Shown here: in pieces, positions 1-64,000 of the stretch | Numbering within the stretch: the stretch's first letter is position 1 | Layout of the letters: each line of letters starts with the position of its first letter | NCBI RefSeq assembly: GCF_001677475.2 | Contig: NZ_CP015229.1 | Direction: 5' to 3' (one strand) | Length of the DNA: 64,000 bases | Source of the DNA: Escherichia coli | GTDB taxonomy: Bacteria > Pseudomonadota > Gammaproteobacteria > Enterobacterales > Enterobacteriaceae | Position numbers and translations under genes: made by a program | Notes under the pieces: model-generated | Told to the model about the DNA's origin: nothing | The model's database searches: none | What the model saw: only the letters and a program-made list of their open reading frames with translations

Positions 1-595
<595 letters not shown>

Positions 596-612
<17 letters not shown>

Positions 613-1735
613 CCAGTTTAAGCACCTCTTTGGGAATGGAAATATGTCTGTTCAGGGCCGGGCGCGGCTGTGCGCCCTCGCGCCAGTGTTTCATTTGCAG
701 GACGTAGGTCAGAACGTGGGCGATAGCCCGGTAAAGCTGAAACGGAATTTGCTGGTTCACCTGGGTGGTGTAGTAAACCGAGCGCGCCAGTCGCGGGAAC
801 TCGACCACTTCCACCTGATTCTCAGTGGCGACCTGGCGAATATAGAGGGCGATTTCATCGGTGCCTTTCGCCACCACAAACGGCGCGGCGGCGCGCGACT
901 GGTCATACTGCAACGCCACGGCGTAGTGGGTCGGGTTGGTGATCACCACGTTGGCTTTCGGCACCACTTTGCGAATCTGCCCCATCGCCAGTTGCCGTTG
1001 CAGCCGCCGCACGCGTGCCTTCACTTCCGGCTTGCCTTCCTGATTTTTGTACTCTTCTTTCAGCTCTTGTTTGGTCATTTTTAGCCCTTTGGTGAACAGG
1101 GCTTTCGCCAGCGGCACGTCGATAAGTGCAAAGAAAATAAACAGGATTACAAAGTTGCGCATCACGCTGGCGTAGAGCGATAAACCATCGTTAATTGCCA
1201 GTTTGAACGGCAGCGCCTGCAGGCCGAGAAAGGCGGTAAAGTTATTGCGTAGGCTAATCCACAACATCACCAGCACCACCACCGACTTCACCGTCATCTT
1301 CCCCGTTTCCGCCAGATGTTCACTGGAGAACAGCCGCCCAATGCCTTTTAACGGGCTGATTTTGCTGAAATCCGGGAGGATTTTTTTCGGCAGAAACAGC
1401 CAGCCACCAGGCACCAGCGAAGAGAGCAGCGCGGCGGCGGGCATCGGCAGCAACGTAAGAATAAACTTGCCGAGAATTAACAGGTGATGGCGCAGAAACT
1501 GGCCGATAACGTCCGGGTTATTAATCTCCTGCGCGTACTGATGCACGCTGATAAAACTCTCGCGCACAAAATCGGCATACCATGGGAAGCTGCTGGAGAT
1601 CACCACAAACGCCGCAAACAGGCTCGCCGCCAGCCCCATATCCTTCGAGCGCGGCAGTTGCCCCTCTTCACGCGCTTTACGCAGCTTTTGCGCCGAGGGT
1701 TTCTCTGTTTTTTCTTCGCTGCTGCTATCCGCCAT
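596..1735 (-). CDS. lfhB: Lateral flagellar export apparatus protein FlhB homolog
   Basis: 379 aa; NPTHYAVAL autocleavage motif; N-terminal TM domain. Confidence 0.9.
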
Positions 1736-2507
1736 AGTGACCTTTCAGCGCGTCGAGCTGTTGCAGGACAAAATTCGCCAGATGCAGATAGTGATCCGGC
1801 AGGTTGTAGAGCAGGGTGGCAAAGCAGACCAGCCCCGCCAGCATGTTGATGGGAAAGCCGAGCGAAAAGAGGTTCAGCGGCGGTGCAATACGGTTAAGCA
1901 GGCCAAAGCAGCCCTGCACAATCAGCATGATAAAAGTGGTCGGCAGCGCCAGTAGCGATGCGGATGCCAGCACCCAGCTAAAGGCCAGCGCGATGGTGCG
2001 CAGGGTTTGCGGATGCAGCGCGTTGCCGATCGGCCAGTAGGTGAAACCCTTATACAGCACGCTCACCAGCAGCAGATGCCCGTCCATGGCAAAAAACAGC
2101 AGGATCGTGTAGACGTTGATTAACTCCGCCAGCACGGTGGTCGATGCGCCGCTGCTCGGGTCGTTCATCACCGCCATGCTCATCCCCATATTGAACGAGA
2201 GAATTTGCCCGGCCAGTTGCAGCGCCAGAAACAGAAACTGAAACATCAGCCCGAATAACATGCCCCATAAAATTTGCTCCACCGTCAGGATCAGGCTGTT
2301 GAGCGATAACAGGTCGTGGGGAATGGGATGGGGGATCAACGGCGTGATGATAATTGCCAGCGCCAGCGACAAAATAATCCGCACGCGCACGGTCAGGGCG
2401 CTGTTATCCAGCACTGGCACATAGCGCAGAAACGCCATAATGCGCACGAAGGGAAACCACAGCCCCAGCGCCAGATCCATCAGTTGCGTAACGTCGCTTG
2501 TGCGCAT
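1725..2507 (-). CDS. lfiR: Flagellar export apparatus FliR homolog
   Basis: Polytopic membrane protein; start set to ATG 2505-2507 immediately after lfiQ stop (ORF track extends to 2558). Confidence 0.8.
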   Translation of the reverse strand: MRTSDVTQLMDLALGLWFPFVRIMAFLRYVPVLDNSALTVRVRIILSLALAIIITPLIPHPIPHDLLSLNSLILTVEQILWGMLFGLMFQFLFLALQLAGQILSFNMGMSMAVMNDPSSGASTTVLAELINVYTILLFFAMDGHLLLVSVLYKGFTYWPIGNALHPQTLRTIALAFSWVLASASLLALPTTFIMLIVQGCFGLLNRIAPPLNLFSLGFPINMLAGLVCFATLLYNLPDHYLHLANFVLQQLDALKGHYGG

Positions 2508-2508
2508 C

Positions 2509-2781
2509 TTAATGAACCAGCAGGGCGGCCTGGGTAAACAGGTGAATGCACAGGTCATGCAACTGGATAATCATCCATTTGCCGCACACGCCCAGCACCA
2601 CCAGCGTGACAATCAGCCTCGGTAAAAAGCTCAGAGTCTGTTCGTTAATCTGCGTCACCGCCTGGAACACGCTCACCAGCAGGCCGACCAGTAAACTCGG
2701 TACCACCAGCACAGAAACCAGTAAAATCACCACTTTTATGCCGCTGGCGACAATGTCGGCGGCTACGTCTACGGTCAACAT
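2509..2781 (-). CDS. lfiQ: Flagellar export apparatus FliQ homolog
   Basis: 90 aa, two TM helices, position between fliP and fliR homologs. Confidence 0.85.
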   Translation of the reverse strand: MLTVDVAADIVASGIKVVILLVSVLVVPSLLVGLLVSVFQAVTQINEQTLSFLPRLIVTLVVLGVCGKWMIIQLHDLCIHLFTQAALLVH

Positions 2782-2783
2782 AA

Positions 2784-3536
2784 TCAGCCCAGCCCCAGCC
2801 CGCGAATGCTGGTGGTGAGCGTACCGATGGTCAGCGACCAGCCGTCGATCAGCACAAACAGCATCAACTTAAAGGGCAGCGAAACAATCAGCGGCGACAG
2901 CATCATCATCCCCATCGCCATCAGTACGCTGGCGACAATCAGGTCGATAACCAGAAACGGGATGTAAATCATAAAGCCAATCTGGAAAGCGGTTTTCAGC
3001 TCGCTCAACACATAGGCGGGCACCACGATCGAGAGATCCTGATCGGCAGCATTGCCCTTCGCGCCGCCGATGGTCATGATTTGCGCCATCGCTTTTTTGT
3101 CAGTCTGCGCCAGCATAAAGCGTTTCAGCGGCGTAGCGGCGGTGCTCAACGCATCGGTCAGGGTAATCCGATCGTTTTCGAACGGCACCACAGCGTGGTC
3201 GTAAATATTGAGCCAGATGGGGCGCATCACCAGCATGGTGAGGGAGAGCGCAATGCCAATCAGAATGCGGTTCGGCGGCGTTTGTTGCAGCCCCAGCGCC
3301 TGGCGCAGCAGCGACAGCACGATAATAAAGCGCGTAAAGCAGGTCATCATCAGCACCATCGTCGGCAACAAACCGACGAGAGTCATCAGAATCAACACCT
3401 GAATTTTGACGCTGTATTCCTGAGTGTTGCCGTGGGTCACCACGTTAAGCAGCGCAATATCTCCGCCCTGGGCGAATGCCAGCGGGGCGAGCGCCAGCAG
3501 CCCAAGGCCCAGCGTCAGTTGAGTGCGGCGTTTCAT
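2784..3536 (-). CDS. lfiP: Flagellar export apparatus FliP homolog
   Basis: 250 aa with signal peptide and FliP-like TM core. Confidence 0.85.
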   Translation of the reverse strand: MKRRTQLTLGLGLLALAPLAFAQGGDIALLNVVTHGNTQEYSVKIQVLILMTLVGLLPTMVLMMTCFTRFIIVLSLLRQALGLQQTPPNRILIGIALSLTMLVMRPIWLNIYDHAVVPFENDRITLTDALSTAATPLKRFMLAQTDKKAMAQIMTIGGAKGNAADQDLSIVVPAYVLSELKTAFQIGFMIYIPFLVIDLIVASVLMAMGMMMLSPLIVSLPFKLMLFVLIDGWSLTIGTLTTSIRGLGLG

Positions 3537-3904
3537 GGTGCCAGGTCGTTGATATCGCGGGTGTTAAATTCCAGCACGCGCAGGCCGTACTTCTCGTTGA
3601 CCACCACCACTTCCGCTTTGCCCAGCAGGATATTGTTCACTTTAATATCCAGCGGCTCTCCGGCAAGTTTATCCAGCTCAATCACCGTGTCGTCGTCGAT
3701 GTTAAGCAGGTCGGCTAACATGATTTCCACCGACGACACTTCCAGCGTTAAGGTCACCGGAATGCGTTTCAGCAGCGTCATCGAGTCGGAAAAGCGGTCT
3801 TCCAGGCGGGTGACCAGCGTTTCGGCGTCGGCGGATTTCGTGACAGGCGCAACTTCATCGGCGAGGCCAAAATCCCCGGCTAAAATATCGTCTTGTTTAC
3901 TCAT
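3533..3904 (-). CDS. lfiN: Flagellar motor switch protein FliN homolog
   Basis: C-terminal SpoA/FliN domain (DIKVNNILLGKAEVVVVNEKYGLRV); start set to ATG 3902-3904 just after lfiM stop. Confidence 0.8.
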   Translation of the reverse strand: MSKQDDILAGDFGLADEVAPVTKSADAETLVTRLEDRFSDSMTLLKRIPVTLTLEVSSVEIMLADLLNIDDDTVIELDKLAGEPLDIKVNNILLGKAEVVVVNEKYGLRVLEFNTRDINDLAP

Positions 3905-4748
3905 GGCTATTCTCATTTTTGCCCGCCAGCTCCGACAAAAACAGTTTGTCTTTGTCTTCCACAATCAGGGCGCTAAATAATTCAGATTGCCCAATCGCCA
4001 CCGGGAACGTGTCTCCCAGCGAAATGGGTAAAATATCCCCGGCTTTTATCTGCGCCAGATCGGCGACATTCATCGATAGCTCGGCGATTTTGACGTTCAG
4101 GGTCAACGGCAGGGAGCGGATGATTTCTTTAATCAGGGCCGGTTTATTAACCGATTTCGCCACCTGCTGCGGTTTACTGTGCTCGCTGTGGCGGATCAGA
4201 TTTAAAATAAAATCGGTGTGGGCGTCGTCGAGCAAAATACGAAAGCTGCTCTCTTCATCACCCGCGAGGGTAAAGGTTAATTGATACGCCCAGTGGGTAA
4301 TCACTGTGCTGCTGTCCAGCTTTAACTTCAGCGCAATACCGGAGGTTTGCAGATTAAATATCAGCGTGCAGATATCCAGCGCCAGTCGGTTCTTTAATCG
4401 TGTTTCGGTTTTGGTCGGCAGCCCGTTATGCGCTTTCGCCTCTTCAAGAGATGACTCCAGACCATAAAAATTGCCCAGCAGCATTAACAGCAAGGAGCGA
4501 TCAATATCAAACGCCAGATGCCCGACCTGGGAAACCATCAGTTCGGCGTTTTTATTAATAATATCCATTTCGCAGCCAATCTTTTTTAGGGTGATATTGC
4601 TGCGATGCTTTTTGAGAAAGTAGCTGCCAAGATGCGAATCAATCACGTCAAAATTCCCCGTAAACAGGGTCGGCAGGCGATGGTAGGGGCGTCCGAGCCG
4701 ATTACCTTCTAATTTAAAGATGCCTGGCGTTTTACTGTACTTCAGCAT
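3897..4748 (-). CDS. lfiM: Flagellar motor switch protein FliM homolog
   Basis: FliM-like sequence with C-terminal SpoA-like region; alternative upstream start at 4793. Confidence 0.75.
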   Translation of the reverse strand: MLKYSKTPGIFKLEGNRLGRPYHRLPTLFTGNFDVIDSHLGSYFLKKHRSNITLKKIGCEMDIINKNAELMVSQVGHLAFDIDRSLLLMLLGNFYGLESSLEEAKAHNGLPTKTETRLKNRLALDICTLIFNLQTSGIALKLKLDSSTVITHWAYQLTFTLAGDEESSFRILLDDAHTDFILNLIRHSEHSKPQQVAKSVNKPALIKEIIRSLPLTLNVKIAELSMNVADLAQIKAGDILPISLGDTFPVAIGQSELFSALIVEDKDKLFLSELAGKNENSHE

Positions 4749-4925
4749 GGCGTACTTTCTCTGCTGTAATGGTATGGGCGTTTTTGTGCACACAAATCCG
4801 GCAGTGACACAAGGTGAACTATTAAATAGAGGGGGCGTGAAAGGGGCAAATTATTAATAGGGTGAAAAAATAATTAAATTATTAAAGGGTGAGGTATCAG
4901 GCATCGTCATAAAACATTGCACGAA

Positions 4926-5013
<88 letters not shown>

Positions 5014-5134
5014 TCTAACTCATTGTTTAAACTAAAATAATATTTTTATTATCGTTTAATTCAAACTTATTAAGCCTGCCGGTGATACGCTTCAGAACAT
5101 CCTGATTATTGTCGCTACTTATATCGTTCACCCT

Positions 5135-6121
5135 ATGTCTGAACTTATTGCAACTGCCGCTTCCAGCATTAACGCTTTTACTCTGGCAAAGCGTGTCGCC
5201 GCATTTAACGTGCCGGTGCTCATTCAGGGCGAAACCGGCGCGGGCAAAGAATGCGTGGCGAAATATATTCACACCGTAGCCTTTGGTGAAAATGATAACG
5301 CGCCCTATATCGGCGTGAACTGCGCGGCGATCCCGGAAAACATGCTGGAAGCTACATTATTTGGCTACGACAAAGGCGCATTTACCGGCGCAATTGCCAG
5401 CGTGCCAGGCAAAATGGAACTGGCAAATAACGGCACCTTATTGCTCGATGAAATTGGCGATATGCCGCTGGCATTACAGGCCAAAATATTACGCGTATTG
5501 CAGGAACAGCAGGTTGAGCGATTAGGCAGCAACCGACAAATTAAACTCAATTTTCGCCTGATTGCCTGCACCAATAAAAACCTTGAACAGGAAGTCGCTG
5601 CCGGGCGTTTTCGTGAAGATCTCTATTATCGTCTGGCGGTTATTCCTATTACCATGCCGCCGCTGCGTGAACGTTTGAACGATATTATTCCGCTGGCAGA
5701 GTCATTTATAAAAAAATACTCCACGGTGCTGGTGAAAAATATCACCCTTTCGGAATCTACCCGCCGTGCGCTGCTGAATTACCGCTGGCCGGGTAATGTG
5801 CGCCAGCTGGAAAACGCCATTCAGCGGGGAATGATTTTAAATCGCGACGGCGTGATTTACCCGGACGCGTTAGGCCTGCCGGAAAATGACATTGCCGACC
5901 ACAGCGAACTGCAATGGCCCATTCAGCCCTCCGTATCTGTTGCGGAAACCAGCGATTTAGGCCAGGCCGGACGTAGCGCCCAGTATCAATATATCGCCGA
6001 CCTGATGCGTAAATATCAGGGCAACCGCAGCAAAATTGCCGACCTGTTAGGCATTACCCCGCGCGCACTGCGCTATCGACTGGCCTCCATGCGCAAGCAC
6101 GGTATTGAAGTTTTCTCCTGA
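5135..6121 (+). CDS. lafK: Sigma-54-dependent transcriptional activator LafK (AAA+ domain plus C-terminal HTH, no N-terminal receiver domain)
   Basis: Walker A GETGAGKE, GAFTGA motif (KGAFTGA), C-terminal Fis-type HTH. Confidence 0.85.
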   Translation: MSELIATAASSINAFTLAKRVAAFNVPVLIQGETGAGKECVAKYIHTVAFGENDNAPYIGVNCAAIPENMLEATLFGYDKGAFTGAIASVPGKMELANNGTLLLDEIGDMPLALQAKILRVLQEQQVERLGSNRQIKLNFRLIACTNKNLEQEVAAGRFREDLYYRLAVIPITMPPLRERLNDIIPLAESFIKKYSTVLVKNITLSESTRRALLNYRWPGNVRQLENAIQRGMILNRDGVIYPDALGLPENDIADHSELQWPIQPSVSVAETSDLGQAGRSAQYQYIADLMRKYQGNRSKIADLLGITPRALRYRLASMRKHGIEVFS

Positions 6122-6135
6122 CCCGGAAGTTAAAA

Positions 6136-6477
6136 ATGAGCATTACTACAATCAACAGCACCATGCAGGCGCAAATCATGCAGGACGTGCAGCGGATGCA
6201 GGCCAACGCCCAGGCGCCGGTGCTTCCCGCCATGACCTTCAGTTCCACCGACCCGGACGTTTCGTTTAACCGCATTATGAGCGGCGCGTTCAGTCACGTT
6301 GACCAGTTCCAGCAGGTGGCGGAGCAGCAGCAAACGGCTATCGACACGGGCAAAAGTGATGACCTCGCCGGGGCGATGATCGCCAGCCAGCAGGCGTCGC
6401 TCTCGTTCTCCGCGCTGGTGCAGGTGCGCAACAAAATCGCCACCGGATTTAACGATCTGATGAGTATGTCGATCTAA
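6136..6477 (+). CDS. lfiE: Flagellar hook-basal body protein FliE homolog
   Basis: 113 aa, FliE-like C-terminus, precedes fliF homolog. Confidence 0.75.
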   Translation: MSITTINSTMQAQIMQDVQRMQANAQAPVLPAMTFSSTDPDVSFNRIMSGAFSHVDQFQQVAEQQQTAIDTGKSDDLAGAMIASQQASLSFSALVQVRNKIATGFNDLMSMSI

Positions 6478-6481
6478 CCCT

Positions 6482-8128
6482 ATGAATGCACAAATAAAGA
6501 AGTTAACCCAGGCGTTTCCGGCGTTTCGACTGCGTCTCGCAGATAACAAACGCTGGGCGCTGATGGCGGTAGTGGGGCTTGCCGTGGCGGCAACGGCGAT
6601 TATCGTCAGCGTGCTGTGGACCGGTAATCGCGGCTACGTCTCGCTCTACGGACGCCAGGAAAATCTGCCCGTGTCGCAGATTGTCACCGTGCTGGATGGC
6701 GAAAAGCTCAGCTACCGCATCGACCCGCAAAGCGGGCAGATTCTGGTGCCGGAAGATGAACTGTCGAAAACGCGCATGACCCTTGCTGCCAAAGGCGTGC
6801 AGGCGATATTGCCCAGCGGCTACGAGCTGATGGACAAAGACGAAGTGCTCGGCAGCAGCCAGTTCGTGCAGAACGTGCGCTACAAACGCAGCCTCGAAGG
6901 GGAGCTGGCGCAGAGCATCATGTCGCTGGACGCGGTGGAGAGCGCGCGGGTGCATCTGGCGCTCAACGAAGAAAGCTCGTTTGTGGTCAGCGATGAGCCG
7001 CAAAACAGTGCCTCGGTGGTGGTGCGTCTGCACTACGGCGCGAAGCTGAATATGGACCAGGTGAACGCCATTGTGCATCTGGTTTCCGGCAGCATTCCGG
7101 GGCTGCACGCCAGCAAAGTTAGCGTCGTCGATCAGGCGGGAAATCTGCTAACCGACGGCATTGGCGCGGGCGAGGCGGTTTCTGCCGCTACCCGTAAACG
7201 CGATCAGATTCTCAAAGACATCCAGGACAAAACCCGCGCCAGCGTGGCAAACGTGCTGGATTCGCTGGTCGGCAGCGGGAATTACCGCGTCAGCGTGATG
7301 CCGGATCTCGACCTCAGCACCATCGACGAAACCCAGGAACACTACGGCGACGCGCCGAAAATCAACCGCGAAGAGAGCGTGCTGGACAGCGACACTAACC
7401 AGGTGGCGATGGGCGTGCCCGGTTCGCTCAGTAACCGTCCGCCGGTTGCGGCGAATCAGATGACCAACGGTACGGAAGAAAACCGCTCGCCGGAAGCGTT
7501 ATCCAAACACAGCGAAAGCAAGCGCGATTACTCTTACGACCGCAGCGTCCAGCATATTCAGCATCCCGGGTTTGCGGTGAAACGCCTCAACGTGGCGGTG
7601 GTGCTCAATCAAAACGCCCCGGCGCTGAAAAACTGGAAGCCGGAGCAGACTGCGCAACTGACCGCGTTGCTGAACAATGCCGCCGGGATCGACGTCCAGC
7701 GCGGTGACAATCTCACCTTATCGCTGCTTAACTTTGTGCCGCAGGCGGTGCCGGTCGAACCAATTATTCCGCTGTGGAAAGACGACAGCGTGCTGGCCTG
7801 GGTGCGGCTGATTGGCTGCGGCCTGCTGGCGCTGTTGTTGCTGTTCTTTGTGGTGCGCCCGGTAATGAAACGCCTGACGGCGGTACGTGCGCCGGTTATC
7901 CCGCCAGAACCGGAAGCCGTCAGCGAACCGTGGATCGCCATGCCGGAAGAGGAGCGCAAAAACGTCGATCTGCCGTCGCTACCCGGCGATGACAGCCTGC
8001 CGTCCCAGAGTTCCGGCCTCGAAGTAAAACTCGAGTTCCTGCAAAAACTGGCCATGAGCGACACCGATCGCGTAGCCGAAGTTCTCAGACAATGGATCAC
8101 CAGCAATGAGCGAATTGACAACAAATAA
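6482..8128 (+). CDS. lfiF: Flagellar MS-ring protein FliF homolog
   Basis: 548 aa, N-terminal TM, large periplasmic domain, C-terminal TM. Confidence 0.85.
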   Translation: MNAQIKKLTQAFPAFRLRLADNKRWALMAVVGLAVAATAIIVSVLWTGNRGYVSLYGRQENLPVSQIVTVLDGEKLSYRIDPQSGQILVPEDELSKTRMTLAAKGVQAILPSGYELMDKDEVLGSSQFVQNVRYKRSLEGELAQSIMSLDAVESARVHLALNEESSFVVSDEPQNSASVVVRLHYGAKLNMDQVNAIVHLVSGSIPGLHASKVSVVDQAGNLLTDGIGAGEAVSAATRKRDQILKDIQDKTRASVANVLDSLVGSGNYRVSVMPDLDLSTIDETQEHYGDAPKINREESVLDSDTNQVAMGVPGSLSNRPPVAANQMTNGTEENRSPEALSKHSESKRDYSYDRSVQHIQHPGFAVKRLNVAVVLNQNAPALKNWKPEQTAQLTALLNNAAGIDVQRGDNLTLSLLNFVPQAVPVEPIIPLWKDDSVLAWVRLIGCGLLALLLLFFVVRPVMKRLTAVRAPVIPPEPEAVSEPWIAMPEEERKNVDLPSLPGDDSLPSQSSGLEVKLEFLQKLAMSDTDRVAEVLRQWITSNERIDNK

Positions 8129-9116
8129 AAGCAACAGCTACCTGGAACAGGCGGCGATCCTGCTGCTGTGTCTGGGCGAAGAGGCGGCGGCGACGGTGAT
8201 GCAAAAACTCAGCCGCGAAGAAGTGGTGCGCCTGAGCGAAAACATGGCGCGGCTTTCCGGCGTCAAAACCAGCATGGCGCGCAAAGTGATCAATAACTTC
8301 TTTGATGAGTTCCGCGAACAGAGCGGCATCAACGGCGCATCGCGATCCATGTTGCAGGGCATTCTCAACAAAGCCCTCGGCACCGAGATCGCCAGCAGCG
8401 TGATCAACGGCATCTACGGCGATGAGATCCGCTCACGGATGGCGCGTCTGCAATGGGTGGAACCACGCCAGCTGGCGATGCTGATCTCCGAAGAGCATCT
8501 GCAATTGCAGGCAGTGTTCCTCGCGTTTCTGACACCGGAAATCTCGGCGGCGGTGCTTTCATATCTCAACGAATCGGTACAAAACGAAATTCTCTATCGG
8601 GTGGCGAAACTCAACGACGTCAACCGCGACGTGGTGGATGAACTGGACAGGCTGATCGAACGCGGTCTGTCAGTACTTTCGGAGCACGGCTCGAAGGTGA
8701 AAGGCATCAAACAGGCGGCGGATATCGTCAACCGCTTTCAGGGCAACCAGCAGGTGATCCTCGACCAGATGCGCGAGCGTGACGAAAACGTGCTGGAGCA
8801 GCTCCAGGATGAGATGTATGACTTCTTTATCCTCAGCCGCCAGAACGAAGAGGTGCGCCGACGTCTGCTCGACGAAGTGCCGATGGAAGACTGGGCGGTG
8901 GCGCTGAAAGGTACTGAAGCTCTGCTGCGCCGTTCCATTTACGCGGTAATGCCAAAACGTCAGGCTCAGCAACTGGAAGCGATCACCGCGCGCCTGGGGC
9001 CGGTGCCGGTCAGCCGTATCGAACAGATCCGCCGCGAAATCATGGGCATTGCCCGTGAGCTGGAAGAGGCGGGCGAAATTCAGCTACAGCTTTTTGCGGA
9101 ACAGACGGCGGAGTAA
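8106..9116 (+). CDS. lfiG: Flagellar motor switch protein FliG homolog
   Basis: 336 aa FliG-like; overlaps fliF homolog end. Confidence 0.85.
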   Translation: MSELTTNKSNSYLEQAAILLLCLGEEAAATVMQKLSREEVVRLSENMARLSGVKTSMARKVINNFFDEFREQSGINGASRSMLQGILNKALGTEIASSVINGIYGDEIRSRMARLQWVEPRQLAMLISEEHLQLQAVFLAFLTPEISAAVLSYLNESVQNEILYRVAKLNDVNRDVVDELDRLIERGLSVLSEHGSKVKGIKQAADIVNRFQGNQQVILDQMRERDENVLEQLQDEMYDFFILSRQNEEVRRRLLDEVPMEDWAVALKGTEALLRRSIYAVMPKRQAQQLEAITARLGPVPVSRIEQIRREIMGIARELEEAGEIQLQLFAEQTAE

Positions 9117-9119
9117 CCC

Positions 9120-9830
9120 ATGACCATTGAAACACTGCGCGGGCGTTATCGTCTGCACCGTTTTCCGCCGCGCCAGCGAGCTATGGCGAGTGAACCACTG
9201 ACCGCAGGGATCAGCGCCGCCGACTACCAGCGCCAGTTAAAAGACGGTTTTCAGGAAGGGCTGCAAAAAGGCTTTGAGCAGGGGATGACCGAAGGGATCG
9301 ACCAGGGATTTCTTGAAGGTCATCAAAAAGGGTTTGAAGATGGGCGACGCCAGGGCTACACCGAAGGCAGCCTCTCTGGGCAGCAGGAAGGGCGCAAGCA
9401 GTTTGTGGAGGCGGCGCAGCCGCTGGAAGCCATCAGCGGAAAAGTGAACGACTTCCTCGCCCATATCGAACGTAAACAGCGGGAAGATTTGCTGCAACTG
9501 GTGGAAAAAGTCACCCGCCAGGTGATCCGCTGCGAACTGGCGCTGCAACCGACGCAATTGCTGGCGCTGGTGGAAGAGGCGCTGGCGGCGTTCCCTTCCA
9601 TGCCGGAAACCCTGCAAGTGATGATGAGTGCGGAAGAATTTAACCGCATCCGTGACGCGGTGCCGGAAAAAGTCAACGAATGGGGGCTGATGCCGTCACT
9701 CGACTTAGCGCCGGGTGAATGCCGGGTGATTACCGATAAATCCGAACTGGATATCGGCTGCGAGCACCGCCTTGAACAGTGCATGACAGCACTAAAAGAG
9801 ACCCTAACGCCGGAGTCGCAAAGTGAGTGA
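9120..9830 (+). CDS. lfiH: Flagellar assembly protein FliH homolog
   Basis: Position between FliG and FliI homologs; repeated QxGFxxG motifs. Confidence 0.75.
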   Translation: MTIETLRGRYRLHRFPPRQRAMASEPLTAGISAADYQRQLKDGFQEGLQKGFEQGMTEGIDQGFLEGHQKGFEDGRRQGYTEGSLSGQQEGRKQFVEAAQPLEAISGKVNDFLAHIERKQREDLLQLVEKVTRQVIRCELALQPTQLLALVEEALAAFPSMPETLQVMMSAEEFNRIRDAVPEKVNEWGLMPSLDLAPGECRVITDKSELDIGCEHRLEQCMTALKETLTPESQSE

Positions 9831-11160
9831 TTTTTCCGCTTTCGATAACGCCCTGCGCTCGCTGGAGTCGATCCCATTAGCCCGCGTCGCCGGGCGACTG
9901 GTGCGCCTTAACGGCATCCTGCTGGAGAGCGTCGGTTGCCCGCTAATGACCGGACAACTGTGCCGCATCGAAAGCGCCAACCACACGCTGATCGACGCGC
10001 AGGCCGTGGGATTTAATCGCGACATCACCTACTTAATGCCGTTTAAACAGCCGGTCGGCTTGATGGCGGGCGCGCGCGTCTTCCCGGAGGAAAAAGCCCA
10101 CGACATCCTGATTGGCGAAAGCTGGCTAGGCCGCGTGGTGAATGGCCTCGGCGAGCCGCTGGATGGCAAAGGGCGCTTAAATGGCAGCGATCTTTTGCCG
10201 CCGCTGCCACCGTCGGTCAATCCCTTAACCCGGCGTTCAGTGGACGAACCGCTGGACGTGGGCGTGAAAGCGATCAACGGCCTGCTGACCATCGGCAAAG
10301 GCCAGCGCGTTGGGCTGATGGCGGGTAGCGGGGTGGGGAAAAGCGTACTGCTGGGGATGATCACCCGCCAGACCAAAGCCGACATCGTGGTGGTTGGGCT
10401 GATTGGCGAACGCGGGCGCGAAGTGAAAGAGTTTATCGACCATTCACTGGGCGAGGACGGGCTGGCGAAGTCCATCGTCGTTGTCGCGCCTGCCGATGAA
10501 TCGCCGCTGATGCGCCTGAAAGCCACCGAACTGTGCCACTCCATCGCCGCCTGGTTTCGCGACCGTGGGCATCACGTTTTACTGCTGGTGGATTCCCTGA
10601 CCCGCTACGCGATGGCGCAGCGTGAAATTGCCCTCTCGCTCGGCGAGCCGCCTGCCACCAAAGGCTATCCGCCATCGGCATTCGGTATGATCCCCAAACT
10701 GGTCGAAAGTGCAGGCAACAGCGAAAGCGCAGGATCGATGACCGCCATCTACACCGTGCTGGCGGAAGGCGACGACCAGCAAGATCCGATTGTAGACTGC
10801 GCCCGCGCGGTGCTGGACGGGCATATCGTATTAACCCGCAAACTGGCGGAAGCGGGGCATTATCCGGCCATTGATATCGGCCAGTCGATCAGCCGCTGTA
10901 TGAACCAGGTTACCAGCCTGGAACATCAGCAATCCGCCCGCGCGTTAAAGCAAAACTACGCCGCCTATATGGAGATCAAACCGCTGATCCCACTCGGCGG
11001 CTACGTGGCAGGCGCGGACGCCAGCGTCGATAAAGCGGTAAAAATGTACCCGACCATCGAGCGATTTTTGCGCCAGGAGATGCGCGAACCCGCCTCCCTC
11101 GAACTGGTGCAAAGCCGCCTGCAAATCCTCTTTCCTGGTGCCAAAAAGGCAGAACAGTAA
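9823..11160 (+). CDS. lfiI: Flagellum-specific ATPase FliI homolog
   Basis: Walker A GSGVGKSVLLGMI; F1/T3SS ATPase family. Confidence 0.9.
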   Translation: MSDFSAFDNALRSLESIPLARVAGRLVRLNGILLESVGCPLMTGQLCRIESANHTLIDAQAVGFNRDITYLMPFKQPVGLMAGARVFPEEKAHDILIGESWLGRVVNGLGEPLDGKGRLNGSDLLPPLPPSVNPLTRRSVDEPLDVGVKAINGLLTIGKGQRVGLMAGSGVGKSVLLGMITRQTKADIVVVGLIGERGREVKEFIDHSLGEDGLAKSIVVVAPADESPLMRLKATELCHSIAAWFRDRGHHVLLLVDSLTRYAMAQREIALSLGEPPATKGYPPSAFGMIPKLVESAGNSESAGSMTAIYTVLAEGDDQQDPIVDCARAVLDGHIVLTRKLAEAGHYPAIDIGQSISRCMNQVTSLEHQQSARALKQNYAAYMEIKPLIPLGGYVAGADASVDKAVKMYPTIERFLRQEMREPASLELVQSRLQILFPGAKKAEQ

Positions 11161-11162
11161 CT

Positions 11163-11597
11163 ATGCGACAAATCATCGACACCCTCGCGCAGTTACAGCG
11201 CCTGCGGGATAAATCGGTCAAGGACAAAACCGTCGAGCTGGCAAAACAGAAACAGATTTGCGCGGGCTATGACAACAATATCAAAGCATTAGGTTACCTG
11301 GTGGAGAAAACCTCTGCGGGCGCGGCGGCATCGGTGGAATCGCTGAAAAACGTCAGCGGCTACAAAGGCACCCTGCGCAAGGTGATCGCCTGGCAAGAGC
11401 AGGAAAAAACGCTGGCTAACATCAAAGCCACGCGAATGCAGAAAAACCTGACGGCGGCGGCCTGCGAAGAGAAAGTGGTGGCTTTGACGCTGGACGACAA
11501 ACGCCGCGAGCAACAAGAAAGCGCCACGGCGAAAGCGCAGAAAGCGGTGGACGATATCGCCGTGCAGTGCTGGTTGCGGCACAAATTAGCGGAGTAG
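11163..11597 (+). CDS. lfiJ: Flagellar export chaperone FliJ homolog
   Basis: 144 aa coiled-coil protein after fliI homolog. Confidence 0.7.
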   Translation: MRQIIDTLAQLQRLRDKSVKDKTVELAKQKQICAGYDNNIKALGYLVEKTSAGAAASVESLKNVSGYKGTLRKVIAWQEQEKTLANIKATRMQKNLTAAACEEKVVALTLDDKRREQQESATAKAQKAVDDIAVQCWLRHKLAE

Positions 11598-11599
11598 CC

Positions 11600-11995
11600 A
11601 TGAAAACGGTCATCACCTTCGGCACCTTCGATGTGTTTCATGTCGGTCATCTGCGCCTTTTACAACGCGCCCGCGCATTGGGCGAGCGGCTGCTGGTCGG
11701 CGTGTCGTCAGACGCCCTGAACATCGCCAAAAAGGGCAGAGCGCCGGTTTACCATCAGGATGAACGCATGGCGATTATCGCCGGGCTGGCGTGTGTGGAT
11801 GGCGTATTTCTTGAGGAATCGCTGGAGCAAAAAGCAGAGTATTTGCGGGGGTACAGTGCGGATATTTTGGTGATGGGTGATGACTGGGCAGGGAAGTTTG
11901 ACAGCTTTGCGTATATTTGTGAGGTGGTGTATTTCCCCCGCACGCCATCGGTGTCGACGACGGGGATTATTGATGTGATTAGGGCGCTTTTATAA
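11600..11995 (+). CDS. Cytidylyltransferase-like protein (glycerol-3-phosphate cytidylyltransferase TagD-like)
   Basis: GTFDVFHVGH (HxGH nucleotidyltransferase motif); ~131 aa; RBS ggag before ATG at 11600. Confidence 0.7.
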   Translation: MKTVITFGTFDVFHVGHLRLLQRARALGERLLVGVSSDALNIAKKGRAPVYHQDERMAIIAGLACVDGVFLEESLEQKAEYLRGYSADILVMGDDWAGKFDSFAYICEVVYFPRTPSVSTTGIIDVIRALL

Positions 11996-12022
11996 AGTGC
12001 TAACACCCAGATGTTTGTTTCT

Positions 12023-12103
12023 TGCCGGATGCGGCGTAAACGCCTTATCCAGCCTACAAGACGTGATCGATCCGTAGGCCTGATAAGCGAAGCGCATCAG
12101 GCA
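12023..12103. repeat. REP/BIME palindromic units
   Basis: gccggatgcggcgtaaacgccttatcc and inverted partner. Confidence 0.8.
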
Positions 12104-12113
12104 CTTCTGTGGT

Positions 12114-14558
12114 TTACCCCAACGCCTCCACAATCACCATTGCCGCCCGTTCCCCCGCCTTGCCATCCATAAACGCGTCGCAATAGTGATGGCGAATCTC
12201 CGCCAGCTTCGCCTGCAACGCCTTCCAGTCAAACGCCTCTGACAGCAGATAACGCAGTTCCGCCATATCGTGAGCGACGGGTAATATCGCGCGGATTCGC
12301 TGATCGGCGCTTTCAGGCGTGGAGTAGCTTTGCTCGCCATCGAGCAGTTCCGTCATGCCCGAAAAGTCGAGCAGGATCACCCGCTTATCAACGTGGATAG
12401 CATCGAAAATAAAGCCGCTGTTATCGGTGAGCACGTAATCGGCCTTTGCCAGTAGCGCCAGCGTGTGACGGGCGGAGTCGGTGCGCTGTTTTAAATGTCT
12501 GCGCGCCAGGGCCAGCGACGCCGCTTCTTCCGGGCGCGCGCAGGTGCCGTGGTGCAGTTTGCAAATCAGGTTCACATCACCGCTTAAGCGCCCCAATTTT
12601 TCTGCCCAGTGGGGCAGGGAGCTTAATGTGCCAAACGTGGGGGCGTAGAGCACCGTAGTTTTACGAAAATCGGGTTGGATATTTTCCGGCAACGAACGAT
12701 CGAAAGTGCCGTTATGCCAGGTGTCGAAGCGCGGGTTGCCAACCACTTTTGCATTGCCGAAATGTTCCAGCGCCTGCTGGCTGTAGTGGCTGTAACACAA
12801 AATGCGCTGATAAAAACGGTTCCAGTCGGCATGGTTCCACGTCTCTTTGGCTAAGCCGTACATGGCGCGGATGTTCACGGGGGAAAGGCCATTGAGCGCA
12901 GGCGTGTGGTAGGGGCTGACCAGGCATTTCACCCGCTGACCGTGTGCCTGCATTTCAGATAAGCGCATACCTTTAAGCTGCGGATCGACGATACTTTTTA
13001 GCGTCGCCAGCATTTCATCAAGAAACGGTTTAAACACGCGGTCGTTGATCACCAGCGTGCAACTCTGCCCCTGCGCCTGTAGGGATGTGATGATGGGGCG
13101 GTACAGCGCGTAGTGAAAGGAGGTTTCCATAAAAAAGCCGATGGTGTCGGCGATGGGTAACGCGGATGGCGTTGTGGCTACGGGCAATTTATTGAAAAAG
13201 TGACTAATATTATCAGTCACTTTTTGCTCGATATCACTAAAGCCCGGTCGCTGGTAACAAAGGCTCGGATAACAGGCCAGCCATTTGTCGGCGCGTAGCA
13301 GCGACTGCCAACACTCTTCAAGTGAGTGCTCATCGTTGCTCATCTGCTGCGCCAGTTGCGGGTAGTAGCGGCTGTTCACCAGATAAGCGCACACTTTGCG
13401 GCAGTCCCGCGCGTGCACCAGCCCCGGCAAACTTTTTAGCATCGTTCCCTGCGAAATTTCGCCGCCAAGGATCATCACCTGCCAGGGAATTTTCGCCAGG
13501 CTGGCCAGCAGAGTGTTCAGCACCTGAATATGTTTCTCCTGCTTGAGAATGACCGCGTCATCTTCCAGTAAAAGGTAGTTTTGCCAGCCCTGCCGTTGCG
13601 CCAGGCGCAGCGCCTGCAAGTGTGACTGCTGGCGGCCCCGTTGACCGTTTTCATCTTCGCAGGCGGCAAGGCGGGTGATCTTCTCAGGCGGAATATGCAG
13701 CAAAGCCAGTTCTTCACGGATCTGTTGTAAGCGATCCGGGCGTTTATCCAGATTCAGCAGAACGATCTGATCGATCACCTGATGGTTGATCGCCTGATGA
13801 TGAGTGGCGTTATGCAGACTCAGATAAGCATTGCGGAGCAGCGGATCGCGGACGATATCCGTAAGCGTCGCGTTTACTGGCGTGCTGGCCCCGAGAATAA
13901 AGTCTTTATCAAAGGTGTTGTGGCTGTGCGAGATACACAGAATCGTGCGCTCACCGGGCAGTTGTAGCGGGTTAACGCTGAAGTTATCGGTGAAACTTTT
14001 CTCTTCACCTAAATTGCAATCGTCATCGTAGCGGTGCTTTTTCAGGTAGTTACGGTGATAGCAAAAGGTGCCGTTGAGGATGTTATGCGAGCCAAAGCAG
14101 CGGCTTTTGAAAATGCGGTTGATATGGCTGTACCAGATGGGGATCTGGTCGGAACCGGAGATGAGCGCCCGGTGTTTTTGCATCATGGCGATGGTGTACG
14201 AGATTTTATCTGCCGGGTAGTAGTCGTCATCGTCCATGCAGAGGATGTATTCGCCGCGCGCCAGTTCGTTGAGCATATTACGTTTTTTGCCCAGCGGCAG
14301 TTTTTCCGGGTGATGGATGTAGCGGATATTGAAGGACTCCGGCTTGCCATTGGTCAGGCGGTCGATGATGTGTTGATGGCTTTGCGGGGAGTCGTCGAGG
14401 ATGACCAGTTCGCGGCGGTCTGCCGGGTAGTCCTGATAGCGGTACATATAGAGCAGGTACAGCAGGAATGCGCCGCGATTCCAGGTTGGCGTGACGACGC
14501 TGACAAATGGTTTTTCGCGGTGGGTGGCGAGTGTTTTGATGATGGTTGGTGTTGGCAT
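12114..14558 (-). CDS. Multidomain glycosyltransferase (GT2-like N-term, GT25-like middle, CDP-glycerol glycerophosphotransferase TagF-like C-term)
   Basis: DDDDYY (DxD) near N-term; LLEDDAV middle; VLYAPTFG (TagF-family LYAPTWR-like) C-term; start set to internal ATG 14556-14558 because upstream extension reads into a GC-rich repeat. Confidence 0.7.
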   Translation of the reverse strand: MPTPTIIKTLATHREKPFVSVVTPTWNRGAFLLYLLYMYRYQDYPADRRELVILDDSPQSHQHIIDRLTNGKPESFNIRYIHHPEKLPLGKKRNMLNELARGEYILCMDDDDYYPADKISYTIAMMQKHRALISGSDQIPIWYSHINRIFKSRCFGSHNILNGTFCYHRNYLKKHRYDDDCNLGEEKSFTDNFSVNPLQLPGERTILCISHSHNTFDKDFILGASTPVNATLTDIVRDPLLRNAYLSLHNATHHQAINHQVIDQIVLLNLDKRPDRLQQIREELALLHIPPEKITRLAACEDENGQRGRQQSHLQALRLAQRQGWQNYLLLEDDAVILKQEKHIQVLNTLLASLAKIPWQVMILGGEISQGTMLKSLPGLVHARDCRKVCAYLVNSRYYPQLAQQMSNDEHSLEECWQSLLRADKWLACYPSLCYQRPGFSDIEQKVTDNISHFFNKLPVATTPSALPIADTIGFFMETSFHYALYRPIITSLQAQGQSCTLVINDRVFKPFLDEMLATLKSIVDPQLKGMRLSEMQAHGQRVKCLVSPYHTPALNGLSPVNIRAMYGLAKETWNHADWNRFYQRILCYSHYSQQALEHFGNAKVVGNPRFDTWHNGTFDRSLPENIQPDFRKTTVLYAPTFGTLSSLPHWAEKLGRLSGDVNLICKLHHGTCARPEEAASLALARRHLKQRTDSARHTLALLAKADYVLTDNSGFIFDAIHVDKRVILLDFSGMTELLDGEQSYSTPESADQRIRAILPVAHDMAELRYLLSEAFDWKALQAKLAEIRHHYCDAFMDGKAGERAAMVIVEALG

Positions 14559-14596
14559 GGTGTTTGGGTGAGTTAAGGGGTGAATGTGATGAATGT

Positions 14597-14725
14597 GCGC
14601 GCTGATGCCCTCACCCCGACCCTCTCCCACAGGGAGAGGGAGAGAACCAGCGCCGATTTTAATACCGTGCTCGATCGGTTCCCTCGCCCCTTTGGGGAGA
14701 GGGTTAGGGTGAGGGGCAAAGCGCG
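14597..14725. repeat. GC-rich ~130-bp nested-palindrome intergenic repeat, copy 1 (boxC/RSA-type)
   Basis: ccctcaccc...ccctctcccacagggagaggg...cccctcgcccctttggggagagggttagggtgaggg; near-identical copies at ~21948 and ~24236. Confidence 0.8.
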
Positions 14726-14736
14726 CACAGAGCGAC

Positions 14737-15705
14737 TCACGTCAGCAGCGAAAACGCTGAAAGCAGCGGCTCTGCCGCACATAACGACTGAATTTGCTGG
14801 CGAATAAACAGCGCATTTTCACTGGTCCGCCAGCGTTCAAACATGGCGAAGAGGGCGAAAATATCCTCCTTCCGCAGCGGAGAACCATCCAGCGTCCATA
14901 AACTGATTAACGTGCGGATAAGATAAAAATCGCACACCAGCGGGAAATAATCCGCCCCGTCTGCCTGCCCGATCGCATCGTGGTAAACGCGGTAGATCAG
15001 GTAATTACGCAAAATCCAGGGTGAAGTGGTGAAATGCTGCTGCCAGGTAGTTTGCCACTGCGCCTGAAGCTGCTGATGTAACAGGGCTTCGCTGTTGGCG
15101 TCATGCAATGTCAGTAAAGAAACCTGCAACGGCAGCGAGGCTTTGCGCGGGCTTTCCGGCAGAATCGACCAGTCAAACGCAAAACTTCCGAGCAGCGTCA
15201 CCAGCTGGCGTGCCAGCTGTGGCACAGGTGGCAACTGGGCGAACTGTGCCTGTAGCGTACCTTTTCGCGCATGGTCGGCCAGCGCCTGCGGCAGCGTCGT
15301 CAAACGGGCCAGAGTATCGCCATTCTTGCCCGGCATTTTACTGGCGCGGGAGAGCAGGATACCGACGGCATACAGTGACAATTCCGGGGTTAAATCGGCG
15401 AGCGTAAGGGTGCTCAAAATGACCTGGTTTAATATCACATCGCGTGCGGAAAGCTCACTGGCACTCTCTTCCATAGACCGATAGGTGAGCTGTAATTCAA
15501 ACGCACTGGCGTCGTTGAGCACCGCTTCGCAGCTTTCTGGCTCTGTAAGCATCAGACTCAGGCGAATTTCATTTTTCCATACCTTGCGGACATACAAAGG
15601 CGAACCAGGATGTTGTGCAATAAATTTGCGCACAAATTCAGGTTCGTAACATTCAATAAAACTCATAGGAGGCTTCCAGTCTTTAATGCTGAACAGGAAT
15701 TGCAA
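14737..15705 (-). CDS. Hypothetical protein, Flag-2-associated
   Basis: 322-aa ORF co-oriented downstream of lfgN; no motif recognised by eye. Confidence 0.5.
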   Translation of the reverse strand: MQFLFSIKDWKPPMSFIECYEPEFVRKFIAQHPGSPLYVRKVWKNEIRLSLMLTEPESCEAVLNDASAFELQLTYRSMEESASELSARDVILNQVILSTLTLADLTPELSLYAVGILLSRASKMPGKNGDTLARLTTLPQALADHARKGTLQAQFAQLPPVPQLARQLVTLLGSFAFDWSILPESPRKASLPLQVSLLTLHDANSEALLHQQLQAQWQTTWQQHFTTSPWILRNYLIYRVYHDAIGQADGADYFPLVCDFYLIRTLISLWTLDGSPLRKEDIFALFAMFERWRTSENALFIRQQIQSLCAAEPLLSAFSLLT

Positions 15706-15793
15706 TTACCGTGCCGGAAAATTTTTTAATATAAAACAAAGAATTGTTTTTCAGGCGGAAAATCCATTTCCGCTATGGGGGAAGGAATGGTCA

Positions 15794-16222
15794 TTATTCC
15801 TGATAAATAAAATCCGCTTCGCTGCCTAAAAAAGACTGAATAAATTCATACTGACGAATCAACAATTCACCGTTTTTATCGTTATACGCCTTACAGCGTT
15901 CGGCTTTTTGTTCAAGTCGTTGCCACAAGCGTTGTGCCGCCTCTTTTTGTACGGCGGGTAACCAGTTAAAAATCTGCTCTAAACCTTCCCGATTGACACT
16001 GACGCCGAGAAATTTCAGCAGGCTGTGGCGTTGTTGGCTGTGGCTGTTTAACTGATCGTAGTGATGCATTATCTCATCATTCACCGCCAGTAATTCCTCA
16101 CTCGCGCGGCGAATCATGCAGATCCGCTGACGATGGAGAAGTTCGCGCAGGGAATCGTAAAGCGCGTCATCGTCACGAATTCCCTGCAACAACGCCTTCA
16201 CCTGTTGTAACCGGATACTCAC
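15794..16222 (-). CDS. lfgN: Flagellar chaperone FlgN-like protein
   Basis: 142 aa, position after flgM homolog. Confidence 0.65.
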   Translation of the reverse strand: MSIRLQQVKALLQGIRDDDALYDSLRELLHRQRICMIRRASEELLAVNDEIMHHYDQLNSHSQQRHSLLKFLGVSVNREGLEQIFNWLPAVQKEAAQRLWQRLEQKAERCKAYNDKNGELLIRQYEFIQSFLGSEADFIYQE

Positions 16223-16234
16223 TTCATCGGCCTC

Positions 16235-16513
16235 TTAGTTCTGGAAAAAACTCAGCATGTCGCTGGCTAACTGTTCGGTGTCCACTTGCAGGCTGCCGGA
16301 GGCCAGCATCGCCTGCATTTGCTCCACTTTGTCGCTGTCGATATCGCTCTCTTGCTGGTCGTTCAGCGTTTGCTGGGCAGACTGCAATCCCGCCTGGGTA
16401 ATGTCGTCGGCGCTTAGCGTCGTGGTGGTGGTCGCTGTGCTTTTACGCGGCTGGCTGGAGCCTGCCGTTGTGGCTGTCGGGCGATTGCCTGGCATAGTCG
16501 GGGTGATTTTCAT
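16235..16513 (-). CDS. lfgM: Anti-sigma-28 factor FlgM homolog
   Basis: 92 aa, Ser/Thr-rich N-term, FlgM-like C-terminal helices. Confidence 0.7.
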   Translation of the reverse strand: MKITPTMPGNRPTATTAGSSQPRKSTATTTTTLSADDITQAGLQSAQQTLNDQQESDIDSDKVEQMQAMLASGSLQVDTEQLASDMLSFFQN

Positions 16514-16593
16514 CGCAACCTCGTCTCGGTATTTAGGTGGGTTACTCCGGTAAAGCGGTTAACAGGCGGCAAAACTTTAATCGCCTGCGCAAA

Positions 16594-17331
16594 TTACTCC
16601 GCGCCTACCGTCGTCACCACGCCGCTTTCCGCCACCATCGCGCTGATGACCCGCTGGCTGCTGGCGTTACGTACTTTCACCATCTCGCCTTTGCGACCAT
16701 TTTTCAGCGCCACGCCGGGCATCGAGGCGGTGATCCCCGCGTTCTGGAAAACAATCATCACCGGCTGATCGCGCTCGACCAGCACCGGAGACACCAGTTC
16801 TTCTTTGGTAAGCGGCCTGCCTGGTTGCAGCGCGTGCTTACTGCTTAAACCAATCGCGTCATCGAGCTCCATCAACACATCGCGACGCTGGGCGCTGACG
16901 TTGTAGGGCTTCAGCTCCACATCATTCGCGGTGAGAGGCGTATCGCGGGCAATCAGTGACTTCGCCATCACCACCGGCACCAGAACATCCGGGCGCACCG
17001 CCACGTTCATCTGCCAGCTTTGCGGGCAACTGACGGTGAAGTTCATGCGGTTGAGGGCGATTTCCGCAGGCGATGTCAGCGTGACGCCGGGTGTTGTAAT
17101 ACAGGGCGCGGCGGTCGCAATCTGCGACGGAATATAGACCTTAAAGGTGTAGCGATAGTCATGCCATTGCCGCTGTTGCGCCAGCGATTCAATTTCCTGG
17201 CTCGCGGCATTCAGCACCTGGGCGTTGACTTGTTCCCGCGCGCTGTGTTGCACGGGGTGGACGGCGGCGTAGCCCGGTAAGGCCAGCACCAGGAGGAAGA
17301 ACAACTTCCGCCTGCAAAATTGAAAACTCAT
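16594..17331 (-). CDS. lfgA: Flagellar basal-body P-ring formation protein FlgA homolog
   Basis: 245 aa with signal peptide; divergent from flgB homolog. Confidence 0.75.
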   Translation of the reverse strand: MSFQFCRRKLFFLLVLALPGYAAVHPVQHSAREQVNAQVLNAASQEIESLAQQRQWHDYRYTFKVYIPSQIATAAPCITTPGVTLTSPAEIALNRMNFTVSCPQSWQMNVAVRPDVLVPVVMAKSLIARDTPLTANDVELKPYNVSAQRRDVLMELDDAIGLSSKHALQPGRPLTKEELVSPVLVERDQPVMIVFQNAGITASMPGVALKNGRKGEMVKVRNASSQRVISAMVAESGVVTTVGAE

Positions 17332-17360
17332 AAACCCTTTCTCATCAGTGACTTAAAAAA

Positions 17361-17377
17361 TGGCACGGCGATTGCTT
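17361..17377 (+). promoter_or_regulatory. Candidate sigma-54 promoter (TGGCAC-N5-TTGCT) for lfgBCDEFG
   Basis: tggcacggcgattgctt ~35 bp upstream of lfgB start; LafK is a sigma-54 activator. Confidence 0.6.
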
Positions 17378-17412
17378 AGCGTATGCGTATTGAAGCAGGA
17401 GTGACGCAGGAA

Positions 17413-17748
17413 ATGGGGATCAGTTTTCAACAGGCATTGGGAGTGCATCCGCAGGCAGTGAAGTTACGTCTTGAGAGGACCGAGCTACTGACTGCGAATC
17501 TGGCGAATGTCGATACGCCAAATTTCAAGGCTAAAGATATTGATTTTGCCAGGGAGATGCAACGGGCAAATAACGTGGCGGTGGATGTCCAGTACCGCGT
17601 GCCGATGCAGCCGTCGGAAGATGGCAACACCGTGGAACTGAACAGCGAACAGGCGCGGTTTTCACAAAATAGTATGGATTATCAAAGCAGTTTGACCTTT
17701 CTGAATCTGCAAATTAGCGGCATCAGAGAGGCCATTGAAGGGAAATAA
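17413..17748 (+). CDS. lfgB: Flagellar basal-body rod protein FlgB homolog
   Basis: ANLANVDTPNFKAKDIDF rod-protein N-terminal motif; start set to ATG 17413. Confidence 0.85.
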   Translation: MGISFQQALGVHPQAVKLRLERTELLTANLANVDTPNFKAKDIDFAREMQRANNVAVDVQYRVPMQPSEDGNTVELNSEQARFSQNSMDYQSSLTFLNLQISGIREAIEGK

Positions 17749-17750
17749 GC

Positions 17751-18182
17751 ATGTCATTTACTGATATCTATCAGATTTCCGGCTCGGCGATGACGGCGCA
17801 AACGCTACGTCTGAATACCGTCGCCAGTAACCTGGCGAATGCTAATGCGCCCGCCAGCAGCGAGGCGCAGGCGTATAAAGCGCGCAGCCCGGTGTTTGCG
17901 GCGGTGTATCACCACAGCTTGCTGGCGGGTACACATCGTCATGCCATTGACGGTGCCAGCGTGCAGGTGCAGGACGTGCTGCAAACCGGCGGGGCGGTGA
18001 AACGCTATGAACCGCATTCACCTCTGGCGGATGCTAACGGGGATGTCTGGTATCCCGACGTCAACGTGGTGGAACAGATGGCGGACATGATGTCGGCTTC
18101 GCGCGATTTTGAAACCAACGTCGATGTGCTCAACAACGTGAAAAGTATGCAGCAAAGTTTGCTGAAACTGGGAGAAGCCTGA
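17751..18182 (+). CDS. lfgC: Flagellar basal-body rod protein FlgC homolog
   Basis: 143 aa; SNLANANA motif. Confidence 0.85.
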   Translation: MSFTDIYQISGSAMTAQTLRLNTVASNLANANAPASSEAQAYKARSPVFAAVYHHSLLAGTHRHAIDGASVQVQDVLQTGGAVKRYEPHSPLADANGDVWYPDVNVVEQMADMMSASRDFETNVDVLNNVKSMQQSLLKLGEA

Positions 18183-18895
18183 TGAATACCCTGGCGCTGA
18201 ATGCGCAATCGCCGCAGCCGACCGCCACGGCGGAAAGCAATAATGTGGCGGCCAGCGACACGACAAGCAGCAGCGATAGCTCGCCCGTCGATACCTTCCT
18301 GACGCTGTTTGTCGCCGAGATCCAAAACCAGGACCCGACCGACCCAACCGACGCCACCGAATATATCGACCAGCTTTCGTCGATGGCGCAGGTGGCGATG
18401 ATGGAAGAGATGAGCGTGCAGGCCAACACCAACGCGGTGCTGATGAGCAACATTCAGGTGATGGCGCTCGGCAACCTGGTGGGCGACGACATTATGGTAC
18501 AGACCTCCGCCTTGCAGGTAAGCGACCAGACTATTAACGGTCGCGCCACGCTGGACGATGCCTGTACCACTGCCGATCTCCACTTTACCGATGCCGCAGG
18601 CGATGACTACACCGTTTCTCTGATCCCGCAGGGCAGTTCGTCTGTCGGGCCAGGCCAGGTCGATTTCTCGATTAATCCGGCGGATTACGGTATCCCGCCG
18701 GGCGATTACGACGTCTCGGTAGTCACCAACACCGGGGAAGAAGAGGTGCCGATTGAAGTCTCCGGCGAAGTGGAAGATGTGCGCATCCCGCTCGACGGCA
18801 GCTCTCCGGTGCTCAACGTTGCAGGCGTCGGCGAAGTGCCGTTCACCATGATTAGCCAGTTTGGCGTACCCGATGCCGACAGTGATGTGGCGTGA
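18182..18895 (+). CDS. lfgD: Flagellar hook assembly protein FlgD homolog
   Basis: FLTLFVAEIQNQDPTDP FlgD N-terminal motif. Confidence 0.8.
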   Translation: MNTLALNAQSPQPTATAESNNVAASDTTSSSDSSPVDTFLTLFVAEIQNQDPTDPTDATEYIDQLSSMAQVAMMEEMSVQANTNAVLMSNIQVMALGNLVGDDIMVQTSALQVSDQTINGRATLDDACTTADLHFTDAAGDDYTVSLIPQGSSSVGPGQVDFSINPADYGIPPGDYDVSVVTNTGEEEVPIEVSGEVEDVRIPLDGSSPVLNVAGVGEVPFTMISQFGVPDADSDVA

Positions 18896-18911
18896 TGTCC
18901 GGTGCCAAATT

Positions 18912-18993
18912 GCCTGATGCGCTTCGCTTATCAGGCCTACATGAATCTGCATGGTTTTGTAGGCCGGATAAGGTGTTCACGCCGCATCCGGCA
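18912..18993. repeat. REP/BIME palindromic units
   Basis: cctgatgcgcttcgcttatcaggcctac ... ggccggataaggtgttcacgccgcatccggc. Confidence 0.8.
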
Positions 18994-19038
18994 AAACAAC
19001 GGGCACGCTGTCAAAATTTGAATTAACAGGAAGACACA

Positions 19039-20241
19039 ATGAGTTATGAAATTGCCGCAACGGGGCTGAATGCCGTTAACGAACAGCTGGACGGGATCAG
19101 TAACAACATCGCCAACGCCGGAACGGTGGGCTATAAGTCGATGACCACCCAGTTTTCCGCCATGTATGCCGGAAGTCAGGCGATGGGCGTCAGCGTGGCG
19201 GGCACCGCGCAAAGCATTTCGCGCGGCGGTTCGCTGGTCTCCACCGGTAACGCGCTCGATTTAGCGATTAACAACGATGGCTTTTTTGTTACCTGCGACA
19301 GCGCGGGCAACATTTCCTACACCCGCGCCGGATCGTTTGAAACCGACAAAAACGGCTATATCGTCAACGCCTCAGGCGCTTATTTGCAGGGCTACCCGGT
19401 CGATGACAGCGGCACTTTGCAAACCGGTACAGTCACAGATATCCAGATCAAAACCGGTAATATTCCGGCGCAGGCCAGCAGCAGCCTGACTTTTACCGCT
19501 AACTTCAACGCCAGCGATGAAGCTATCGACCGCACCACCGTACCGTTCGACCCGACCAACAGCAGCTCGTACACCGACAGCTACACCACCACGGTGTATG
19601 ACTCATTAGGCAACGAACATTCGGTATGCCAGTACTTCACCAAAACCAGCGATAACACCTGGGAAGTACAGTACACCTTCGACGGTCAGCAGCAGACCGG
19701 CGTTCCGGCGACGACGTTAACCTTCGACCCGAACACCGGGAAGCTGACTTCGCCAACCACGCCGCAGACCATTGAGTTTCAGACCGACGCAGCCGCACCC
19801 ATCGACTTAACCGTCGATTACTCGACCTGTACGCAATACGGCTCGGACTTCTCGGTCACCACCAACTCTGCCAACGGCTACGCTTCCGCGACTCAAAACG
19901 GTGTGCAGGTCGATGACGATGGCAAAGTTTACGCTACCTACAGCAACGGCGAGCGCATGTTGCAGGGGCAGGTGGTGCTGGCGACCTTCCCGAATGAAAA
20001 CGGCCTGGAGGCAGTGAGCGGCACCGCGTGGGTACAAACGGGCGAATCCGGCACCCCGCTGATTGGCGTTCCCGGCTCCGGCACCTGCGGCACGCTGTCG
20101 TCGGGCGTGCTCGAAAGCTCTAACGTCGATATCACCAGCGAACTGGTCAACCTGATGACCGCCCAGCGTAACTATCAGGCCAACACCAAAGTTATCGCTA
20201 CCAGCACGCAGCTCGATGACGCGCTGTTCCAGGCAATGTAA
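19039..20241 (+). CDS. lfgE: Flagellar hook protein FlgE homolog
   Basis: 400 aa; conserved flg N- and C-terminal helices. Confidence 0.85.
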   Translation: MSYEIAATGLNAVNEQLDGISNNIANAGTVGYKSMTTQFSAMYAGSQAMGVSVAGTAQSISRGGSLVSTGNALDLAINNDGFFVTCDSAGNISYTRAGSFETDKNGYIVNASGAYLQGYPVDDSGTLQTGTVTDIQIKTGNIPAQASSSLTFTANFNASDEAIDRTTVPFDPTNSSSYTDSYTTTVYDSLGNEHSVCQYFTKTSDNTWEVQYTFDGQQQTGVPATTLTFDPNTGKLTSPTTPQTIEFQTDAAAPIDLTVDYSTCTQYGSDFSVTTNSANGYASATQNGVQVDDDGKVYATYSNGERMLQGQVVLATFPNENGLEAVSGTAWVQTGESGTPLIGVPGSGTCGTLSSGVLESSNVDITSELVNLMTAQRNYQANTKVIATSTQLDDALFQAM

Positions 20242-20978
20242 TGGATCGCTTGATTTATACCGCCCTGAGCGGTGCTTCTCAGACCCTGTACGAGCAGCAG
20301 ATTAGCGCAAACAACCTGGCGAACGTCAACACCAATGGTTTTCGCGCCGATATGGCAATGGCAACCAACGACAAGGTGAAAGGCGGCGGCTTCGACACGC
20401 GCTATATGGCGCAGGAAGGGGCCAGCGGCGTGAACGACAGCACGGGTGTAGCGGAGAAAACCGAACGCCCGCTGGACGTGGCGATTCAGGGCGCGGGTTA
20501 CATTGCGGTGCAGGATAAAAACGGCAACGAAGTTTATACCCGCAACGGCAACATTCAGCAGGACGACCAGGGTCAACTGACTATCGACGGCAATCTGGTG
20601 CTGGGGGATAACGGGCCGATCATTCTGCCGCCGAACGCCATTGCTTCGTTTGGCAGCGACGGCACGTTGTCGGTGACGCCCGATGACGGCGACGTGACCG
20701 CGACGATGGATATCGACCGCCTGAAGCTGGTGGATATTCCGGTCGCTAACCTGGCGAAAAACGGCGAAGGGATGCTGGTAACTGCCGACGGCGTACCGGC
20801 TCAGCGCGATGAAAACATCAAAGTTAGCGGTGGTTTTCTGGAGGGCAGTAACGTCTCGGCGGTGAGTGAGATGATGTCGTCCATCGCCATGAACCGCCAG
20901 TTCGAAGCGCAGATCAAGATGATGAAAACCGCCGAAGATATCAGCGACGCGGGCAACCGCTTATTGCGCGGCTCGTAA
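20241..20978 (+). CDS. lfgF: Flagellar basal-body rod protein FlgF homolog
   Basis: 245 aa rod protein. Confidence 0.8.
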   Translation: MDRLIYTALSGASQTLYEQQISANNLANVNTNGFRADMAMATNDKVKGGGFDTRYMAQEGASGVNDSTGVAEKTERPLDVAIQGAGYIAVQDKNGNEVYTRNGNIQQDDQGQLTIDGNLVLGDNGPIILPPNAIASFGSDGTLSVTPDDGDVTATMDIDRLKLVDIPVANLAKNGEGMLVTADGVPAQRDENIKVSGGFLEGSNVSAVSEMMSSIAMNRQFEAQIKMMKTAEDISDAGNRLLRGS

Positions 20979-20985
20979 CCGCACA

Positions 20986-21122
20986 TCGTAGGCCGGATAA
21001 GGCGTTCACGCCGCATCCGGCAGTTATGCGGTGGCGCCTGATGCGACGCTTTGCGTCTTATCAGGCCTACAAGCCTGTGCCCAAACCGTAGGCCGGATAA
21101 GGCGTTCACGCCGCATCCGGCA
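20986..21122. repeat. Cluster of REP/BIME palindromic units (at least three)
   Basis: Repeated ggccggataaggcgttcacgccgcatccggca and gcctgatgcgacgctttgcgtcttatcaggcctac. Confidence 0.85.
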
Positions 21123-21156
21123 ATCGGCGGCAAAAAACAACACGGAATTTACCACC

Positions 21157-21942
21157 ATGAACGCAGCACTATGGAGCAGCAAAACCGGCCTCTCAGCGCA
21201 GGATGCTGAAATGAGCGCGATTGCCAACAACATCGCCAACGTTAACACCACCGGCTTCAAGCGTGACCGGGTGATGTTTCAGGATCTGTTCTACCAGACC
21301 CAGGAAGCGCCGGGCGCGATGCTCGACCAGAACAACATCATGCCGACCGGGCTGCAATTCGGTAGCGGCGTGCGCATTGTCGGCACCCAAAAAACCTTCA
21401 CCGAAGGCAACGTCGAAACCACCGACAACGCGATGAATGTCGCCATTATGGGGCAGGGGTTTTTGCAGGTGCAAAAGGCTAATGGCGATATCGCCTATAC
21501 CCGCGACGGCAATTTGCAGGTGAACGCCGACGGCGTACTGACCAACTCGCAGGGCTTGCCGTTGCAGCCGGAAATCGATGTTCCGGCGGGGGCGACCAAT
21601 GTTGCGTTTGGCGAAGATGGTACGGTGACGGCGATTCTTCCTGGCGACAGCGACGTGACCGAGTTAGGGCAACTGACGCTGGTTAACTTCGCTAACCCGG
21701 CGGGGCTTTCCGCTGAGGGTGACAACCTCTATCTGGAAACCGCCGCCAGCGGTCAGCCGACCGAAGGTGTGCCGGGCGAAGATGGGCTTGGCACTTTGCA
21801 GGACAATGCACTGGAAGGCTCGAACGTGGATATCGTCAACGAAATGGTGGCGATGATTACGGTGCAACGCGCGTACGAGATGAACGCCAAAATGGTGTCG
21901 GCAGCGGACGATATGTTGCAGTACATCAGCCAGACGCTGTAA
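21157..21942 (+). CDS. lfgG: Flagellar basal-body rod protein FlgG homolog
   Basis: Start set to internal ATG (MNAALWSSKTGLSAQ...); upstream extension in ORF track reads through REP cluster. Confidence 0.85.
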   Translation: MNAALWSSKTGLSAQDAEMSAIANNIANVNTTGFKRDRVMFQDLFYQTQEAPGAMLDQNNIMPTGLQFGSGVRIVGTQKTFTEGNVETTDNAMNVAIMGQGFLQVQKANGDIAYTRDGNLQVNADGVLTNSQGLPLQPEIDVPAGATNVAFGEDGTVTAILPGDSDVTELGQLTLVNFANPAGLSAEGDNLYLETAASGQPTEGVPGEDGLGTLQDNALEGSNVDIVNEMVAMITVQRAYEMNAKMVSAADDMLQYISQTL

Positions 21943-21947
21943 GGGCG

Positions 21948-22082
21948 TGGGGGCAATGTGTGGCCTGATGCCCTCACCCCGGCCCTCTCCCACAGGGAGA
22001 GGGAGAAAAGCGGCGCACGATGTAACAACGCGCACAGGTCAGTCCCCTCGCCCCTTCGGGGAGAGGGTTAGGGTGAGGGGGA
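21948..22082. repeat. GC-rich ~130-bp nested-palindrome intergenic repeat, copy 2
   Basis: Near-identical to copies at 14597 and 24236. Confidence 0.8.
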
Positions 22083-22148
22083 ACAAACAGCTCCGCACCC
22101 ACCAAACAACCGGCCACCCCGTGGCCTGCAACACTAAACAGGCAGAAC

Positions 22149-22814
22149 GTGAAAAATTATCTCTGGCTGGTGGCACTGCTTCCCCTGCTTAGCGGGTGTG
22201 AATCGCAGGCTATTCTGGTCAAAAAAGACGACGCATACTTTGCGCCACCGAAAACCGAAGCGCCGCCTCCGGCAGACGGGCGTGCCGGAGGCGTGTTTGA
22301 AACTGGCTACAACTGGTCGCTCACCGCCGACCGACGAGCTTACCGTGTGGGCGATATCCTGACGGTGATTCTCGAAGAATCGACCCAGTCGAGCAAACAG
22401 GCGAAAACCAACTTTGGCAAAAGCAACAGTGTCGATATCACCGCGCCAACGGTATTCGGTCACACCAAAAATAAGCTTTCCGGTTCCATCGACGCCAACC
22501 GCGACTTTGACGGCAGCGCCACCTCCCAGCAGCAGAATAGCCTGCGCGGGGAGATCACCGTTTCCGTCCATGCGGTGCAGCCCAACGGCATCCTGGAAAT
22601 TCGCGGCGAGAAATGGCTCACCCTCAACCAGGGTGATGAGTACATCCGCTTGAGCGGCCTGGTACGCGCCGATGATATCCAGAACGACAACTCGGTTTCC
22701 TCCCAGCGGATCGCCGATGCCCGCATCTCCTATGCCGGACGCGGCGCGTTAAGCGACGCCAACGCCGCAGGTTGGCTGACGCGGCTGTTTAACCATCCTC
22801 TGTTCCCGATTTAA
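22149..22814 (+). CDS. lfgH: Flagellar L-ring lipoprotein FlgH homolog
   Basis: Lipobox LLSGC after signal peptide; GTG start. Confidence 0.85.
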
Positions 22815-23929
22815 TGCCGGAGAGTGCAATGCAAAACTGGATAAAGACGGTGATGATCGCCGTAAGCCTGGTGCTGCCCGGCGTGGCGCTGGCGCAATCG
22901 CTGGAGTCGCTGGTCAACGTACAGGGCGTGCGTGAAAACCAACTGGTCGGCTATAGCCTGGTGGTCGGCCTTGACGGCACTGGCGATAAAAACCAGGTCA
23001 AATTCACTAACCAGACCATCACCAATATGCTGCGCCAGTTTGGCGTGCAACTGCCGAATAAAATCGACCCGAAGGTGAAAAACGTCGCCGCGGTGGCGGT
23101 GAGCGCCACGCTGCCGCCGATGTACTCGCGCGGGCAAACCATTGACGTCACCGTCTCGTCGATTGGCGATGCCAAAAGTATTCGCGGCGGCACTTTGCTG
23201 CTGACCCAACTGCACGGCGCAGATGGCGAAGTTTATGCCCTGGCGCAGGGTAGCGTGGTGGTCGGCGGGATGAATGCCACCGGGGCCAGCGGCTCAAGCG
23301 TAACGGTTAATACGCCAACCGCCGGGTTAATTCCCAACGGCGCGACGGTGGAGCGCGAGATCCCCAGCGATTTTCAGATGGGCGATACCATCACCCTCAA
23401 CCTGAAACGTCCGTCGTTTAAAGATGCCAACCACATTGCAGCAGCGATCAACGCCTCGTTTGGCGGCATCGCCACCGCGCAGAGTTCCACCAACGTTACC
23501 GTGCGTGCCCCCACCAGCCCCGGCGCGCGGGTGGCGTTTATGTCGCAACTGGATGATGTGCAGGTGCAGGCGGAGAAAATCCGCGCCCGCGTGGTGTTTA
23601 ACTCACGCACCGGCACGGTGGTAATGGGTGACGGTATCGCGTTGCATGCGGCGGCGGTGTCGCACGGCAGTCTTACTGTCTCGATTAACGAAACCAGCAA
23701 CGTCAGCCAGCCGAATGCCTTTGCCGGTGGGCGCACGGCGGTGACGCCGCAGAGCAATATCGCGGTGAATCATGCGCGCCCTGGCGTGGTGAGCTTGCCG
23801 GAGTCGAGCAGCCTGAAAACGCTGGTGAATGCCCTGAACAGTTTAGGCGCAACGCCGGACGACATTATGTCGATTTTGCAGGCGCTGCATGAAGCGGGCG
23901 CGCTGGATGCCGACCTGGAGGTGATCTGA
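22814..23929 (+). CDS. lfgI: Flagellar P-ring protein FlgI homolog
   Basis: 371 aa with signal peptide. Confidence 0.85.
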
Positions 23930-24228
23930 TGAAAGTGAACGCCAGCGGTGGGATTGACGGCAGCGACGCGTTAATGGGGCCGAAGGTTCAGGCCAATGAT
24001 ATCAAGCAGGCCGCGGAACAGTTCGAGGCGATTTTTTTACGCAACATGTTGAAAGAGATGCGTAAAACCAACGAGTTGTTTGATTCGAAAGATAACCCAT
24101 TTAACAGCGATTCGGTGCGCATGATGCAGGGGTTTTATGACGATGAGTTGTGTAACACCCTGGCGCAGCAGCACGGGATTGGGATTGCGGCGATGATTGT
24201 AAAGCAGTTGTCGCCGAAGGGGAAATGA
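23929..24228 (+). CDS. lfgJ: Short FlgJ-like rod-binding protein (no muramidase domain)
   Basis: 99 aa, position between flgI and flgK homologs. Confidence 0.65.
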   Translation: MKVNASGGIDGSDALMGPKVQANDIKQAAEQFEAIFLRNMLKEMRKTNELFDSKDNPFNSDSVRMMQGFYDDELCNTLAQQHGIGIAAMIVKQLSPKGK

Positions 24229-24235
24229 GGGGAGG

Positions 24236-24366
24236 TGCACGCTGATGCCCTCACCCCGGCCCTCTCACTAGGAGAGGGAGCAGACTGGTGCCGTATTTAA
24301 CAATGTGCTCGATCGGTCCCCTCTCCCTTGAGGGAGAGGGTTAGGGTGAGGGGGCAATGCGCCCAC
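24236..24366. repeat. GC-rich ~130-bp nested-palindrome intergenic repeat, copy 3
   Basis: Near-identical to copies at 14597 and 21948. Confidence 0.8.
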
Positions 24367-24436
24367 CATTACCCACTTAAGAATCCACAACCTAACGCCG
24401 CTTTTAACCGGCACGATTTACCGGTAAGGATCCAAC

Positions 24437-25804
24437 ATGGACATGATTAACATCGGCTACAGCGGCGCATCAACGGCGCAGGTGGAGCTGAACGTCACGG
24501 CGCAAAACACCGCTAACGCCATGACCACGGGCTATACCCGCCAGGTGGCGGAGATCAGCACCATCGGTGCCAGCGGCGGTTCGCCGAACAGCGCCGGTAA
24601 CGGCGTACAGGTGGACAGCATTCGCCGCGTCTCCAACCAGTATCAGGTGTGGTATGCCGCCAGCGATTACGGCTATTACAGCACCCAGCAGGGGTATCTC
24701 AGCCAACTGGAAGCGGTACTAAGCGACGATAACAGCAGCCTGAGCGGCGGCTTCGATAACTTCTTCGCCGCCCTTAACGAAGCGACCACCAGCCCCGATG
24801 ATTCCGCCCTGCGCGAGCAGGTGATCAGCGAAGCCGGGGCGCTGTCGTTGCGTATCGATAACACGCTCGATTACGTCGACTCGCAAAGCACGGAAATCAT
24901 CAGCCAGCAGCAGGCGATGGTGTCGCAAATCAATACGCTCACCAGCGGCATCGCCAGCTATAACCAGCAAATCGCTCAGGCCGAAGCCAACGGCGATAAC
25001 GCCTCCGCGCTGTACGACGCCCGCGACCAGATGGTGGAAGAACTCAGCGGGATGATGGATGTGCAGGTCAATATCGACGACCAGGGCAACTACAACGTCA
25101 CCCTGCAAAACGGTCAGCCGCTGGTGAGCGGGCAGCAAAGCTCGACCATCGCGCTGGAAACCAACGCCGATGGCACGCCGACCATGTCGCTGACGTTCGC
25201 TGGCACCACCTCGACGATGACCACCGACACCGGCGGTTCATTAGGCGCACTGTTTGATTATCAAAACGATGTGCTGTCGCCGCTAACCGACACCATCAAC
25301 AGCATGGCGTCGCAGTTCGCCGATGCGGTCAACAACCAGCTGGCGCAGGGCTACGATCTCAACGGTAACCCCGGCGAGCCGCTGTTTATTTACGATGCCA
25401 GTAATGCCGATGGCCCGCTGACCGTCAACCCGGATATCACCGCCGACGAACTGGCGTTCTCCAGTTCGCCGGACGAAAGCGGCAACAGCGACAACCTGCA
25501 GGCGCTGATCAACATCTCCACCGAACCGCTGGAGATAGCCAACCTTGGCAGCGTGACGGTTGGGCAGGCGTGCTCGTCAATCATCAGCAATATCGGCATT
25601 TACAGTCAGCAAAATCAGACGGAAGTCGATGCCGCGTCCAATGTCTATTCCGCAGCGCAAAACCAGCAGAGCAGCGTCAGCGGCGTCAGCATGGACGAAG
25701 AGGCGGTGAACCTGATCACTTATCAACAAATTTATGAAGCCAATCTGAAAGTCATTTCCGCCGGGGCCGAGATTTTCGATTCGGTGCTGGAAATGTGCAG
25801 CTAA
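24437..25804 (+). CDS. lfgK: Flagellar hook-associated protein 1 FlgK homolog
   Basis: 455 aa; flg N-terminal helix motif. Confidence 0.8.
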   Translation: MDMINIGYSGASTAQVELNVTAQNTANAMTTGYTRQVAEISTIGASGGSPNSAGNGVQVDSIRRVSNQYQVWYAASDYGYYSTQQGYLSQLEAVLSDDNSSLSGGFDNFFAALNEATTSPDDSALREQVISEAGALSLRIDNTLDYVDSQSTEIISQQQAMVSQINTLTSGIASYNQQIAQAEANGDNASALYDARDQMVEELSGMMDVQVNIDDQGNYNVTLQNGQPLVSGQQSSTIALETNADGTPTMSLTFAGTTSTMTTDTGGSLGALFDYQNDVLSPLTDTINSMASQFADAVNNQLAQGYDLNGNPGEPLFIYDASNADGPLTVNPDITADELAFSSSPDESGNSDNLQALINISTEPLEIANLGSVTVGQACSSIISNIGIYSQQNQTEVDAASNVYSAAQNQQSSVSGVSMDEEAVNLITYQQIYEANLKVISAGAEIFDSVLEMCS

Positions 25805-26748
25805 GCGGGAGCGCGAAAATGCGAGTAACCACCCAACAAACCTACGTCTCGATGACGCAAAGTTTTAATAATCTCTCCGGCGATCTGGCGCATGTGGTCG
25901 AGCAGATGGCAACCGGTAAGGAAATTTTGCAGCCGTCCGATGACCCGATCGCCGCCACGCGCATCACCCAGTTAAACCGCCAGCAGTCAGCGATTGAGCA
26001 GTATCAGAGCAATATCGACTCCGCGTCGGCGGGGTTAAGTCAGCAGGAGTCGATTCTTGATGGCGTCAACAACAGCCTGCTGGCGGTGCGCGATGACCTG
26101 CTGGAAGCGGCGAACGGCACCAATACTGCCGACTCGCTCGCAAGCTTCGGGCAGGATATTGAGTCGCTCACCGAATCAATGGTCGCGGCGCTGAACTATC
26201 AGGACGAAGACGGGCATTACGTGTTTGGCGGCACCATCAACGATCAGCCGCCGATTGTTGCGGTGGACGATGACGGCGATGGTGTCACCGACAGCTACAG
26301 CTATCAGGGCAACAGCGACCACCGCCAGACCACCGTGTCGAACGGCGTGGAAGTGGACACCAACGTGGCGGCGAGCGATTTCTTTGGCAGCAATTTAGAT
26401 GTGCTCAATACGCTGAATTCCCTGTCGCAGGAGCTGCAAAACCCGGACGTTGACCCCGCCGATCCGCAGGTGCAGAGCGATATTCAGAACGCCGTTGATG
26501 TGGTGGACACCGCCTCAGACAACCTCAATGCTTCGATTGCTTCGCTTGGCGAGACGCAGAATACCATGTCGATGTTGAGCGATGCGCAGACGGATATCTC
26601 TACTTCGAATGATGAGTTGATTGGCTCTTTACAGGATCTCGATTACGGCCCGGCGTCGATCACCTTTACCGGACTGGAAGTGGCAATGGAAGCTACCCTC
26701 AAGACTTACTCGAAAGTGAGTGAGTTGAATTTGTTCAGCGTTCTCTAA
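25795..26748 (+). CDS. lfgL: Flagellar hook-associated protein 3 FlgL homolog
   Basis: 317 aa flagellin-like terminal helices; alternative start ATG 25819. Confidence 0.75.
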   Translation: MQLSGSAKMRVTTQQTYVSMTQSFNNLSGDLAHVVEQMATGKEILQPSDDPIAATRITQLNRQQSAIEQYQSNIDSASAGLSQQESILDGVNNSLLAVRDDLLEAANGTNTADSLASFGQDIESLTESMVAALNYQDEDGHYVFGGTINDQPPIVAVDDDGDGVTDSYSYQGNSDHRQTTVSNGVEVDTNVAASDFFGSNLDVLNTLNSLSQELQNPDVDPADPQVQSDIQNAVDVVDTASDNLNASIASLGETQNTMSMLSDAQTDISTSNDELIGSLQDLDYGPASITFTGLEVAMEATLKTYSKVSELNLFSVL

Positions 26749-26764
26749 CTCTTTCAGGAACAGT

Positions 26765-27742
26765 ATGCAGGTCGGACTTACATCTTCATCACTCGCCACC
26801 GGCGGGGCGCATAGCGCTGCGGTATCGTCGTCAACCGTTGCGCCCACTCAGGCGGTGCGGCAAAAGCTCCCGGCGACGGCGAGTGAATATCCGGCCTCGC
26901 CGCTGATTACCACTCGCCCGCAGCGTTACAGCGTGCAGCTTAACGATCAGCTCACCACGTTGCAGCAGGCGGATCACTATCTCGGGCAACTGGAGCAGCA
27001 GTTGCTCGATTACCGTCACAGCCAGCGTAAGGGCGGGCAGGCGCAGAGTACGGCGCTGATGCAGATGCTGGACAAACGCACCGCGCTTTCCGGCGGTGCG
27101 GTGGACCGTCAGTTGCAGCCGGTGTTGCAGGGGGAAGCGCGGGTGACCTTTCACTCGCCGGATCTGGCGAGTCTGGTGCACAACCCCACGCCGGGAACGC
27201 GGATGTTCAGTGTCTCTGACGGGCGGCAGACCCAGCTTTCGGCGGTGATGCTGTCTGAGGATGACAGCGCTGGGCAGTACCAGACGCGGCTGACCAACGC
27301 CCTGCGCCGCGTGGGCGTGCAACTGCATCAGCAAGCGGACGGCATCAGCTTCTCCACCACTGAAAAACAGTGGCCCCATATCGAGCGCACCTTAAGCGTG
27401 CGCACCGATGGTGATAAGTCGGCGTTTATGCCGCTAAAAACCTTTGCCGAACCATCACAGGCGGACCGCTTTGCGCAAAGCCTGCAACAGGGTGGGGCGG
27501 GGATTTCCCAGACGTTAGAAGGCATTAATCAGCAGCGCGCGCAGATGGCGGTGCAGCAGGAAAAAGCCCGCCAGTTGATCGACGGCATGTCACGCTTCCC
27601 GCAAACGGAAAACGCGGTGCAGGCATCGGAGAACCTTGGCGGCGTGCTGGATAGCGCCAATCATAACTATCATGTTTTATTGCAGGCGGTGAACGGTCAG
27701 GCGCGAATTTCCAGCCAGACGGTGAGGAATTTATTGGGGTAA
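26765..27742 (+). CDS. lafW: Lateral flagellar protein LafW-like, function unknown
   Basis: 325 aa, Gln-rich; position after flgL homolog. Confidence 0.5.
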   Translation: MQVGLTSSSLATGGAHSAAVSSSTVAPTQAVRQKLPATASEYPASPLITTRPQRYSVQLNDQLTTLQQADHYLGQLEQQLLDYRHSQRKGGQAQSTALMQMLDKRTALSGGAVDRQLQPVLQGEARVTFHSPDLASLVHNPTPGTRMFSVSDGRQTQLSAVMLSEDDSAGQYQTRLTNALRRVGVQLHQQADGISFSTTEKQWPHIERTLSVRTDGDKSAFMPLKTFAEPSQADRFAQSLQQGGAGISQTLEGINQQRAQMAVQQEKARQLIDGMSRFPQTENAVQASENLGGVLDSANHNYHVLLQAVNGQARISSQTVRNLLG

Positions 27743-27747
27743 TTATC

Positions 27748-27788
27748 GGTTGGCCGGATAAGACGCCTTTAGCGTCGCATCCGGCATA
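27748..27788. repeat. REP palindromic unit
   Basis: ggccggataagacgcctttagcgtcgcatccggca. Confidence 0.75.
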
Positions 27789-27800
27789 TATTGGCACTTG

Positions 27801-28643
27801 TCAGCATTTCTGCACAGTATTTAACAACTTCTCTAAATTCTGATACATCGCGCTATTAATATCGCTGTTCTGCCACTCATCCACATTAAAGGTTAATTGC
27901 CAGCTGCCGTTGCACTGGTTACGCAGAACAATATCGCTTTCCAGTCGGTTACGAACATATTTATAATAGGTTGTCATTGTCATATTATGCGCTGACAATA
28001 AATTATCGAGTTTGTCTTTTCCTGGTGCAAGGGTTTGTGAAAGTAACGGTGCGGAGTTATTTTCTTTTCCAGAACTAAGATGAAATATTTTTATTCTTGG
28101 ACTGTTAATTGACTCTTTTACCAGTTGCGGGGCGTCAGGTGTATTTTTCAAGTGTGAATATCCCACGGTCGAGCCAATAAATATAACAGCTGCGGCTAAC
28201 GCTACCCCCATTATTCCTTTATGTTTTTTTCTAACAGGCACAGGCGGTGTTGTCGAAGATATCTCTTCTGGCACAGTTCCCTGTATCTGGTCGGTAATAA
28301 TCATCGCTTCTGCAGGCGATGACTCCGGCAAAGACACATACTCTTTATTGCACAAGTAACCTTTCTTCGGAATTGTTTTAATAATGTTCTGTTGTTTGCC
28401 ATCATCGTCGATAGCAACCCGCAACGCATGGATCGCCGTCGGCAGGCTGTTTCCGCCGACAATGCGGTTCTTCCATACTTCGGCACATAAATAAGATCGC
28501 GATAAAACCACATCGGCATTTTTTGCTAATGTTTCCAGCAAAATAAAATGGTATTCGCCGAGACGACGTGTTTCACCCGTTTCGCAATGTATTAAGGCAT
28601 TAAGCGACGGGTCCATCCGCCAGTTGTTGATAATAATACTCAT
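27801..28643 (-). CDS. lafZ: ToxR/CadC-like membrane-anchored transcriptional regulator (winged-helix DNA-binding domain + single TM)
   Basis: OmpR/PhoB-type wHTH-like N-term, TM segment GVALAAAVIFIGSTVGY; start set to internal ATG (MSIIINNW...). Confidence 0.6.
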   Translation of the reverse strand: MSIIINNWRMDPSLNALIHCETGETRRLGEYHFILLETLAKNADVVLSRSYLCAEVWKNRIVGGNSLPTAIHALRVAIDDDGKQQNIIKTIPKKGYLCNKEYVSLPESSPAEAMIITDQIQGTVPEEISSTTPPVPVRKKHKGIMGVALAAAVIFIGSTVGYSHLKNTPDAPQLVKESINSPRIKIFHLSSGKENNSAPLLSQTLAPGKDKLDNLLSAHNMTMTTYYKYVRNRLESDIVLRNQCNGSWQLTFNVDEWQNSDINSAMYQNLEKLLNTVQKC

Positions 28644-29128
28644 AGTTGAGTTTACCTTAGCAAGGGATAAATGTTTCCTGATAGTGCTTTGCATAAAGCA
28701 CAGTCTTATACGTCCCTGAGAAGATGATTTTTCTGCGTGATAATTAATATTTTATGGTAATAGGATTATTCTTAATCACTATATGGCGTGGAAATGTAAC
28801 GAAATGACAGGATAGGTACAATAGCCAAATGTGTACTATTTGCAACGCAATGTAAATTTTGGCATCAGTACATTGAGAAGAAAACGCGTTAATTGATGGT
28901 AATCTTAACTATATCAAGCGTTTGATAAAGACATATTTTGATACCTGGCCATGTGGCAGATATTGCTAATAATCTTTTTATCTGAATTTAAACTCTGCTT
29001 TCTTTTAGCTAAAAGTGGCATCGGATAATACGTAGCGAATTTTTTTCATAGCGGTTTTAAGTTTGCTCCCGAGGTGTCGTTTTTACAGGGTATCGAAACG
29101 AAAACGATTAATCCCAAGGAGCAGTATC

Positions 29129-30043
29129 ATGTTATCTATTAACACCAATAACGCCTCAATGGCCGCCGTTAATGCAATCAGCAAAAGCAGCTCTTCTCTG
29201 TCTACATCTATGGAACGCCTGGCAACGGGTAACCGGATTAACTCTTCAGCAGATGATGCGGCGGGCAAACAGATTGCTAACCGTTTAACTGCACAGTCCA
29301 GCGGTATGGGCGTGGCGCTGAGCAACATTAACGATGCCACCGCGATGCTGCAAACCGCTGACAGCATGTTCGACGAAATGTCTGACGTGCTGGGGCGTAT
29401 GAAAGACCTGTCAACTCAGGCAGCGAACGGCACCTACAGCGACGACGACCTGCAGGCGATGCAGGACGAATACGACGAACTGGGTCAGCAGATGTCTGAC
29501 ATGCTGCAAAACACCACCTACGGCGGCACCAACCTGTTCGGTGTTTCCGGCACCAGCAACACCGGTACTGACGGCTTGTTCCAGAGCGCGGTAACTTTCC
29601 AGGTGGGCGCGGAATCTTCTGACACCATGACCGTGAATATTTCAAGCCAACTGAATACGCTGGTGACTGACCTTTCTGCGATCAGCAACTCCTTTAGCGC
29701 GGATCAGGCAGACACCACGGGTACTGCGGGCGTTTCTGGCGGTACTGAACTGACCGCGTCTGGCTCGGCTAACCAGATGATCACCAGCATTTCTACCGCG
29801 ATGGATGATGTTTCTCAGATCCAGTCCAAGCTGGGTGCGTCTATCAACCGTCTGAACGATACCGCCAACAACCTGACCAGTATGCAGGACAACACCGAAG
29901 TCGCTATCGGTAACATTATGGATACCGACTACGCGACGGAAGCGTCCAACATGACCAAACAGCAGGTGCTGATGCAGACCGGCATCACCATGCTGAAACA
30001 GTCCAACAGCATGTCCAGCATGGTTTCCAGCCTGCTGCAGTAA
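29129..30043 (+). CDS. lafA: Lateral flagellin LafA
   Basis: Flagellin N-term (NTNNASMAAVNAISKSSSSL) and C-term (LMQTGITMLKQSNSMSSMVSSLLQ); RBS aagga before ATG 29129. Confidence 0.9.
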   Translation: MLSINTNNASMAAVNAISKSSSSLSTSMERLATGNRINSSADDAAGKQIANRLTAQSSGMGVALSNINDATAMLQTADSMFDEMSDVLGRMKDLSTQAANGTYSDDDLQAMQDEYDELGQQMSDMLQNTTYGGTNLFGVSGTSNTGTDGLFQSAVTFQVGAESSDTMTVNISSQLNTLVTDLSAISNSFSADQADTTGTAGVSGGTELTASGSANQMITSISTAMDDVSQIQSKLGASINRLNDTANNLTSMQDNTEVAIGNIMDTDYATEASNMTKQQVLMQTGITMLKQSNSMSSMVSSLLQ

Positions 30044-30048
30044 TGGCG

Positions 30049-30088
30049 GACTTGCCGGATGCGGCGTGAACGCCTTATCCGGCCTACA
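30049..30088. repeat. REP palindromic unit
   Basis: gccggatgcggcgtgaacgccttatccggcctac. Confidence 0.8.
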
Positions 30089-30092
30089 AACA

Positions 30093-30121
30093 ACACCGCC
30101 TGTGGGCGGTGTTGTGCTTTT
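30093..30121 (+). terminator. Candidate rho-independent terminator after lafA
   Basis: Hairpin acaccgcc-tgtg-ggcggtgt followed by T-rich tract. Confidence 0.6.
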
Positions 30122-30203
30122 GGCGGCAGGCTTTTTTCCGTCGAACCGGAAACACGCTTTCCGCCTCATTTTTCAATCTCTTGATTATTCACATAAAAAT
30201 TAT

Positions 30204-30218
30204 TGGCACGCCTTTTGC
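30204..30218 (+). promoter_or_regulatory. Candidate sigma-54 promoter (TGGCAC-N5-TTGC) upstream of lafB
   Basis: tggcacgccttttgcc ~30 bp upstream of lafB start. Confidence 0.55.
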
Positions 30219-30250
30219 CAATAACCTGACATCGTTATCCGGAGTCATCA

Positions 30251-31567
30251 ATGATCAACCCAAGAACCATTGCCCAAGAAATTGCGTATGCCGATGTTGC
30301 CACTCAGGCGGCAAATTTGCAGGAGAAGCAGACCGAGCTGGATGCCGAAAGCAGCGGCCTGGACTCGCTCAGCTCGGCGTTGAGCGATTTCCAAAGTGCT
30401 GTCGATGCGCTGAACAGCGATACCGACGGCCCGGTGACCTTCGCCGCCACCAGCAATAATGACTCGGCGACCGTTTCCGCTAACTCGCAGGCGCAAGCGG
30501 GAAGCTACTCATTTTTCGTTGAGCAACTGGCGCAGGGGCAGCAGACCACATTCAGTATGGGCGACGACGCCTTTTCCGCCACCGGCACTTTTGAACTGAC
30601 GATGGGCGACAGCACCATGGATATTGATCTGTCGGCGGCGGATCAGAACGGTGACGGCGACGGTTTTATCGACGCCAGTGAACTGGTGAATGCGATTAAC
30701 GACTCCGATGACAATCCGGGGGTGTCGGCGGCGCTGGTCAAAACCGACGGCACCACCACGATTATGCTCACCTCCGATAGCACCGGGGCGCAGAGCGCGT
30801 TTTCGGTGAGCGTAACGGGGCATGATGCCAGCAACGATAGCGCCAGCGCGCCCGTTCCCACGGATGTTTCCTCCGCCCAGGACGCGATTATTCATCTTGG
30901 CAGCGCCACGGGGCCTGAGATCACCAACAGCAGCAATACATTTGATGATGTGATCCCCGGTGTCACCATGACTTTCACCGAAGTCAGCGATTCTGACAGC
31001 GATCTCACCACCTTTAACATCAGCGAAGATTCCAGCGCCAGCCAGGAGAAAGTACAGACCTTTGTCGATGCCTATAACACCTTGATTGATACGGTTGATT
31101 CGCTGACCACCCACGGTGATGACAGTACCAGCGCCGGGGTATTTGCAGGCGACGCAGGACTCAGTTCACTGGCGAACCAGCTCGATGACATCGCCCATGC
31201 CAGTTACAACGGCGTGTCGATTGTTGACTACGGCATCACTCTCGATTCTCACGGCCACTTACAGATCGACGCCGACCAGTTCAGCGACGAAATGGCGAAA
31301 AATCCTGATGGTCTGACCTCTATTTTCGTTGGTGACAACAGCATGGTGGCGCAGATGGACGACCTGATTAACACCTACACGGACTCCAGCAACGGCATCA
31401 TCACCCTGCGCCAGCAGAACATTGACGATCAGATGAGCAAAATTCAGGACGAAGGCGATCAGCTTACCGATACCTATAACGCCAACTACGACCGTTATCT
31501 GGAGGAGTACACCAACACGCTGGTTGAGGTGTACACCATGAAAGCCAGCATGGCGGCATTCGCGTAA
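30251..31567 (+). CDS. lafB: Flagellar filament cap protein FliD homolog
   Basis: 438 aa, FliD-like terminal regions. Confidence 0.75.
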   Translation: MINPRTIAQEIAYADVATQAANLQEKQTELDAESSGLDSLSSALSDFQSAVDALNSDTDGPVTFAATSNNDSATVSANSQAQAGSYSFFVEQLAQGQQTTFSMGDDAFSATGTFELTMGDSTMDIDLSAADQNGDGDGFIDASELVNAINDSDDNPGVSAALVKTDGTTTIMLTSDSTGAQSAFSVSVTGHDASNDSASAPVPTDVSSAQDAIIHLGSATGPEITNSSNTFDDVIPGVTMTFTEVSDSDSDLTTFNISEDSSASQEKVQTFVDAYNTLIDTVDSLTTHGDDSTSAGVFAGDAGLSSLANQLDDIAHASYNGVSIVDYGITLDSHGHLQIDADQFSDEMAKNPDGLTSIFVGDNSMVAQMDDLINTYTDSSNGIITLRQQNIDDQMSKIQDEGDQLTDTYNANYDRYLEEYTNTLVEVYTMKASMAAFA

Positions 31568-31589
31568 TTCATAAGGAATATCCCTAAAG

Positions 31590-31982
31590 ATGTATGAAGT
31601 ACAGGATGGTTATTCGCAATACAAAGAGGTCGATCTCGCGGCACGTACCGCGGCGGCCTCTCCGCTTGAACTGGTGCTGGTGCTGTTCGCCGGGCTTCTC
31701 GACGAACTGGAGCGCGCCAAAAGCCACATTGAAGGGCGACGTTTCGAGAAGAAAGCTCAGAGCATCAATAAATGTATCGACATTCTCAATGCGCTCACCA
31801 GTTCACTGGAGTTTGAAACCGGCGGCGAGCTGGTGGTTAACCTTTCGCGCCTCTATGACCACTGCGTGTATCGCTTGTATGAGGCCAGCGGCGAGCTGTC
31901 GGCGGAGAAAATCGATGAAGTGATGCTGATTTTAAGCAACCTGCGCGAAGGCTGGGAAGGGCTTTCGGGCAAGCTGGGTTAA
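31590..31982 (+). CDS. lafC: Flagellin chaperone FliS homolog
   Basis: 130 aa, FliS-like four-helix sequence. Confidence 0.8.
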   Translation: MYEVQDGYSQYKEVDLAARTAAASPLELVLVLFAGLLDELERAKSHIEGRRFEKKAQSINKCIDILNALTSSLEFETGGELVVNLSRLYDHCVYRLYEASGELSAEKIDEVMLILSNLREGWEGLSGKLG

Positions 31983-31986
31983 TGCC

Positions 31987-32298
31987 ATGAATCAACAACA
32001 TAAACCGCTTTTCGCGCTGATAGATGCGATGAACGAAGCTCTCGACAAGCAACGCTGGCGACGTCTTCCGGCGCTGCATCAGCAGTTGATGCGTCAGTTT
32101 CACGATTACGCGGCGGCTGAAACTGACGCGCAACAGCTTGGTGCGGTGAAATCGCAACTTCATGCCGCGTTTAGCGCATTAATTGCCCGCCGCGAGCAGC
32201 GTGCCGACGTGCTGAAAGCGCGCATGGAGCTGCATCAGCAGCGCCAGGAAGGCGTGCTGGCCTACTCAATTGTTCATTTACTTTCGGAGAAGCCATGA
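31987..32298 (+). CDS. lafD: Small lateral flagellar protein (FliT-like?)
   Basis: 103 aa helical protein after fliS homolog. Confidence 0.5.
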   Translation: MNQQHKPLFALIDAMNEALDKQRWRRLPALHQQLMRQFHDYAAAETDAQQLGAVKSQLHAAFSALIARREQRADVLKARMELHQQRQEGVLAYSIVHLLSEKP

Positions 32299-33356
32299 AT
32301 CCGGCATTGCTTGCCACGCTCGGAACGCTTGCGGAAACCGCGTCTCTGAAAACGGATATTTTACCGCCGGTGAGCGGTGAAAATGCGCCCGCGTTTACGC
32401 TGCCGAAAATGGCAGTCGCGGCGGTGGCGGAGCGCGTTCATAGCGCGAAAACCAGTCAGCAACAAGCCACGCACCCGCAGGAGAACGATCCGGCAACGAT
32501 GCAGGCCTTAATGGCGCTGTTACTGCCGCAACCTGCCGCGCCGCATCAGGACACGCCGCCGCCGCGAAACGTGGCGACATCGCCGGTTATCCAGCAACTG
32601 ACGAAAGCGGTGGTGCAAAACGCGCCGCAACGCCCGACGCAACAGCAGGAACTCACGCCGTTGCCGCCGCAGTTGCAGGCGCTGGTGAGCCAGTTGCCGC
32701 AGGTAAAACCGGATCAGCATGCCAGACTGGCGACTTACGCCAGTGAAGATTTACATGCCATTGCGCCGACGCAGCCGCGCGTCTCAACACAGCCAGCTCG
32801 CCCGAAACCTGAACTAACCCGTGTGACCTCGCGCCCGCAGGTTGAGCGTAAAACGGAAAAAGTGCCGGACAGCGAACCGGTTATTGCGCGTGCGGTGTTG
32901 CAGGATAAGACGCCGGAACTGGTCAGCGATCATCAGGAGATTGTCGCCAAACCAGCCACGCTTTCGATGGACGAACTGGGTGAAAAACTGACGACGCTTT
33001 TCAAAGATCAGATCCACTTTCAGCTCAACAAACAACAGCAGATCTCCACCATCCGTCTCGATCCACCGTCGCTTGGCAAGCTCGAGATCGCCGTACAACT
33101 CGACAACGGCAAACTGATGGTGCACATCGGCGCGAACCAAAGTGAAGTTTGCCGCGCGTTACAGCAGTTTAGCGACGATCTCCGCCAGCATCTGACGGCG
33201 CAAAATTTTATGGAGGTGAACGTACAGGTTTCCTCCGAAGGGCAGTCGCAGCAACAACAACAGTCGGGCCATCAGCAGGAAGAGGTGAGTGCCGCCTTAC
33301 AGCTTGATGATGCGCCTCAATTTCAACAGAACGAATCCGTTTTGATCAAAGTGTAA
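32295..33356 (+). CDS. lafE: Hook-length control protein FliK-like
   Basis: Pro/Gln-rich N-term; FliK-like C-terminal domain (IRLDPPSLGKLEIAVQLDNGKLMVHI). Confidence 0.7.
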   Translation: MNPALLATLGTLAETASLKTDILPPVSGENAPAFTLPKMAVAAVAERVHSAKTSQQQATHPQENDPATMQALMALLLPQPAAPHQDTPPPRNVATSPVIQQLTKAVVQNAPQRPTQQQELTPLPPQLQALVSQLPQVKPDQHARLATYASEDLHAIAPTQPRVSTQPARPKPELTRVTSRPQVERKTEKVPDSEPVIARAVLQDKTPELVSDHQEIVAKPATLSMDELGEKLTTLFKDQIHFQLNKQQQISTIRLDPPSLGKLEIAVQLDNGKLMVHIGANQSEVCRALQQFSDDLRQHLTAQNFMEVNVQVSSEGQSQQQQQSGHQQEEVSAALQLDDAPQFQQNESVLIKV

Positions 33357-33363
33357 AGGCAAT

Positions 33364-33831
33364 ATGAAGAAAATCGTGGTGGCGGGCGTGGTCAGCGCCG
33401 TTCTGGCGTTGGTGGTGGGGGCCGGAGCTGGATGGAGTGTCTGGCATCATTATGCTGGAAAAGGAAAACCGACTGCCGCCGCGCAGACGGAAACGGTGGA
33501 AACCCTGGATGAAAGTAAAAGCGTGTTTGTGACGTTGCCGGAAACCATTGTCACGCTGCATGACAACAACGGCGCGGACCATTATTTGTCGGCGGAATTA
33601 GTGATGGTAGTCGCCAGTGACAAAGAAGCGGAAAAAATAAAACATCAGGAGCCGCTGTATCAAAGTATTGCAGTTGAATGCCTGACGGAAATGAAATTTG
33701 AAGATTTGCGTGGCATGAAAATATCTGCCATCCGCAAACTGATTTCTGACGCGTTAAAGAAAGATCTTCAGCGTCGCAAAATGAGCGCACCGTATAAGGA
33801 TTTGCTGGTGAAAAAAGTGGTCTTCCAGTAA
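33364..33831 (+). CDS. lafF: Flagellar basal body-associated protein FliL homolog
   Basis: 155 aa, single N-terminal TM, FliL-like. Confidence 0.7.
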   Translation: MKKIVVAGVVSAVLALVVGAGAGWSVWHHYAGKGKPTAAAQTETVETLDESKSVFVTLPETIVTLHDNNGADHYLSAELVMVVASDKEAEKIKHQEPLYQSIAVECLTEMKFEDLRGMKISAIRKLISDALKKDLQRRKMSAPYKDLLVKKVVFQ

Positions 33832-33850
33832 TCACCAGGCGGATATAAAT

Positions 33851-34567
33851 ATGCTACAGGATGTATTCGAGTCAGAAGAATTTGCTGCCACACCGGTATT
33901 AACCCCGCAGCAGGAGAGCCACTACTTGCAGGCCTATTTACCGTTGGTGCGTAAAGTGGTGCGGCAACTTGCCCCGCAGTGTAATTGCATTATTGACCGT
34001 CAGGATATGGAACAAACGGCGTTAATGGGGCTGCTTAACGCCATTCGTCGCTATGGGCAGCCGGATGAAGGTTTTGCGGGCTATGCCGTGCACCGTATTC
34101 GCGGCGCGATCCTGGATGAGCTGCGCGCTCTCGACTGGCGACCGCGCCAGCTGCGACAGAAATATCATCAGATGAAAGACCTGATTCGCGAAACGCGTAA
34201 AAAACTGGGTCACGAACCGGAGTGGTCAGAACTGGCCGTGGAAGGGATCTCGCATGAAGATTATCTCGAATATCAGCAACTGGAAGGGGCGGAAACACTC
34301 GCCAGTCTGGACGAACTGCTGAACGGTGAAGGGGCAGGCATTCCGCTTGTTGGCAGGGAACTGGAAGATCAGTTTGTCACCCAGCAAATGTTGCAACAGG
34401 CGCTTTCACAATTAAGCGAAAAAGAGCAACTGATCCTCTCCATGTATTACCAGCATGAGATGAATCTCAAAGATATTGCGCTGGTATTAGGGCTAACCGA
34501 GGCCCGAATTTGTCAACTGAATAAACAGATCGCGCAGAAAATTCGTGATTTTGTCTATCCGAATTAA
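33851..34567 (+). CDS. lafS: Lateral flagellar sigma factor (sigma-28/FliA family)
   Basis: 238 aa; sigma-70 region 2 and region 4 HTH (LKDIALVLGLTEARICQL). Confidence 0.8.
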   Translation: MLQDVFESEEFAATPVLTPQQESHYLQAYLPLVRKVVRQLAPQCNCIIDRQDMEQTALMGLLNAIRRYGQPDEGFAGYAVHRIRGAILDELRALDWRPRQLRQKYHQMKDLIRETRKKLGHEPEWSELAVEGISHEDYLEYQQLEGAETLASLDELLNGEGAGIPLVGRELEDQFVTQQMLQQALSQLSEKEQLILSMYYQHEMNLKDIALVLGLTEARICQLNKQIAQKIRDFVYPN

Positions 34568-34579
34568 AGTGAAGAAATT

Positions 34580-35443
34580 ATGCAAAAAATATTAGGTTTA
34601 CTGGTGGTGCTCGGCTGCGTATTTGGCGGTTATTTTGAAGCGGGCGGGCAATTAGTGGCTATCTGGCAACCGGCGGAGATGATCATTATTTTGGGTGCCG
34701 GTTTCGGGGCGATGATTATTGGTAACCCGAAACATGTGCTGAAAGAGATTGCCCATCAAATTAAAGGCGTGATCAGTAAAAAACAGCTTGGGCCGGAATT
34801 TCAGCGCCAGCTATTAATGTGCCTGTATGAGTTGCTCGAAATGGTGCAAAACGGCGGCCTGCGCATGCTGGATCAGCATATCGAGCAGCCGGAGGAGAGC
34901 ACTATTTTCCAGAAATACCCGCTGGTGTTAACCCAGAAACGGCTGGTGACCTTTATTGCCGATAACTTTCGCCTGATGGCGATGGGTAAGATTGACGCTC
35001 ATGAACTGGAAGGCATTCTCGATCAGGAACTGGACACCGCTGAAGAGTCGCTGTTAACGCCGTCGCGCTCGCTGCAACGTACCGCCGAAGCGATGCCGGG
35101 ATTTGGTATTTGTGCAGCAGTGTTGGGGATCATCATCACCATGCAGTCGATTGATGGATCTATCGCCCTGATTGGCCTGAAAGTGGCGGCAGCGCTGGTA
35201 GGGACGTTTTTAGGCGTCTTTATCTGCTACTGCCTGATGGACCCGCTCGCCAACGCCATGGAACAACAGGCGCGGGCGGAGCATTCATTGTTGGAGTGCG
35301 TGCGTACCGTGCTGGTGGCGCAGGCGGGCGGTAAACCGACGCTGCTGGCGGTGGACGCCGGGCGTAAGCTGCTGCATCTGGCGTCCAAACCGACCTTCGC
35401 CAACCTCGACGCGTGGGTGAATGCGATGCTGGAGCAAGAATAA
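34580..35443 (+). CDS. lafT: Lateral flagellar motor stator protein MotA homolog
   Basis: 287 aa MotA/TolQ/ExbB-type 4-TM protein. Confidence 0.85.
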   Translation: MQKILGLLVVLGCVFGGYFEAGGQLVAIWQPAEMIIILGAGFGAMIIGNPKHVLKEIAHQIKGVISKKQLGPEFQRQLLMCLYELLEMVQNGGLRMLDQHIEQPEESTIFQKYPLVLTQKRLVTFIADNFRLMAMGKIDAHELEGILDQELDTAEESLLTPSRSLQRTAEAMPGFGICAAVLGIIITMQSIDGSIALIGLKVAAALVGTFLGVFICYCLMDPLANAMEQQARAEHSLLECVRTVLVAQAGGKPTLLAVDAGRKLLHLASKPTFANLDAWVNAMLEQE

Positions 35444-35445
35444 GC

Positions 35446-36369
35446 ATGAGAAAGACGGGCAACCGCCGCGAGCGTGGGGCAAAAACCACCATCGTCCGGC
35501 GGCAGATCAAAAAGAATCATGCCGGGCATCACGGCGGGGCGTGGAAGGTGGCGTTTGCCGACTTTACTTTGGCAATGATGGCGCTGTTTATGACCCTGTG
35601 GATTGTCAACAGCGTCAGTAAATCCGAGCGTGAAAGTATTATCGCCGCGCTGCACGGGCAGTCGATTTTTAACGGTGGCGGGCTGTCGCCGTTAAATAAA
35701 ATCAGCCCGCCTCATCCGCCGAAACCTGCCACCGTGGCGGTGCCGGAAGAGACGGAGAAGAAAGCGCGCGACGTCAACGAGAAAACGGCGCTACTGAAGA
35801 AGAAATCTGCCACCGAGCTTGGAGAGCTGGCAACCAGTATCAACACCATTGCCCGTGATGCGCATATGGAAGCGAATCTGGAGATGGAGATTGTCCCGCA
35901 GGGATTACGCGTGCTGATTAAAGACGACCAGAACCGCAATATGTTTGAACGCGGCAGCGCGAAGATTATGCCGTTCTTTAAAACGCTGCTGGTGGAGTTA
36001 GCGCCAGTGTTCGACTCGCTCGATAACAAAATTATTATTACCGGGCATACTGATGCGATGGCCTACAAAAGCAATATCTACAACAACTGGAACCTTTCGG
36101 GCGATCGCGTGCTTTCGGCCCGTCGGGTGCTGGAAGAGGCCGGAATGCCGGAAGATAAAGTGATGCAGGTGAGCGCGATGGCGGACCAGATGTTGCTGGA
36201 TGCCAAAAATCCGCAAAGCGCGGGCAACCGGCGCATTGAGATTATGGTGCTGACTAAAAGCGCGTCCGATACGCTGTATCAATACTTTGGTCAGCATGGG
36301 GATAAAGTGGTGCAGCCGCTGGTGCAAAAGCTGGATAAGCAGCAGGCGCTTTCGCAGCGAACGCGTTAA
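35446..36369 (+). CDS. lafU: Lateral flagellar motor stator protein MotB homolog (OmpA-like C-term)
   Basis: N-terminal TM, OmpA-like peptidoglycan-binding motif NRRIEI; start set to ATG 35446 after lafT stop. Confidence 0.85.
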   Translation: MRKTGNRRERGAKTTIVRRQIKKNHAGHHGGAWKVAFADFTLAMMALFMTLWIVNSVSKSERESIIAALHGQSIFNGGGLSPLNKISPPHPPKPATVAVPEETEKKARDVNEKTALLKKKSATELGELATSINTIARDAHMEANLEMEIVPQGLRVLIKDDQNRNMFERGSAKIMPFFKTLLVELAPVFDSLDNKIIITGHTDAMAYKSNIYNNWNLSGDRVLSARRVLEEAGMPEDKVMQVSAMADQMLLDAKNPQSAGNRRIEIMVLTKSASDTLYQYFGQHGDKVVQPLVQKLDKQQALSQRTR

Positions 36370-36407
36370 ATGCTGAATCTTTACGCATTTCTCAAACCCT
36401 GAAATCA

Positions 36408-36423
36408 CTGTATACTTTACCAG
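36408..36423 (+). promoter_or_regulatory. LexA (SOS) box upstream of dinB
   Basis: ctgtatactttaccag matches CTGT-N8-ACAG LexA operator. Confidence 0.8.
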
Positions 36424-36439
36424 TGTTGAGAGGTGAGCA

Positions 36440-37495
36440 ATGCGTAAAATCATTCATGTGGATATGGACTGCTTTTTCGCCGCGGTGGAGATGCGCGACA
36501 ATCCCGCCCTGCGCGATATCCCTATTGCTATTGGCGGCAGCCGCGAACGTCGGGGGGTGATCAGCACCGCCAATTATCCTGCGCGTAAATTTGGCGTACG
36601 TAGCGCTATGCCGACAGGGATGGCGCTCAAATTATGCCCACATCTCACCTTGCTTCCGGGGCGCTTTGACGCCTACAAAGAAGCCTCAAATCATATCCGT
36701 GAAATCTTCTCGCGCTACACCTCGCGCATTGAACCGTTGTCACTGGATGAAGCCTATCTCGATGTCACCGATAGCGTCCATTGCCACGGTTCTGCGACCC
36801 TCATCGCCCAGGAAATCCGCCAGACGATCTTCAACGAGCTGCAACTGACGGCGTCTGCGGGCGTGGCACCAGTAAAGTTTCTCGCCAAAATCGCCTCCGA
36901 CATGAATAAACCCAACGGCCAGTTTGTGATTACGCCGGCAGAAGTTCCGGCATTTTTACAAACCTTGCCGCTGGCAAAAATTCCCGGCGTCGGCAAAGTC
37001 TCGGCGGCAAAACTGGAAGCGATGGGGCTACGGACCTGCGGTGATGTGCAAAAGTGTGATCTGGTGATTCTGCTTAAACGCTTTGGCAAATTTGGCCGCA
37101 TTTTGTGGGAGCGTAGTCAGGGGATTGACGAGCGCGACGTTAACAGTGAACGGTTGCGAAAATCCGTCGGCGTGGAACGCACGATGGCGGAAGATATTCA
37201 TCACTGGTCTGAATGTGAAGCGATTATCGAGCGGCTGTATCCTGAACTTGAACGCCGTCTGGCAAAGGTAAAACCTGATTTACTGATTGCCCGCCAGGGG
37301 GTGAAATTAAAGTTCGATGATTTTCAGCAAACCACTCAGGAGCATGTCTGGCCGCGGCTGAATAAAGCTGACTTAATCGCCACCGCGCGTAAAACCTGGG
37401 ATGAACGCCGTGGCGGGCGCGGTGTGCGTCTGGTGGGGCTGCATGTGACGTTGCTTGACCCGCATATGGAAAGACAACTGGTGCTGGGATTATGA
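36440..37495 (+). CDS. dinB: DNA polymerase IV
   Basis: [23 protein letters not shown]-family polymerase N-terminus. Confidence 0.95.
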
Positions 37496-37546
37496 TGTAT
37501 ACTATTATGTCTATTCTGGTGTGCATTATTATGAGGGGATCACTGT

Positions 37547-37840
37547 ATGCATCGAATTCTCGCTGAAAAATCGGTCAATATCACTGAGTTACGTAAAAAC
37601 CCAGCTAAATACTTTATTGATCAACCGGTTGCGGTTCTTTCTAATAATCGCCCCGCAGGATATCTCTTAAGTGCCAGCGCATTTGAAGCGTTAATGGACA
37701 TGCTTGCTGAACAAGAGGAGAAAAAACTGGTGAAGGCGCGCTTCCGTCCGAGTGCCGCAAGATTAGAGGAAATTACACGCCGCGCTGAACAATATCTTAA
37801 TGATATGACGGATGATGATTTCAATGACTTTAAGGAATAA
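37547..37840 (+). CDS. yafN: Antitoxin YafN (Phd/YefM family)
   Basis: 97 aa, operon with yafO downstream of dinB. Confidence 0.85.
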   Translation: MHRILAEKSVNITELRKNPAKYFIDQPVAVLSNNRPAGYLLSASAFEALMDMLAEQEEKKLVKARFRPSAARLEEITRRAEQYLNDMTDDDFNDFKE

Positions 37841-37842
37841 GG

Positions 37843-38241
37843 ATGCGGGTATTCAAAACAAAACTTATTCGCCTGCAACTTACAGCAGAGGAACTTGATG
37901 CGTTAACGGCGGATTTTATTTCCTATAAGCGTGACGGTGTTTTGCCAGATATATTTGGTCGCGATGCACTCTACGACGACTCGTTTACCTGGCCATTAAT
38001 CAAATTTGAGCGAGTTGCTCATATTCATCTGGCAAATGTGAATAATCCATTTCCGTCACAGTTGCGCCAATTCAGCAGAACGAATGACGAAGCGCATTTG
38101 GTATATTGTCAGGGTGCGTTTGATGAGCAAGCATGGTTGCTCATTGCCATTCTGAAACCTGAACCTCATAAACTGGCTCGAGATAACAACCAAATGCATA
38201 AAATTGGGAAAATGGCAGAAGCGTTTCGCATGCGTTTTTGA
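37843..38241 (+). CDS. yafO: Toxin YafO (ribosome-dependent mRNA interferase)
   Basis: 132 aa immediately after yafN. Confidence 0.85.
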   Translation: MRVFKTKLIRLQLTAEELDALTADFISYKRDGVLPDIFGRDALYDDSFTWPLIKFERVAHIHLANVNNPFPSQLRQFSRTNDEAHLVYCQGAFDEQAWLLIAILKPEPHKLARDNNQMHKIGKMAEAFRMRF

Positions 38242-38250
38242 ATTTATATT

Positions 38251-38703
38251 ATGAATAACATACAAATAAGAAACTATCAGCCTGGCGATTTTCAGCAACT
38301 ATGCGCTATTTTCCTTAGAGCGGTTACGATGACCGCCAGTCAGCATTATTCACCACAACAAATTGCCGCCTGGGCGCAGATTGACGAATCTCGCTGGAAG
38401 GATAAACTCGCGAAATCACAAGTGCGGGTTGCCATCATTAATGCACAACCGGTTGGTTTTATTTCCCGCATTGAACATTATATCGATATGTTATTTGTTG
38501 ACCCTGAATACACCCGCCGTGGGGTTGCCAGCGCTTTGTTAAAACCTTTGATTAAGTCTGAATCCGAACTTACAGTGGACGCCAGCATAACCGCAAAACC
38601 ATTTTTTGAACGTTATGGTTTTCAGACAGTTAAGCAGCAGCGCGTTGAATGCCGGGGAGCGAGGTTTACTAATTTTTATATGCGTTATAAACAGCAACAT
38701 TAA
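38251..38703 (+). CDS. yafP: GNAT family N-acetyltransferase YafP
   Basis: 150 aa, acetyl-CoA binding motif (RRGVASALL). Confidence 0.85.
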   Translation: MNNIQIRNYQPGDFQQLCAIFLRAVTMTASQHYSPQQIAAWAQIDESRWKDKLAKSQVRVAIINAQPVGFISRIEHYIDMLFVDPEYTRRGVASALLKPLIKSESELTVDASITAKPFFERYGFQTVKQQRVECRGARFTNFYMRYKQQH

Positions 38704-38881
38704 ATCCAGCTTGCAATGAAAATAACGCCCGCCTAATATGTGCGCGTTTTGTTATTCCACAAACTGCAAGGAGGTAAATCATGACAAATCCTTTATCAAT
38801 GACTCTTTGCAGACCTTTCCAGGATTAATTCTTTTTTTTCTTGCCCTGGATCCGTCTGCCATTTCCTGATTTTTATATTTA

Positions 38882-39007
38882 TATACTCTAAATAATTCGA
38901 GTTGTAGGAAGGCGACAAGCGAGTGAATCCCTAGGAGCTTACGAAAGTAAGTGACTGGGGTGAACGAACGCAGTCGTAGTACATGCAACTTGAAGTATGA
39001 CGAGTAT
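38882..39007. repeat. ERIC (IRU) element
   Basis: Contains gtgaatccctaggagcttac and aagtaagtgactggggtgaacg (ERIC1R/ERIC2 primer sites); terminal inverted repeats atatactc/gagtata. Confidence 0.85.
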
Positions 39008-39009
39008 AA

Positions 39010-40161
39010 ATGGAATGGTACATGGGCAAATATATTCGTCCCTTATCCGATGCGGTATTTACCATCGCATCTGATGACCTGTGGATCGAGAGTTTAGCGA
39101 TCCAACAATTACACACCACGGCAAATTTACCCAACATGCATCGCGTAGTGGGGATGCCAGATTTACACCCCGGACGTGGCTACCCGATTGGCGCAGCGTT
39201 CTTCTCCGTAGGTCGTTTTTACCCGGCGCTGGTCGGCAATGATATCGGCTGCGGCATGGCGCTATGGCAAACAGATATTCTCGTGCGCAAGTACAACGCC
39301 GATAAGTTTGAAAAGCGATTATCAGCTTTGGATGACGTTGCTGAAGAAAGCTGGCTGGAGGAAAACCTGCCGTCAGCGTTTGCACTACATCCGTGGCGCA
39401 GCTCGCTTGGCTCCATCGGCGGTGGCAATCACTTCGCTGAACTGCAACAGATTGATCAAATTATCGACGCGGAACTGTTTGCACTGGCAGGTCTGGATGC
39501 GCAGCATCTGCAACTGCTGGTTCATAGCGGATCGCGTGGTCTGGGGCAGTCTGTTTTACAAAAACATATTTCCACATTCTCGCATCATGGTTTGCCGGAA
39601 GGCAGTGATGACGCGATGCGCTATATCGTGGAACATGACGATGCGCTGGCGTTTGCTCGCATTAATCGCCAGATGATCGCCCTGCGCATAATGCAACAGG
39701 TGAAGGCTACGGGAAGTCCGGTTCTGGATGTGGCGCATAACTTCATTACCGCGAGTAAAATTGGCGATCAACAAGGCTGGTTACACCGTAAAGGGGCTGC
39801 GCCAGATGACAGTGGCCTGGTGGTTATCCCCGGTTCACGCGGTGATTACTCATGGCTTGTACAGCCTGTCAGTAGCGAAGAAATATTGCATTCGCTGGCG
39901 CATGGGGCAGGACGTAAATGGGGGCGCACCGAGTGCAAAGGACGGCTGGCAGCGAAATACACGGCGACGCAACTTACGCGTACTGAACTTGGCAGCAGGG
40001 TAATTTGTCGCGATAAACAGCTCATCTTTGAAGAGGCGCCGCAGGCCTATAAATCGGCAGAAAGCGTGGTGCAATGTCTGGTGCAGGCCGGTTTAATTAT
40101 TCCTGTCGCGCGGCTGCGCCCGGTGCTGACACTCAAAAACAGTGGAGGGAAAAAAGGATGA
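39010..40161 (+). CDS. rtcB2: RtcB-family RNA ligase paralog coupled to prfH (RtcB2)
   Basis: 383 aa; RtcB-like metal-binding His/Cys residues ([28 protein letters not shown]); ATGA overlap with prfH. Confidence 0.8.
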
Positions 40162-40772
40162 TCTTGCTACAACTCTCCTCAGCCCAGGGACCGGAAGAAT
40201 GCTGCCTCGCAGTCAAAAAGGCGTTGGACAGGCTGATTAAAGAAGCATCCCAACAGCGTGTTGCGGTAACGGTGCTGGAGACAGAAACGGGCCGCTACTC
40301 TGATTCGCTGCGTTCAGCGCTGGTTTCTCTGGATGGCGACAACGCATGGGCATTAAGCGAAAGCTGGTGCGGCACTATTCAGTGGATTTGTCCGAGTCCG
40401 TATCGGCCTCATCATGGGCGCAAAAACTGGTTTCTGGGCATTGGGCGTTTTACCGCTGATGAGCAGGAACAATCGGATGCAATCCGTTATGAGACGCTGC
40501 GTTCGTCGGGGCCGGGCGGTCAACATGTCAATAAAACCGACTCGGCGGTACGCGCCACGCATCTGGCTACCGGAATTAGTGTGAAGGTTCAGTCAGAGCG
40601 CAGCCAGCATGCTAACAAACGGCTGGCGCGATTGCTGATCGCCTGGAAGCTGGAACAACAGCAACAGGAAAATAGCGCGGTGCTGAAATCGCAGCGGCGA
40701 ATGTTCCATCACCAGATTGAACGTGGCAACCCGCGACGGACATTTACAGGGATGGCTTTTATCGAAGGATAA
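40158..40772 (+). CDS. prfH: Peptide chain release factor homolog PrfH
   Basis: GGQ motif ([16 protein letters not shown]); ~204 aa from ATG 40158. Confidence 0.85.
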
Positions 40773-40784
40773 TGAAGGATGAAA

Positions 40785-40814
40785 CTGCCGGAAGGCGATT
40801 AAACGCCATCCGGC
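40785..40814. terminator. Candidate bidirectional terminator hairpin between prfH and pepD
   Basis: tgccgga...tccggca inverted repeat. Confidence 0.45.
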
Positions 40815-40828
40815 AGCAAATCAAATAA

Positions 40829-42286
40829 TTACTTCGCCGGAATTTCTTTCAGCAGTTCAGTCAGCAGTGTCCAGTAATGACCTACGCTTTCGATGTGAAC
40901 TTGCTCATCCGGAGAGTGTGGACCGGTGATAGTTGGCCCGATAGACACCATGTCCATTTCCGGATACGGTTTTTTGAACAGACCACATTCCAGGCCCGCG
41001 TGGATAATCTGGATGTTCGGCGTCTTGTTGAACAGGCGCTGATAGGTTTCACGTACCAGATGCATCACCGGAGAATTAGCGTCCGGCTGCCAGCCAGGAT
41101 ATGCGCCTTTCGCTTCGGTTTTCGCGCCAGCCAATTTACCCAGCGAATCCAGCATGCTCACCACGTAGTCTTTACCGCTGTCGATCAGAGAACGGATCAG
41201 ACAGTGAATTTCTACGTTATTGTCAGTCATGGTCACCACACCGACGTTCAGGGAGGTTTCGACCACACCTTTTGCCACGTCGGAGTTGCGGATCACACCG
41301 TTCGGGGTGGCGTTCAGTAGACGAATAAAGGTATCGCGAGATTTCGCAATCAGGGCAGCTTTATCGTTCGCTACAGAGTCCAGCAACAAGGCCAGATTTT
41401 TCTCTTTCTCTGCCAGCTCGTTTTTCAGGATATCCTGATAGGTATTCACCAGAGATTTCAGGGCGTCGACTTTATCAGCTGCGACAGCAATGGTCGCAAA
41501 GGCTTCACGCGGGATGGCGTTACGCAGTGTGCCGCCGTTGAAATCAATAAGACGCAGGTCCAGTTCTTCTGCATGACCCGCCAGGAAGCGCACCAGCAGT
41601 TTGTTGGCATTACCCAGGCCAACGTGGATTTCACCGCCGGAGTGACCGCCTTTCAGACCTTTTAAGGTTAACTTGAAGGTTTCAAAACCAGCTGGAACCG
41701 CTTCACGATCTAAATGCAGGTTGGAGGTGAAGTCGATACCCCCCGCACAACCCATGTAGATTTCACCTTCTTCTTCGGAGTCGGTGTTAATCAAAATATC
41801 AGCCTGCAACCAGTTGCTCTGTAAGCCGAACGCACCGTCCATACCTGCTTCTTCGGTCATGGTCAGCAGCACTTCCAGCGGGCCGTGAACCACGTTTTCG
41901 TCAGCCAGAACCGCCAGTGCAGAGGCCATACCAATGCCGTTATCCGCACCCAGCGTGGTACCGCGCGCTTTAACCCATTCGCCATCAATATAAGGCTGGA
42001 TAGGATCTTTAGTGAAGTCATGCACGGTGTCGTTATTTTTCTGCGGCACCATATCGAGGTGGGCCTGCAAGACGACCGGTTTACGATTTTCCATACCTGC
42101 GGTAGCAGGTTTACGAATCAGGATATTACCTACCTGATCGCGTTCGACATGGAAACCTTTCTCTTTTGCCCAACCAACAATGTATTCAGCGAGTTGCTCT
42201 TCATGATAGGACGGGTGAGGAATAGAACAGATTTTGGCAAAAATATCCCACAGCGGCTGTGGAGATAATTGAGACAGTTCAGACAC
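40829..42286 (-). CDS. pepD: Cytosol non-specific dipeptidase (aminoacyl-histidine dipeptidase)
   Basis: 485 aa M20 family peptidase. Confidence 0.9.
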   Translation of the reverse strand: MSELSQLSPQPLWDIFAKICSIPHPSYHEEQLAEYIVGWAKEKGFHVERDQVGNILIRKPATAGMENRKPVVLQAHLDMVPQKNNDTVHDFTKDPIQPYIDGEWVKARGTTLGADNGIGMASALAVLADENVVHGPLEVLLTMTEEAGMDGAFGLQSNWLQADILINTDSEEEGEIYMGCAGGIDFTSNLHLDREAVPAGFETFKLTLKGLKGGHSGGEIHVGLGNANKLLVRFLAGHAEELDLRLIDFNGGTLRNAIPREAFATIAVAADKVDALKSLVNTYQDILKNELAEKEKNLALLLDSVANDKAALIAKSRDTFIRLLNATPNGVIRNSDVAKGVVETSLNVGVVTMTDNNVEIHCLIRSLIDSGKDYVVSMLDSLGKLAGAKTEAKGAYPGWQPDANSPVMHLVRETYQRLFNKTPNIQIIHAGLECGLFKKPYPEMDMVSIGPTITGPHSPDEQVHIESVGHYWTLLTELLKEIPAK

Positions 42287-42546
42287 GTTAAGTCTCCTTG
42301 TCGATCACCCGCAAAACAGTATTGCAGGTCACAGGGTTAGCAGAAAATGTTGTCAACACAAGACAGGCTTGCGAGATATGTTTGAGAATACCACTTTATC
42401 CCGCGTCAGGGAGAGGCAGTGCGTAAAAAGACGCGGACTCATGTGAAATACTGGTTTTTAGTGCGCCAGATCTCTATAATCTCGCGCAACCTATTTTCCC
42501 CTCGAACACTTTTTAAGCCGTAGATAAACAGGCTGGGACACTTCAC

Positions 42547-43005
42547 ATGAGCGAAAAATACATCGTCACCTGGGACATGTTGCAGATCCATGCACGTAAA
42601 CTCGCAAGCCGACTGATGCCTTCTGAACAATGGAAAGGCATTATTGCCGTAAGCCGTGGCGGTCTGGTACCGGGTGCGTTACTGGCGCGTGAACTGGGTA
42701 TTCGTCATGTCGATACCGTTTGTATTTCCAGCTACGATCACGACAACCAGCGCGAGCTTAAAGTGCTGAAACGCGCAGAAGGCGATGGCGAAGGCTTCAT
42801 CGTTATTGATGACTTGGTGGATACCGGTGGTACTGCGGTTGCTATTCGAGAAATGTATCCAAAAGCGCACTTTGTCACCATCTTCGCAAAACCGGCCGGT
42901 CGCCCGCTGGTTGATGATTATGTTGTTGATATCCCGCAAGATACCTGGATCGAACAGCCGTGGGATATGGGCGTCGTATTCGTCCCGCCAATCTCTGGTC
43001 GCTAA
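42547..43005 (+). CDS. gpt: Xanthine-guanine phosphoribosyltransferase
   Basis: 152 aa; PRPP-binding motif [11 protein letters not shown]. Confidence 0.95.
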
Positions 43006-43096
43006 TCTTTTCAACGCCTGGCACTGCCGGGCGTTGTTCTTTTTAACTTCAGGCAGGTTACAATAGTTTCCAGTAAGTATTCTGGAGGCTGCATCC

Positions 43097-44341
43097 ATGA
43101 CACAGGCAAACCTGAGCGAAACCCTGTTCAAACCCCGCTTTAAACATCCTGAAACCTCGACGCTAGTTCGCCGCTTTAATCACGGCGCACAACCGCCTGT
43201 GCAGTCGGCCCTTGATGGTAAAACCATCCCTCACTGGTATCGCATGATTAACCGTTTGATGTGGATCTGGCGCGGCATTGACCCACGTGAAATCCTCGAC
43301 GTCCAGGCGCGTATTGTGATGAGCGATGCCGAACGTACCGACGATGATTTATACGATACGGTGATTGGCTACCGCGGCGGCAACTGGATTTATGAGTGGG
43401 CTACCCAGGCGATGGTGTGGCAACAAAAAGCCTGTGCGGAAGAAGATCCGCAACTCAGTGGTCGACACTGGCTGCATGCGGCTACGTTGTACAACATTGC
43501 TGCCTATCCTCATCTAAAAGGAGATGACCTGGCCGAGCAAGCGCAGGCTTTGTCAAACCGCGCCTATGAAGAGGCCGCTCAGCGTCTGCCGGGCACGATG
43601 CGGCAGATGGAGTTTACCGTACCCGGCGGTGCGCCCATCACCGGCTTTTTGCATATGCCGAAAGGCGATGGCCCGTTCCCGACAGTATTAATGTGTGGTG
43701 GTCTGGATGCGATGCAGACGGACTATTACAGCCTGTATGAACGTTATTTTGCGCCGCGCGGCATTGCGATGCTGACTATTGATATGCCGTCGGTGGGCTT
43801 TTCTTCAAAATGGAAGCTCACCCAGGACTCCAGCCTGTTGCATCAGCACGTCTTAAAGGCGCTGCCTAACGTACCGTGGGTAGATCACACTCGCGTCGCG
43901 GCCTTTGGTTTCCGTTTCGGCGCTAACGTTGCCGTACGTCTGGCATACCTTGAATCGCCGCGTCTGAAAGCGGTTGCCTGTCTTGGTCCGGTAGTTCATA
44001 CCCTGTTGAGTGATTTTAAGTGCCAGCAACAGGTGCCGGAAATGTATCTTGACGTTCTGGCGAGTCGTTTGGGGATGCATGATGCTTCCGACGAAGCGTT
44101 ACGCGTGGAGCTGAATCGCTATTCATTAAAAGTGCAAGGATTGCTGGGACGTCGTTGCCCAACGCCAATGTTATCAGGCTACTGGAAGAACGATCCGTTC
44201 AGCCCGGAAGAGGACTCACGCTTAATCACCTCATCATCTGCTGACGGTAAATTATTAGAGATCCCATTTAACCCGGTGTATCGGAATTTTGACAAAGGCC
44301 TTCAGGAAATCACAGACTGGATCGAAAAACGATTGTGTTAA
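43097..44341 (+). CDS. frsA: Esterase FrsA (fermentation/respiration switch protein)
   Basis: 414 aa alpha/beta hydrolase. Confidence 0.9.
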
Positions 44342-44800
<459 letters not shown>

Positions 44801-44809
44801 GTGAAATGT

Positions 44810-44830
44810 GCCGGATGCATCACATCCGGC
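44810..44830. terminator. Bidirectional terminator hairpin between crl and phoE
   Basis: gccggatg-catcac-atccggc perfect stem. Confidence 0.6.
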
Positions 44831-44838
44831 AATAATCA

Positions 44839-45894
44839 TTAAAACTGATACGTCATCCCAACCGCGACAATATCATCATTATTAATATTCAATTTGTTAT
44901 CGCTATCCAGTTGGTTGATTTTATAATCAACAAACGCTGACATATTTTTGTTGAAATAATATGTAGCACCGACGTCGATATAATTGACCAGATCTTCATC
45001 ACCGATACCTTCAATATCTTTCCCTTTCGATAAGACATAACCCAGCGATGGACGCAGACCAAAGTCAAACTGATATTGAGCGACCGCTTCAAAGTTCTGT
45101 GTCTTATTGGCAAAGCCGCCAGTTATTGGCGTCATTTTGCGTGTTTCAGAATAGAAAGTTGCCAGATAAATATTATTGGCATCGTATTTCAGACCTGTTG
45201 CCCATGCTTCTGCACGCTTGCCTGTGCCACGGCTTTGCAGATTCTGCTCGTTGGTGCGATCTGAGTTGGTATAGGCCCCACTAATGGCGAAATCGCTGCC
45301 GCCAAAGTCATATGTCAATGACGTGCCGAAGCCATCGCCGTTTTGCTTTTTAACGTCGCGGTTTTCGTTTTTCCCTTGATATTGCAGGGTTAAGTTCAGG
45401 CCATCGATAACGCCGAAGAAGTCGGTGTTCCGATACGTCGCCAGACCGCTGGCGCGTTTGGTCATGAAGTTGTCGGTCTGCGCCGAGGAGTCGCCACCAA
45501 ATTCCGGGAACATATCGGTCCAGGCCTCAACGTCATACAACGCGCCCAGGTTACGACCATAATCGAAAGAACCCAAATCTTTATATTTCAACCCGGCAAA
45601 AGCGAGACGCGTTTTTTGCTGTGCAGTATCACTCTCCGCTTTATTACCGGCAAACTCCGCTTCCCACCGACCATAACCCGTCAGTTGATCGTTAATTTGT
45701 GTTTCGCCTTTAAAACCAAAACGGATATAACTCTGGTCGCCATCTTTACTGTCGTTATCACTCATATAATGCATGGCTTTAACTTTGCCATAGACATCCA
45801 GTTTATTACCGTCTTTGTTATATATTTCTGCGGCCTGTACGGATGCAGATGCCACAATGCCCATCACCACTAATGCCAGAGTGCTCTTTTTCAT
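44839..45894 (-). CDS. phoE: Outer membrane phosphoporin PhoE
   Basis: Signal peptide [21 protein letters not shown]; porin C-terminus ...GMTYQF. Confidence 0.95.
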
Positions 45895-45966
45895 TTTCAT
45901 TCCTGATTTTAATTAACGCGCGAATATTCAGCGGGAGAGTCCCGTTGAAAACAGGAAAGTTTTTAA

Positions 45967-45993
45967 CCTGAGATTGTTAAAGATATATTACAG
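45967..45993 (-). promoter_or_regulatory. Candidate Pho box (PhoB binding site) upstream of phoE
   Basis: Minus-strand ctgtaatatatctttaacaatctcagg resembles CTGTCAT-type Pho box repeats. Confidence 0.55.
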
Positions 45994-46181
45994 ATTAATA
46001 ATATTCTTAAAATGTGGTAATTTATTAAATCTGTAATAAAAGCGTAAACAACTGCCGCTAGGCTTGCTGATCCCGCGCAACAAAACGCCATGCTTTGCTC
46101 GCAGATGGTTGGCAACCGACGACAGTCCTGCTAAAACGTTCGTTTGATATCATTTTTCCTAAAATTGAATGGCAGAGAATC

Positions 46182-47285
46182 ATGAGTGACAGCCAGACGC
46201 TGGTGGTAAAACTCGGCACCAGTGTGCTAACAGGCGGATCGCGCCGCCTGAACCGTGCCCATATCGTTGAACTTGTTCGCCAGTGCGCGCAGTTACATGC
46301 CGCCGGGCATCGGATTGTTATTGTGACGTCGGGCGCGATCGCCGCCGGACGTGAGCACCTGGGTTACCCGGAACTGCCAGCGACTATCGCCTCGAAACAA
46401 CTGCTGGCGGCGGTAGGGCAGAGTCGACTGATTCAACTGTGGGAACAGCTGTTTTCGATTTATGGCATTCATGTCGGGCAAATGCTGCTGACCCGTGCTG
46501 ATATGGAAGACCGTGAACGCTTCCTGAACGCCCGCGACACCCTGCGTGCGTTGCTCGATAACAATATCGTTCCGGTAATCAATGAGAACGATGCTGTCGC
46601 TACTGCGGAGATTAAGGTCGGCGATAACGATAACCTTTCTGCGCTGGCGGCGATTCTGGCGGGTGCCGATAAACTGTTGCTGCTGACCGATCAAAAAGGT
46701 TTGTATACCGCTGACCCGCGCAGCAATCCGCAGGCAGAACTGATTAAAGATGTTTACGGCATTGATGACGCACTGCGCGCGATTGCCGGTGACAGCGTTT
46801 CAGGCCTCGGAACTGGCGGCATGAGTACCAAATTGCAGGCCGCAGACGTGGCTTGCCGTGCGGGTATCGACACCATTATTGCCGCGGGCAGCAAACCGGG
46901 CGTTATTGGTGATGTGATGGAAGGCATTTCCGTCGGTACGCTGTTCCATGCCCAGGCCACTCCGCTTGAAAACCGTAAACGCTGGATTTTCGGTGCGCCG
47001 CCTGCGGGTGAAATCACGGTAGATGAAGGGGCAACCGCCGCCATTCTTGAACGCGGCAGCTCCCTGTTGCCGAAAGGCATTAAAAGCGTGACTGGCAATT
47101 TCTCGCGTGGTGAAGTCATCCGCATTTGCAACCTCGAAGGCCGCGATATCGCCCACGGTGTCAGTCGTTACAACAGCGATGCATTACGCCGTATTGCCGG
47201 ACACCACTCGCAAGAAATTGATGCAATACTGGGATATGAATACGGCCCGGTTGCCGTTCACCGTGATGACATGATTACCCGTTAA
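46182..47285 (+). CDS. proB: Glutamate 5-kinase
   Basis: Start set to internal ATG ([19 protein letters not shown]...), 367 aa. Confidence 0.95.
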
Positions 47286-47296
47286 GGAGCAGGCCG

Positions 47297-48550
47297 ATGC
47301 TGGAACAAATGGGCATTGCCGCGAAGCAAGCCTCGTATAAATTAGCGCAACTCTCCAGCCGCGAAAAAAATCGCGTGCTGGAAAAAATCGCCGATGAACT
47401 GGAAGCACAAAGCGAAATCATCCTCAACGCTAACGCCCAGGATGTTGCAGACGCGCGTGCCAATGGCCTTAGCGAAGCGATGCTTGACCGTCTGGCACTG
47501 ACGCCCGCACGGTTGAAAGGCATTGCCGACGATGTGCGCCAGGTGTGCAACCTCGCCGATCCGGTGGGGCAGGTGATTGATGGTGGTGTGCTGGACAGCG
47601 GTCTGCGTCTGGAGCGTCGTCGCGTACCGCTGGGGGTGATTGGCGTGATTTATGAAGCTCGCCCGAACGTGACAGTTGATGTCGCTTCGCTGTGCCTGAA
47701 AACCGGTAACGCAGTGATCCTGCGCGGTGGCAAAGAAACCTGTCGCACTAACGCTGCAACGGTGGCGGTGATTCAGGACGCCCTGAAATCCTGCGATTTA
47801 CCGGCGGGTGCCGTGCAGGCGATTGATAATCCTGACCGTGCGCTGGTCAGTGAAATGCTGCGTATGGATAAATACATCGACATGTTGATCCCGCGCGGCG
47901 GGGCTGGTTTGCATAAACTGTGCCGCGAACAGTCGACGATCCCGGTGATCACTGGTGGTATAGGCGTATGCCATATTTACGTTGATGAAAGTGCAGAGAT
48001 CGCTGAAGCCCTGAAAGTCATCGTCAACGCGAAAACCCAGCGTCCGAGCACATGTAATACGGTTGAAACGTTGCTGGTAAATAAAAACATAGCAGATAGC
48101 TTCCTGCCCGCATTAAGCAAACAAATGGCGGAAAGCGGCGTGACATTACACGCAGATGCAGCTGCGCTGGCGCAGTTGCAGACAGGCCCCGCGAAGGTGG
48201 TGGCGGTTAAAGCCGAAGAGTATGACGATGAGTTTCTGTCATTAGATTTGAACGTCAAAATCGTCAGCGATCTTGACGATGCCATCGCCCATATTCGTGA
48301 ACACGGCACGCAACACTCCGATGCGATCCTGACCCGCGATATGCGCAACGCCCAGCGTTTTGTTAACGAAGTGGATTCGTCCGCTGTTTACGTTAACGCC
48401 TCTACGCGTTTTACCGACGGCGGCCAGTTTGGACTGGGTGCGGAAGTGGCGGTAAGCACACAAAAACTCCACGCGCGTGGCCCAATGGGGCTGGAAGCGC
48501 TGACCACTTACAAGTGGATCGGCATTGGTGATTACACCATTCGTGCGTAA
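47297..48550 (+). CDS. proA: Gamma-glutamyl phosphate reductase
   Basis: 417 aa aldehyde dehydrogenase-type. Confidence 0.95.
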
Positions 48551-48664
48551 ATAAAACCGGGTGATGCAAAACTAGCCATTTGATTCACAAGGCCATTGAC
48601 GCATCGCCCGGTTAGTTTTAACCTTGTCCACCGTGATTCACGTTCGTGAACATGTCCTTTCAGG

Positions 48665-48740
48665 GCCGATATAGCTCAGTTGGTAGAGCAGCGCATTCGT
48701 AATGCGAAGGTCGTAGGTTCGACTCCTATTATCGGCACCA
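48665..48740 (+). tRNA. thrW: tRNA-Thr (anticodon CGU)
   Basis: gccgatatagctcagttggtagagcagcgcattcgtaatgcgaaggtcgtaggttcgactcctattatcggcacca; cloverleaf with CGT anticodon and CCA end. Confidence 0.95.
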
Positions 48741-48754
48741 TTTAAATCAATAAG

Positions 48755-48960
48755 TTACACATCATTAGTACCTTCCTTATTTCTTGACTGGGACAAATTT
48801 GGGACCGATGGGTTCAGAATCGAGTCTATTTGCCGTGCGTGTTCGGTAAGGTGATTAGGTGCGAGGTGAGCATATCGACGAACCATTTCAAGAGTTTCCC
48901 ATCCTCCCATTTCTGTAAGTGCAAGAAGAGAAACACTGGACTGAACCAGCCTGCTTGCCT
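48755..48960 (-). pseudogene. Tyrosine recombinase/integrase remnant (C-terminal fragment only)
   Basis: ORF encodes ...[36 protein letters not shown] (integrase C-terminus with catalytic Tyr) but lacks upstream catalytic domain; abuts thrW 3' end. Confidence 0.7.
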
Positions 48961-49103
48961 TTGCTATCAAAGTACCTTGAGGACCAGATGATTTCTGGCG
49001 ATATTTACAGCGCGTCCGCAATGAGTTTTTCTCCGTGCCGCCAGTGACGTTCCCCGCTTTTTCAGTGCGGCGATAATATCAGCGGGATGCCAGTCCTGTT
49101 GTG

Positions 49104-49574
49104 TCATACAACCACCTCGCTGATAAATTTTACGCCGTCGGCGGTGCGCAGCCAGCGCGGGGCTTTGAGTCCTTCCATGAAATACCAGACCAGTTCACAC
49201 AACAGCCCGGTCAGGGTTTGTTCCGTTTTTGGTTCCGCCGGGCGTTCCAGCAGAAGCTGGAGTAGTGCGAGGCAGTATTCGCACAAGGAATCTGGTTCGG
49301 AAATAAAGTGCTCTGGTGTGGCGGGAAGGGTATCAACGGTCAGGCTTTCAATCAGATGCGGCGGGATGGGGTCGTGCAGCGTGGGGTGCAATAGCGCAAG
49401 AGCCGCGTGAAGCCGTCCGCAGAGCGCTAGCCGTAGCGCGGGATCGTCGGTTTCGATCAGGGTTTCGGCGAAGCGGGCGCAGTAATCGGCAAGGACAGTA
49501 AAATCCGTGGTGGCATTGAAGGGGGCGGACAGCAGATCGAGTAAATCGCAGTCAGGGGTGAGGGTTGTAGCCAT
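49104..49574 (-). CDS. Hypothetical protein (island-encoded, unknown function)
   Basis: 156 aa from ATG 49572-49574 with upstream aggag RBS; no recognisable motif. Confidence 0.5.
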   Translation of the reverse strand: MATTLTPDCDLLDLLSAPFNATTDFTVLADYCARFAETLIETDDPALRLALCGRLHAALALLHPTLHDPIPPHLIESLTVDTLPATPEHFISEPDSLCEYCLALLQLLLERPAEPKTEQTLTGLLCELVWYFMEGLKAPRWLRTADGVKFISEVVV

Positions 49575-49917
49575 AGGGCGTCTCCTGTAACGGTTTATTA
49601 TGTCCGCCACTAGAGAGGCTAATCTCATGGGGGGCGGAACCGGACGGGGTTAGCCTTACCGGCGTTACAGGAAACCGGCGCGTCTTGCGACGCCCCCGCC
49701 CGGCCCGCCATTGAGGTGTAGCCGAACGCACGACACAAAAAAGACGCTGGTGCGTCAAGTGTCGCCTGTAACGGTTTTCAGGAGGCTAATCCCGACGCCT
49801 GATTTTGCAGGCGCGGGAGAAAGATACTGCGATTGGTCATGAGTGGCAAGGGCTACATCCTGTTTACCGACATCTCACGCAAAAATACCCTGATTATTAA
49901 TAGCGAAAATCAGTTTC

Positions 49918-52900
49918 TTATTTTGGCGGTAGCTTTTTGCGGTTCTTTGCCAATTGGAATCCTTCAGGTAACGGTTTGAATTTATCGCCGCCTTTAGGCC
50001 AGCGTTTTGCCCTGCTCTGAAATGCCCTTAACGAGTCGATATCCAGTGTTGCAGCGATCACAAAGTCATTATCGCCGCCCTTCACACGAGCAATATCACG
50101 CATAAAGGGTTCTTTTGCCGGGGAACGTACGCGACTATCGCCGTATTTTCGGTTATTCACTAAAATGGTATAGGCATGAATATCCAGCGCTGCTGATTCA
50201 ATCAACGATGCAAACGTATCCAGATCTTTATTCCAGCTCAATACCATTAATGCATCGAGCGCGCCCTGAAAACGGATCCTCGCTTTACTATTCTGGAGTT
50301 CAGAGCAAATCATAACGCCAAAATTGACGCCGTGATGAATATATACCGGCTTACGTTGTTTAACATTAAGTGTCGAGTCCCAAGACTTACCATAAGTTGA
50401 AAATAATGCCTCATCTTCACCTACGGCGGGTTCCAGCTTGGGTTGCCATATTTTGACACTCGCTGGATAGCCGAGTCTGTTATCTGAAAGGACAAGTACG
50501 GCCTCACTCTTCAGTTGATTATCGCCTAAGTGGCGGTATTCTGTTCCCGCAATTAGACTGATACCCGCCGAACTCAAACGATCAGCAATACTGTTAACCC
50601 AGCGTAACGGGATTGAAAGCTCGGGGAATAAAACATAATCAGGTTTAGGAGATAGTTTCAATGTTGCATTAACCAGTTCAGAAATCCGCTGGTACCTTGA
50701 ACGGGACAAGTTAGATTTATTGCAGGCCATTTTAGCCCAGTCGTCTTCCTCTGTTTTAATGCTGGTTAGCGCAACGACAATTTTATGTTTCCTGTCAGTG
50801 CCAATATGAATGAATTTCTTAGGCCGAGCTTTTTTTGTCGCTTCATCTGAGTCCTGCTCCGATGCTAGTAACGTCGGTTTGATCCATACACCGCGTAATG
50901 CTTGAGTATATTTTGCCCAAACGGTGGACGGTCTCTCATCTGGTTTTTTGTCGGATGTAGAGGGTAATCCAACACATTCGGGGGCCAGTTCTGATATTTC
51001 AGCGGGAGTTAAAGGACGTGTAGGGAAAATGTAAGGTAGGTAACTTTCGTTCTTACGATTTCCTTTAGCCACTTTTTCCAGTCGGGTATTCTTGGTTGAT
51101 TTCAAAAATAGCTTAATAACGTCAATATCAATAAGCGATGAGTCCCTCATTAATTTCAGTATTTTAACTTCTTTTTTACGATCACGCTGATTAACAAGTT
51201 TTTCTGCCGACTGACTCTTTACGATCTGTTTATAAGGTTCCTTTGCTAAATCAGCTCGAGCTACCAATGGCGCTTTTAAATAAAAATCTGCTGAATCAAA
51301 GCGAAGATCCAGTAAATCCTTTAGATTTGTCAGACTTTGTGAAATATGATTAAAAAATGTATCCGCAAGGCACTCTTCTTTCTTTGAACGTTTATCAAGA
51401 AATAATCTGTCAGGACTGTAATATCGTGTCGCTGCATCAACAAATAGCCAGCTTAATGTGCCTTTTATACAGCGCCAAAGATCATTTACTGCTCGAGTTT
51501 TGCAACCATTTATAGTCACTTCCTTACCTGAAGTAATCACCGATGCCAACAGGTTGATGGACTCGTAAGCTTTAAGTACAATTTTTTCCGCGTGCTGCCA
51601 TTCATTCATACTGATAGCAAAGCCAAGCAGCCTTGGCAGATAACTAAAATGTGCAAATAGATTATCAGCCCTAAGAATATGGTTGTAGGCAAACTGATAA
51701 AACTCTTCCCGCTGTTCTTTCCATTCACTTGGAGACAGATCTCGTGCCAGTGTTTCAACGTAGCGTAATTGCAGTGACCAGCCCAAACGACGAATGGTTA
51801 ATCCATCCGCACGGCGCAGAGTATCGGCATTTTCACCTACACTACCGGCAGCGGAAAGGACTTTAGCTGCGGTGGAGTGTTCCAGTTGATCCGGTGAAGG
51901 CATCAAGCGGTGTTCACTAGAAAGCTCGTAGATCTCCTTTTCGATACTGTCGAGCAGATCTATTCCTGCCCTCCCTTGAAGCACGAAAAGTTTTTGCTTA
52001 TCGGATTGTAACTGGATGGTGGTCTTACCCTGGAAATGCTCGCCCTGCTGTATTTGCCATATTTGTTTTTTCTCGTTTTTCAGATAAACGCAATCATTGC
52101 CAAGCCTATCTTGCAGCAATAACATAAATTCGTGATTATTAGTAATTTTACCTGTATCGCGTATTACAAGGAACATATCATCGACATAACGACCGTAGTG
52201 AATTGGCGACAGTTTTTCAATGACTAATTTATCCCAATGGTGTAGCAATATATTGGAAATGATCCGACTGGCTGTTAATCCAATGACCAGACCACCATTA
52301 ATAACAGGTGTTTTGTACGCTATTTTTTTTCCAAATGCCGCTGCGCCGTCAGACCAGTGCTTTAAGAATACAGCTAACTGTGCAGTAAACGCTTTTTCAT
52401 GCTCAGTCAGTTTTATGTTTAGTGTGTTATAGAGATCATCAGAGGTTATAGCCAGTGGATCAATAAAATGATAGTAACTTTTTAAATCCAGTGAGGCGGC
52501 GATAATGTCACGATCTTTTTCCAACTCGTCACGTATAGCTTTTAAGCCATCACCACGCCATTTTTGGTAGGGCTGGAAATAGGGGCTAAAAGAACCCACG
52601 GCACTGATATGGAATGGATTATCCTGCTCATTGCTAAATAATTCATCATTACGAATACGTTTTAGCCGCGCGCCATAACAACAGTTGTCTAAGCTGGCAT
52701 CAAATTTATGCCCGACCATATTAATCCATAGTGCAGAGATAATGTGACTATCAACCGGGAAGTCACCAATAATACGAAACTCTGGTATCAGATCAAAATT
52801 ATTAAATAAATGGTCGGCTGCTCGTTTAGGATTAGAAAAGTGGACGTGTCCATTTTGGAATTCATGTTTTTTCTTTGTGGTTAATTTTTTCGGTAACAAA

Positions 52901-53127
52901 CGAAATTTGCCAATCAACTTCTTATTGCTACTGAATCCATCTTCGCTCTGCAAAATATCTAAGAGTTCTTGCAGGTTTTCAATTAATTCCTGCTCATACT
53001 CGGCAAATTTGATAGCAACAGGAAATGTATTCTCAAAGAAGCTATCGGCTTTGGCTTTCCGGTAAGCGACCAGAAGGTCTTCAATCGTCAGATCATCCCA
53101 GCCAGTGAAAGTTGCCTGATATGTCAT
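49918..53127 (-). CDS. Reverse transcriptase-nitrilase fusion protein (UG/Abi-type defence-associated RT architecture)
   Basis: 1069 aa; RT motifs LDLKSYYHFIDP, GGLVIGLTASRIISNILL, YGRYVDDMF; C-terminal CN-hydrolase signatures FPELSIP and GVMICSELQN; low-GC gene. Confidence 0.75.
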   Translation of the reverse strand: MTYQATFTGWDDLTIEDLLVAYRKAKADSFFENTFPVAIKFAEYEQELIENLQELLDILQSEDGFSSNKKLIGKFRLLPKKLTTKKKHEFQNGHVHFSNPKRAADHLFNNFDLIPEFRIIGDFPVDSHIISALWINMVGHKFDASLDNCCYGARLKRIRNDELFSNEQDNPFHISAVGSFSPYFQPYQKWRGDGLKAIRDELEKDRDIIAASLDLKSYYHFIDPLAITSDDLYNTLNIKLTEHEKAFTAQLAVFLKHWSDGAAAFGKKIAYKTPVINGGLVIGLTASRIISNILLHHWDKLVIEKLSPIHYGRYVDDMFLVIRDTGKITNNHEFMLLLQDRLGNDCVYLKNEKKQIWQIQQGEHFQGKTTIQLQSDKQKLFVLQGRAGIDLLDSIEKEIYELSSEHRLMPSPDQLEHSTAAKVLSAAGSVGENADTLRRADGLTIRRLGWSLQLRYVETLARDLSPSEWKEQREEFYQFAYNHILRADNLFAHFSYLPRLLGFAISMNEWQHAEKIVLKAYESINLLASVITSGKEVTINGCKTRAVNDLWRCIKGTLSWLFVDAATRYYSPDRLFLDKRSKKEECLADTFFNHISQSLTNLKDLLDLRFDSADFYLKAPLVARADLAKEPYKQIVKSQSAEKLVNQRDRKKEVKILKLMRDSSLIDIDVIKLFLKSTKNTRLEKVAKGNRKNESYLPYIFPTRPLTPAEISELAPECVGLPSTSDKKPDERPSTVWAKYTQALRGVWIKPTLLASEQDSDEATKKARPKKFIHIGTDRKHKIVVALTSIKTEEDDWAKMACNKSNLSRSRYQRISELVNATLKLSPKPDYVLFPELSIPLRWVNSIADRLSSAGISLIAGTEYRHLGDNQLKSEAVLVLSDNRLGYPASVKIWQPKLEPAVGEDEALFSTYGKSWDSTLNVKQRKPVYIHHGVNFGVMICSELQNSKARIRFQGALDALMVLSWNKDLDTFASLIESAALDIHAYTILVNNRKYGDSRVRSPAKEPFMRDIARVKGGDNDFVIAATLDIDSLRAFQSRAKRWPKGGDKFKPLPEGFQLAKNRKKLPPK

Positions 53128-53330
53128 GCGTTATCGTCCTTAGATTAAAGTCTGTACAGAATTAGCCAGCCGTTTCATGCCCGAAGGAGGTGCTCTTGAC
53201 ACCAGTAATCCATCAGTGAGGCTGGCAATAATTTTGATTTGTATCCATGTTACACGCTCCCCGCAACCAGTCCGAGCATATATTTGTCACATTTTTCCCG
53301 AAAGTGATTAAGTTTGAATTTTTTGTTTAA

Positions 53331-53349
53331 TGTCGATTTTTAGTCGACA
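53331..53349. promoter_or_regulatory. Inverted repeat tgtcga-N7-tcgaca in divergent promoter region (candidate operator)
   Basis: Palindrome ~75 bp upstream of AbiEi-like gene; AbiEi antitoxins autoregulate via promoter inverted repeats. Confidence 0.35.
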
Positions 53350-53422
53350 AAATGAGGAATAAGTAAATTATTTCTTGCTGTGGCGTATCCCTGAACCTAC
53401 ACTGGTTTAAATATTTGTACTA

Positions 53423-54226
53423 ATGTCTATTCAGGGGCGACATTTGCCAAATTATCTAAACTGGCTGATGCAGAATACGCTACCCGGTCAGGTGCTGCTC
53501 CAGTCATGGCTTACCCGCAACGGCGTAGATCGTAAGCTCTCTTACCTCTATGTCCAGAATGGCTGGCTCAGGCGGATCGCTCACGGCGTATACTGCCGGA
53601 CGGGTCGTGAACCGGACTGGGTGGACGCGGTTTACTGCCTGCAAACACAGTGGGAAAAGCCAGTACGGGTGGCGGGGCTAACCAGCCTTGCGCTTCAGGG
53701 CCATGCGCACTATACCGAACCGGGTAAGCCGCAAATCTGGCTCGCGCTTCCGGCTTACGTCAAACTGCCGGGATGGTTTGCTGCCTTCGAACAATCTGCA
53801 ACATTTATCACGCTGTATACATCGGGCCTTACCGTTGATGTCACGTCATTTACTACGGAACTGAAAATTGGCGACCGGCAGTTAGCAGGCAGTGCCCCGG
53901 AACTGGCCGCGTATGAGATCGCCTGCGGCGTTCCTTCGTTGATATCGTTCGAACATGCCGATGCTCTGTTTCAGGGGATGAATCTTCTCAGCCCGCGTAA
54001 ATTGCAGGCGTTACTCTGCGCCAGTCATTCGGTTAAAACCAACCGGGTGATGCTTTACCTTGCCCGGCGTAATGGACACCCTTATTTTCAGTATATTGAT
54101 CAAAGCGGTATAGAAACAGGTACGGGAAAGCGGCAAATCATACCCGGCGGCTGGCTGGAGCCGGATTATCAAATTACTGTTCCACGCGAATTTAAACCGG
54201 AAGGAGTCGAAGATGGATCTGCGTGA
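53423..54226 (+). CDS. AbiEi-like antitoxin / transcriptional regulator (type IV TA)
   Basis: 267 aa; N-terminal AbiEi-type wHTH-like region (LTRNGVDRKLSYLYVQNGWLRRIAHGVYCRTG); overlaps downstream NTase gene by 14 bp. Confidence 0.6.
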   Translation: MSIQGRHLPNYLNWLMQNTLPGQVLLQSWLTRNGVDRKLSYLYVQNGWLRRIAHGVYCRTGREPDWVDAVYCLQTQWEKPVRVAGLTSLALQGHAHYTEPGKPQIWLALPAYVKLPGWFAAFEQSATFITLYTSGLTVDVTSFTTELKIGDRQLAGSAPELAAYEIACGVPSLISFEHADALFQGMNLLSPRKLQALLCASHSVKTNRVMLYLARRNGHPYFQYIDQSGIETGTGKRQIIPGGWLEPDYQITVPREFKPEGVEDGSA

Positions 54227-55133
54227 TAGCTATACCCGGCAGGTCAAACTGTTGATGGCCGCTCTGCCGCATGTGGCGAAGGAGTCCTGTTTCGCGTTGA
54301 AAGGCGGCACGGCAATCAATTTGTTTGTGCAGGATTTTCCCCGTCTGTCGGTGGATATCGATCTGGCGTATAAGACTTTTGCGGATCGCGATACCGATTT
54401 GACGGCGATCAACGACGCTTTGAAGAGAATTACTGCATCGCTGAACAGTAAACCGGGGATTACCGCGATTCGGCAGGAAAATAAAACGGATGAAAAGCGC
54501 ATCATTGTGAATACGGCTGATGCCCAGATTAAGATCGAGGTTAGTCCGGTCTGGCGTGGGCTGTTGTTGCCTCCGGCAGAAATGTCGGTGTGCGAACGTG
54601 TGGAAATGGAGTATGGCTTCACCACTATGAGTGTCGTTTCGCTGGCGGATCTTTATGGCGGTAAAATCTGCGCAGCGCTTGATCGTCAGCACCCGCGCGA
54701 TCTGTTTGATGTGCTGAATATGCTGGAGAAACCGGGACTGATGCGGGAGATCTTTGACGGTTTTCTTTGTTATCTGGCAGGCCATCCCCGCCCCATTGCC
54801 GAGTTGCTGGCCCCAAACTGGGATACAGAGCGGATCACGACGCTGTATGCCCAGGAATTTTCGGGGATGACTCAGCAGGAAACGTCGCTGGAATCGCTGC
54901 TGTCAGTAACGACTTTGCTGCCGCAGGCGTTGAAGTCACATCTTACGGATCTGGATCGCGAGTTCTTGCTCAGTTTTAAGCAAAACAGCCCTGACTGGTC
55001 GCGGTATCGCTATCCTGAAATTCAGCATCTTCCGGCTATTCGCTGGAAGCAACGCAATCTGGCGGTGCTTAAAGATAAAAATCCGGCGAAGTATGTGGCG
55101 GCGGTGAATAAGCTAGAGAGGGTGCTGGAGTAA
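54213..55133 (+). CDS. AbiEii-like nucleotidyltransferase toxin (DUF1814-type)
   Basis: 306 aa; NTase motif LKGGTAINLF ... RLSVDIDLAY (hGG...DhD). Confidence 0.65.
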   Translation: MDLRDSYTRQVKLLMAALPHVAKESCFALKGGTAINLFVQDFPRLSVDIDLAYKTFADRDTDLTAINDALKRITASLNSKPGITAIRQENKTDEKRIIVNTADAQIKIEVSPVWRGLLLPPAEMSVCERVEMEYGFTTMSVVSLADLYGGKICAALDRQHPRDLFDVLNMLEKPGLMREIFDGFLCYLAGHPRPIAELLAPNWDTERITTLYAQEFSGMTQQETSLESLLSVTTLLPQALKSHLTDLDREFLLSFKQNSPDWSRYRYPEIQHLPAIRWKQRNLAVLKDKNPAKYVAAVNKLERVLE

Positions 55134-55538
55134 TATTCTTAGCGCTGTTCAGGGACTCTGAATTGGGCCATGATGCTTTGGTTATATGAATAACTTCGTG
55201 GCCATAACTCAAACATATTCATTTAATTCAATACATAGCACCATCGAGTAAGAGATCGCTGAGTCATTAGACGATCTCTGCTCGTGGAAATACGAAACTA
55301 TCTCTTTCCAAAGCTGATCTGAATAACATTATCTGGAGCATCATTATTAGACCTGATGATCTCATGCTCAATAAAATCCCCCCATTTCAAAAAAAGATCC
55401 CGTAATTTTTCCGCCTGCTGCCCGACCTGATAAGTTCTGATTAATCTGTCTTTCGGAACATGATTCAACAGAAGTTCTATAAGCCGTTCTGGCGCATCCA
55501 GATACTCAGCACAGCCTGTAGAGTGCAGGTGCAGACAT

Positions 55539-56438
55539 TTAAGCCAATTGCTGCCGCCATTCCTTGACGTGGTCAATCAGGGCGCGGAGCTTTGGTGCAA
55601 TATTGCGACGCTGTGGGAAATACAGATAGAAGCCCGGAAATTGTGGAAGAAAGTCATCAAGCAGCGATACAAGCTTACCGCTTTCAATATATGGCCTGAA
55701 CGTTTCCTGAGTGGCAATTGTTATTCCTCCGCCGGCAAGAGCCAGCCTCAACATCAGACGCAGATCATTCGTCGTAATCTGCGGTTCAATCGCAAGGTCG
55801 AAAGCTCTACCGTTTTCTTCAAATGGCCAGCGATAAGGAGCAACCTCCGGGGACTGACGCCAGCCGATACACTTATGATTCACAAGTTCACGCGGGTGAA
55901 CAGGTGTGCTGTTGGCTGCGAGATAGGAGGGAGAGGCAACGACCATTTCACGCTGCCTGGCGGTAAGGGGAACAGCAATCATGTCTTTTTCAATGACCTC
56001 TCCGAGCCTTACGCCAGCATCGTAACCTGCGGCAACGATATCGAATTCCTCATCCGTGACAACAATATCAAGCGTAACGGCTGGATTGGCAGCTGCAAAC
56101 GAAGCGATTAGCGGACCTGAAAGAAATTCTTCTGCTATCGACGTCACCGCGATTCTGAGATGTCCACGTGGTACATGGTCAGAAACCATCTCTTCGAACG
56201 CTGCCTCAATACCGGATAAAGGTAATGACAACGATTTATGCAGCCGTTCTCCCGCTTCCGTCAAATTAACTGAGCGCGTGGTCCGCATTACAAGCATTGT
56301 CCCGAATGCATCTTCAAGGCGTCTTATTCCCTGACTGACCGCTGAACGGGTAACGCCCAGTCGTGCGGCGGCTTTACTGAAATTACTCTCTTCTGCTACC
56401 GCGATAAAAATGGGTAAAAGATTAAGATCGATTTTCAT
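55539..56438 (-). CDS. LysR-family transcriptional regulator
   Basis: 299 aa; N-terminal HTH (FSKAAARLGVTRSAVSQGIRRLE) and LysR substrate-binding domain. Confidence 0.9.
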   Translation of the reverse strand: MKIDLNLLPIFIAVAEESNFSKAAARLGVTRSAVSQGIRRLEDAFGTMLVMRTTRSVNLTEAGERLHKSLSLPLSGIEAAFEEMVSDHVPRGHLRIAVTSIAEEFLSGPLIASFAAANPAVTLDIVVTDEEFDIVAAGYDAGVRLGEVIEKDMIAVPLTARQREMVVASPSYLAANSTPVHPRELVNHKCIGWRQSPEVAPYRWPFEENGRAFDLAIEPQITTNDLRLMLRLALAGGGITIATQETFRPYIESGKLVSLLDDFLPQFPGFYLYFPQRRNIAPKLRALIDHVKEWRQQLA

Positions 56439-56536
56439 TGTTTAATGCCGCTAACCACTGAGTACATTGAAAGCAGGATACTGGAACCAATCATAAAGTT
56501 CTATTATCTCTCCGAACACATTTGAAGGAGAACGTA

Positions 56537-57259
56537 ATGGATAAGGTCATATTAATCACCGGCGCATCAAGTGGTATTGGGGAAGGTATTGCCAGAGAAC
56601 TGGGAACGACAGGTGCGAAGGTTTTACTGGGCGCACGCAGAGTTGAGCGTATCGAAGCCATTGCAACCGAAATCTGCCTCGCAGGAGGAATTGCTAAAGC
56701 GCGGGAGTTGGATGTCACAGACCGACAGTCCATGGCCGATTTCGTGCAAGCAGCGCTGGATAACTGGGGGCGAGTTGATGTTCTTATCAATAATGCGGGC
56801 GTTATGCCGCTTTCACCGCTTGCAGCAGGAAAACAGGATGAATGGGAGCTCACTATTGACGTGAATATCAAAGGTGTACTGTGGGGAATTGGCGCTGTAC
56901 TTCCGGTGATGGAAGCACAGGGTTCCGGTCAGATAATCAATCTTGGTTCTATTGGTGCCCTTTCTGTTGTGCCCACAGGCGCAGTCTATTGTGCATCAAA
57001 ATTTGCAGTACGGGCTATTTCTGATGGCTTACGGCAGGAAAGCTCGAAAATCCGTGTGACCTGCGTAAATCCTGGCGTTGTCGAAAGTGAACTGGCTTCA
57101 ACCATTACCCATGTGGAAACCATGAAGGCAATGGACGCCTACCGTTCTGTTGCACTTCAACCCGCGGATATTGCCCGTGCTGTAAGGCATATTATTGAAT
57201 CTCCCGAAAGCGTTGATACAACCGAAATTACCATCAGACCCACTGCATCTGCAAACTGA
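56537..57259 (+). CDS. Short-chain dehydrogenase/reductase (SDR)
   Basis: TGASSGIG Rossmann motif; catalytic YxxxK (YCASK); divergent from LysR gene. Confidence 0.9.
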   Translation: MDKVILITGASSGIGEGIARELGTTGAKVLLGARRVERIEAIATEICLAGGIAKARELDVTDRQSMADFVQAALDNWGRVDVLINNAGVMPLSPLAAGKQDEWELTIDVNIKGVLWGIGAVLPVMEAQGSGQIINLGSIGALSVVPTGAVYCASKFAVRAISDGLRQESSKIRVTCVNPGVVESELASTITHVETMKAMDAYRSVALQPADIARAVRHIIESPESVDTTEITIRPTASAN

Positions 57260-57470
57260 AGAATAACTTTTACATTCACGTTTTATTAAATATGTCAGAA
57301 GGAAAATTTATATCCACCTGTTTTGCATAGCAAGATGCATTATGTATTGCTCACCCCGAAGGAGATGAAGTTTTAATTACAGAAGGAGTATTTTCTCTTG
57401 GAGTAAATATGGCTCATGTTTAATGCCTATGTATATAAAACTCATCCTCTCAATTGTCAGGAGAATTAAC

Positions 57471-57701
57471 ATGAATACTATCTGTTCTTTAATTGTTGTG
57501 GTTACACTGTCTTTATTATCATTCAGTAGCGTCGCCAAAACGATTACTGCCGTCGGTTCAACCATCGACAGCACTGAAAAAGAAATTTCTTTACAGGCAG
57601 AAAAACAAGGAAAATCATATAAAATTCTGGGCGCATTTTTCAAGAACAGAGTTTATATTATAGCAAAGTTAACACCAGTCAGTAAAAATGATGCTTCATA
57701 A
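57471..57701 (+). CDS. Small secreted protein, DUF1471 (YdgH/BhsA)-like
   Basis: 76 aa with signal peptide; RBS caggag before ATG 57471. Confidence 0.55.
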   Translation: MNTICSLIVVVTLSLLSFSSVAKTITAVGSTIDSTEKEISLQAEKQGKSYKILGAFFKNRVYIIAKLTPVSKNDAS

Positions 57702-57752
57702 GGCTCATGATATAATTTTTAAGACATGATCAAGAAGCACGTTTATTTATTC

Positions 57753-57880
57753 ATATACTCTAAATAATTCAAGTTGCAGGAAGGCGACAAGTGAGTGAAT
57801 CCCCAGGAGCTTACAAAAGTAAGTGACTGGGGTGAATGAACGCAGTCGCAGCACATGCAACTTGAAGTATGACGAGTATA
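57753..57880. repeat. ERIC (IRU) element, second copy
   Basis: gtgaatccccaggagcttac and aagtaagtgactggggtgaatg; ~90% identical to copy at 38882. Confidence 0.85.
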
Positions 57881-58527
57881 ATTATCATTATTATGGCCAT
57901 GGAATACCTGACAAATGACGCTACCCCAACCTTCTGTACCAGTCGTTCTGCTAATTCTACCGATGCTTCGGTCTGGAGTGGTAGAGTAATATTAGACACA
58001 GTTTTATTTTCTCTCTTTTTCGAGGGCTGTATATGAACAGGAAGAATACATCCCTAAGCGGTTAATGCTGGCGTAATCAATAGACCAGCATTAATCACAG
58101 ATGATTATCAATCAGACAGAAATGGTTAAATCGTCGAATTCATAATTAATACTTTTTGTAACGCCGCTGAATAGCTTGAAAAGGATGTATATTTTAAATA
58201 TCAGTGAAGTGAACAGTTTATTGCCGTTATTAATAGAAATGGAGGAATAAATACGCGTATTCTACTATTGCAACAAAAACAACGATATTGATCATTTTTC
58301 ATAATGAAGTAACCTGACAGATATAAAAATGTTGATTGAGGCTAAATGCCCGGATGAAGGTTGTCGAGGGAGCCAGGTTGTTTTTTCTTTTGGATGATCT
58401 CCATTGCTGGATAGTCCCCTTGTACAGATAAGTCTGCTCTTTCTCGCTCAAAGCAGACCCTGGAATTGAACGCAGAGTGACTACCTGACACAATATTGCA
58501 CCGTGAAGAGTCGGTCGTTGTTAACGT

Positions 58528-59412
58528 TCAGATTTTCAATGTATCAATGACCATCCGCAGAGCGGGGGAGACGTTGCGATGAGGGTAATAGAGAAACAAT
58601 CCCTCCATTCGCAGGCTGTAACGCTGCAACACTCTGATAAGCTTACCGTGTTCTAAATCATCCGCGACCAGTTCAACAGGAACATAGGCCAATCCGAGGC
58701 CCAGCCGGGCTGCTTCTGCTTCCATATAGCTGTCGGATAAGGCCCATTGCCCTTCAGGGCGATGAGTGATTTTTTTATCATCCTGATTGAGTTCCCACTG
58801 GTATACGCTGCCGTCGGCAAACTGATAGGCGATACAGGGATGCGCCTTTAAATCCGCCGGGGTTTGCGGAAAACCATAGCGACGAAAATGTTCCGGAGTC
58901 CCCACAATTGCCATCTCCATATCGGGCGTGATGCGTACCGCGACCATGCCCTGACCGACTTCAGGCCCCAGGCGGACACCTGCATCGAATCTTTCCTCGA
59001 TGATATCGACGAACCGGCTCTCATTTATCAGTTCAAGCCGGATATCAGGATATCGCTGTTTAAATACCGCCAGCTTTGGCAGCAGGCATTTATCAATCGC
59101 GTGCTGGCTGGCATTGATACGCACCGTGCCGGAGGGCGTCTCTCGATAGTGCGCCAGCGTGGCAAGCCCAAGATCTAACATTTCAAATCCAGATGCCGTC
59201 TTCTGGTAGAGCTGCTCGCCTGCTTGTGTCAGCGACAGTTTACGCGTGGTGCGCACTAGCAGCTGGACGCCCAGCCTTTCTTCAAGCTCGCGAACAGAAC
59301 GGCTGACTCCTGACTGAGCAAGACCCAGCCGCTGAGCTGCTGCGGTAAAGCTGCCTTCCCGCACCACCTGCATAAACAGGTACAGCTCGTTGTAGTTCTC
59401 CCTTTTCGCCAT
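58528..59412 (-). CDS. LysR-family transcriptional regulator
   Basis: 294 aa; HTH FTAAAQRLGLAQSGVSRSVRELE. Confidence 0.9.
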   Translation of the reverse strand: MAKRENYNELYLFMQVVREGSFTAAAQRLGLAQSGVSRSVRELEERLGVQLLVRTTRKLSLTQAGEQLYQKTASGFEMLDLGLATLAHYRETPSGTVRINASQHAIDKCLLPKLAVFKQRYPDIRLELINESRFVDIIEERFDAGVRLGPEVGQGMVAVRITPDMEMAIVGTPEHFRRYGFPQTPADLKAHPCIAYQFADGSVYQWELNQDDKKITHRPEGQWALSDSYMEAEAARLGLGLAYVPVELVADDLEHGKLIRVLQRYSLRMEGLFLYYPHRNVSPALRMVIDTLKI

Positions 59413-59598
59413 TGAAACATCCCCCCTTCATGCCGGCAATCTCCGCATTAATTTATAACAATATGGTATTAATCTTAGCATTAATCGCCCCCTAATCAGC
59501 ACTAATTCTGCTCATTATAATGACCCCATCAAAGCAAAGCACCGCAGCGTTGTCCGTCGGAAACCTGTATCTCTCTGTTGTTTTTTATGGGGATTTTT

Positions 59599-60735
59599 AT
59601 GAAAGCCTTCACCCGAACGCTAAAAACCGCGATGCCGACCATGTTGCTTTTCGCATCATTAAGTGGAGTCACGACAATGAGTTATGCTGATTCAACCAAT
59701 CCTAATGCCCCTGTGTCCATGACAGATAAATGGGATAAAACGTTCGCCGAGAGCCAGAAAGTCGATCACCGTAAAGTCTCGTTCCCGAACCGATATGGCA
59801 TCACCTTAGTGGGCGATCTTTACCTGCCTAAAGACCGTGGCGATCGCAAACTGGCGGCGATTGCGGTCAGTGGGCCATTTGGCGCGGTGAAAGAGCAATC
59901 CAGCGGCTTGTATGCGCAGACGCTGGCGGAACGAGGGTTTGTTACCCTGGCGTTCGATCCTTCTTACACCGGGGAAAGCGGCGGCTATCCGCGAAACGTC
60001 GCCTCACCGGATATCAACACTGAAGATTTCAGCGCGGCGGTGGATTTCTTAGGGCTGCAAAAAGAGGTAGATCGCAACCGTATCGGGCTGCTCGGTATTT
60101 GTGGCTGGGGCGGCATGGCGCTGAACGACGCGGCGATGGATACCCGCGTTAAAGCGGTAGCTACCAGCGTGATGTATGACATGAGCCGGGCGATGGGTCA
60201 TGGTGTGGGGGATGGCAAAGACCGTTATTCTATCGCCGACCGTCGTGCTGTTCTGCAATATCTGAATGAACAGCGCCGGAAGGATGCGCAGAGCGGAACG
60301 TTCGCTCACGGTGGTCATGATATTAATGTCGATAGCAACGGCAAGGTCAGTGCTGGCGAGCGCATTCTGCCAGAAACGCTGCCGGCAAATCCTCATCCGG
60401 TACTGAAAGAGTTCTTTGACTACTATCGCATGCCGCGCGGCTTCCACGAACGTTCCGTTAACTCTACCGGGGCGTGGACGGCAACGATGCCGCTGTCATT
60501 TATGAATATGCCGCTGTTGAGCTACGCCAGTGAAATCACCATTCCGACGCTGATTGTGACCGGTGAGAAAGCACATTCACGTTATTTTGCTGAAGATGCT
60601 TACAAGGCGGTTGGCAGTAAAGACAAAGAGCTGGTGGTGGTACCAGGGGCAAATCACGTGGACCTGTACGATAACGTGGCCGGAAAAATACCTTTCGCGA
60701 AGTTCGAACAATTTTTCCAGACCAAACTGAAATAA
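59599..60735 (+). CDS. Secreted alpha/beta hydrolase (dienelactone hydrolase-like, Cys nucleophile)
   Basis: Signal peptide; nucleophile elbow GICGWGG; divergent from LysR gene. Confidence 0.7.
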   Translation: MKAFTRTLKTAMPTMLLFASLSGVTTMSYADSTNPNAPVSMTDKWDKTFAESQKVDHRKVSFPNRYGITLVGDLYLPKDRGDRKLAAIAVSGPFGAVKEQSSGLYAQTLAERGFVTLAFDPSYTGESGGYPRNVASPDINTEDFSAAVDFLGLQKEVDRNRIGLLGICGWGGMALNDAAMDTRVKAVATSVMYDMSRAMGHGVGDGKDRYSIADRRAVLQYLNEQRRKDAQSGTFAHGGHDINVDSNGKVSAGERILPETLPANPHPVLKEFFDYYRMPRGFHERSVNSTGAWTATMPLSFMNMPLLSYASEITIPTLIVTGEKAHSRYFAEDAYKAVGSKDKELVVVPGANHVDLYDNVAGKIPFAKFEQFFQTKLK

Positions 60736-60810
60736 AACCTCTCCTGAATTGATGCAAAGCCACCGGTCTATGGCAGGTGGCTTTTATCCTGATCTTTGTG
60801 AAATTTCACT

Positions 60811-62004
60811 ATGTCGACACTAAGCCAAACACTATCACCTCATCATCAGCGCGCATACTGGGGCGGTATTTTTGCCATGACCCTGTGCGTGTTTGTGCTG
60901 ATTGCTTCTGAATTTATGCCCGTCAGCCTGCTCACGCCGATTACCCGCGATTTAGGCGTGACGGAGGGGCTTGCAGGGCAGGGGATTGCTATCTCCGGCG
61001 CGCTGGCGGTTCTGACCAGCCTGACGCTTTCAACGCTAGCTGGAAAGATGAATCGTAAGTTCCTGCTGCTGGGGATGACGGTTCTGATGGCCGTATCGGG
61101 GCTTATTATTGCGCTGGCTTCCAGTTATCTGATGTATATGGTCGGTCGTGCGATGATTGGGGTGGCCATTGGCGGTTTTTGGTCGATGTCAGCGGCAACG
61201 GCGATTCGTCTGGTGCCGCAGCATCAGGTTACGCGTGCGCTGGCGATTTTCAACGCCGGTAATGCGCTGGCGACGGTCGTGGCCGCGCCGCTGGGAAGCT
61301 ATCTGGGGGCCACGGTCGGATGGCGAGGCGCTTTCTTGTGCCTGGTGCCTATCGCGGTTGTCGCCTTTATCTGGCAGTACATCAGCCTGCCCAGTATGGA
61401 TGCGAATAAAAGCCACACGTCAGCTGGCGATGTATTCCGCATACTTAGCCGCCGCGTGATTGCGGTTGGCATGCTGGCCTGCGGCCTGTTTTTCATGGGG
61501 CAGTTTGCACTATTCACCTATGTGCGCCCGTTTCTGGAGTCGGTGACACGGGTTAATTCCTTAGGCTTGTCGTTGATTTTGCTGATTATCGGCGTGGCCG
61601 GTTTTATTGGCACGCTGGTTGTTTCGGCATTTCTCAACAGAAAATTCTACCCCACGCTGATGGCCATACCCGGACTGATGGCCGTCATTGCTATCGGTCT
61701 GATGCTTACCGGGCATCACGTCTGGACGGTCTCGCTGCTGTTAGGACTCTGGGGCATGCTGGCCACCGCCGCGCCAACCGGATGGTGGACATGGATTGCG
61801 CGTACGTTGCCTGACAACGCCGAAGCCGGAGGCGGCCTCATGGTCGCGGTGATTCAGCTCGCCATCGCCCTTGGATCAACGGCAGGAGGCATCGTGTTTG
61901 ACCGCCTTGGCTGGCAGAGTACGTTTGCCATGAGTAGCGTGCTGCTCCTTTGCGCGGGCGTACTGACCTTTGTTACCGCACGCCAGAAGGCCGGTGCGTT
62001 TTAG
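60811..62004 (+). CDS. MFS transporter
   Basis: 397 aa, 12 predicted TM segments. Confidence 0.85.
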   Translation: MSTLSQTLSPHHQRAYWGGIFAMTLCVFVLIASEFMPVSLLTPITRDLGVTEGLAGQGIAISGALAVLTSLTLSTLAGKMNRKFLLLGMTVLMAVSGLIIALASSYLMYMVGRAMIGVAIGGFWSMSAATAIRLVPQHQVTRALAIFNAGNALATVVAAPLGSYLGATVGWRGAFLCLVPIAVVAFIWQYISLPSMDANKSHTSAGDVFRILSRRVIAVGMLACGLFFMGQFALFTYVRPFLESVTRVNSLGLSLILLIIGVAGFIGTLVVSAFLNRKFYPTLMAIPGLMAVIAIGLMLTGHHVWTVSLLLGLWGMLATAAPTGWWTWIARTLPDNAEAGGGLMVAVIQLAIALGSTAGGIVFDRLGWQSTFAMSSVLLLCAGVLTFVTARQKAGAF

Positions 62005-62183
62005 TCCGGCGAGGGGGCGCGTTGCTGAATAAGTTACACACGGCGATGAGCGCCCACTATGGGTTGGGCGCTCTTTTAAACGATTTAGGTGATTTTCTAA
62101 AACGGCTACTGCAAATTTTTCTCTTAATTTATGGGTATTTCCCCCGGAGGCGAGAAAGCGCTCTCCACGCCCGGCCGCAAGGA

Positions 62184-63140
62184 TCAGGACGACGGGGGCA
62201 GGCATGAATCCTCCTCCAGATGGAGACGTACAGAGGCAACTTCTGCCAGCACAGAGAGGGCCAGTGTATGCGCATCCCGGGCTTTGGGGAATATCCCGAT
62301 GGGTGCCCGGATTTGCGCTGTCTCCTCCCTGGACCATCCCAGCTCGTGGAGCTTTTGCAGACGTAAAGTGTGGGTTCGATAGCTGCCCAATGCGCCGAGA
62401 TAAAAGGGTTTTGCCTCTCGCGCGGCCTGCAACACTGGCAGCTCCCGGTTGAGATCATGGCACAGCAAAATGACCGCCGTATCGGTATCGATCTGAGCGC
62501 TGGCTGAGGCCGGAAAAAGATCGAAGATATGGTTGTCATAGCCTGTGGCTGCTGCAAGACTCGCGGTTGCCTGCGCCTCAAGAGAACCTCCGTAAATCAA
62601 CAGCCTGACGCATGGCCTGAACCCTACCTCAAAGCCATTGAGATTCCAGCCCGTTCGGGTTTGCGTGGGCAGGCACACCAGCGATTGTGCTTGCGGATCA
62701 TAGCGCAGCCCCGCCGGTTTTCTCTGTTCCAGGCGGTTCAGCACGGCGAGCAGAGGCTGTGCCGTGCGTAGTTTATGGAGCGTCAGCGTGATCCCACCGC
62801 CGCAGGGCAGAACGATGTCAAACCACGGCGAACCTTCGCCATAGCGAATTTCGCGATCGCAGCCTGAGCCCATCATCTCCAGCGCTTCAAAAGCGGCAGC
62901 GGCCTCCACGCAGCCGCCAGAGACAAAACCGCAGTAACGACCATCTTCGCGCACCACCATCTGCGCCCCGAGCGGGCGCGCCGCGCCGCCGCGTATCTCC
63001 ACCAGCGTCACCAGCACCGCTCCTTTACCGGACATTAGCGCCTCTACGGCGAAGCGCAGAATGGTCCGGTGGTCATCGGTGAGAAACGCCTGCTCTGGCT
63101 TATGCCAGTGTTCGTCTTTGTCAAAAAGCGGGTATGACAT
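62184..63140 (-). CDS. paoD: XdhC/CoxI-family molybdenum cofactor insertion chaperone (PaoD-like)
   Basis: 318 aa; XdhC N-terminal and Rossmann-like domains (LLIYGGS). Confidence 0.75.
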   Translation of the reverse strand: MSYPLFDKDEHWHKPEQAFLTDDHRTILRFAVEALMSGKGAVLVTLVEIRGGAARPLGAQMVVREDGRYCGFVSGGCVEAAAAFEALEMMGSGCDREIRYGEGSPWFDIVLPCGGGITLTLHKLRTAQPLLAVLNRLEQRKPAGLRYDPQAQSLVCLPTQTRTGWNLNGFEVGFRPCVRLLIYGGSLEAQATASLAAATGYDNHIFDLFPASASAQIDTDTAVILLCHDLNRELPVLQAAREAKPFYLGALGSYRTHTLRLQKLHELGWSREETAQIRAPIGIFPKARDAHTLALSVLAEVASVRLHLEEDSCLPPSS

Positions 63141-63149
63141 TGTTCCTCC

Positions 63150-64000
63150 TTAAACCACATCCGGCAGCTTATCGAGCAGCTTATCCAGAGTGATGGGATA
63201 ATCCCGTACCCGAATACCGGTGGCGTTATACACCGCGTTGGCGATAGCCGCGCTCACGCCGCACAGGCCCAGCTCACCGACACCTTTGGCCTTCATCGGG
63301 GAGGATATGGGGTCGGTATCATCCAGGAAAATCACCTCCTGTTTTGGGATATCCGCATGGACCGGCACCTCATACCCCGCCATATCGTGATTAACGAAGT
63401 AGCCCAAACGGTCATCCACCGCCAGCTCCTCCATCAGTGCCGCGCCCATGCCCATAGTCATTGCGCCAATGACCTGGCTGCGTGCAGTTTTCGGATTCAG
63501 GATGCGTCCTGCAGCACACACAGCGAGCATACGCCGGACCCGAACTTCTCCCGTCGCGCTATGCACGCCGACCTCCACAAAATGCCCGGCAAAGGTCGAC
63601 TGCTGGTACTCCTTGCTCAGTGTTCCGAATTCAATGCTCTCTTCCGCTGTCAGTCTGCCGCCTGCGGTGGCCTCACGTAGCGTGGCGCTACGGGTACCGT
63701 TGGTAATCTTGCCGTCGGCAAACTGCGACTGCTCAGGATCAAACCCGACAGCCGAGGCAATCATTTCGCGAAGTTTCACGCAGGCGGCGTAAACGCCAGA
63801 GGTGGAGGTATTCGCGCCCCATTGTCCGCCAGAACCCGCAGAAACCGGGAAACTGGAATCGCCGAGGTGAACCGCAACCTGCTCCAGCGGTACGCCAAGC
63901 ATTTCCGCTGCCGTCTGGGCCAGAATGGTGTAGCTGCCGGTGCCAATGTCGGTCATGTCCGTTTCTACGGTAACGGTGCCGTTTTGTTCGAGGTGAACCC
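63150..64000 (-). CDS. paoC: Aldehyde oxidoreductase molybdopterin-binding subunit (PaoC-like), C-terminal part; 5' end beyond window
   Basis: Reading frame stays open to window end; C-terminal domain of xanthine dehydrogenase family. Confidence 0.7.
   Translation of the reverse strand, partial: VHLEQNGTVTVETDMTDIGTGSYTILAQTAAEMLGVPLEQVAVHLGDSSFPVSAGSGGQWGANTSTSGVYAACVKLREMIASAVGFDPEQSQFADGKITNGTRSATLREATAGGRLTAEESIEFGTLSKEYQQSTFAGHFVEVGVHSATGEVRVRRMLAVCAAGRILNPKTARSQVIGAMTMGMGAALMEELAVDDRLGYFVNHDMAGYEVPVHADIPKQEVIFLDDTDPISSPMKAKGVGELGLCGVSAAIANAVYNATGIRVRDYPITLDKLLDKLPDVV

What the first reader, a model, noticed from the sequence alone, without database searches (positions are those of the whole stretch)
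11600..14558. CDP-glycerol synthesis and transfer module inside the flagellar cluster: likely flagellin modification
A TagD-like cytidylyltransferase (HxGH motif FHVGH) sits directly after fliJ. Convergent to it is an 815-aa three-domain enzyme: GT2-like with DDDDYY, a GT25-like middle with LLEDDAV, and a TagF-like C-term with VLYAPTFG. Together these would make CDP-glycerol and transfer glycerol-phosphate and sugars. Embedded in a flagellar locus, the likely substrate is the lateral flagellin (LafA is Ser/Thr-rich in its central region). Glycerol-phosphate decoration of flagellin would be unusual.
Basis: partly seen in the sequence, partly recalled or inferred. Interest (0 to 1): 0.65.

Follow-up and report, generated by a model that had tools for sequence, protein, structure and literature searches.

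The report
Lateral-flagellin sugar and phosphate modification genes
Two genes inside the second (lateral, flag-2) flagellar cluster of an Escherichia genome most likely attach sugars to the lateral flagellin and cap them with phosphate-linked glycerol; the genes and this prediction were published in 2020, but nobody has tested it.

Summary

This is variable region 1 of the enterobacterial flag-2 locus. About 23% of complete E. coli genomes carry it. De Maayer et al. 2020 listed the same genes (TagD, GT2-1, LafV) and proposed teichoic-acid-like parts in the flagellin glycan.

New here: GT2-1 is a three-domain fusion. In 45 species-level loci the cytidylyltransferase co-occurs almost perfectly with a TagF-type domain, fused or separate (25/0/1/19). 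In relatives the phosphotransferase partner and its donor-making genes are swapped. The closest tested analogues are C. difficile FtaD and P. aeruginosa FgtA.

Caveats:
- The cytidylyltransferase scores below the TagD equivalog cut-off.
- An invariant Tyr replaces the canonical catalytic His of TagF.
- No mass-spectrometry data exist.

Verdict: a plausible, uncharacterised member of a known kind. Interest is moderate.

The parts
11163..11597 (+). lfiJ (FliJ of the flag-2 system). It is the last core gene of the lfiEFGHIJ cluster and the left border of variable region 1.
   Evidence: ORF. It is 99% identical to annotated E. coli FliJ.
11600..11995 (+). TagD-like cytidylyltransferase, 131 aa. 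Predicted reaction: CTP + a phospho-alcohol (most likely sn-glycerol-3-phosphate) gives the CDP-alcohol.
   Evidence: Pfam CTP_transf_like, E 2e-19. TIGR01518 gives 115 bits, below the 165 cut-off. It is 45% identical to B. subtilis TagD 1COZ, E 2e-32. H14/H17 (HxGH), K44 and RTPSVSTT are conserved. dN/dS is 0.08.
11996..12113 (.). Convergent intergenic spacer holding REP/BIME-type repeats. It is not part of the enzyme module.
   Evidence: Sequence. It explains the roughly 101,000 megablast places in E. coli genomes.
12114..14561 (-). 815-aa three-domain enzyme, called GT2-1 by De Maayer 2020. It is soluble, with no transmembrane segment.
   Evidence: ORF. AlphaFold2 mean pLDDT is 86.4, with three domains. 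The maximum 19-residue hydropathy is 1.42. dN/dS is 0.12. E. coli annotates it as 'glycosyltransferase'.
13797..14522 (-). Domain 1, residues about 14-255: GT2-family GT-A fold with D56/D57 and the DxD run D110-D113.
   Evidence: Pfam PF00535, E 1e-17. PDB sequence hits to AvpGT and TarS. These residues are nearly invariant in 35 homologues.
13182..13769 (-). Domain 2, residues about 265-460: GT25-like GT-A fold with E333-D334-D335.
   Evidence: The sequence itself has no Pfam hit, but 8 of 12 relatives hit PF01755. Together with domain 1 it matches the tandem GT-A architecture of COLGALT1 (Foldseek E 2e-17). D334 is invariant.
12117..13142 (-). Domain 3, residues about 474-815: TagF-like GT-B phosphotransferase domain. 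Key residues are Y568, YAPT 639-642, K668-x-H670 and D713.
14737..15666 (-). LafV, 309 aa: a FliB-C-terminal-domain protein predicted to be a flagellin lysine methylase. It lies immediately upstream of the glycosyltransferase on the same strand.
   Evidence: NF038110 FliB, E 8e-13, covering model positions 105-363 only and below the cut-off. Homologues hit PF27117 FliB_C.
15794..16513 (-). lfgN and lfgM: the right border of variable region 1. They are co-oriented with lafV and the glycosyltransferase.
   Evidence: ORFs. E. coli annotation.
29129..30043 (+). lafA, the lateral flagellin (304 aa) and the presumed substrate. The central segment 141-235 is 34% Ser+Thr.
   Evidence: NF033376 LafA, E 3e-201. 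Composition.

Best explanation
The region is variable region 1 of an intact flag-2 (lateral flagella) locus. It encodes a cytoplasmic module that modifies flagellin.

Proposed steps:
1. The small enzyme activates a phospho-alcohol with CTP. The most likely substrate is the abundant metabolite sn-glycerol-3-phosphate, giving CDP-glycerol.
2. The first two domains of the 815-aa enzyme (GT2 plus GT25-like) form a tandem GT-A unit shaped like the protein O-glycosyltransferase COLGALT1. They put one or two sugars on Ser/Thr of the exposed central part of LafA.
3. The C-terminal TagF-like domain transfers the phospho-alcohol from the CDP donor onto that sugar. This leaves a phosphodiester-linked cap, a post-glycosylation modification.
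4. The modified flagellin is then exported by the flag-2 export apparatus.

Shown here: the gene positions, folds, motifs, purifying selection and co-occurrence.

Inferred: the substrate (LafA), the identity of the donor, the sugars, and whether one unit or a short chain is added.
For: Position:
- The genes lie between lfiJ and lfgN in an intact flag-2 locus with LafA.
- The same arrangement is found in 1269 of 5426 complete E. coli genomes and in Citrobacter, Enterobacter, Pseudescherichia and others.

Folds:
- COLGALT1 is the top Foldseek hit.

Coupling of the cytidylyltransferase to the phosphotransferase:
- The test set was 45 species-level flag-2 loci spanning fliJ to flgN.
- TagD-like and a TagF-type domain occur together in 25, TagD alone in 0, TagF-type alone in 1, and neither in 19 (Fisher p 8e-12, not corrected for phylogeny).
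- The pairing holds whether the TagF-type domain is fused (Escherichia, Citrobacter) or a separate gene (Paramixta L008, Erwinia, Rahnella, Cedecea).

Modular swaps in relatives:
- Burkholderia oklahomensis has the two-domain glycosyltransferase next to a methyltransferase, a SerB-like HAD, an NTP-transferase, a separate Glyphos_transf and a flagellin gene. That is an ftaABCD-like set.
- Plesiomonas pairs the three-domain enzyme with Cj1416/1417/1418-like genes.

Precedent:
- C. difficile FtaD (TagF-like) transfers N-methyl-phosphothreonine from a CDP donor onto O-GlcNAc of flagellin peptides in vitro (bioRxiv 10.64898/2026.02.12.704994).
- P. aeruginosa PA1091 fuses a glycosyltransferase with such a phosphotransferase (PMC10714395).

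Other support:
- The enzymes have no transmembrane segment.
- They are under purifying selection.
- The locus has no Und-P priming transferase, flippase or polymer exporter.
Against: - There is no experimental datum on LafA mass or on either enzyme.
- The cytidylyltransferase is a distinct subfamily: KKGRxPVY, RTPS[VI]STT, and ACVDGVF in place of RYVDEVI. It is 41-45% identical to TagD/TarD, whereas proven Gram-negative GCTs are about 70% identical to TagD (PMC8262930). It falls below the TIGR01518 cut-off.
- The position of TagD K46 is Gly, with Arg next to it.
- In the TagF-like domain the nucleophile-activating His of the WHG motif is replaced by an invariant Tyr568. One of the two histidines that define the family is therefore missing (PMC10901376).
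- Some three-domain homologues have no TagD in the region: Leminorella, Atlantibacter and MAG UBA7338.
- I did not check whether flag-2 is expressed in this strain.
Confidence: 0.55

Rival explanations
1. Same architecture and same target, but the activated group is not glycerol phosphate. The cytidylyltransferase would activate another phospho-alcohol, such as glycerol-2-phosphate, phosphoethanolamine, a phospho-amino acid or a phospho-sugar alcohol, and the cap on the flagellin glycan would differ accordingly.
For: - The TIGR01518 score is below the cut-off.
- The enzyme belongs to a tight separate subfamily with changed RTxGISTT and RYVDEVI motifs and a changed K46 position.
- Related TagF-like enzymes on flagellin use CDP-N-methylthreonine rather than CDP-glycerol.
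- The Tyr-for-His change puts the C-domain closer to FtaD-like proteins (hhalign probability 99.0%) than to canonical TagB-like ones.
Against: - TagD and TarD are the best hits by far, E 2e-32 against 9e-18 for ethanolamine-phosphate cytidylyltransferase.
- The region has no accessory gene to make an unusual phospho-alcohol. The Fta-type and Cj1416-type clusters do carry such genes.
- The same subfamily also pairs with canonical WHG TagB-like enzymes.
Confidence: 0.2
2. The three-domain enzyme is a polymerase. The glycosyltransferase and phosphotransferase domains would act in alternation to build a teichoic-acid-like poly(glycosyl-glycerol-phosphate) chain, as the TagF-like capsule polymerases Cps3D/Cps7D do. 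The chain would be attached to flagellin or released.
For: - The fusion of glycosyltransferase and TagF-like domains, together with a cytidylyltransferase gene, mirrors the A. pleuropneumoniae Cps3B/Cps3D and Cps7B/Cps7D systems (PMC8262930).
- De Maayer 2020 proposed 'glycopolymers'.
- Some loci carry both a C-domain-type and a TagB-like protein, a possible primer-plus-extender pair.
Against: - The Escherichia region has no polymer export or anchoring genes.
- A long anionic chain on every subunit is hard to reconcile with passage through the narrow export channel and with filament assembly. This point is an inference.
- The tested flagellin analogues add single caps.
Confidence: 0.12
3. The module is cargo that sits in a recombination hot-spot of the flagellar locus. 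It would modify something other than flagellin, for example LPS, another surface glycan or another exported flagellar protein.
For: - VR1 is a documented integration hot-spot that also carries restriction systems, T6SS effectors and fimbrial genes.
- GT2 and GT25 families are typical LPS and capsule enzymes.
- Standalone GT25-like relatives occur outside flagellar loci.
Against: - The two-domain core is found between fliJ and flgN in about 50 species, nearly always beside the FliB-like LafV.
- In Burkholderia it lies directly beside a flagellin gene.
- The proteins are soluble, and the region has no lipid-carrier genes.
- The gene follows lfgMN-lafV on the same strand.
Confidence: 0.08
4. The module is a silent remnant. 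Flag-2 would be cryptic in this lineage, so the genes would have no current function.
For: Earlier work largely regarded flag-2 as non-functional in some enterobacteria (PMC6993521).
Against: - All flag-2 ORFs in the window have full length.
- dN/dS is 0.08-0.22 for the three VR1 genes.
- The region is retained in 23% of complete E. coli genomes.
Confidence: 0.05

Closest known systems
Enterobacterial flag-2 variable region 1 cargo (TagD, GT2-1, LafV) as catalogued by De Maayer, Pillay and Coutinho 2020 (PMC6993521)
   Same: These are the same genes in the same place, between lfiJ and lfgN. The paper counts TagD (133 aa) in 235 strains, GT2-1 (828 aa) in 222 Enterobacteriaceae and LafV in 342, and infers that teichoic-acid-type components are part of the flag-2 flagellin glycan.
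   Different: The paper annotates GT2-1 only as pfam00535. It does not describe the fused GT25-like and TagF-like domains, the TagD/TagF-type co-occurrence, the Tyr-for-His change or the link to FtaD-type chemistry. The allele in this window is only 91% identical in DNA to the nearest E. coli copy.
C. difficile Type A flagellin glycan system (glycosyltransferase CD0240 plus FtaABCD, where FtaD = CD0244)
   Same: A flagellin O-linked sugar is capped through a phosphodiester by a TagF-like phosphotransferase that uses a CDP-activated donor. The donor is made by a cytidylyltransferase encoded in the same flagellar gene cluster.
   Different: In C. difficile the donor is CDP-N-methylthreonine, and making it needs a HAD phosphotransferase, a COG1213-type NTP-transferase and a methyltransferase. 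Here a single TagD-family enzyme is present, and the phosphotransferase is fused to two GT-A domains.
P. aeruginosa b-type flagellin glycosylation, FgtA (PA1091) with PA1088-1090
   Same: The glycosyltransferase and the TagF-like phosphotransferase are fused in one polypeptide that acts on flagellin. The glycan is deoxyhexose-phosphate-N,N-dimethylthreonine.
   Different: The donor pathway differs. I could not retrieve the PA1091 sequence, so I did not test whether its glycosyltransferase part is homologous to the GT2+GT25 unit.
Wall teichoic acid enzymes TagD/TarD and TagF/TagB/TarL of Gram-positive bacteria
   Different: There are no membrane-binding features and no lipid-linked acceptor. 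The first catalytic His (the WH motif) is replaced by Tyr. The cytidylyltransferase scores below the equivalog threshold.
TagF-like capsule polymerases of Gram-negative pathogens (A. pleuropneumoniae Cps3D/Cps7D with GCT Cps3B/7B; H. influenzae Bcs3)
   Same: These are multi-domain enzymes joining glycosyltransferase and TagF-like domains, with a cytidylyltransferase gene alongside, in Gram-negative bacteria.
   Different: They sit in capsule loci with export genes and make long polymers. Their GCTs are about 70% identical to TagD, against 45% here.
Human collagen galactosyltransferase COLGALT1 (GLT25D1)
   Same: A tandem of two GT-A domains with a GT25-type second domain. It is a glycosyltransferase that acts directly on a protein side chain.
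   Different: Sequence identity is only 12-13%. It is a eukaryotic secretory enzyme acting on hydroxylysine, and it has no third domain.

Membership tests
Glycerol-3-phosphate cytidylyltransferase (TagD/TarD/GCT, TIGR01518) | HxGH motif with catalytic His14 and His17 | tested here: met
   H14-V-G-H17 is invariant across the subfamily and in TagD/TarD.
Glycerol-3-phosphate cytidylyltransferase (TagD/TarD/GCT, TIGR01518) | RTxGISTT motif with essential Arg113 | tested here: inconclusive
   The sequence is RTPSVSTT. R, T, S, T and T are kept, while E-G-I becomes P-S-V. Motif definition from PMC8262930.
Glycerol-3-phosphate cytidylyltransferase (TagD/TarD/GCT, TIGR01518) | RYVDEVI dimer-interface motif | tested here: not met
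   The window has ACVDGVF. The subfamily consensus is (K/R)CVDxVF.
Glycerol-3-phosphate cytidylyltransferase (TagD/TarD/GCT, TIGR01518) | Lys44 and Lys46, which contact the phosphates of CDP-glycerol | tested here: inconclusive
   K44 is invariant. HMMER aligns K46 with G46, while MAFFT aligns it with R47, and a 1-2 residue insertion makes the loop ambiguous.
Glycerol-3-phosphate cytidylyltransferase (TagD/TarD/GCT, TIGR01518) | Score above the curated equivalog cut-off | tested here: not met
   115.1 bits against a cut-off of 165.4. NCBI names the orthologues only 'adenylyltransferase/cytidyltransferase family protein'.
Glycerol-3-phosphate cytidylyltransferase (TagD/TarD/GCT, TIGR01518) | Makes CDP-glycerol from CTP and sn-glycerol-3-phosphate | not testable with these tools
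   This needs an enzyme assay.
TagF-like CDP-alcohol phosphotransferases (Pfam PF04464 Glyphos_transf) | GT-B fold closest to TagF/TarL | tested here: met
TagF-like CDP-alcohol phosphotransferases (Pfam PF04464 Glyphos_transf) | Significant match to the family profile | tested here: inconclusive
   The window sequence scores E 0.014 (whole protein) and 0.002 (domain alone). However, 26 of 27 family relatives match at E<=1e-3, the best at 1e-32. hhalign to canonical TagB-like proteins gives probability 98.7%, E 1e-15.
TagF-like CDP-alcohol phosphotransferases (Pfam PF04464 Glyphos_transf) | First invariant His (WH motif; SeTagF H444, TarL H300), which activates the nucleophile | tested here: not met
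   The profile-profile alignment puts the invariant Tyr568 (R-A-M-Y-G) on the His of I-Q-L-W-H-G. FtaD-like neighbours have Tyr in the same column (IPYG). Family definition from PMC10901376.
TagF-like CDP-alcohol phosphotransferases (Pfam PF04464 Glyphos_transf) | Second invariant His (SeTagF H584, TarL H433), which contacts the alpha-phosphate | tested here: met
   K668-L-H670 is invariant in 27 sequences and matches TarL K431-M-H433. HMMER places the two within 2 residues of each other.
TagF-like CDP-alcohol phosphotransferases (Pfam PF04464 Glyphos_transf) | Membrane association and a lipid-linked acceptor | tested here: not met
   There is no hydrophobic segment, and the region has no lipid-carrier genes. 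I did not examine amphipathic helices.
Glycosyltransferase family 2 (PF00535) | Profile match and a DxD motif in a GT-A fold | tested here: met
   PF00535, E 1e-17 over residues 21-158. D110-D113 and D56/D57 are nearly invariant. The GT-A fold is modelled at pLDDT above 90.
Glycosyltransferase family 25 (PF01755) | Profile match to PF01755 | tested here: inconclusive
   The window's middle domain has no hit even at E<=10. However, 8 of 12 aligned relatives (30-36% identical) match at E<=1e-3. COLGALT1, a GT25 enzyme, is the best Foldseek hit.
Flagellin post-glycosylation phosphotransfer systems (C. difficile Fta type, P. aeruginosa b-type) | A glycosyltransferase, a TagF-like phosphotransferase and a CDP-donor-forming nucleotidyltransferase encoded together in a flagellar locus | tested here: met
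   All three activities are predicted within 3 kb between lfiJ and lfgN. Co-occurrence counts are 25/0/1/19.
Flagellin post-glycosylation phosphotransfer systems (C. difficile Fta type, P. aeruginosa b-type) | Flagellin carries a sugar-phosphate-X modification that depends on these genes | not testable with these tools
   I found no mass-spectrometry data for LafA of Escherichia in the held literature.

The most novel reading that the evidence does not exclude
Escherichia-type lateral flagellin carries an O-glycan capped with phosphodiester-linked glycerol phosphate, a modification not yet reported on any flagellin. A single trifunctional cytoplasmic enzyme installs it. Its TagF-like domain belongs to a large branch (over 2,000 cluster representatives) that uses an invariant Tyr instead of the canonical catalytic His and takes protein-bound sugars as acceptors. 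The C-terminal module and its donor-making genes are exchangeable cassettes (glycerol phosphate, methyl-threonine phosphate, phosphoramidate-type or Kdo) that diversify the flagellar surface.
Probability: 0.4. Interest if true: 0.55.

Novelty: new member of a known kind. Interest (0 to 1): 0.38.

Why it matters
- **How common the genes are.** About a quarter of complete E. coli genomes, and many Citrobacter and Enterobacter, carry this module, yet no one has looked at the chemistry of their lateral flagellin.
- **What a positive result would add.** It would put glycerol phosphate on the short list of phosphodiester-linked caps on flagellin glycans. It would also give a simple two-gene system, with the donor made from a central metabolite, for studying how such caps affect filament assembly, surface charge, phage or immune recognition and motility.
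- **Use for the enzyme family.** The Tyr-for-His branch of TagF-like enzymes and the swap of C-terminal modules offer a handle on acceptor and donor specificity in this family.
- **Limits.** The prediction itself is already published, and the kind of system is already known from C. difficile and P. aeruginosa.

Tried and rejected
- A sequence-only PDB search with the whole protein found only GT2 hits. The TagF-like and GT25-like calls needed family profiles and fold search.
- hhalign of the C-domain profile against single sequences was weak: probability 74.5% for the Paramixta TagB-like protein and 8% for the Burkholderia FtaD-like protein. It became decisive only with family alignments on both sides.
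- I tried to fetch C. difficile FtaD or P. aeruginosa PA1091 relatives by searching with the Burkholderia FtaD-like protein. Only 13 relatives came back, those named all Burkholderia, and no C. difficile or P. aeruginosa protein. Whether the tested FtaD has the Tyr therefore remains unchecked.
- P0110 (Pandoraea) had no contig on record.
- Literature searches found no flagellin shown to carry glycerol phosphate and no mass spectrometry of Escherichia LafA.
- I considered a CpgD-type phosphoglycerate cytidylyltransferase and rejected it, because it belongs to the unrelated COG1213 family.
- The promoter and terminator scan of 11000-17500 was uninformative. Promoter-like sites were no more frequent than in shuffled sequence.


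Full report
**What is in the sequence**

The window holds an apparently intact enterobacterial flag-2 (lateral flagella) locus.
- On the + strand: lafK, then lfiE to lfiJ.
- On the - strand: lfgA, lfgM and lfgN.
- On the + strand: lfgB to lfgL.
- Then the laf genes, with LafA at 29129-30043.

Between lfiJ (ends 11597) and lfgN (15794-16222, -) lie three genes:
- a 131-aa cytidylyltransferase (11600-11995, +);
- an 815-aa enzyme (12114-14561, -);
- a 309-aa FliB-C-terminal-domain protein, LafV (14737-15666, -).

The 5.2-kb region is 91% identical in DNA to E. coli flag-2. At least 80% of it is present in 1269 of 5426 complete E. coli genomes. Flanking core genes are 97.8% identical to E. coli.

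All three genes are under purifying selection against the E. coli CI5 orthologues, with dN/dS of 0.08, 0.12 and 0.22.

**The small enzyme**

Support for a TagD-like enzyme:
- It matches CTP_transf_like at E 2e-19.
- Its best PDB relatives are B. subtilis TagD (E 2e-32, 45% identity) and S. aureus TarD.
- The HxGH histidines, K44 and most of the RTxGISTT motif are kept.

Reasons for caution:
- It scores 115 bits against the TIGR01518 equivalog cut-off of 165.
- It belongs to a tight separate subfamily with KKGRxPVY, RTPS[VI]STT and CVDxVF. Members are 64-77% identical to the window protein in this alignment and come from Enterobacterales and, by their source labels, from Methylibium and Ornithinibacter MAGs.
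- Proven Gram-negative GCTs (Cps3B/7B) are about 70% identical to TagD (PMC8262930).
- The TagD K46 position is ambiguous: Gly by HMMER, or the neighbouring Arg by MAFFT.

Glycerol-3-phosphate is therefore the most likely substrate but is not shown. One supporting argument is parsimony. The region has no gene for making an unusual phospho-alcohol, whereas related clusters that use other donors do carry such genes.

**The large enzyme**

An AlphaFold2 model built on 35 homologues has mean pLDDT 86.4. It shows three domains: residues 14-255, 265-460 and 474-815. The protein has no hydrophobic segment.

Domain 1 is a clear GT2.
- PF00535 matches at E 1e-17.
- D56/D57 and D110-D113 are nearly invariant.

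Domain 2 is GT25-like.
- It has no Pfam hit of its own.
- It is 30-36% identical to standalone proteins, and 8 of 12 of those relatives hit PF01755.
- D334 of the EDD motif is invariant.

Domains 1 and 2 together give the best Foldseek match of the whole protein. That match is human collagen galactosyltransferase COLGALT1, a tandem GT-A enzyme that glycosylates a protein side chain (E 2e-17, about 560 columns).

Domain 3 is TagF-like.
- A 15-sequence profile finds TarL in the PDB at E 1e-3, aligning YAPTFG, KLHH and TDNSGFIFDA with FAPTFRG, KMHP and SDYSSLIYEY.
- The same profile finds 2339 cluster representatives at E<=1e-3.
- Of 27 aligned members, 26 hit Pfam Glyphos_transf (best 1e-32) and only 3 hit Epimerase_2.

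**A departure from canonical TagF**

The TagF-like family is defined by two invariant histidines (PMC10901376).
- The second is present as the invariant K668-x-H670.
- The first, the nucleophile-activating His of the WH motif, is not present.

Profile-profile alignment to seven canonical TagB-like proteins from other flag-2 loci (probability 98.7%, E 1e-15) puts the invariant Tyr568 (RAMYG) on the His of IQLWHG. FtaD-like proteins from Burkholderia, Kluyvera and Pantoea loci (probability 99.0%) carry a Tyr in the same column (IPYG).

The C-domain therefore works like a TagF-type phosphotransferase but fails one defining membership feature. It groups with the branch found beside flagellin genes. 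I could not retrieve the experimentally characterised FtaD or PA1091 to check their residue.

**Context in other genomes**

I scanned one genome per species and kept 75 loci. Among 45 flag-2 loci that span fliJ to flgN, the counts were:

| TagD-like gene | TagF-type domain | Loci |
|---|---|---|
| present | present | 25 |
| present | absent | 0 |
| absent | present | 1 |
| absent | absent | 19 |

Fisher p is 8e-12, not corrected for phylogeny.

The pairing holds whether the TagF-type domain is fused or separate.
- Fused: Escherichia, Pseudocitrobacter, Citrobacter, Enterobacter and Pseudescherichia.
- Separate gene: Paramixta, Erwinia, Rahnella, Cedecea and Buttiauxella.

The two-domain glycosyltransferase core is the constant element. 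It is nearly always next to LafV.

The third module and its donor genes are swapped in relatives.
- Burkholderia oklahomensis has the core glycosyltransferase next to LafV, a methyltransferase, a SerB-like HAD, an NTP-transferase, a separate Glyphos_transf and a flagellin gene. This looks like the C. difficile ftaABCD set.
- Plesiomonas pairs a three-domain homologue with genes resembling C. jejuni Cj1416/1417/1418.
- One lineage replaces the C-domain with a KpsC/S-like Capsule_synth domain.

Exceptions:
- Leminorella and Atlantibacter have divergent C-domains (40% identity) and no TagD in the region.
- MAG UBA7338 has a 57%-identical C-domain without TagD.
- Locus L039 has TagD, but I recognised no TagF-type gene in the part examined.

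**Mechanism proposed**

1. The cytidylyltransferase makes a CDP-alcohol, probably CDP-glycerol.
2. The GT2+GT25 unit O-glycosylates Ser/Thr of the exposed centre of LafA in the cytoplasm. Residues 141-235 are 34% Ser+Thr.
3. The TagF-like domain caps the sugar with the phospho-alcohol.

The precedent is direct. C. difficile FtaD, a TagF-like protein, transfers N-methyl-phosphothreonine from CDP-N-methylthreonine to O-GlcNAc on flagellin peptides in vitro. P. aeruginosa FgtA fuses the glycosyltransferase and the phosphotransferase.

The fold, motifs, position, selection and co-occurrence are shown. The substrate, the donor, the sugars and the chain length are inferred.

**Comparison with what is known, and novelty**

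De Maayer et al. 2020 (PMC6993521) already named this region VR1. They listed TagD (235 strains), GT2-1 (828 aa, 222 strains, annotated only as pfam00535), GT2-3 (474 aa), TagB1-8, SerB, KpsS-like proteins and LafV. They proposed that teichoic-acid-type components belong to the flag-2 flagellin glycan. NCBI already names some orthologues 'bifunctional glycosyltransferase family 2 protein/CDP-glycerol:glycerophosphate glycerophosphotransferase'.

This analysis adds five things:
- the three-domain anatomy of GT2-1;
- the COLGALT1-like tandem;
- the Tyr-for-His branch;
- the co-occurrence numbers;
- the modular-swap picture, and the link to FtaD-type chemistry.

I found no report of glycerol phosphate on a flagellin, and none on the mass of Escherichia LafA.

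I file this as an uncharacterised member of a known kind, of moderate interest and directly testable by mass spectrometry.

Noticed in passing
window 11996-12113: The 118-nt spacer between the convergent cytidylyltransferase and glycosyltransferase genes contains REP/BIME-type repeats (GCCGGATGCGGCG...CTTATCCAGCCTAC and an inverted partner). This explains why a megablast of 11100-16300 hit about 101,000 places in E. coli genomes, with a median of 21 per genome.
   Followed up: partly
window 14594-14729: A GC-rich imperfect palindrome lies between lafV and the glycosyltransferase start. It has 50-nt arms, 74% complementary, 36 nt apart, with CCCTCTCCC...GGGAGAGGG cores. From memory it resembles the small intergenic repeat families of E. 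coli. I did not identify it, and its effect on read-through from lafV into the glycosyltransferase is unknown.
   Followed up: partly
window 14737-15666 (-) and 29129-30043 (+): LafV matches only positions 105-363 of the 373-position FliB lysine-methylase model and scores below the cut-off, so the FliB N-terminal part is missing. LafA has only 6 lysines. Whether LafV is a lysine methylase at all is open.
   Followed up: no
window 11100-16300 versus 40000-48000: The flag-2 region is only 91% identical to the closest of 5426 complete E. coli genomes, while the neighbouring core genes (pepD, frsA, proBA, phoE) are 97.8% identical. The flag-2 allele looks older than, or imported relative to, its chromosomal background.
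   Followed up: partly
L003 8001-15618 (Plesiomonas sp. MAG): A three-domain homologue (37% identity) sits beside genes resembling the C. jejuni CDP-glutamine/cytidine-diphosphoramidate pathway. These are an NTP-transferase, a gamma-glutamyl-CDP-amidate-hydrolase-like GATase (E 4e-32, below cut-off) and a PRK05849 PEP-utilising enzyme. motAB and a sigma factor are nearby. This hints at a phosphoramidate-type cap on a flagellin glycan.
   Followed up: partly
L004 8001-14617 (Burkholderia oklahomensis): The secondary flagellar cluster carries the two-domain glycosyltransferase, LafV-like, methyltransferase, SerB-like HAD, NTP-transferase and Glyphos_transf genes directly upstream of a 300-aa flagellin. 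This looks like an ftaABCD-type set. Close homologues of the phosphotransferase occur in B. pseudomallei and B. thailandensis.
   Followed up: partly
L060 9995-11845 and L068 9995-11845 (Pantoea wallisii; an Enterobacteriaceae MAG): A 616-aa protein fuses a GT25-like domain directly to an FtaD-like phosphotransferase domain, with no GT2 domain. I detected no flagellar genes within the 10-kb flanks by my queries.
   Followed up: no
L002 8001-10628 (Logan ERR10124956): A homologue keeps the GT2+GT25 core (76% identity) but carries a Capsule_synth (KpsC/KpsS-like) domain in place of the TagF-like domain. Its neighbours are a hexapeptide acyltransferase and a small GT25, and there is no TagD. A Kdo-type addition may replace the phosphate cap there.
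   Followed up: no
window 27801-28694 (-): A 297-aa ORF with a CadC/ToxR-like winged-helix DNA-binding domain lies just upstream of lafA in a low-GC stretch (39.6% GC against about 56% around it). This position matches the flag-2 variable region 2 of De Maayer 2020.
   Followed up: no
window 49918-53127 (-): A 1069-aa ORF lies in a low-GC island (39-45% GC) outside the flagellar locus. I did not examine it.
   Followed up: no
proteins P0184, P0235 and many metagenomic sequences: The flag-2-type cytidylyltransferase subfamily is unusually conserved. Sequences labelled as Actinobacteria (Ornithinibacter) and Betaproteobacteria (Methylibium) MAGs are 70-73% identical over the full length. I did not examine their genomic context or function outside flagellar loci.
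   Followed up: no

Follow-up and report, generated by a model that had tools for sequence, protein, structure and literature searches.

Three long palindromes lie at gene junctions of the Flag-2 locus in the 64-kb stretch of Escherichia coli DNA analysed here (the window), and they raise the question of what these sequences are and whether they do anything for the genes between which they sit. An earlier note on this DNA had described them as near-identical GC-rich repeats of the boxC/RSA class that could act as terminators, mRNA stabilisers or recombination sites.

Three BoxC pairs at Flag-2 gene junctions

All three repeats were found within a few bases of where they had first been placed, as palindromic elements of ~132-134 bp at 14595-14728, 21958-22084 and 24235-24366, which accounts for all places in the window. 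Element limits were read outward to the terminal inverted repeat GTGCGCGCT...AGCGCGCAC. Searching the window with the 19-mer GAGAGGGTTAGGGTGAGGG and allowing up to 3 mismatches gave six matches, namely both arms of each copy, and 0 matches were obtained in 100 shuffles of the sequence; the triplex-type half-motif GGGNGAGGGNNNGGGNGAGGG occurred at the identical six arm sites and at no further ones in the 64 kb. A chance origin of the three elements was rejected on these two results. The elements and their arms are as follows.

14595..14728, no strand assigned: pair A, whole palindrome (sequence, alignment), at the junction of a 'hypothetical' gene and a glycosyltransferase gene, both on the minus strand
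14608..14640, minus strand: type B arm of copy A, second loop TCG, CCCTCTCCCTGTGGGAGAGGGTCGGGGTGAGGG (regex of the published consensus)
14681..14715, plus strand: type A arm of copy A, second loop TTA, CCCTCGCCCCTTTGGGGAGAGGGTTAGGGTGAGGG (regex of the published consensus)
21958..22084, no strand assigned: pair B, whole element, with the lfgG stop at 21940-21942 on one side and the lfgH start at 22149 on the other
21971..22003, minus strand: type B arm of copy B, loop CCG (regex of the published consensus)
22045..22079, plus strand: type A arm of copy B, loop TTA (regex of the published consensus)
24235..24366, no strand assigned: pair C, whole element, preceded by the lfgJ stop (24226-24228) and followed by the conserved region upstream of lfgK (from ~24373)
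24248..24278, minus strand: type B arm of copy C, loop CCG, degenerate (alignment; 1 mismatch to the half-motif; missed by the regex)
24319..24352, plus strand: type A arm of copy C, loop TTA (regex of the published consensus)

The intergenic location that had been claimed was borne out, since each element lies between co-directional genes and begins 8-16 nt past the upstream stop codon. At junction A the 'hypothetical' gene occupies 14737-15666 and the glycosyltransferase gene ~12114-14558, both on the minus strand; at junction C the lfgK start (24437) lies downstream of the pair. Pair A has the layout GTGCGCGCT-GATG-[type B arm]-spacer-[type A arm]-GCAA-AGCGCGCAC, and in pair B the GCGCGC block at the right terminus is degenerate, so that the right end falls at ~22084. 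The description 'near-identical' suits the arms, which are almost invariant among the three copies, but not the whole copies, which are 73-81% identical and differ in their ~40-nt spacer.

The repeat family to which the arms point has been treated under the names BoxC, PIT and TMECO by Bergler 1992, Hoyne et al. 2000, Hoyne & Maher 2002 and Holder et al. 2015. Its motif consensus is CCCTCNCCC-N3-6-GGGNGAGGG-N3-GGGNGAGGG, with a second loop of TTA in type A and CCG in type B, and paired TMECO sites in E. coli K-12 always consist of one type A and one type B motif in inverted orientation (Holder et al. 2015, PMC4666352). Each window copy is such an inverted pair: reading from the left, a type B motif with loop CCG or TCG, lying on the minus strand, is followed by a plus-strand type A motif with loop TTA. 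When scored with a regex slightly relaxed from the published form, five of the six arms matched the consensus; the exception was the type B arm of copy C, because its hairpin is 2 nt shorter and one G-block carries a mismatch. The type A arm of copy A equals K-12 TMECO nos. 7, 11 and 15 except for the final G of those entries, the type B arm of copy B equals nos. 1 and 4 except for the final base, and the type A arm of copy C equals no. 2, again except for the final base. The same outward-facing architecture is seen in K-12 TMECO 17+18 at lldD|trmL. Moreover, the orthologous copies in the Flag-2 locus of E. coli 042 are already catalogued as TMECO 507-510 (NC_017626 300826-300859, 300900-300935, 308062-308095 and 308137-308171; Table S8 of Holder et al., PMC4666352), which map to 4771-4878 and 12007-12114 of that locus. 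All three copies are, like the family, intergenic and part of a dispersed multicopy set.

The three palindromes are thus ordinary copies of the already described E. coli BoxC repeat in its known paired form, and the earlier assignment to the boxC class was correct. In the BoxC literature the unit is either the motif of 34-37 nt or a BoxC of ~56 bp, while here the ~134-bp composite behaves as a unit and carries conserved spacer ends and GCGCGC termini; otherwise there is no essential difference. Consensus oligonucleotides form an intrastrand purine-motif triplex in vitro by CD and NMR, and no triplex signal was seen in vivo by DMS footprinting (Holder et al., PMC4666352); the arms in the window agree in sequence with the types tested and may be able to form a triplex.

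The elements also generate spurious ORFs, as had been noted, but the GEGRGEG peptides said to appear on both strands are confined to the glycosyltransferase ORF, whose 838-aa reading beginning VGEGRGEG is a false 5' extension through the element; the remaining spurious ORFs encode RPFGERVRVRG or LTLTLSPKGRG. For annotation, the elements are best masked as repeats. The biological gain is small, and no new system is revealed.

Distribution of BoxC and relationships of the copies

Across 5426 E. coli genomes the BoxC family was found at 85,305 places in 5407 genomes, with a median of 17 per genome, almost all of them chromosomal (50 of the 85,305 are plasmid-borne). The earlier note named as its refutation a similar density of the repeat throughout the genome with no link to transcript ends. 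The family is dispersed genome-wide; the 9.8 kb in Flag-2 hold three places, where a whole ~5-Mb genome has a median of 17, a local enrichment of roughly 100-fold above the genome average, and the earlier remark on local density was correct. In E. coli 042, 4 of the 12-13 TMECOs lie within Flag-2. The enrichment is real, yet Flag-2 is not the sole such locus. In the E. coli phn genes, phnD|phnE holds a BoxC pair facing inward, and phnK|phnL holds a full-length copy with a homologous spacer, 81-87% identical to each window copy. Local duplication as the origin of the three copies was rejected because none of them is closer to another window copy than to the one at phnK|phnL. Literature searches on repeats in Flag-2 and on RSA gave no usable report. 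The same architecture was present on at least 120 metagenome contigs, some in arrays of ~1 kb. As a side observation, inverted arms 0.3-3.5 kb apart are candidates for flanking a transposase gene.

States of the Flag-2 junctions across genomes

Comparison with other Flag-2 loci revealed junctions that are highly polymorphic, with elements often missing or altered, and the states seen were filled, inverted, halved, 22-bp footprint, tandem, REP-replaced and empty. Among ~1,200 complete E. coli genomes with Flag-2, window-like filled junctions numbered 733 (A), 191 (B) and 33 (C), and in Citrobacter the junctions are short and have no element. Junction A is inverted together with its spacer in Pseudocitrobacter and is reduced to a solo arm with partial spacer, visibly a deletion derivative of the ~134-bp pair, in E. 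whittamii and Escherichia sp. MOD1. At junction B, a tandem duplication was found in P. vendiensis, and in E. whittamii, MOD1 and one MAG the site is taken up by REP, alone or together with a further repeat. Junction C holds a REP pair at the identical site in E. coli 042 and E1V33, and in E. whittamii the 22-bp footprint TGCGCGCTTTGCCCCTCACCC is all that is left. In the loose sense, therefore, the suggestion of recombination sites fits, since inversion, half-deletion, footprints, tandem duplication and replacement all occur at exactly these junctions. The junctions make up a compact natural series in which the ~134-bp pair is seen acting as a unit and a solo BoxC arises from it through deletion, and the series agrees with the view in the literature that such motifs are a sign of instability between genes, sequence variability being significantly higher near TMECO loci than at control intergenic sites (Holder et al., PMC4666352). 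Filled and alternative alleles differ over the whole intergenic segment and not by a clean insertion. Part of the polymorphism could stem from recombination between divergent Flag-2 alleles and not from instability of the elements.

BoxC pairs as probable passengers and a probable source of local instability

Taken together, the paired BoxC elements are very probably dispensable, non-coding and non-autonomous passengers that cause local instability in Flag-2. This reading builds on what was observed: the family to which they belong, their architecture, their spread through E. coli genomes, the fact that Flag-2 can do without them and the variability of the junctions. A type B and a type A arm are inverted around a ~40-nt spacer, with GTGCGCGCT and AGCGCGCAC as the bounds in this enterobacterial subfamily, and the pair occupies the few free bases between a stop codon and the conserved initiation region of the next gene. 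The main demonstrable effect is on the DNA, where the junctions turn over fast between strains by deletion, inversion, tandem duplication and replacement; we propose that the long imperfect palindrome or a triplex-prone structure promotes this turnover. Once transcribed, the hairpin would have at most a modulating influence on mRNA. The passenger reading leaves the roughly 100-fold enrichment in Flag-2 without explanation. In addition, almost invariant arms beside a diverging spacer hint at homogenisation or at a sequence-specific constraint, and a merely neutral passenger would need neither. The lack of an in vivo triplex signal in the DMS footprinting of Holder et al. also counts against this reading.

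Possible mobility as the mode of arrival

One alternative, tentative and rather doubtful, is an active miniature mobile element: the type B and type A arms would be the two ends of the pair, an enzyme supplied in trans would move it, and the Flag-2 junctions would be preferred targets. This idea bears on the arrival of the copies and can hold alongside the passenger explanation. Such an element would fit a dispersed multicopy unit with ~45-nt conserved inverted termini and a variable interior, which occurs in both orientations at one site and in tandem arrays, always joins one arm of each type, and has between 1 and 29 copies depending on the E. coli strain. Of the classical features of MITEs, the terminal inverted repeats are present; target-site duplication was seen neither at the Flag-2 junctions nor in 120 metagenome copies, and the flanks of these same copies share no target motif beyond one G. 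No transposase is known or was seen, plasmids carry very few of the places, the filled alleles do not look like clean insertions, and Holder et al. saw no association of TMECOs with transposons, phages or plasmids (PMC4666352).

A more specific version, which we consider distinctly improbable, has the ~134-bp pair moved or copied as hairpin DNA by a putative single-strand (HUH/Y1-like) enzyme without target duplication, and such units would preferentially land in long operons with weak expression, Flag-2 and phn among them. If true, this two-ended unit would account for the obligatory pairing of A with B, for arms that do not vary, for the presence of both orientations at one site and of arrays, and for copy numbers that differ 1-29-fold between strains.

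Possible effects at the transcript level

For pair A, RNA folding predicts a single long hairpin, at -90.1 kcal/mol for the plus strand and -93.5 kcal/mol for the minus strand with z near -10, and the predictions for pairs B and C are -69.3 kcal/mol (z -3.5) and -78.3 kcal/mol (z -5.5), well under shuffled sequence. With predicted hairpins of -69 to -93 kcal/mol, a role in mRNA stabilisation or processing is plausible. REP elements stabilise upstream mRNA, and in other strains REP elements fill these same junctions. By analogy, a ~55-bp hairpin within the polycistronic lfg and glycosyltransferase messages would stop 3'-5' exonucleases, or an RNase III cut would uncouple the stability of upstream and downstream cistrons; the onset of the copies shortly after a stop codon, between co-directional genes, would suit either. 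As the explanation of the elements we nevertheless think this unlikely. Their orientation to transcription varies, copy A being flipped in Pseudocitrobacter, and many Flag-2 loci have no elements. Among 15 subfamily members all 33 predicted pairs were invariant or changed on one side, with compensatory change in 0/33, which lends the idea no help; since the arms are invariant, covariation is silent on selection for RNA structure. Earlier functional studies saw no RNA polymerase effect and found gene class and operon position unlinked to the elements.

That the elements are intrinsic terminators or attenuators delimiting operons inside Flag-2, as GC-rich hairpins at gene junctions had suggested, is largely refuted and has hardly any probability left, since no U-run follows the hairpin on the transcribed strand (plus-strand tails GCAAAGCGCG, GGAACAAACA and GGCAATGCGC; minus-strand tail of copy A CATCAGCGCG), a terminator scan gave no site at any of the three, the genes flanking copies A and B encode products that have to be produced jointly, the elements are absent from many Flag-2 loci that are otherwise intact, and PIT elements had neither promoter nor terminator activity in the published assays (Hoyne & Maher 2002, as summarised in PMC4666352). 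A conserved sigma-28-like motif does follow pair C closely, ahead of lfgK, and a transcript boundary may be located there.

Comparison with other repeats

The RSA repeat of E. coli K-12, the other class named at the outset, has a unit of ~150/151 bp and 6 copies in K-12; its length is similar to that of the three elements, which proves nothing by itself. ERIC/IRU and the Neisseria Correia/NEMIS repeats share with BoxC pairs a size of 100-160 bp and long inverted termini. These hairpin MITE-like repeats are co-transcribed with their neighbours as long RNA hairpins, and Correia elements are RNase III substrates. They have no sequence similarity to BoxC, Correia elements have a TA target duplication whereas none was seen for BoxC copies, and purine/pyrimidine blocks with triplex potential are specific to BoxC.

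A search of Rfam at gathering and E-value thresholds gave no family for the three elements; a plant microRNA precursor (30 bits against a gathering score of 90) was rejected as a chance match to a long hairpin. REP/BIME repeats (naRNA4 type in Rfam) resemble BoxC pairs in being palindromic intergenic repeats right after stop codons. They too differ from strain to strain and build alternating arrays, and other strains carry them at the very Flag-2 junctions discussed here. REPs have a cognate transposase family, the RAYTs, and none is known for BoxC. The two are unrelated in sequence: naRNA4, used as the REP consensus, matched none of the three elements with the E-value cut-off relaxed to 1, and its matches in the window lie at 4931, 18962, 20991 and 21091.

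Three inverted BoxC pairs at Flag-2 gene junctions

The three palindromic repeats that the earlier note had located at gene junctions of the Flag-2 (lateral flagella) locus were confirmed in the sequence of the window. A search of the 64-kb window with the 19-nt core GAGAGGGTTAGGGTGAGGG (up to 3 mismatches) yielded 6 matches, which are both arms of each copy, and shuffled sequence yielded 0; the half-motif GGGNGAGGGNNNGGGNGAGGG identified the same six sites. When the copies were aligned and read outward, the palindrome reached GTGCGCGCT at the left and AGCGCGCAC at the right, with the following extents.

14595-14728: copy A, flanked by two minus-strand genes, one 'hypothetical' and one for a glycosyltransferase
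21958 to ~22084: copy B, between lfgG and lfgH; right terminus degenerate
24235-24366: copy C, between lfgJ and lfgK

The flanking genes are co-directional in all three cases, and every copy begins 8-16 nt past the stop codon of the upstream gene and stops short of the conserved sequence in front of the downstream gene. The description of the copies as near-identical holds for the arms but not for the whole elements, which share just 73-81% identity because the ~40-nt spacer has diverged. Likewise, the spurious GEGRGEG reading frames were found in one case, a mechanically called 838-aa glycosyltransferase ORF that starts with VGEGRGEG inside copy A, but the low-complexity peptides of the remaining artefactual ORFs are different.

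Each copy is recognizable as an inverted pair of the BoxC element, also named PIT element or TMECO motif, with the consensus CCCTCNCCC-N3-6-GGGNGAGGG-N3-GGGNGAGGG (PMC4666352). Five of the six window arms fit this consensus, several being identical to K-12 table entries; the sixth, the type B arm of copy C, is slightly degenerate. All three copies combine a left, minus-strand arm of type B, whose second loop reads CCG or TCG, with a right, plus-strand arm of type A, whose second loop reads TTA. Strain K-12 has five paired sites, always one type A and one type B in inverted orientation, and its pair 17+18 in the lldD/trmL interval faces outward just as the window copies do (Holder et al., PMC4666352). 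Orthologues of the pairs at junctions A and B are present in E. coli 042, and since their four arms are catalogued as TMECO 507-510 (Supplementary Table S8, PMC4666352), the window copies are members of an already described family in an already described configuration. The boxC part of the guessed boxC/RSA class was thus correct, given the consensus fit, the A+B pairing and the listed E. coli 042 orthologues. A search of Rfam found no family matching the three copies.

Local enrichment and copies outside Flag-2

With a 121-nt copy as the query, 85,305 places were found, spread over 5407 of the 5426 complete E. coli genomes (median 17 per genome, range 1-32), only 50 of them plasmid-borne. For comparison, 23 motifs are catalogued in K-12, and the per-strain tables run from 1 to 29 (Holder et al., PMC4666352). 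By our own arithmetic, 17 places per ~5 Mb give ~0.03 expected per 9.8 kb; therefore, the three copies in 9.8 kb are a real local enrichment, and the genome-wide count bore out the earlier note's remark on their density, which in Flag-2 is above the genome average. Flag-2 accounts for 4 of the 12-13 motifs catalogued in E. coli 042.

Such clustering is not peculiar to Flag-2, as it was also found in another long E. coli operon, phn, where several internal junctions hold BoxC copies, and in metagenome contigs, some of which hold 11-14 arms within 9-15 kb, including ~1-kb arrays in which the arms alternate in orientation and recur every ~130-140 bp.

L084 596-735: phnK/phnL pair, full length, outward-facing, homologous spacer
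L085 about 600-725: phnD/phnE pair, inward-facing, resembling the joint between two tandem pairs
L165 4479-5380, L126 2573-3450 and L195 29-760: ~1-kb arrays in metagenome contigs

Many copies from soil-type metagenomes have additional internal hairpin modules. The BoxC family is modular, and its range reaches well outside enterobacteria. Local copying as the source of the three window copies was rejected, because none is closer to its neighbours than to the phnK/phnL copy (81-87% identity).

Turnover of the junctions

The Flag-2 region of the window matches the locus of E. coli 042, and that of further E. coli strains, at ~94% identity, and 50-64 kb of the window is ~97.5% identical to E. coli DNA. 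We collected 80 Flag-2-like loci via LfgE and placed the three junctions by their flanking proteins. Among these loci, TMECO arms are confined to those of Escherichia and Pseudocitrobacter, 89-94% identical to the window; the Citrobacter loci (76% identical) have empty junctions of 60-116 bp. The Pseudocitrobacter loci (L005, L006) share 91-92% DNA identity with window 9000-30300, about as close as the loci of other Escherichia species, whereas Citrobacter stands at 76%; this suggests a recent transfer of Flag-2 between genera.

At junction A, E. coli 042 and Escherichia sp. E1V33 have the same filled state as the window; in two Pseudocitrobacter species the whole element is inverted, including spacer and linkers. 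In E. whittamii and Escherichia sp. MOD1 a single type A arm with ~20 nt of spacer is left, and at this site the solo BoxC is visibly a deletion product of the pair. Junction B is filled in E. coli 042 and E1V33, holds two pairs in tandem in P. vendiensis, and in E. whittamii, MOD1 and a MAG is occupied by REP, either by itself or together with another repeat of ~100 bp (GTAGGCACGATAAGTGAGTGGACGGCGCACATGAG...CCGTCCACACACGCATCGGGCAAT; about three tandem copies in MOD1).

L007 12802-13008: ~100-bp repeat at the lfgG/lfgH junction of E. whittamii, beside REP units
L010 12803-13273: the same repeat in MOD1, beside REP units

At junction C the filled state of the window is shared by P. vendiensis and E. 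coli MFDS1022581. Identical flanks (AAATGAGG ... ACTTAAGAATCC) enclose a REP pair instead in E. coli 042, E1V33 and the MAG, and all that is left in E. whittamii is a 22-bp footprint, TGCGCGCTTTGCCCCTCACCC. Among the ~1,200 complete E. coli genomes that contain most of the locus, window-like filled junctions numbered 733 (A), 191 (B) and 33 (C), counts that omit inverted or strongly diverged copies. Given these variable states and the partial occupancy, the elements are dispensable for the Flag-2 locus and junction turnover is quick, in agreement with the published finding of much greater variability at TMECO loci than at control intergenic sites (Holder et al., PMC4666352).

Possible roles of the pairs

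The three copies are known BoxC/TMECO pairs, and they are best explained as passenger repeats that are tolerated because they occupy the little free DNA behind a stop codon. On this reading their palindromic, triplex-prone DNA makes the junctions unstable; triplex formation by BoxC has been demonstrated in vitro, though not in vivo (PMC4666352).

Each copy is predicted to fold, as RNA or single-stranded DNA and on either strand, into a single extended hairpin (-69 to -93 kcal/mol), and the predicted energies of all copies are well below those of shuffled sequence. Transcribed copies could possibly serve as a REP-like exonuclease barrier or an RNase III site; however, 15 aligned subfamily members show no compensatory change, because the arms are invariant, and the orientation of the copies relative to transcription is not fixed among Flag-2 loci.

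The arms are invariant while the spacers drift, every pair combines type A and type B, and some operons hold several pairs. Because the passenger reading leaves the spread, the arm invariance, the A+B pairing and the operon clustering unaccounted for, we give a small chance to the BoxC pair being genuinely mobile, as a unit whose two ends differ. Neither the Flag-2 junctions nor 120 metagenome copies showed a target-site duplication or a conserved target. The proposed terminator role is not supported, since no T-run follows any copy, a terminator scan of the window gave no site at the copies, and BoxC/PIT had neither promoter nor terminator activity and left RNA polymerase unaffected in the assays of Hoyne and Maher (2002), as summarised in PMC4666352.

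Other features of the window and of Flag-2 loci

The Flag-2 locus seems to gather intergenic repeats generally. REP/BIME clusters lie at its gene junctions, two of them reaching the Rfam naRNA4 gathering score.

4928-5014, 12021-12106, 18908-18994, 20982-21126 and 30051-30090: REP/BIME clusters
24373-24410: TAAGAATC-N11-GCCGCTTT, just downstream of copy C
48665-48737: tRNA
49627-49814, minus strand: C4 antisense RNA and isrK, past the tRNA
38870-39009 and 57742-57881: 140-nt direct repeat, 92% identical, copies 18.9 kb apart

These clusters are polymorphic: the flgD/flgE gap has a REP pair in the window versus only 23 bp in E. coli 042, and the flgF/flgG gap of E. coli MFDS1022581 is 26 bp. 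The consensus of sigma-28 flagellar promoters is TAAAGTTT-N11-GCCGATAA. The motif downstream of copy C is similar to it and is kept, spacing included, in the loci of Escherichia, Pseudocitrobacter and Citrobacter. It is a candidate lfgK promoter of the late class; if so, junction C would be a true transcript boundary.

The C4 antisense RNA and isrK are hallmarks of P4-like elements. By homology to E. coli Z1323CEC0003, the adjoining window ~50000-56000 has genes for an RNA-directed DNA polymerase of 1069 aa and for an AbiEi/AbiEii pair, besides fragments of integrase, and looks like a defence island. The copies of the 140-nt direct repeat flank the tRNA and island region and may mark the island boundaries. 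In E. coli MFDS1022581, genes for a type II restriction endonuclease and a cytosine methyltransferase (L208 835-3551) are inserted between flgM and flgA, within Flag-2; restriction endonuclease and cytosine methyltransferase features likewise lie under hits H1, H56 and H57.

Follow-up and report, generated by a model that had tools for sequence, protein, structure and literature searches.

The gene lafV lies on the minus strand at positions 14737..15666 of the window (the whole 64,000-nucleotide stretch of Escherichia coli DNA analyzed here) and encodes a protein of 309 aa plus stop, made up of a FliB_C body only, with no Cys cluster. It is the lafV gene of variable region VR1 of the Flag-2 locus and is already catalogued as such. 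The original prediction had been of a 322-aa protein at 14737-15705; an ORF of that extent exists on the minus strand when it is read from a TTG codon, and the actual CDS within it is the shorter one. Neither the predicted length nor the strand that the prediction implied is correct. The start was placed at the ATG at 15666 (309 aa) because the 19 aligned homologues all begin at an internal Met ('MS.IECYEPEFVR') and the E. coli 042 orthologue is likewise 309 aa in its RefSeq annotation. No homologue reaches upstream of this Met, and the in-frame TTG-started extension (15667..15705, minus strand) is, to judge from the alignment, probably not translated. A candidate Shine-Dalgarno-like GGAAG (15673..15677, minus strand), read off the sequence, lies 6 nt upstream of the ATG. 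Scans around lafV gave no match for a sigma-70 promoter and no convincing match for a terminator. A 7-bp hairpin (GCGGAAA-ATCCA-TTTCCGC, window 15755-15773) is found between lfgN and lafV, 20 nt past the lfgN stop codon as read on the minus strand; it was unflagged by the terminator scan and could modulate read-through into lafV. lafV is a real gene rather than a chance ORF. A database search with its protein returned ~98 homologue clusters at E ≤ 1e-3, at least 80% of the 1401-nt lafV region was found in 1,276 of 5,426 complete E. coli genomes, and the exact window protein is also present in E. coli and cryptic Escherichia records, where it is named lysine-N-methylase.

Upstream of lafV, on the same strand, are lfgA (P-ring chaperone FlgA, 16594..17331; TIGR03170, 1e-35), lfgM (anti-sigma factor FlgM, 16235..16513; TIGR03824, 2e-13, above cutoff) and, immediately before lafV, lfgN (FlgN-type chaperone, 15794..16222; PF05130, 1.9e-18). 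Downstream is the conserved lafV neighbour, a gene for an 814-aa multidomain GT2 glycosyltransferase (12114..14558, minus strand; Pfam GT2, 2.3e-18), and the predicted co-oriented order, downstream of lfgA-lfgM-lfgN and before a glycosyltransferase, thus holds on the minus strand. The glycosyltransferase has an N-terminal GT2 domain, a conserved middle and a weak C-terminal region resembling CDP-glycerol glycerophosphotransferases (Glyphos_transf, 0.0076, below cutoff); its start was placed at 'MPTPTIIK' from the 042 annotation and the conserved N-termini. A tagD-like glycerol-3-phosphate cytidylyltransferase gene follows on the plus strand (11600..11995; TIGR01518, 2.7e-33, below the equivalog cutoff; PF01467, 2.1e-19; start inferred from the 042 annotation), and its predicted product probably supplies CDP-glycerol. 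Beyond it lies lfiJ (11163-11597, plus strand), with lfiI, so that lafV stands between lfiJ and lfgN, the placement of VR1.

The spacer between lafV and the glycosyltransferase gene (14559..14736, 178 nt) contains two GC-rich palindromic REP-like units at about 14600-14730 (…CCCTCTCCC…GGGAGAGGG…), and a query containing these units had 25,123 matches in 5,071 of the 5,426 E. coli genomes. Counted up to the conserved glycosyltransferase start, this junction spans 17-57 nt in Citrobacter, Enterobacter, Phytobacter and Leminorella and 112-261 nt in Escherichia and Pseudocitrobacter, where it is longer because the REP-like insert is present.

LafV was described by De Maayer et al. 2020 (PMC6993521), who credited the name to earlier work, as VR1 cargo in 342 of 592 Flag-2 loci and as predicted FliB orthologues. 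In the supplement to that study, ten groups (LafV1-LafV10) average 228-318 aa, with no conserved-domain match, and all are therefore short forms. The window protein has 86% aa identity to LafV of E. coli 042, equal length, and the identical position between lfgN and the GT2 gene; its 309 aa fall within the about 300-318 aa of 042-like LafV, and no structural difference from the 042 protein or from the LafV1-LafV10 groups was found.

LafV compared with the lysine-N-methylase FliB

The protein had been called unassigned and without recognizable motif, and neither description stands: it is annotated as a FliB-like lysine-N-methylase (NCBI; De Maayer et al. 2020), it has a sub-threshold match to the NCBIfam FliB profile, and its homologues carry the FliB_C domain (PF27117). 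The NCBIfam profile (NF038110) scored 48.4 bits and aligned over profile positions 105-363 of 373 only, below the cutoff of 85 bits and short of the full-length coverage that define the equivalog. A Pfam search of LafV gave no match with a Pfam set from which the PF27117 model was missing; FliB_C was assigned through the precomputed annotation of a cluster, drawn at 90% identity, to which the exact window protein belongs. Nearly all LafV homologues carry this domain, and many are named 'lysine-N-methylase' by NCBI. Matches of the LafV profile to long FliB proteins over ~260 residues confirm the homology, which with respect to Salmonella enterica FliB (NF038110) covers the first strand, the helix and the whole FliB_C body. 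LafV also resembles FliB in being encoded in a flagellar locus and in the NxxxYxxY motif, which is conserved in all three classes of the family (long, S1 and S0). It differs from FliB, besides its score below the family cutoff, in lacking a Cys-rich module of ~92 residues, and with it the CX4CX3CC motif and all 8 invariant Cys.

In Salmonella FliB this module holds an oxygen-sensitive [4Fe-4S] cluster at an N-terminal CX4CX3CC motif (C17, C22, C26, C27); the protein has 8 conserved cysteines, and the C17A/C22A/C26A/C27A mutant has neither cluster nor methylation activity (Wang et al. 2021, PMC8598068). A profile made from the LafV alignment was searched against 1.84 billion representative proteins and yielded 155 relatives. 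The exact CX4CX3CC motif was found in 58/58 long forms (380-450 aa), at residues 14-23, and in 0/35 sequences of 285-330 aa, 3 of which appear to be N-terminally truncated long forms, leaving 32 genuine short forms; the motif is absent from window LafV as well. Eight Cys are invariant in the long forms (27/27 and 42/42 in joint alignments). Window LafV retains 0/8, with A17, G21, E42 and gaps in their place, and its own Cys (6, 46, 245 and 296) sit at other columns, only C6 being invariant in the close clade. The clade of the window protein (S0) keeps none of the FliB Cys. The distant short class (S1; P0107-P0180, loci L005 and L030-L032) has 4 invariant Cys, a CxCxxC at about residues 21-27 and a fourth at about residue 50, and 3 of the 4 align with FliB cluster or conserved Cys positions. 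Going by their alignment, the S1 Cys may be what is left of a metal site and may represent an intermediate step in evolution (8 to 4 to 0 Cys). The Cys-less P0128 nests within the S1 clade, which implies an independent Cys loss.

The ~92 residues are missing from LafV internally. LafV is not an N-terminal truncation, because the first strand and helix ('Y-x-P-x-F-V') are common to both forms. AF2 modelled window LafV with a pLDDT of 92.2 and a pTM of 0.91, and canonical FliB, a long form, with a pLDDT of 92.9. The two models have the same order of elements and agree in DSSP class at 86% of 306 aligned positions, and the long-form model has one added block, at residues ~15-108. Fold searches with both models against solved structures returned generic helical-bundle matches only, and LafV showed neither a Rossmann-like nor a SET fold. 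Structure prediction, which had been put forward as a check of the original prediction, thus delivered a confident, compact model, with only these generic matches among solved structures to place it.

The module of long FliB is of the YkgJ (CxxCxxCC, PF03692) type, to which residues 17-123 of canonical FliB have a weak PF03692 match; among the long forms, one bears the name 'YkgJ family cysteine cluster protein'. Window LafV differs from YkgJ in having neither the CxxCxxCC cluster nor a Pfam match to that family, and the real ORFs of the window contain none. The idea of a Cys-cluster partner encoded nearby was rejected, as six-frame matches to CX4CX3CC, CX2CX2CC and looser motifs in the 64-kb window fell in spurious frames only. 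No canonical fliB was found in the 5,426 complete E. coli genomes (blastn 'distant', sensitivity limited to about 65-70% DNA identity).

The 'lysine-N-methylase' annotation of LafV probably overreaches, and the name is spreading to many proteins of Escherichia, Citrobacter and their relatives in which the cofactor site needed by the characterized enzyme is missing. Naming within the short FliB_C family is inconsistent ('hypothetical protein', 'lateral flagellar associated protein', 'lysine-N-methylase'), and one member (P0116, Paramixta manurensis, L032 7001-7924) is named 'tRNA-ribosyltransferase' by NCBI. A literature search found neither the missing module nor the GT2 pairing of LafV described; other uses of 'LafV' were in the Flag-2 survey or for an unrelated Vibrio gene, and no experiment on LafV or on LafA modification was found for any enterobacterium. 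The module loss and the obligate GT2 pairing appear to be new here; the gene, its name and a putative function were already known.

Window LafV has Ile-Gly at I232-G233 (around nt 14968-14973), as do Escherichia-type proteins, where the family has Phe-Pro; the Pro occurs in at least 80% of sequences of all three classes, and the change is lineage-specific and lies within the most conserved motif, NYLxYRxYHDxFP. The best-scoring long FliB against the LafV profile, from Limnobaculum (P0124, L003 8001-9218; 405 aa, full Cys motif), is encoded outside a flagellar locus, flanked by an epmB-like radical-SAM gene with efp on one side and by groEL/groES on the other, and a non-flagellin substrate for this FliB-type enzyme is possible. 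A 2998-aa match (P0219) was a cadherin-repeat protein and was discarded as spurious.

Pairing of lafV with a GT2 glycosyltransferase gene

The co-oriented order lfgN, lafV, large GT2 gene was found in the window, in 042 and at 21 further loci from Escherichia, Pseudocitrobacter, at least 9 Citrobacter species, Enterobacter, Phytobacter and Leminorella, and the two genes were neighbours in all 22 loci scored from Escherichia to Leminorella; at one Citrobacter locus the glycosyltransferase is split into two genes, which still follow lafV. A GT2 gene directly adjoins the short-form gene in 28/29 loci, and in the 29th (Buttiauxella) it is 1.7 kb away, within the same island. At the S1 loci the gene order is reversed and the GT2 link is kept. 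Rouxiella has lfiJ, GT2 and LafV, with a 14-nt overlap; Pantoea allii has GT2 and LafV, then a GT25-like gene; Paramixta has GT2, LafV, TagD-like and TagB-like genes; and Pandoraea, a beta-proteobacterium, has GT2 and LafV (4-nt overlap), a second GT2 gene and then flagellin. In Buttiauxella, GT2, LtaS-like, TagB-like and TagD-like genes lie 1.7-5 kb downstream of the LafV gene.

Canonical FliB genes are placed otherwise, in the order fliC-fliB-fliA without a glycosyltransferase (L028, L029), whereas in the window 13 kb separate lafV from lafA and the GT2 gene is its direct neighbour. For Flag-1 loci, De Maayer and Cowan 2016 (PMC4875605) report that FliB islands (296 strains) and glycosylation islands exclude each other, with 2 strains as exceptions. 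Among Flag-2 loci, glycosyltransferases were counted in 341/592 and LafV in 342/592 (PMC6993521); these figures, which are totals and not per-strain counts, are consistent with near-complete co-occurrence of the two. The adjacency could also mean that two modification genes, each acting independently, were inherited together in one island.

A single 603-aa ORF from a metagenome (P0208, L027 391-2202) joins a Cys-less FliB_C, a PKD-like segment and a PM0188-type sialyltransferase. It was set aside as a Rosetta-stone fusion and kept as adjacency evidence only, being a singleton from a 2.2-kb contig covered about 3x, for which no second example turned up; it could be a frameshift merging two adjacent genes.

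The lateral flagellin LafA and the proposed role of LafV

The presumed substrate of the VR1 modification genes is the lateral flagellin LafA (304 aa, Flagellin_N and Flagellin_C), encoded by lafA at 29129..30043 on the plus strand. Just upstream of it, at the position of the second variable region (VR2), are a 325-aa ORF with no Pfam match (window 26765-27742, plus strand) and the adjoining gene for a 297-aa protein with a winged-helix Trans_reg_C domain (window 27801-28694, minus strand). A DinB-type (IMS family) translesion polymerase gene (window 36440-37495, plus strand) lies shortly past the last flagellar genes, apparently where the Flag-2 locus ends.

LafA has Lys only at residues 19, 47, 92, 234, 277 and 290, all in the terminal helical regions, and its central 80 residues contain no Lys, no Arg, 14 Ser and 13 Thr (34% Ser+Thr). 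Of the 24 Lys in the FliC encoded beside canonical FliB, 18 lie within the central 280 residues, and Salmonella FliC and FljB have up to 16 and 18 surface methylation sites, respectively (PMC7181671). By composition, the Lys-free centre of LafA would argue against FliB-style surface methylation, not decisively. A stronger claim, that it is near-decisive, was given up: Aeromonas caviae and Shewanella oneidensis have glycosylated flagellins with methylated lysines in the D1 region (PMC9290775), and most LafA proteins have 1-2 central Lys (0 in 35, 1 in 38 and 2 in 25 of 104 homologues).

We put forward, with confidence that is no better than even, that LafV is a FliB derivative without the Fe-S module that serves as partner of a flagellin glycosyltransferase, perhaps recognizing flagellin. 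LafV would be a FliB paralogue that kept the FliB_C body together with the first beta-strand and helix and lost the module that binds the catalytic [4Fe-4S] cluster; so reduced, LafV alone should be unable to carry out FliB-type Fe-S-dependent methyl transfer, and selection maintains it in a conserved pairing with the GT2 glycosyltransferase gene. LafV, the GT2 enzyme and the TagD-like supplier of CDP-glycerol would act in the cytoplasm before export of LafA, on which the target would be O-modification of the Ser/Thr-rich central segment. LafV would probably recognize or present flagellin, an ability handed down from FliB, and would leave the chemistry on LafA Ser/Thr to the GT2 enzyme, the TagB-like region and the TagD-like enzyme. 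The analysis shows the homology, the loss of the module, purifying selection, the synteny with GT2 and the composition of LafA; binding of flagellin by FliB_C, contact between LafV and the glycosyltransferase, and even the existence of a LafA glycan are inferred. The suggestion that the protein may be a flagellin-modification accessory factor is the part of the original prediction that the evidence here favours, and it survives the absence of LafV from other Flag-2 loci.

Substrate-targeting modules of flagellin glycosyltransferases include the TPR domain of Caulobacter FlmG and the Maf proteins. LafV would be like these in being a non-catalytic part that recognizes flagellin and hands it to a glycosyltransferase domain; it has no known sequence or fold kinship with them and would be a separate, methylase-derived polypeptide, so that the analogy is functional only. 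More speculatively, and in our view doubtful as it stands, the short FliB_C proteins as a whole (LafV and its CxCxxC relatives) could be unrecognized flagellin-targeting subunits of GT2 flagellin glycosyltransferases, pseudoenzymes derived from an Fe-S methylase by stepwise loss of the cluster (8, 4 and 0 Cys). Flagellin recognition would then have been kept and the name 'lysine-N-methylase' would be wrong. If LafV does act as glycosyltransferase partner, it would be the missing specificity component of flagellin glycosylation in enterobacterial lateral flagella, and the handling of flagellin by FliB would fall to its FliB_C body. As the gene itself is already known and E. coli frequently has a silent or defective Flag-2, the impact would be a specialist one.

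That LafV is instead a genuine lysine-N-methylase acting on LafA, with the chemistry residing in FliB_C or provided in trans by an Fe-S protein (e.g. of YkgJ type), we consider unlikely. The homology to FliB over about 260 residues, the name used by NCBI and De Maayer, and the NxxxYxxY motif conserved in all three classes fit a methylase, but LafV has none of the 8 invariant FliB Cys, replacing Cys by Ala inactivates FliB, the profile score is 48 bits against a curated NCBIfam cutoff of 85, and no Rossmann or SET fold was seen. The 4 invariant Cys of the distant short forms could still bind metal; no Cys-cluster ORF was found in the window, however, and no fliB in the E. coli genomes searched. 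Similarly, the 6 Lys of LafA lie in D0/D1, where such residues are methylated in other glycosylated flagellins, but the LafA centre has none, and canonical FliB is found apart from glycosyltransferases (2 exceptional strains) whereas LafV occurs with GT2 in its loci. A counterpoint is that the Fe-S requirement comes from one study, done with a fusion protein; its quadruple mutant may simply have failed to fold properly, and the SAM site might then reside in FliB_C.

We think it rather improbable that LafV is catalytic with a new activity on the glycan, transferring or tailoring a substituent on a sugar or on glycerol-phosphate. Its obligate linkage to GT2, TagD-like and TagB-like genes would suit such an activity, as would the invariant residues of the Cys-less clade, which include E33, R35, N80, Q81, R174, K175, D189, H229, E277 and R280, but there is no recognizable catalytic fold or cofactor motif. 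The neighbouring sugar genes, moreover, vary widely while LafV stays, and a protein-directed role therefore fits better than a sugar-specific one.

Very improbable is a flagellar assembly, export or regulatory factor independent of flagellin modification. lafV is co-oriented directly downstream of lfgA-lfgM-lfgN, and its family is alpha-helical without an enzymatic signature, but as VR1 cargo it is missing from 250/592 Flag-2 loci, and in Rouxiella, Pantoea, Paramixta and Pandoraea it follows the GT2 gene and not lfgN. The constant partner is accordingly the glycosyltransferase and not lfgN, as these four genera have LafV after GT2, and its presence in only 342/592 loci makes LafV accessory and not core. 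The 'unknown assembly component' of the original prediction finds no support in this distribution; absence from other Flag-2 loci, which had been named as what would refute that prediction, counts against a core assembly role and is compatible with a role in modification.

lafV is under purifying selection and is not decaying. Its dN/dS against E. coli 042 is 0.21 (0-0.16 for neighbouring flagellar and VR1 genes), and the median over 59 pairs is 0.155 (range 0.083-0.412). The gene is intact in 21/21 species-level loci, and in the close clade, whose sequences go down to about 41% identity, 55 columns are invariant, with polar or aromatic residues in many. A functionless, decaying fliB remnant, as might be read from the loss of the catalytic module and from a dN/dS somewhat above that of core flagellar genes, is effectively refuted by these selection data and sits poorly with the confident, compact AF2 model, and we find it barely credible.

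Window lafV is closer to the allele of Pseudocitrobacter faecalis (94% aa, dS 0.16) than to that of E. coli 042 (86% aa, dS 0.34). On the flank, lfiJ matches its 042 counterpart at 100% identity and lfiI at 98%, and together these values suggest that VR1 alleles move between genera.

What the first reader, a model, noticed from the sequence alone, without database searches (positions are those of the whole stretch)
17361..30218. Sigma-54 promoter candidates in front of lfgB and lafB, and a receiver-less LafK
Near-consensus TGGCAC-N5-TTGC elements occur at 17361-17377 (before lfgB) and 30204-30218 (before lafB). A weaker GG-N10-GC element (cggttttaagtttgct, 29052-29067) lies before lafA. LafK (5135-6121) starts directly in its AAA+ domain with no receiver domain, suggesting control through expression level or a partner rather than phosphorylation.
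Basis: partly seen in the sequence, partly recalled or inferred. Interest (0 to 1): 0.4.

Follow-up and report, generated by a model that had tools for sequence, protein, structure and literature searches.

The report
LafK/sigma-54 promoters of Flag-2 flagella
The two strong sigma-54 promoter motifs in this second (Flag-2) flagellar gene cluster are real and conserved, a third lies before a flagellin-modification operon, and each sits behind the same conserved palindrome that is probably where the receiver-less activator LafK binds, so the wiring is the expected kind with one new detail.

Summary
The window holds an Escherichia Flag-2 (lateral-type) flagellar locus. TGGCAC-N5-TTGC is present at the stated coordinates, before lfgB and lafB. 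These are the only two exact matches in 64 kb, and they are conserved in every enterobacterial Flag-2 locus I fetched (29 lfgB, 25 lafB; flagellar-protein identity down to about 30-55%).

All three promoters carry the palindrome GGAA-N7-TTCC 40-51 nt upstream, with spacings across relatives that differ by about one helical turn. The lafB and lafV copies also have an IHF-like site in between. The same module precedes flgB_L on a Vibrio-type contig. This is probably the LafK enhancer. I found no description of it in the searchable literature.

The weak GG-N10-GC before lafA is chance-level and not conserved. It overlaps the -35 box of a conserved sigma-28-type promoter, which is also found before lfgM.

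LafK is receiver-less in all orthologues, as already published. No sigma-54 motif precedes lafK or lfiM.

Verdict: an expected LafK/sigma-54/sigma-28 hierarchy, with new cis-element detail. Modest interest.

The parts
5135..6121 (+). lafK: receiver-less sigma-54 enhancer-binding protein (AAA+ domain, lid, HTH_8)
   Evidence: Pfam finds Sigma54_activat at residues 6-172, AAA_lid_14 at 178-246 and HTH_8 at 284-317. The protein has GAFTGA at 81-86, Walker A GETGAGKE and Walker B LLLDE, and stop codons in frame upstream. Orthologues are 325-348 aa without a receiver. The HTH sequence LGITPRALRYRLASMR is invariant.
17361..17376 (+). Sigma-54 promoter of lfgBCDEFGHIJKL(-lafW): TGGCACGGCGATTGCT, predicted transcription start near 17387
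   Evidence: It matches the consensus at 12 of 12 positions and is conserved in 29 of 29 enterobacterial loci at a fixed offset.
17295..17313 (+). Candidate LafK enhancer for lfgB: GGAAGAACAACTTCCGCCT, 51 nt before TGGCAC, lying inside the lfgA signal-peptide codons
   Evidence: The exact palindrome is present in 29 of 29 relatives, with gaps of 51-55 or 61 nt, even where LfgA identity is only 27-40%.
17413..17748 (+). lfgB coding region with a revised start (ATG 17413 rather than 17383)
   Evidence: The predicted transcription start lies downstream of 17383. AGGAG sits 10 nt before 17413. The Vibrio FlgB_L aligns from residue 11.
30204..30219 (+). Sigma-54 promoter of lafBCDEF-lafS-lafTU: TGGCACGCCTTTTGCC, predicted transcription start near 30230
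   Evidence: It matches the consensus at 11 of 12 positions and is conserved in 25 of 25 loci that contain lafB.
30148..30166 (+). Candidate LafK enhancer for lafB: GGAAACACGCTTTCCGCCT, 41 nt before TGGCAC
   Evidence: The exact palindrome is present in 25 of 25 relatives, with gaps of 39-45 nt.
30174..30186 (-). IHF-consensus site (AATCAAGAGATTG = WATCAANNNNTTR) between the enhancer and the lafB promoter
   Evidence: In relatives the site is perfect in 9 of 26 modules and within one mismatch in 15 of 26, at a fixed offset. Shuffled gaps give 0.6% and 12%.
15701..15716 (-).
   Evidence: It matches the consensus at 11 of 12 positions. It is conserved in 17 of 19 loci that have a lafV homologue.
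15753..15771 (-). Candidate LafK enhancer for lafV: GGAAATGGATTTTCCGCCT, 40 nt before the promoter
   Evidence: The palindrome is exact in 16 of 17 relatives and has one mismatch in the other, with gaps of 40-41 or 49-51 nt.
15734..15746 (+). IHF-like site (AAACAAAGAATTG, one mismatch) between the enhancer and the lafV promoter
   Evidence: All 17 relatives have a site within one mismatch, at offset -30 or -31 in 14 of them.
14737..15666 (-). lafV: FliB-like flagellin lysine-N-methylase (309 aa from ATG 15666), first gene of the third sigma-54 unit
   Evidence: NCBIfam NF038110 matches with E 8e-13, below the curated cut-off. De Maayer 2020 names these genes of variable region 1 (VR1) LafV.
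12114..14630 (-). GT2-family glycosyltransferase (838 aa) downstream of lafV, probably co-transcribed with it
   Evidence: Pfam Glycos_transf_2; NCBIfam.
29057..29083 (+). Sigma-28 (LafS)-type promoter of lafA: TTAAGTTT-N11-GTCGTTTT.
   Evidence: The element is conserved across genera together with an upstream A/T tract. The derived pattern occurs only twice in the window, against 0.19 expected.
16552..16579 (-). Sigma-28 (LafS)-type promoter of lfgMN: TAAAGTTT-N12-ACCGCTTT
   Evidence: This is the second and only other match to the lafA-derived pattern. It is conserved in relatives.
30092..30121 (+). Intrinsic terminator of lafA (AACACCGCC-TGTG-GGCGGTGTT followed by GTGCTTTT), which separates lafA from the lafB unit
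   Evidence: Read from the sequence. The stem is conserved in 13 relatives.
33851..34567 (+). lafS: sigma-28-family sigma factor inside the lafB transcription unit
   Evidence: Pfam Sigma70_r2 and Sigma70_r4.
4749..5134 (.). The lfiM-lafK divergent intergenic region: AT-rich, carries REP elements, and has no sigma-54 motif or palindrome (predicted class 1 control region)
   Evidence: The REP element is repeated across E. coli genomes.

Best explanation
The locus is wired as a three-tier lateral-flagella hierarchy.

Tier 1. The lafK-lfiEFGHIJ and lfiMNPQR-lfhBA operons are transcribed from the AT-rich divergent region 4749-5134 without sigma-54.

Tier 2. LafK has only an AAA+ domain and an HTH, and no sensory domain. 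I propose that it binds as a dimer, through its invariant HTH, to the palindrome GGAA-N7-TTCC placed 40, 51 or 61 nt upstream of three sigma-54 promoters. The intervening DNA is bent, with IHF-consensus sites at lafB and lafV, so that the LafK hexamer can contact sigma-54 holoenzyme through GAFTGA and open the promoters. The three units are:
- lfgB-L(-lafW): rod, hook and junction proteins.
- lafB-F-lafS-lafTU: cap, chaperones, sigma-28 and stators.
- lafV plus a glycosyltransferase: flagellin modification.

Tier 3. LafS (sigma-28), made from the lafB unit, then transcribes lafA (flagellin) and lfgMN from TTAAGTTT-N11/12-G(T/C)CG(T/C)TTT promoters.

Because LafK has no receiver, the input must act on lafK transcription or through a partner protein.

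Shown here: the motifs, their conservation, their spacing, and the domain content of LafK. Inferred: binding of LafK and IHF, dependence on rpoN, and the assignment of genes to tiers.
For: 1. The three best sigma-54 matches in 64 kb (12/12, 11/12, 11/12) all lie just upstream of Flag-2 genes on the correct strand.

2. They are conserved with variable spacers in 29/29 (lfgB), 25/25 (lafB) and 17/19 (lafV) enterobacterial loci. No conserved motif lies upstream of lfgA, lfgM, lafZ, lafW, lfgK, lfgE, lafC, lafS or lafA; a 9-10/12 match upstream of lfgN in one Citrobacter subgroup falls inside lfgM coding sequence.

3. GGAA-N7-TTCC occurs 4 times in the window against 1.0 expected. Three of these are 40-51 nt upstream of the three promoters. 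The 19-mer GGAA-N7-TTCCGCCT matches exactly 3 times, each in the promoter's orientation.

4. An unbiased scan for the composite (sigma-54 match of at least 10/12 plus an exact palindrome 30-70 nt upstream) found:
- 3 hits in the window, against 0.01 expected;
- hits in the 32 enterobacterial loci only at lfgB, lafB and lafV;
- no hits in the 44 non-enterobacterial loci.

5. The spacings cluster at about 40-45, 49-55 and 61 nt, which is helical phasing.

6. The lfgB palindrome is kept inside lfgA coding sequence even at 27-40% LfgA identity.

7. The same module (GGAAGTTTGGCTTCC, a 41-nt gap containing a perfect IHF consensus, then TGGCACG) precedes flgB_L on a contig carrying the exact 19-mer published as the predicted RpoN site of V. 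parahaemolyticus flgB2. That gene is down-regulated in a delta-rpoN strain and its promoter shifts in an RpoN EMSA (PMC9817140).

8. LafK has GAFTGA and the Walker motifs. Its HTH is invariant in orthologues at 59-83% identity, while the linker is hypervariable.

9. The published hierarchy for Vibrio and Aeromonas lateral flagella is LafK/sigma-54 for class II genes, including fliA_L, and then sigma-28 for class III.

10. The sigma-28-type pattern is found only before lafA and lfgM.
Against: - There is no experimental data for this organism or for any enterobacterial Flag-2 promoter.
- LafK binding to the palindrome is inferred only from co-location and co-conservation. Another protein could bind there.
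- The related loci share ancestry, so the conservation counts are not independent events.
- The distance from palindrome to promoter is short (centre near -75) compared with many enhancers of sigma-54 activators.
- In V. parahaemolyticus, an RpoN-only EMSA was reported positive for lafA and negative for lafB. That is the opposite of what I predict here, although sigma-54 alone is a weak test.
- The -10 box of the proposed sigma-28 promoter (GTCGTTTT) departs from GCCGATAA.
- The promoters of lafK, lfiM and lfgA were not identified.
- Key papers (Ren 2005, Stewart & McCarter 2003, Wilhelms 2013) could not be read.
Confidence: 0.75

Rival explanations
1. The sigma-54 promoters are real, but the GGAA-N7-TTCC palindrome is not the LafK site. 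It could be bound by another factor (for example the ToxR-like LafZ or a host regulator), or it could act as an RNA hairpin or terminator. LafK would then bind elsewhere or act from solution.
For: The lafB copy was flagged as terminator-like, with a stem followed by a T-rich tail. The lafV copy sits just after the lfgN stop codon. No binding data exist. Some activators of this class (FlgR, FleT) work without binding DNA.
Against: The lfgB copy lies antisense inside the lfgA coding sequence, where a terminator makes no sense. The arms are only 4-6 bp. The distance to the promoter is fixed and phased by about 10.5 bp. LafK keeps an invariant HTH. The element never occurs apart from a sigma-54 promoter more often than background.
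Confidence: 0.15
2. The motifs are conserved relics in a silent, decaying locus. Flag-2 is inactive in some E. coli strains, such as 042, and the elements no longer drive transcription in this host.
For: Flag-2 loci are often disrupted, and about 22% lack genes. A 'non-functional' Flag-2 has been reported in enteroaggregative E. coli.
Against: Invariant core bases, variable spacers and maintained phasing across more than 10 genera show purifying selection on the cis-elements. Every Flag-2 gene I mapped in the window is an uninterrupted ORF. Flag-2 is expressed in Y. enterocolitica according to the literature cited.
Confidence: 0.07
3. lafA is also directly sigma-54-dependent, through the weak GG-N10-GC at 29052-29067, as the first reader suggested and as claimed for V. 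parahaemolyticus lafA.
For: The V. parahaemolyticus study predicted an RpoN site before lafA and saw an EMSA shift. GG and GC are present with the correct spacing.
Against: The motif scores 7/12, and 317 sites in the window are as good or better. GG and GC are both present only in this window among 20 relatives. No palindrome lies upstream of it. A conserved sigma-28-type promoter occupies the same DNA.
Confidence: 0.03

Closest known systems
LafK / sigma-54 / sigma-28 hierarchy of Vibrio parahaemolyticus (and Aeromonas hydrophila) lateral flagella
   Same: The gene set and operon layout match. LafK is the sigma-54 activator of class II genes, which include the lateral sigma-28 gene, and the flagellin is a late sigma-28 gene. 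RpoN sites have been predicted before flgB2 and lafB. The same palindrome, IHF site and promoter module stands before flgB_L on the Vibrio-type contig.
   Different: The host is enterobacterial, with a peritrichous Flag-1 system in place of a polar flagellum. Here lafK and lfiM have no sigma-54 motif in five genera, whereas lafK and fliMN are reported down-regulated in a V. parahaemolyticus delta-rpoN strain. A flagellin-modification operon (lafV plus a glycosyltransferase) is attached to the regulon. No experiments exist for the enterobacterial promoters.
PspF and the pspA promoter of E. coli (a sigma-54 activator without a sensory domain, type Ic)
   Same: PspF is about 325 aa, with an AAA+ domain and HTH_8 and no N-terminal regulatory domain. 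LafK matches PspF structures at E about 1e-53 and the PspF NCBIfam model over residues 3-325. The layout of upstream sites, an IHF site and a sigma-54 promoter is what I recall for pspA; this comes from my own knowledge and was not tested here. PspF activity is set by a partner protein (PspA) rather than by phosphorylation, again from my own knowledge.
   Different: LafK's AAA+ domain is closer in sequence to flagellar FlrC (E 5e-75) than to PspF. No PspA-like partner is evident in the locus. The recognition sequence differs.
FlrC / FleR / FleQ flagellar sigma-54 activators
   Same: These are the best sequence matches among solved structures: V. cholerae FlrC AAA+ domain at E 5e-75 and FleQ at E about 5e-64. 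They also control flagellar rod and hook genes from sigma-54 promoters.
   Different: FlrC and FleR carry a phosphorylatable receiver and FleQ carries a FleQ-type N-terminal domain. LafK has neither.

Membership tests
Sigma-54 (RpoN)-dependent promoter | GG and GC dinucleotides exactly 10 nt apart within TGGCACG-N4-TTGCW | tested here: met
   The scores are 12/12 at 17361, 11/12 at 30204 and 11/12 at 15716 on the minus strand. The lafA candidate scores only 7/12.
Sigma-54 (RpoN)-dependent promoter | Placed on the coding strand a short distance upstream of the regulated gene | tested here: met
   The predicted 5' UTRs are about 26 nt (lfgB, ATG 17413), 21 nt (lafB) and 24 nt (lafV).
Sigma-54 (RpoN)-dependent promoter | Core bases conserved at orthologous positions while the spacer varies | tested here: met
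   The motif is present in 29/29, 25/25 and 17/19 loci. Nine control upstream regions lack a conserved motif; one further control, lfgN, shows a lineage-restricted 9-10/12 match inside lfgM coding sequence.
Sigma-54 (RpoN)-dependent promoter | A cognate activator ATPase with GAFTGA is available | tested here: met
   LafK has GAFTGA at 81-86 and the Walker A and B motifs.
Sigma-54 (RpoN)-dependent promoter | Transcription starts about 12 nt downstream of the GC and requires rpoN | not testable with these tools
   This needs 5'-RACE and delta-rpoN reporters.
Sigma-54 activators without a sensory domain (type Ic: PspF, HrpR/S, LafK) | A central AAA+ sigma-54 interaction domain with GAFTGA | tested here: met
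   PF00158 matches with E 6.5e-64 at residues 6-172.
Sigma-54 activators without a sensory domain (type Ic: PspF, HrpR/S, LafK) | No N-terminal receiver or sensory domain | tested here: met
   The AAA+ domain starts at residue 6 and the upstream frame has 8 stop codons. Orthologues are 325-348 aa. LafK is listed this way in PMC3162934.
Sigma-54 activators without a sensory domain (type Ic: PspF, HrpR/S, LafK) | A C-terminal HTH DNA-binding domain is retained | tested here: met
   HTH_8 lies at 284-317 and is invariant across orthologues.
Enhancer (UAS) of a sigma-54 activator | A dyad-symmetric site at a fixed, helically phased distance upstream of each target promoter | tested here: met
   GGAA-N7-TTCC lies 40, 41 and 51 nt upstream in the window. 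Across 73 modules the gaps cluster at 39-45, 49-55 and 61 nt.
Enhancer (UAS) of a sigma-54 activator | Bound by the activator's HTH and required for activation | not testable with these tools
   This needs EMSA or footprinting and site mutagenesis.
IHF binding site | WATCAANNNNTTR between the enhancer and the promoter | tested here: inconclusive
   The site is perfect at lafB (30174-30186), has one mismatch at lafV and two at lfgB in the window. In relatives it is enriched at fixed offsets compared with shuffled gaps. The DNA is AT-rich and the loci are related, so this is suggestive only.
Sigma-28 (FliA/LafS) promoter | TAAAGTTT-N11-GCCGATAA | tested here: inconclusive
   The lafA element is TTAAGTTT-N11-GTCGTTTT (11/16) and the lfgM element is TAAAGTTT-N12-ACCGCTTT (12/16). 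The -35 box is good and the -10 keeps only the G.CG core. Both are conserved, and the pattern is unique to these two sites in the window.

The most novel reading that the evidence does not exclude
GGAA-N7-TTCC is the LafK recognition sequence, conserved from Vibrio to the Enterobacterales. Together with an IHF bend and strict helical phasing, it defines a compact 'proximal enhancer' module. That module lets the LafK regulon be read directly from any genome. It also shows that horizontally acquired flagellin-modification cargo (lafV and a glycosyltransferase in VR1) has been wired into the class II tier. Under this reading lafK itself sits outside sigma-54 control in enterobacteria.
Probability: 0.6. 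Interest if true: 0.45.

Novelty: new member of a known kind. Interest (0 to 1): 0.35.

Why it matters
Flag-2 is widespread in Enterobacterales: it was found in 1279 of 5426 complete E. coli genomes. Its regulation and function are essentially unstudied there.

A concrete cis-regulatory map turns 'is Flag-2 ever expressed, and under whose control?' into a few reporter and mutant experiments. The map has three parts:
- three LafK/sigma-54 promoters, each with a defined candidate enhancer;
- two sigma-28-type promoters;
- a separate class 1 region in front of lafK.

It also points to where the environmental signal must enter. LafK has no sensor, so the signal must act on the lafK promoter or on a partner protein.

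None of this overturns the accepted model for lateral flagella.

Tried and rejected
- Weak lafA sigma-54 motif: rejected. It scores 7/12, the window has 317 comparable sites, and it is not conserved.
- Sigma-54 motifs or palindromes in the lfiM-lafK intergenic region: none found in the window, Citrobacter, Leminorella, Pseudescherichia or Hafnia.
- A 9/12 motif on the minus strand inside lafK (5215-5200): not conserved.
- A fourth GGAA-N7-TTCC at 21570-21584: it lies in lfgG codons (PEIDVP), is kept in only 9 of 32 loci, and has no promoter nearby. I treat it as coincidental.
- The canonical sigma-28 consensus scan gave only scattered 12/16 hits. The informative pattern had to be derived from the lafA alignment.
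- Y. pseudotuberculosis RpoN ChIP-seq paper: I could not link any site to Flag-2 genes from the text or supplements.
- Search of 50%-identity cluster representatives with LafK: dominated by generic sigma-54 activators, so Vibrio or Aeromonas LafK could not be picked out. Two short hits I followed were uninformative or belonged to a different flagellar cluster.
- Ren 2005, Stewart & McCarter 2003 and Wilhelms 2013 are not in the paper library. Earlier promoter predictions in those papers could not be checked.
- Literature searches for a LafK binding site or enhancer found nothing.

Full report
**What the window is**

ORF listing and Pfam/NCBIfam scans show a complete Flag-2 (lateral-type) flagellar locus. 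The gene order is:
- lfhB...lfiM on the minus strand (596-4793).
- lafK-lfiEFGHIJ (5135-11597), followed by a TagD-like gene.
- The cargo region between gene clusters 1 and 2 (variable region 1, VR1), holding a GT2 glycosyltransferase (12114-14630, minus) and a FliB-like methylase, LafV (14737-15666, minus).
- lfgN, lfgM and lfgA on the minus strand (15794-17331).
- lfgB...lfgL and lafW (17413-27742).
- The ToxR-like lafZ (27801-28694, minus).
- lafA (29129-30043).
- lafBCDEF-lafS-lafTU (30251-36369).

The flanking core genes (pepD, frsA, phoE) and the locus itself are about 96.5% identical to E. coli. The closest LfgI proteins (99%) are from Pseudocitrobacter vendiensis and Escherichia whittamii. 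The host is therefore an Escherichia close to, but not typical of, E. coli. The region is present in 1279 of 5426 complete E. coli genomes.

**Checking the observation**

- The lfgB motif is TGGCACGGCGATTGCT at 17361-17376.
- The lafB motif is TGGCACGCCTTTTGCC at 30204-30219.
- The weak motif is cggttttaagtttgct at 29052-29067.
- TGGCAC-N5-TTGC occurs only at the first two places on either strand of the 64 kb window. The expectation is 0.2, and 4 of 100 shuffles reached 2.
- Scored against TGGCACG-N4-TTGCW, with GG and GC required, the window has one 12/12 site, two 11/12 sites and six 10/12 sites.
It lies 35 nt before an ATG at 15666.

**Conservation of the promoters**

A genome-collection scan with LfgI returned 76 loci with 10-kb flanks. 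Of these, 32 are enterobacterial Flag-2 loci: Escherichia, Pseudocitrobacter, Citrobacter, Phytobacter, Enterobacter, Pseudescherichia, Leminorella, Rahnella, Rosenbergiella and Tatumella. I mapped genes on them by tblastn.

- A motif scoring at least 10/12 lies at a fixed offset before lfgB in all 29 loci that include that region.
- The same is true before lafB in all 25 loci that include lafB.
- In both cases the N4 spacer varies while the core stays fixed.
- The third motif is present before the lafV homologue in 17 of 19 loci.
- As controls, the upstream regions of lfgA, lfgM, lafZ, lafW, lfgK, lfgE, lafC, lafS and lafA show no conserved motif. Upstream of lfgN, seven Citrobacter loci and two Tatumella loci share a weaker 9-10/12 match at a fixed offset, which falls inside lfgM coding sequence and is absent from the other lineages.

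The predicted transcription start for lfgB (about 17387) lies downstream of the first ATG of the ORF (17383). The real start codon is therefore ATG 17413, which has AGGAG 10 nt upstream. The Vibrio FlgB_L aligns from that residue.

**A shared upstream palindrome**

Aligning the lafA-lafB intergenic regions showed four features in order:
- a conserved intrinsic terminator for lafA (30092-30121);
- a conserved GGAA...TTCC dyad;
- an A/T-rich stretch matching the IHF consensus;
- the promoter.

The dyad recurs before the other two promoters. GGAA-N7-TTCC occurs four times in the window against 1.0 expected, and no shuffle out of 100 reached 4. Three of the four sit 41 nt (lafB), 51 nt (lfgB) and 40 nt (lafV) before the promoter 16-mer. 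The longer form GGAA-N7-TTCCGCCT matches exactly three times, each on the strand of its promoter.

In relatives the exact dyad is present upstream of 29/29 lfgB promoters, 25/25 lafB promoters and 16/17 lafV promoters. The remaining lafV copy has one mismatch. The inner seven bases vary freely.

I then ran an unbiased two-strand scan for the composite: a promoter match of at least 10/12 plus an exact dyad 30-70 nt upstream.
- The window gave 3 hits, against 0.01 expected from Markov-chain random sequences.
- The enterobacterial loci gave hits only at these three gene positions.
- The 44 non-enterobacterial loci gave none.

The gaps fall into three classes: 39-45, 49-55 and 61 nt. These differ by about one helical turn. 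The lfgB dyad lies inside the signal-peptide codons of lfgA on the other strand. It is nevertheless retained where LfgA identity is only 27-40%, which argues for selection on the DNA itself.

**IHF-like sites**

The window has a perfect WATCAANNNNTTR at 30174-30186 (minus strand) in the lafB module. The lafV module has a one-mismatch site at the equivalent offset.

| Module | Perfect sites in relatives | Sites within one mismatch |
|---|---|---|
| lafB | 9 of 26 | 15 of 26 |
| lafV | 9 of 17 | 17 of 17 (14 at the same offset) |
| Shuffled gaps | about 0.6% | about 12% |

The window's lfgB module has only a two-mismatch site. Because the DNA is A/T-rich and the loci are related, I treat IHF involvement as likely but unproven.

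**Link to an experimentally studied system**

A V. parahaemolyticus study (PMC9817140) lists predicted RpoN sites before flgB2, lafA and lafB. It shows that these genes are down-regulated in a delta-rpoN strain.

Searching metagenome contigs for the published flgB2 19-mer found a 1.38-Mb contig on which that sequence stands just before a flgB_L-flgL_L cluster. Upstream of it, in order, are GGAAGTTTGGCTTCC, a 41-nt gap containing a perfect IHF consensus (TATCAATGATTTA on the opposite strand), and TGGCACGTATCTTGT. The module therefore predates the split between the Vibrio and enterobacterial lateral systems.

**LafK**

- Pfam places Sigma54_activat at residues 6-172, the AAA lid at 178-246 and HTH_8 at 284-317.
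- GAFTGA (81-86), Walker A (GETGAGKE) and Walker B (LLLDE) are intact.
- The frame upstream of the ATG has eight stop codons.
- The full-length enterobacterial orthologues among the 120 closest database clusters are 324-348 aa and lack a receiver.
- In an alignment of 12 orthologues at 59-83% identity, the HTH sequence LGITPRALRYRLASMR is invariant and the preceding linker is hypervariable. This fits an invariant DNA target.
- Among solved structures, the AAA+ domain is closest to V. cholerae FlrC (E 5e-75), then NifA, NtrC1, FleQ and PspF.

**Other promoters**

The lfiM-lafK divergent region (4749-5134) is A/T-rich and carries REP elements. It has no sigma-54 motif scoring 8/12 or better and no dyad. 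The same holds in Citrobacter, Leminorella, Pseudescherichia and Hafnia. I therefore predict that lafK and the export and basal-body operons are the sigma-54-independent top tier.

Before lafA, the conserved elements are an A/T tract and TTAAGTTT-N11-GTCGTTTT (29057-29083). A pattern derived from that alignment occurs at only one other place in the window: TAAAGTTT-N12-ACCGCTTT at 16579-16552 (minus strand), before lfgM, where it is also conserved. The expectation is 0.19, with P of about 0.02 for two or more matches.

These look like LafS (sigma-28) promoters with a divergent -10 box. They match the classical late genes, flagellin and the anti-sigma factor. It scores 7/12, like 317 other sites, and its GG and GC are both present in no other relative.

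**Mechanism proposed**

1. Class 1: lafK and the basal-body genes are transcribed from an unidentified promoter.
2. Class 2: LafK binds the dyad. The DNA is bent, probably by IHF. The LafK hexamer remodels sigma-54 holoenzyme at three promoters, which make the rod and hook, the cap, chaperones, LafS and stators, and the flagellin-modifying enzymes.
3. Class 3: LafS transcribes lafA and lfgMN.

This is the Vibrio/Aeromonas lateral-flagella scheme described. Three details are, as far as I could find, not in the searchable literature:
- a defined candidate enhancer;
- recruitment of the VR1 cargo operon into class 2;
- the absence of sigma-54 control of lafK in enterobacteria.

The older J. Bacteriol. 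papers could not be read, so some promoter predictions may already exist there.

**Verdict**

The two strong motifs and the receiver-less LafK are confirmed and fit a known kind of system. The weak lafA motif is not supported. The added value is the conserved enhancer-IHF-promoter module and the third promoter. Interest is modest (0.35). Novelty: new member of a known kind.

Noticed in passing
window 4919-5015 and 30047-30085: REP/BIME-type repeats (gccggatgcggcg...cttatccggcctac) sit in the lfiM-lafK intergenic region and just after the lafA stop codon. The first is repeated 4-49 times per E. coli genome. Some relatives carry extra copies after lafA.
   Followed up: partly
window 21570-21584: A fourth exact GGAA-N7-TTCC lies inside lfgG (codons PEIDVP). 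It is kept in 9 of 32 related loci, and no sigma-54 motif is nearby. It is probably a coding coincidence, but a further LafK site is not excluded.
   Followed up: partly
proteins P0056 and P0065: Two proteins of 462-463 aa are 69-72% identical to LafK across its whole length but also carry a receiver domain (PF00072). Both come from short ENA contigs. They may be receiver-bearing close relatives of LafK or assembly chimeras.
   Followed up: no
L082:8663-11038: In an unrelated flagellar cluster (GCA_047602045.1), two tandem receiver-less sigma-54 activators (408 and 345 aa) stand directly before fliE-fliJ. This resembles the FleQ/FleT arrangement.
   Followed up: no
window 27801-28694 (minus strand): LafZ has an N-terminal winged-helix Trans_reg_C domain (residues 42-114) and resembles CadC/ToxR-type regulators. 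It is a candidate for the missing top-tier input to lafK, and it diverges fast (35-98% identity among relatives).
   Followed up: no
window 11567-11995: A TagD-like glycerol-3-phosphate cytidylyltransferase gene overlaps the 3' end of lfiJ on the plus strand. It would be co-transcribed with the lafK-lfiE-J operon, so part of the flagellin-modification machinery may sit in a different regulatory tier from lafV and the glycosyltransferase.
   Followed up: no
L087:107-122: The Vibrio-type flgB_L promoter has TTGT rather than TTGC at the -12 element, yet it keeps the dyad, the IHF site and the 41-nt gap.
   Followed up: partly
window 17151-17166 (minus strand): TGGCATGACTATCGCT (10/12, with TCGC in place of TTGC) lies inside the 5' part of the lfgA coding sequence, on the lfgA strand. 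The relatives scan covered only the first 60 nt of lfgA and did not reach this site, so its conservation was not checked. No dyad lies upstream of it. The promoter of lfgA itself was not identified.
   Followed up: partly
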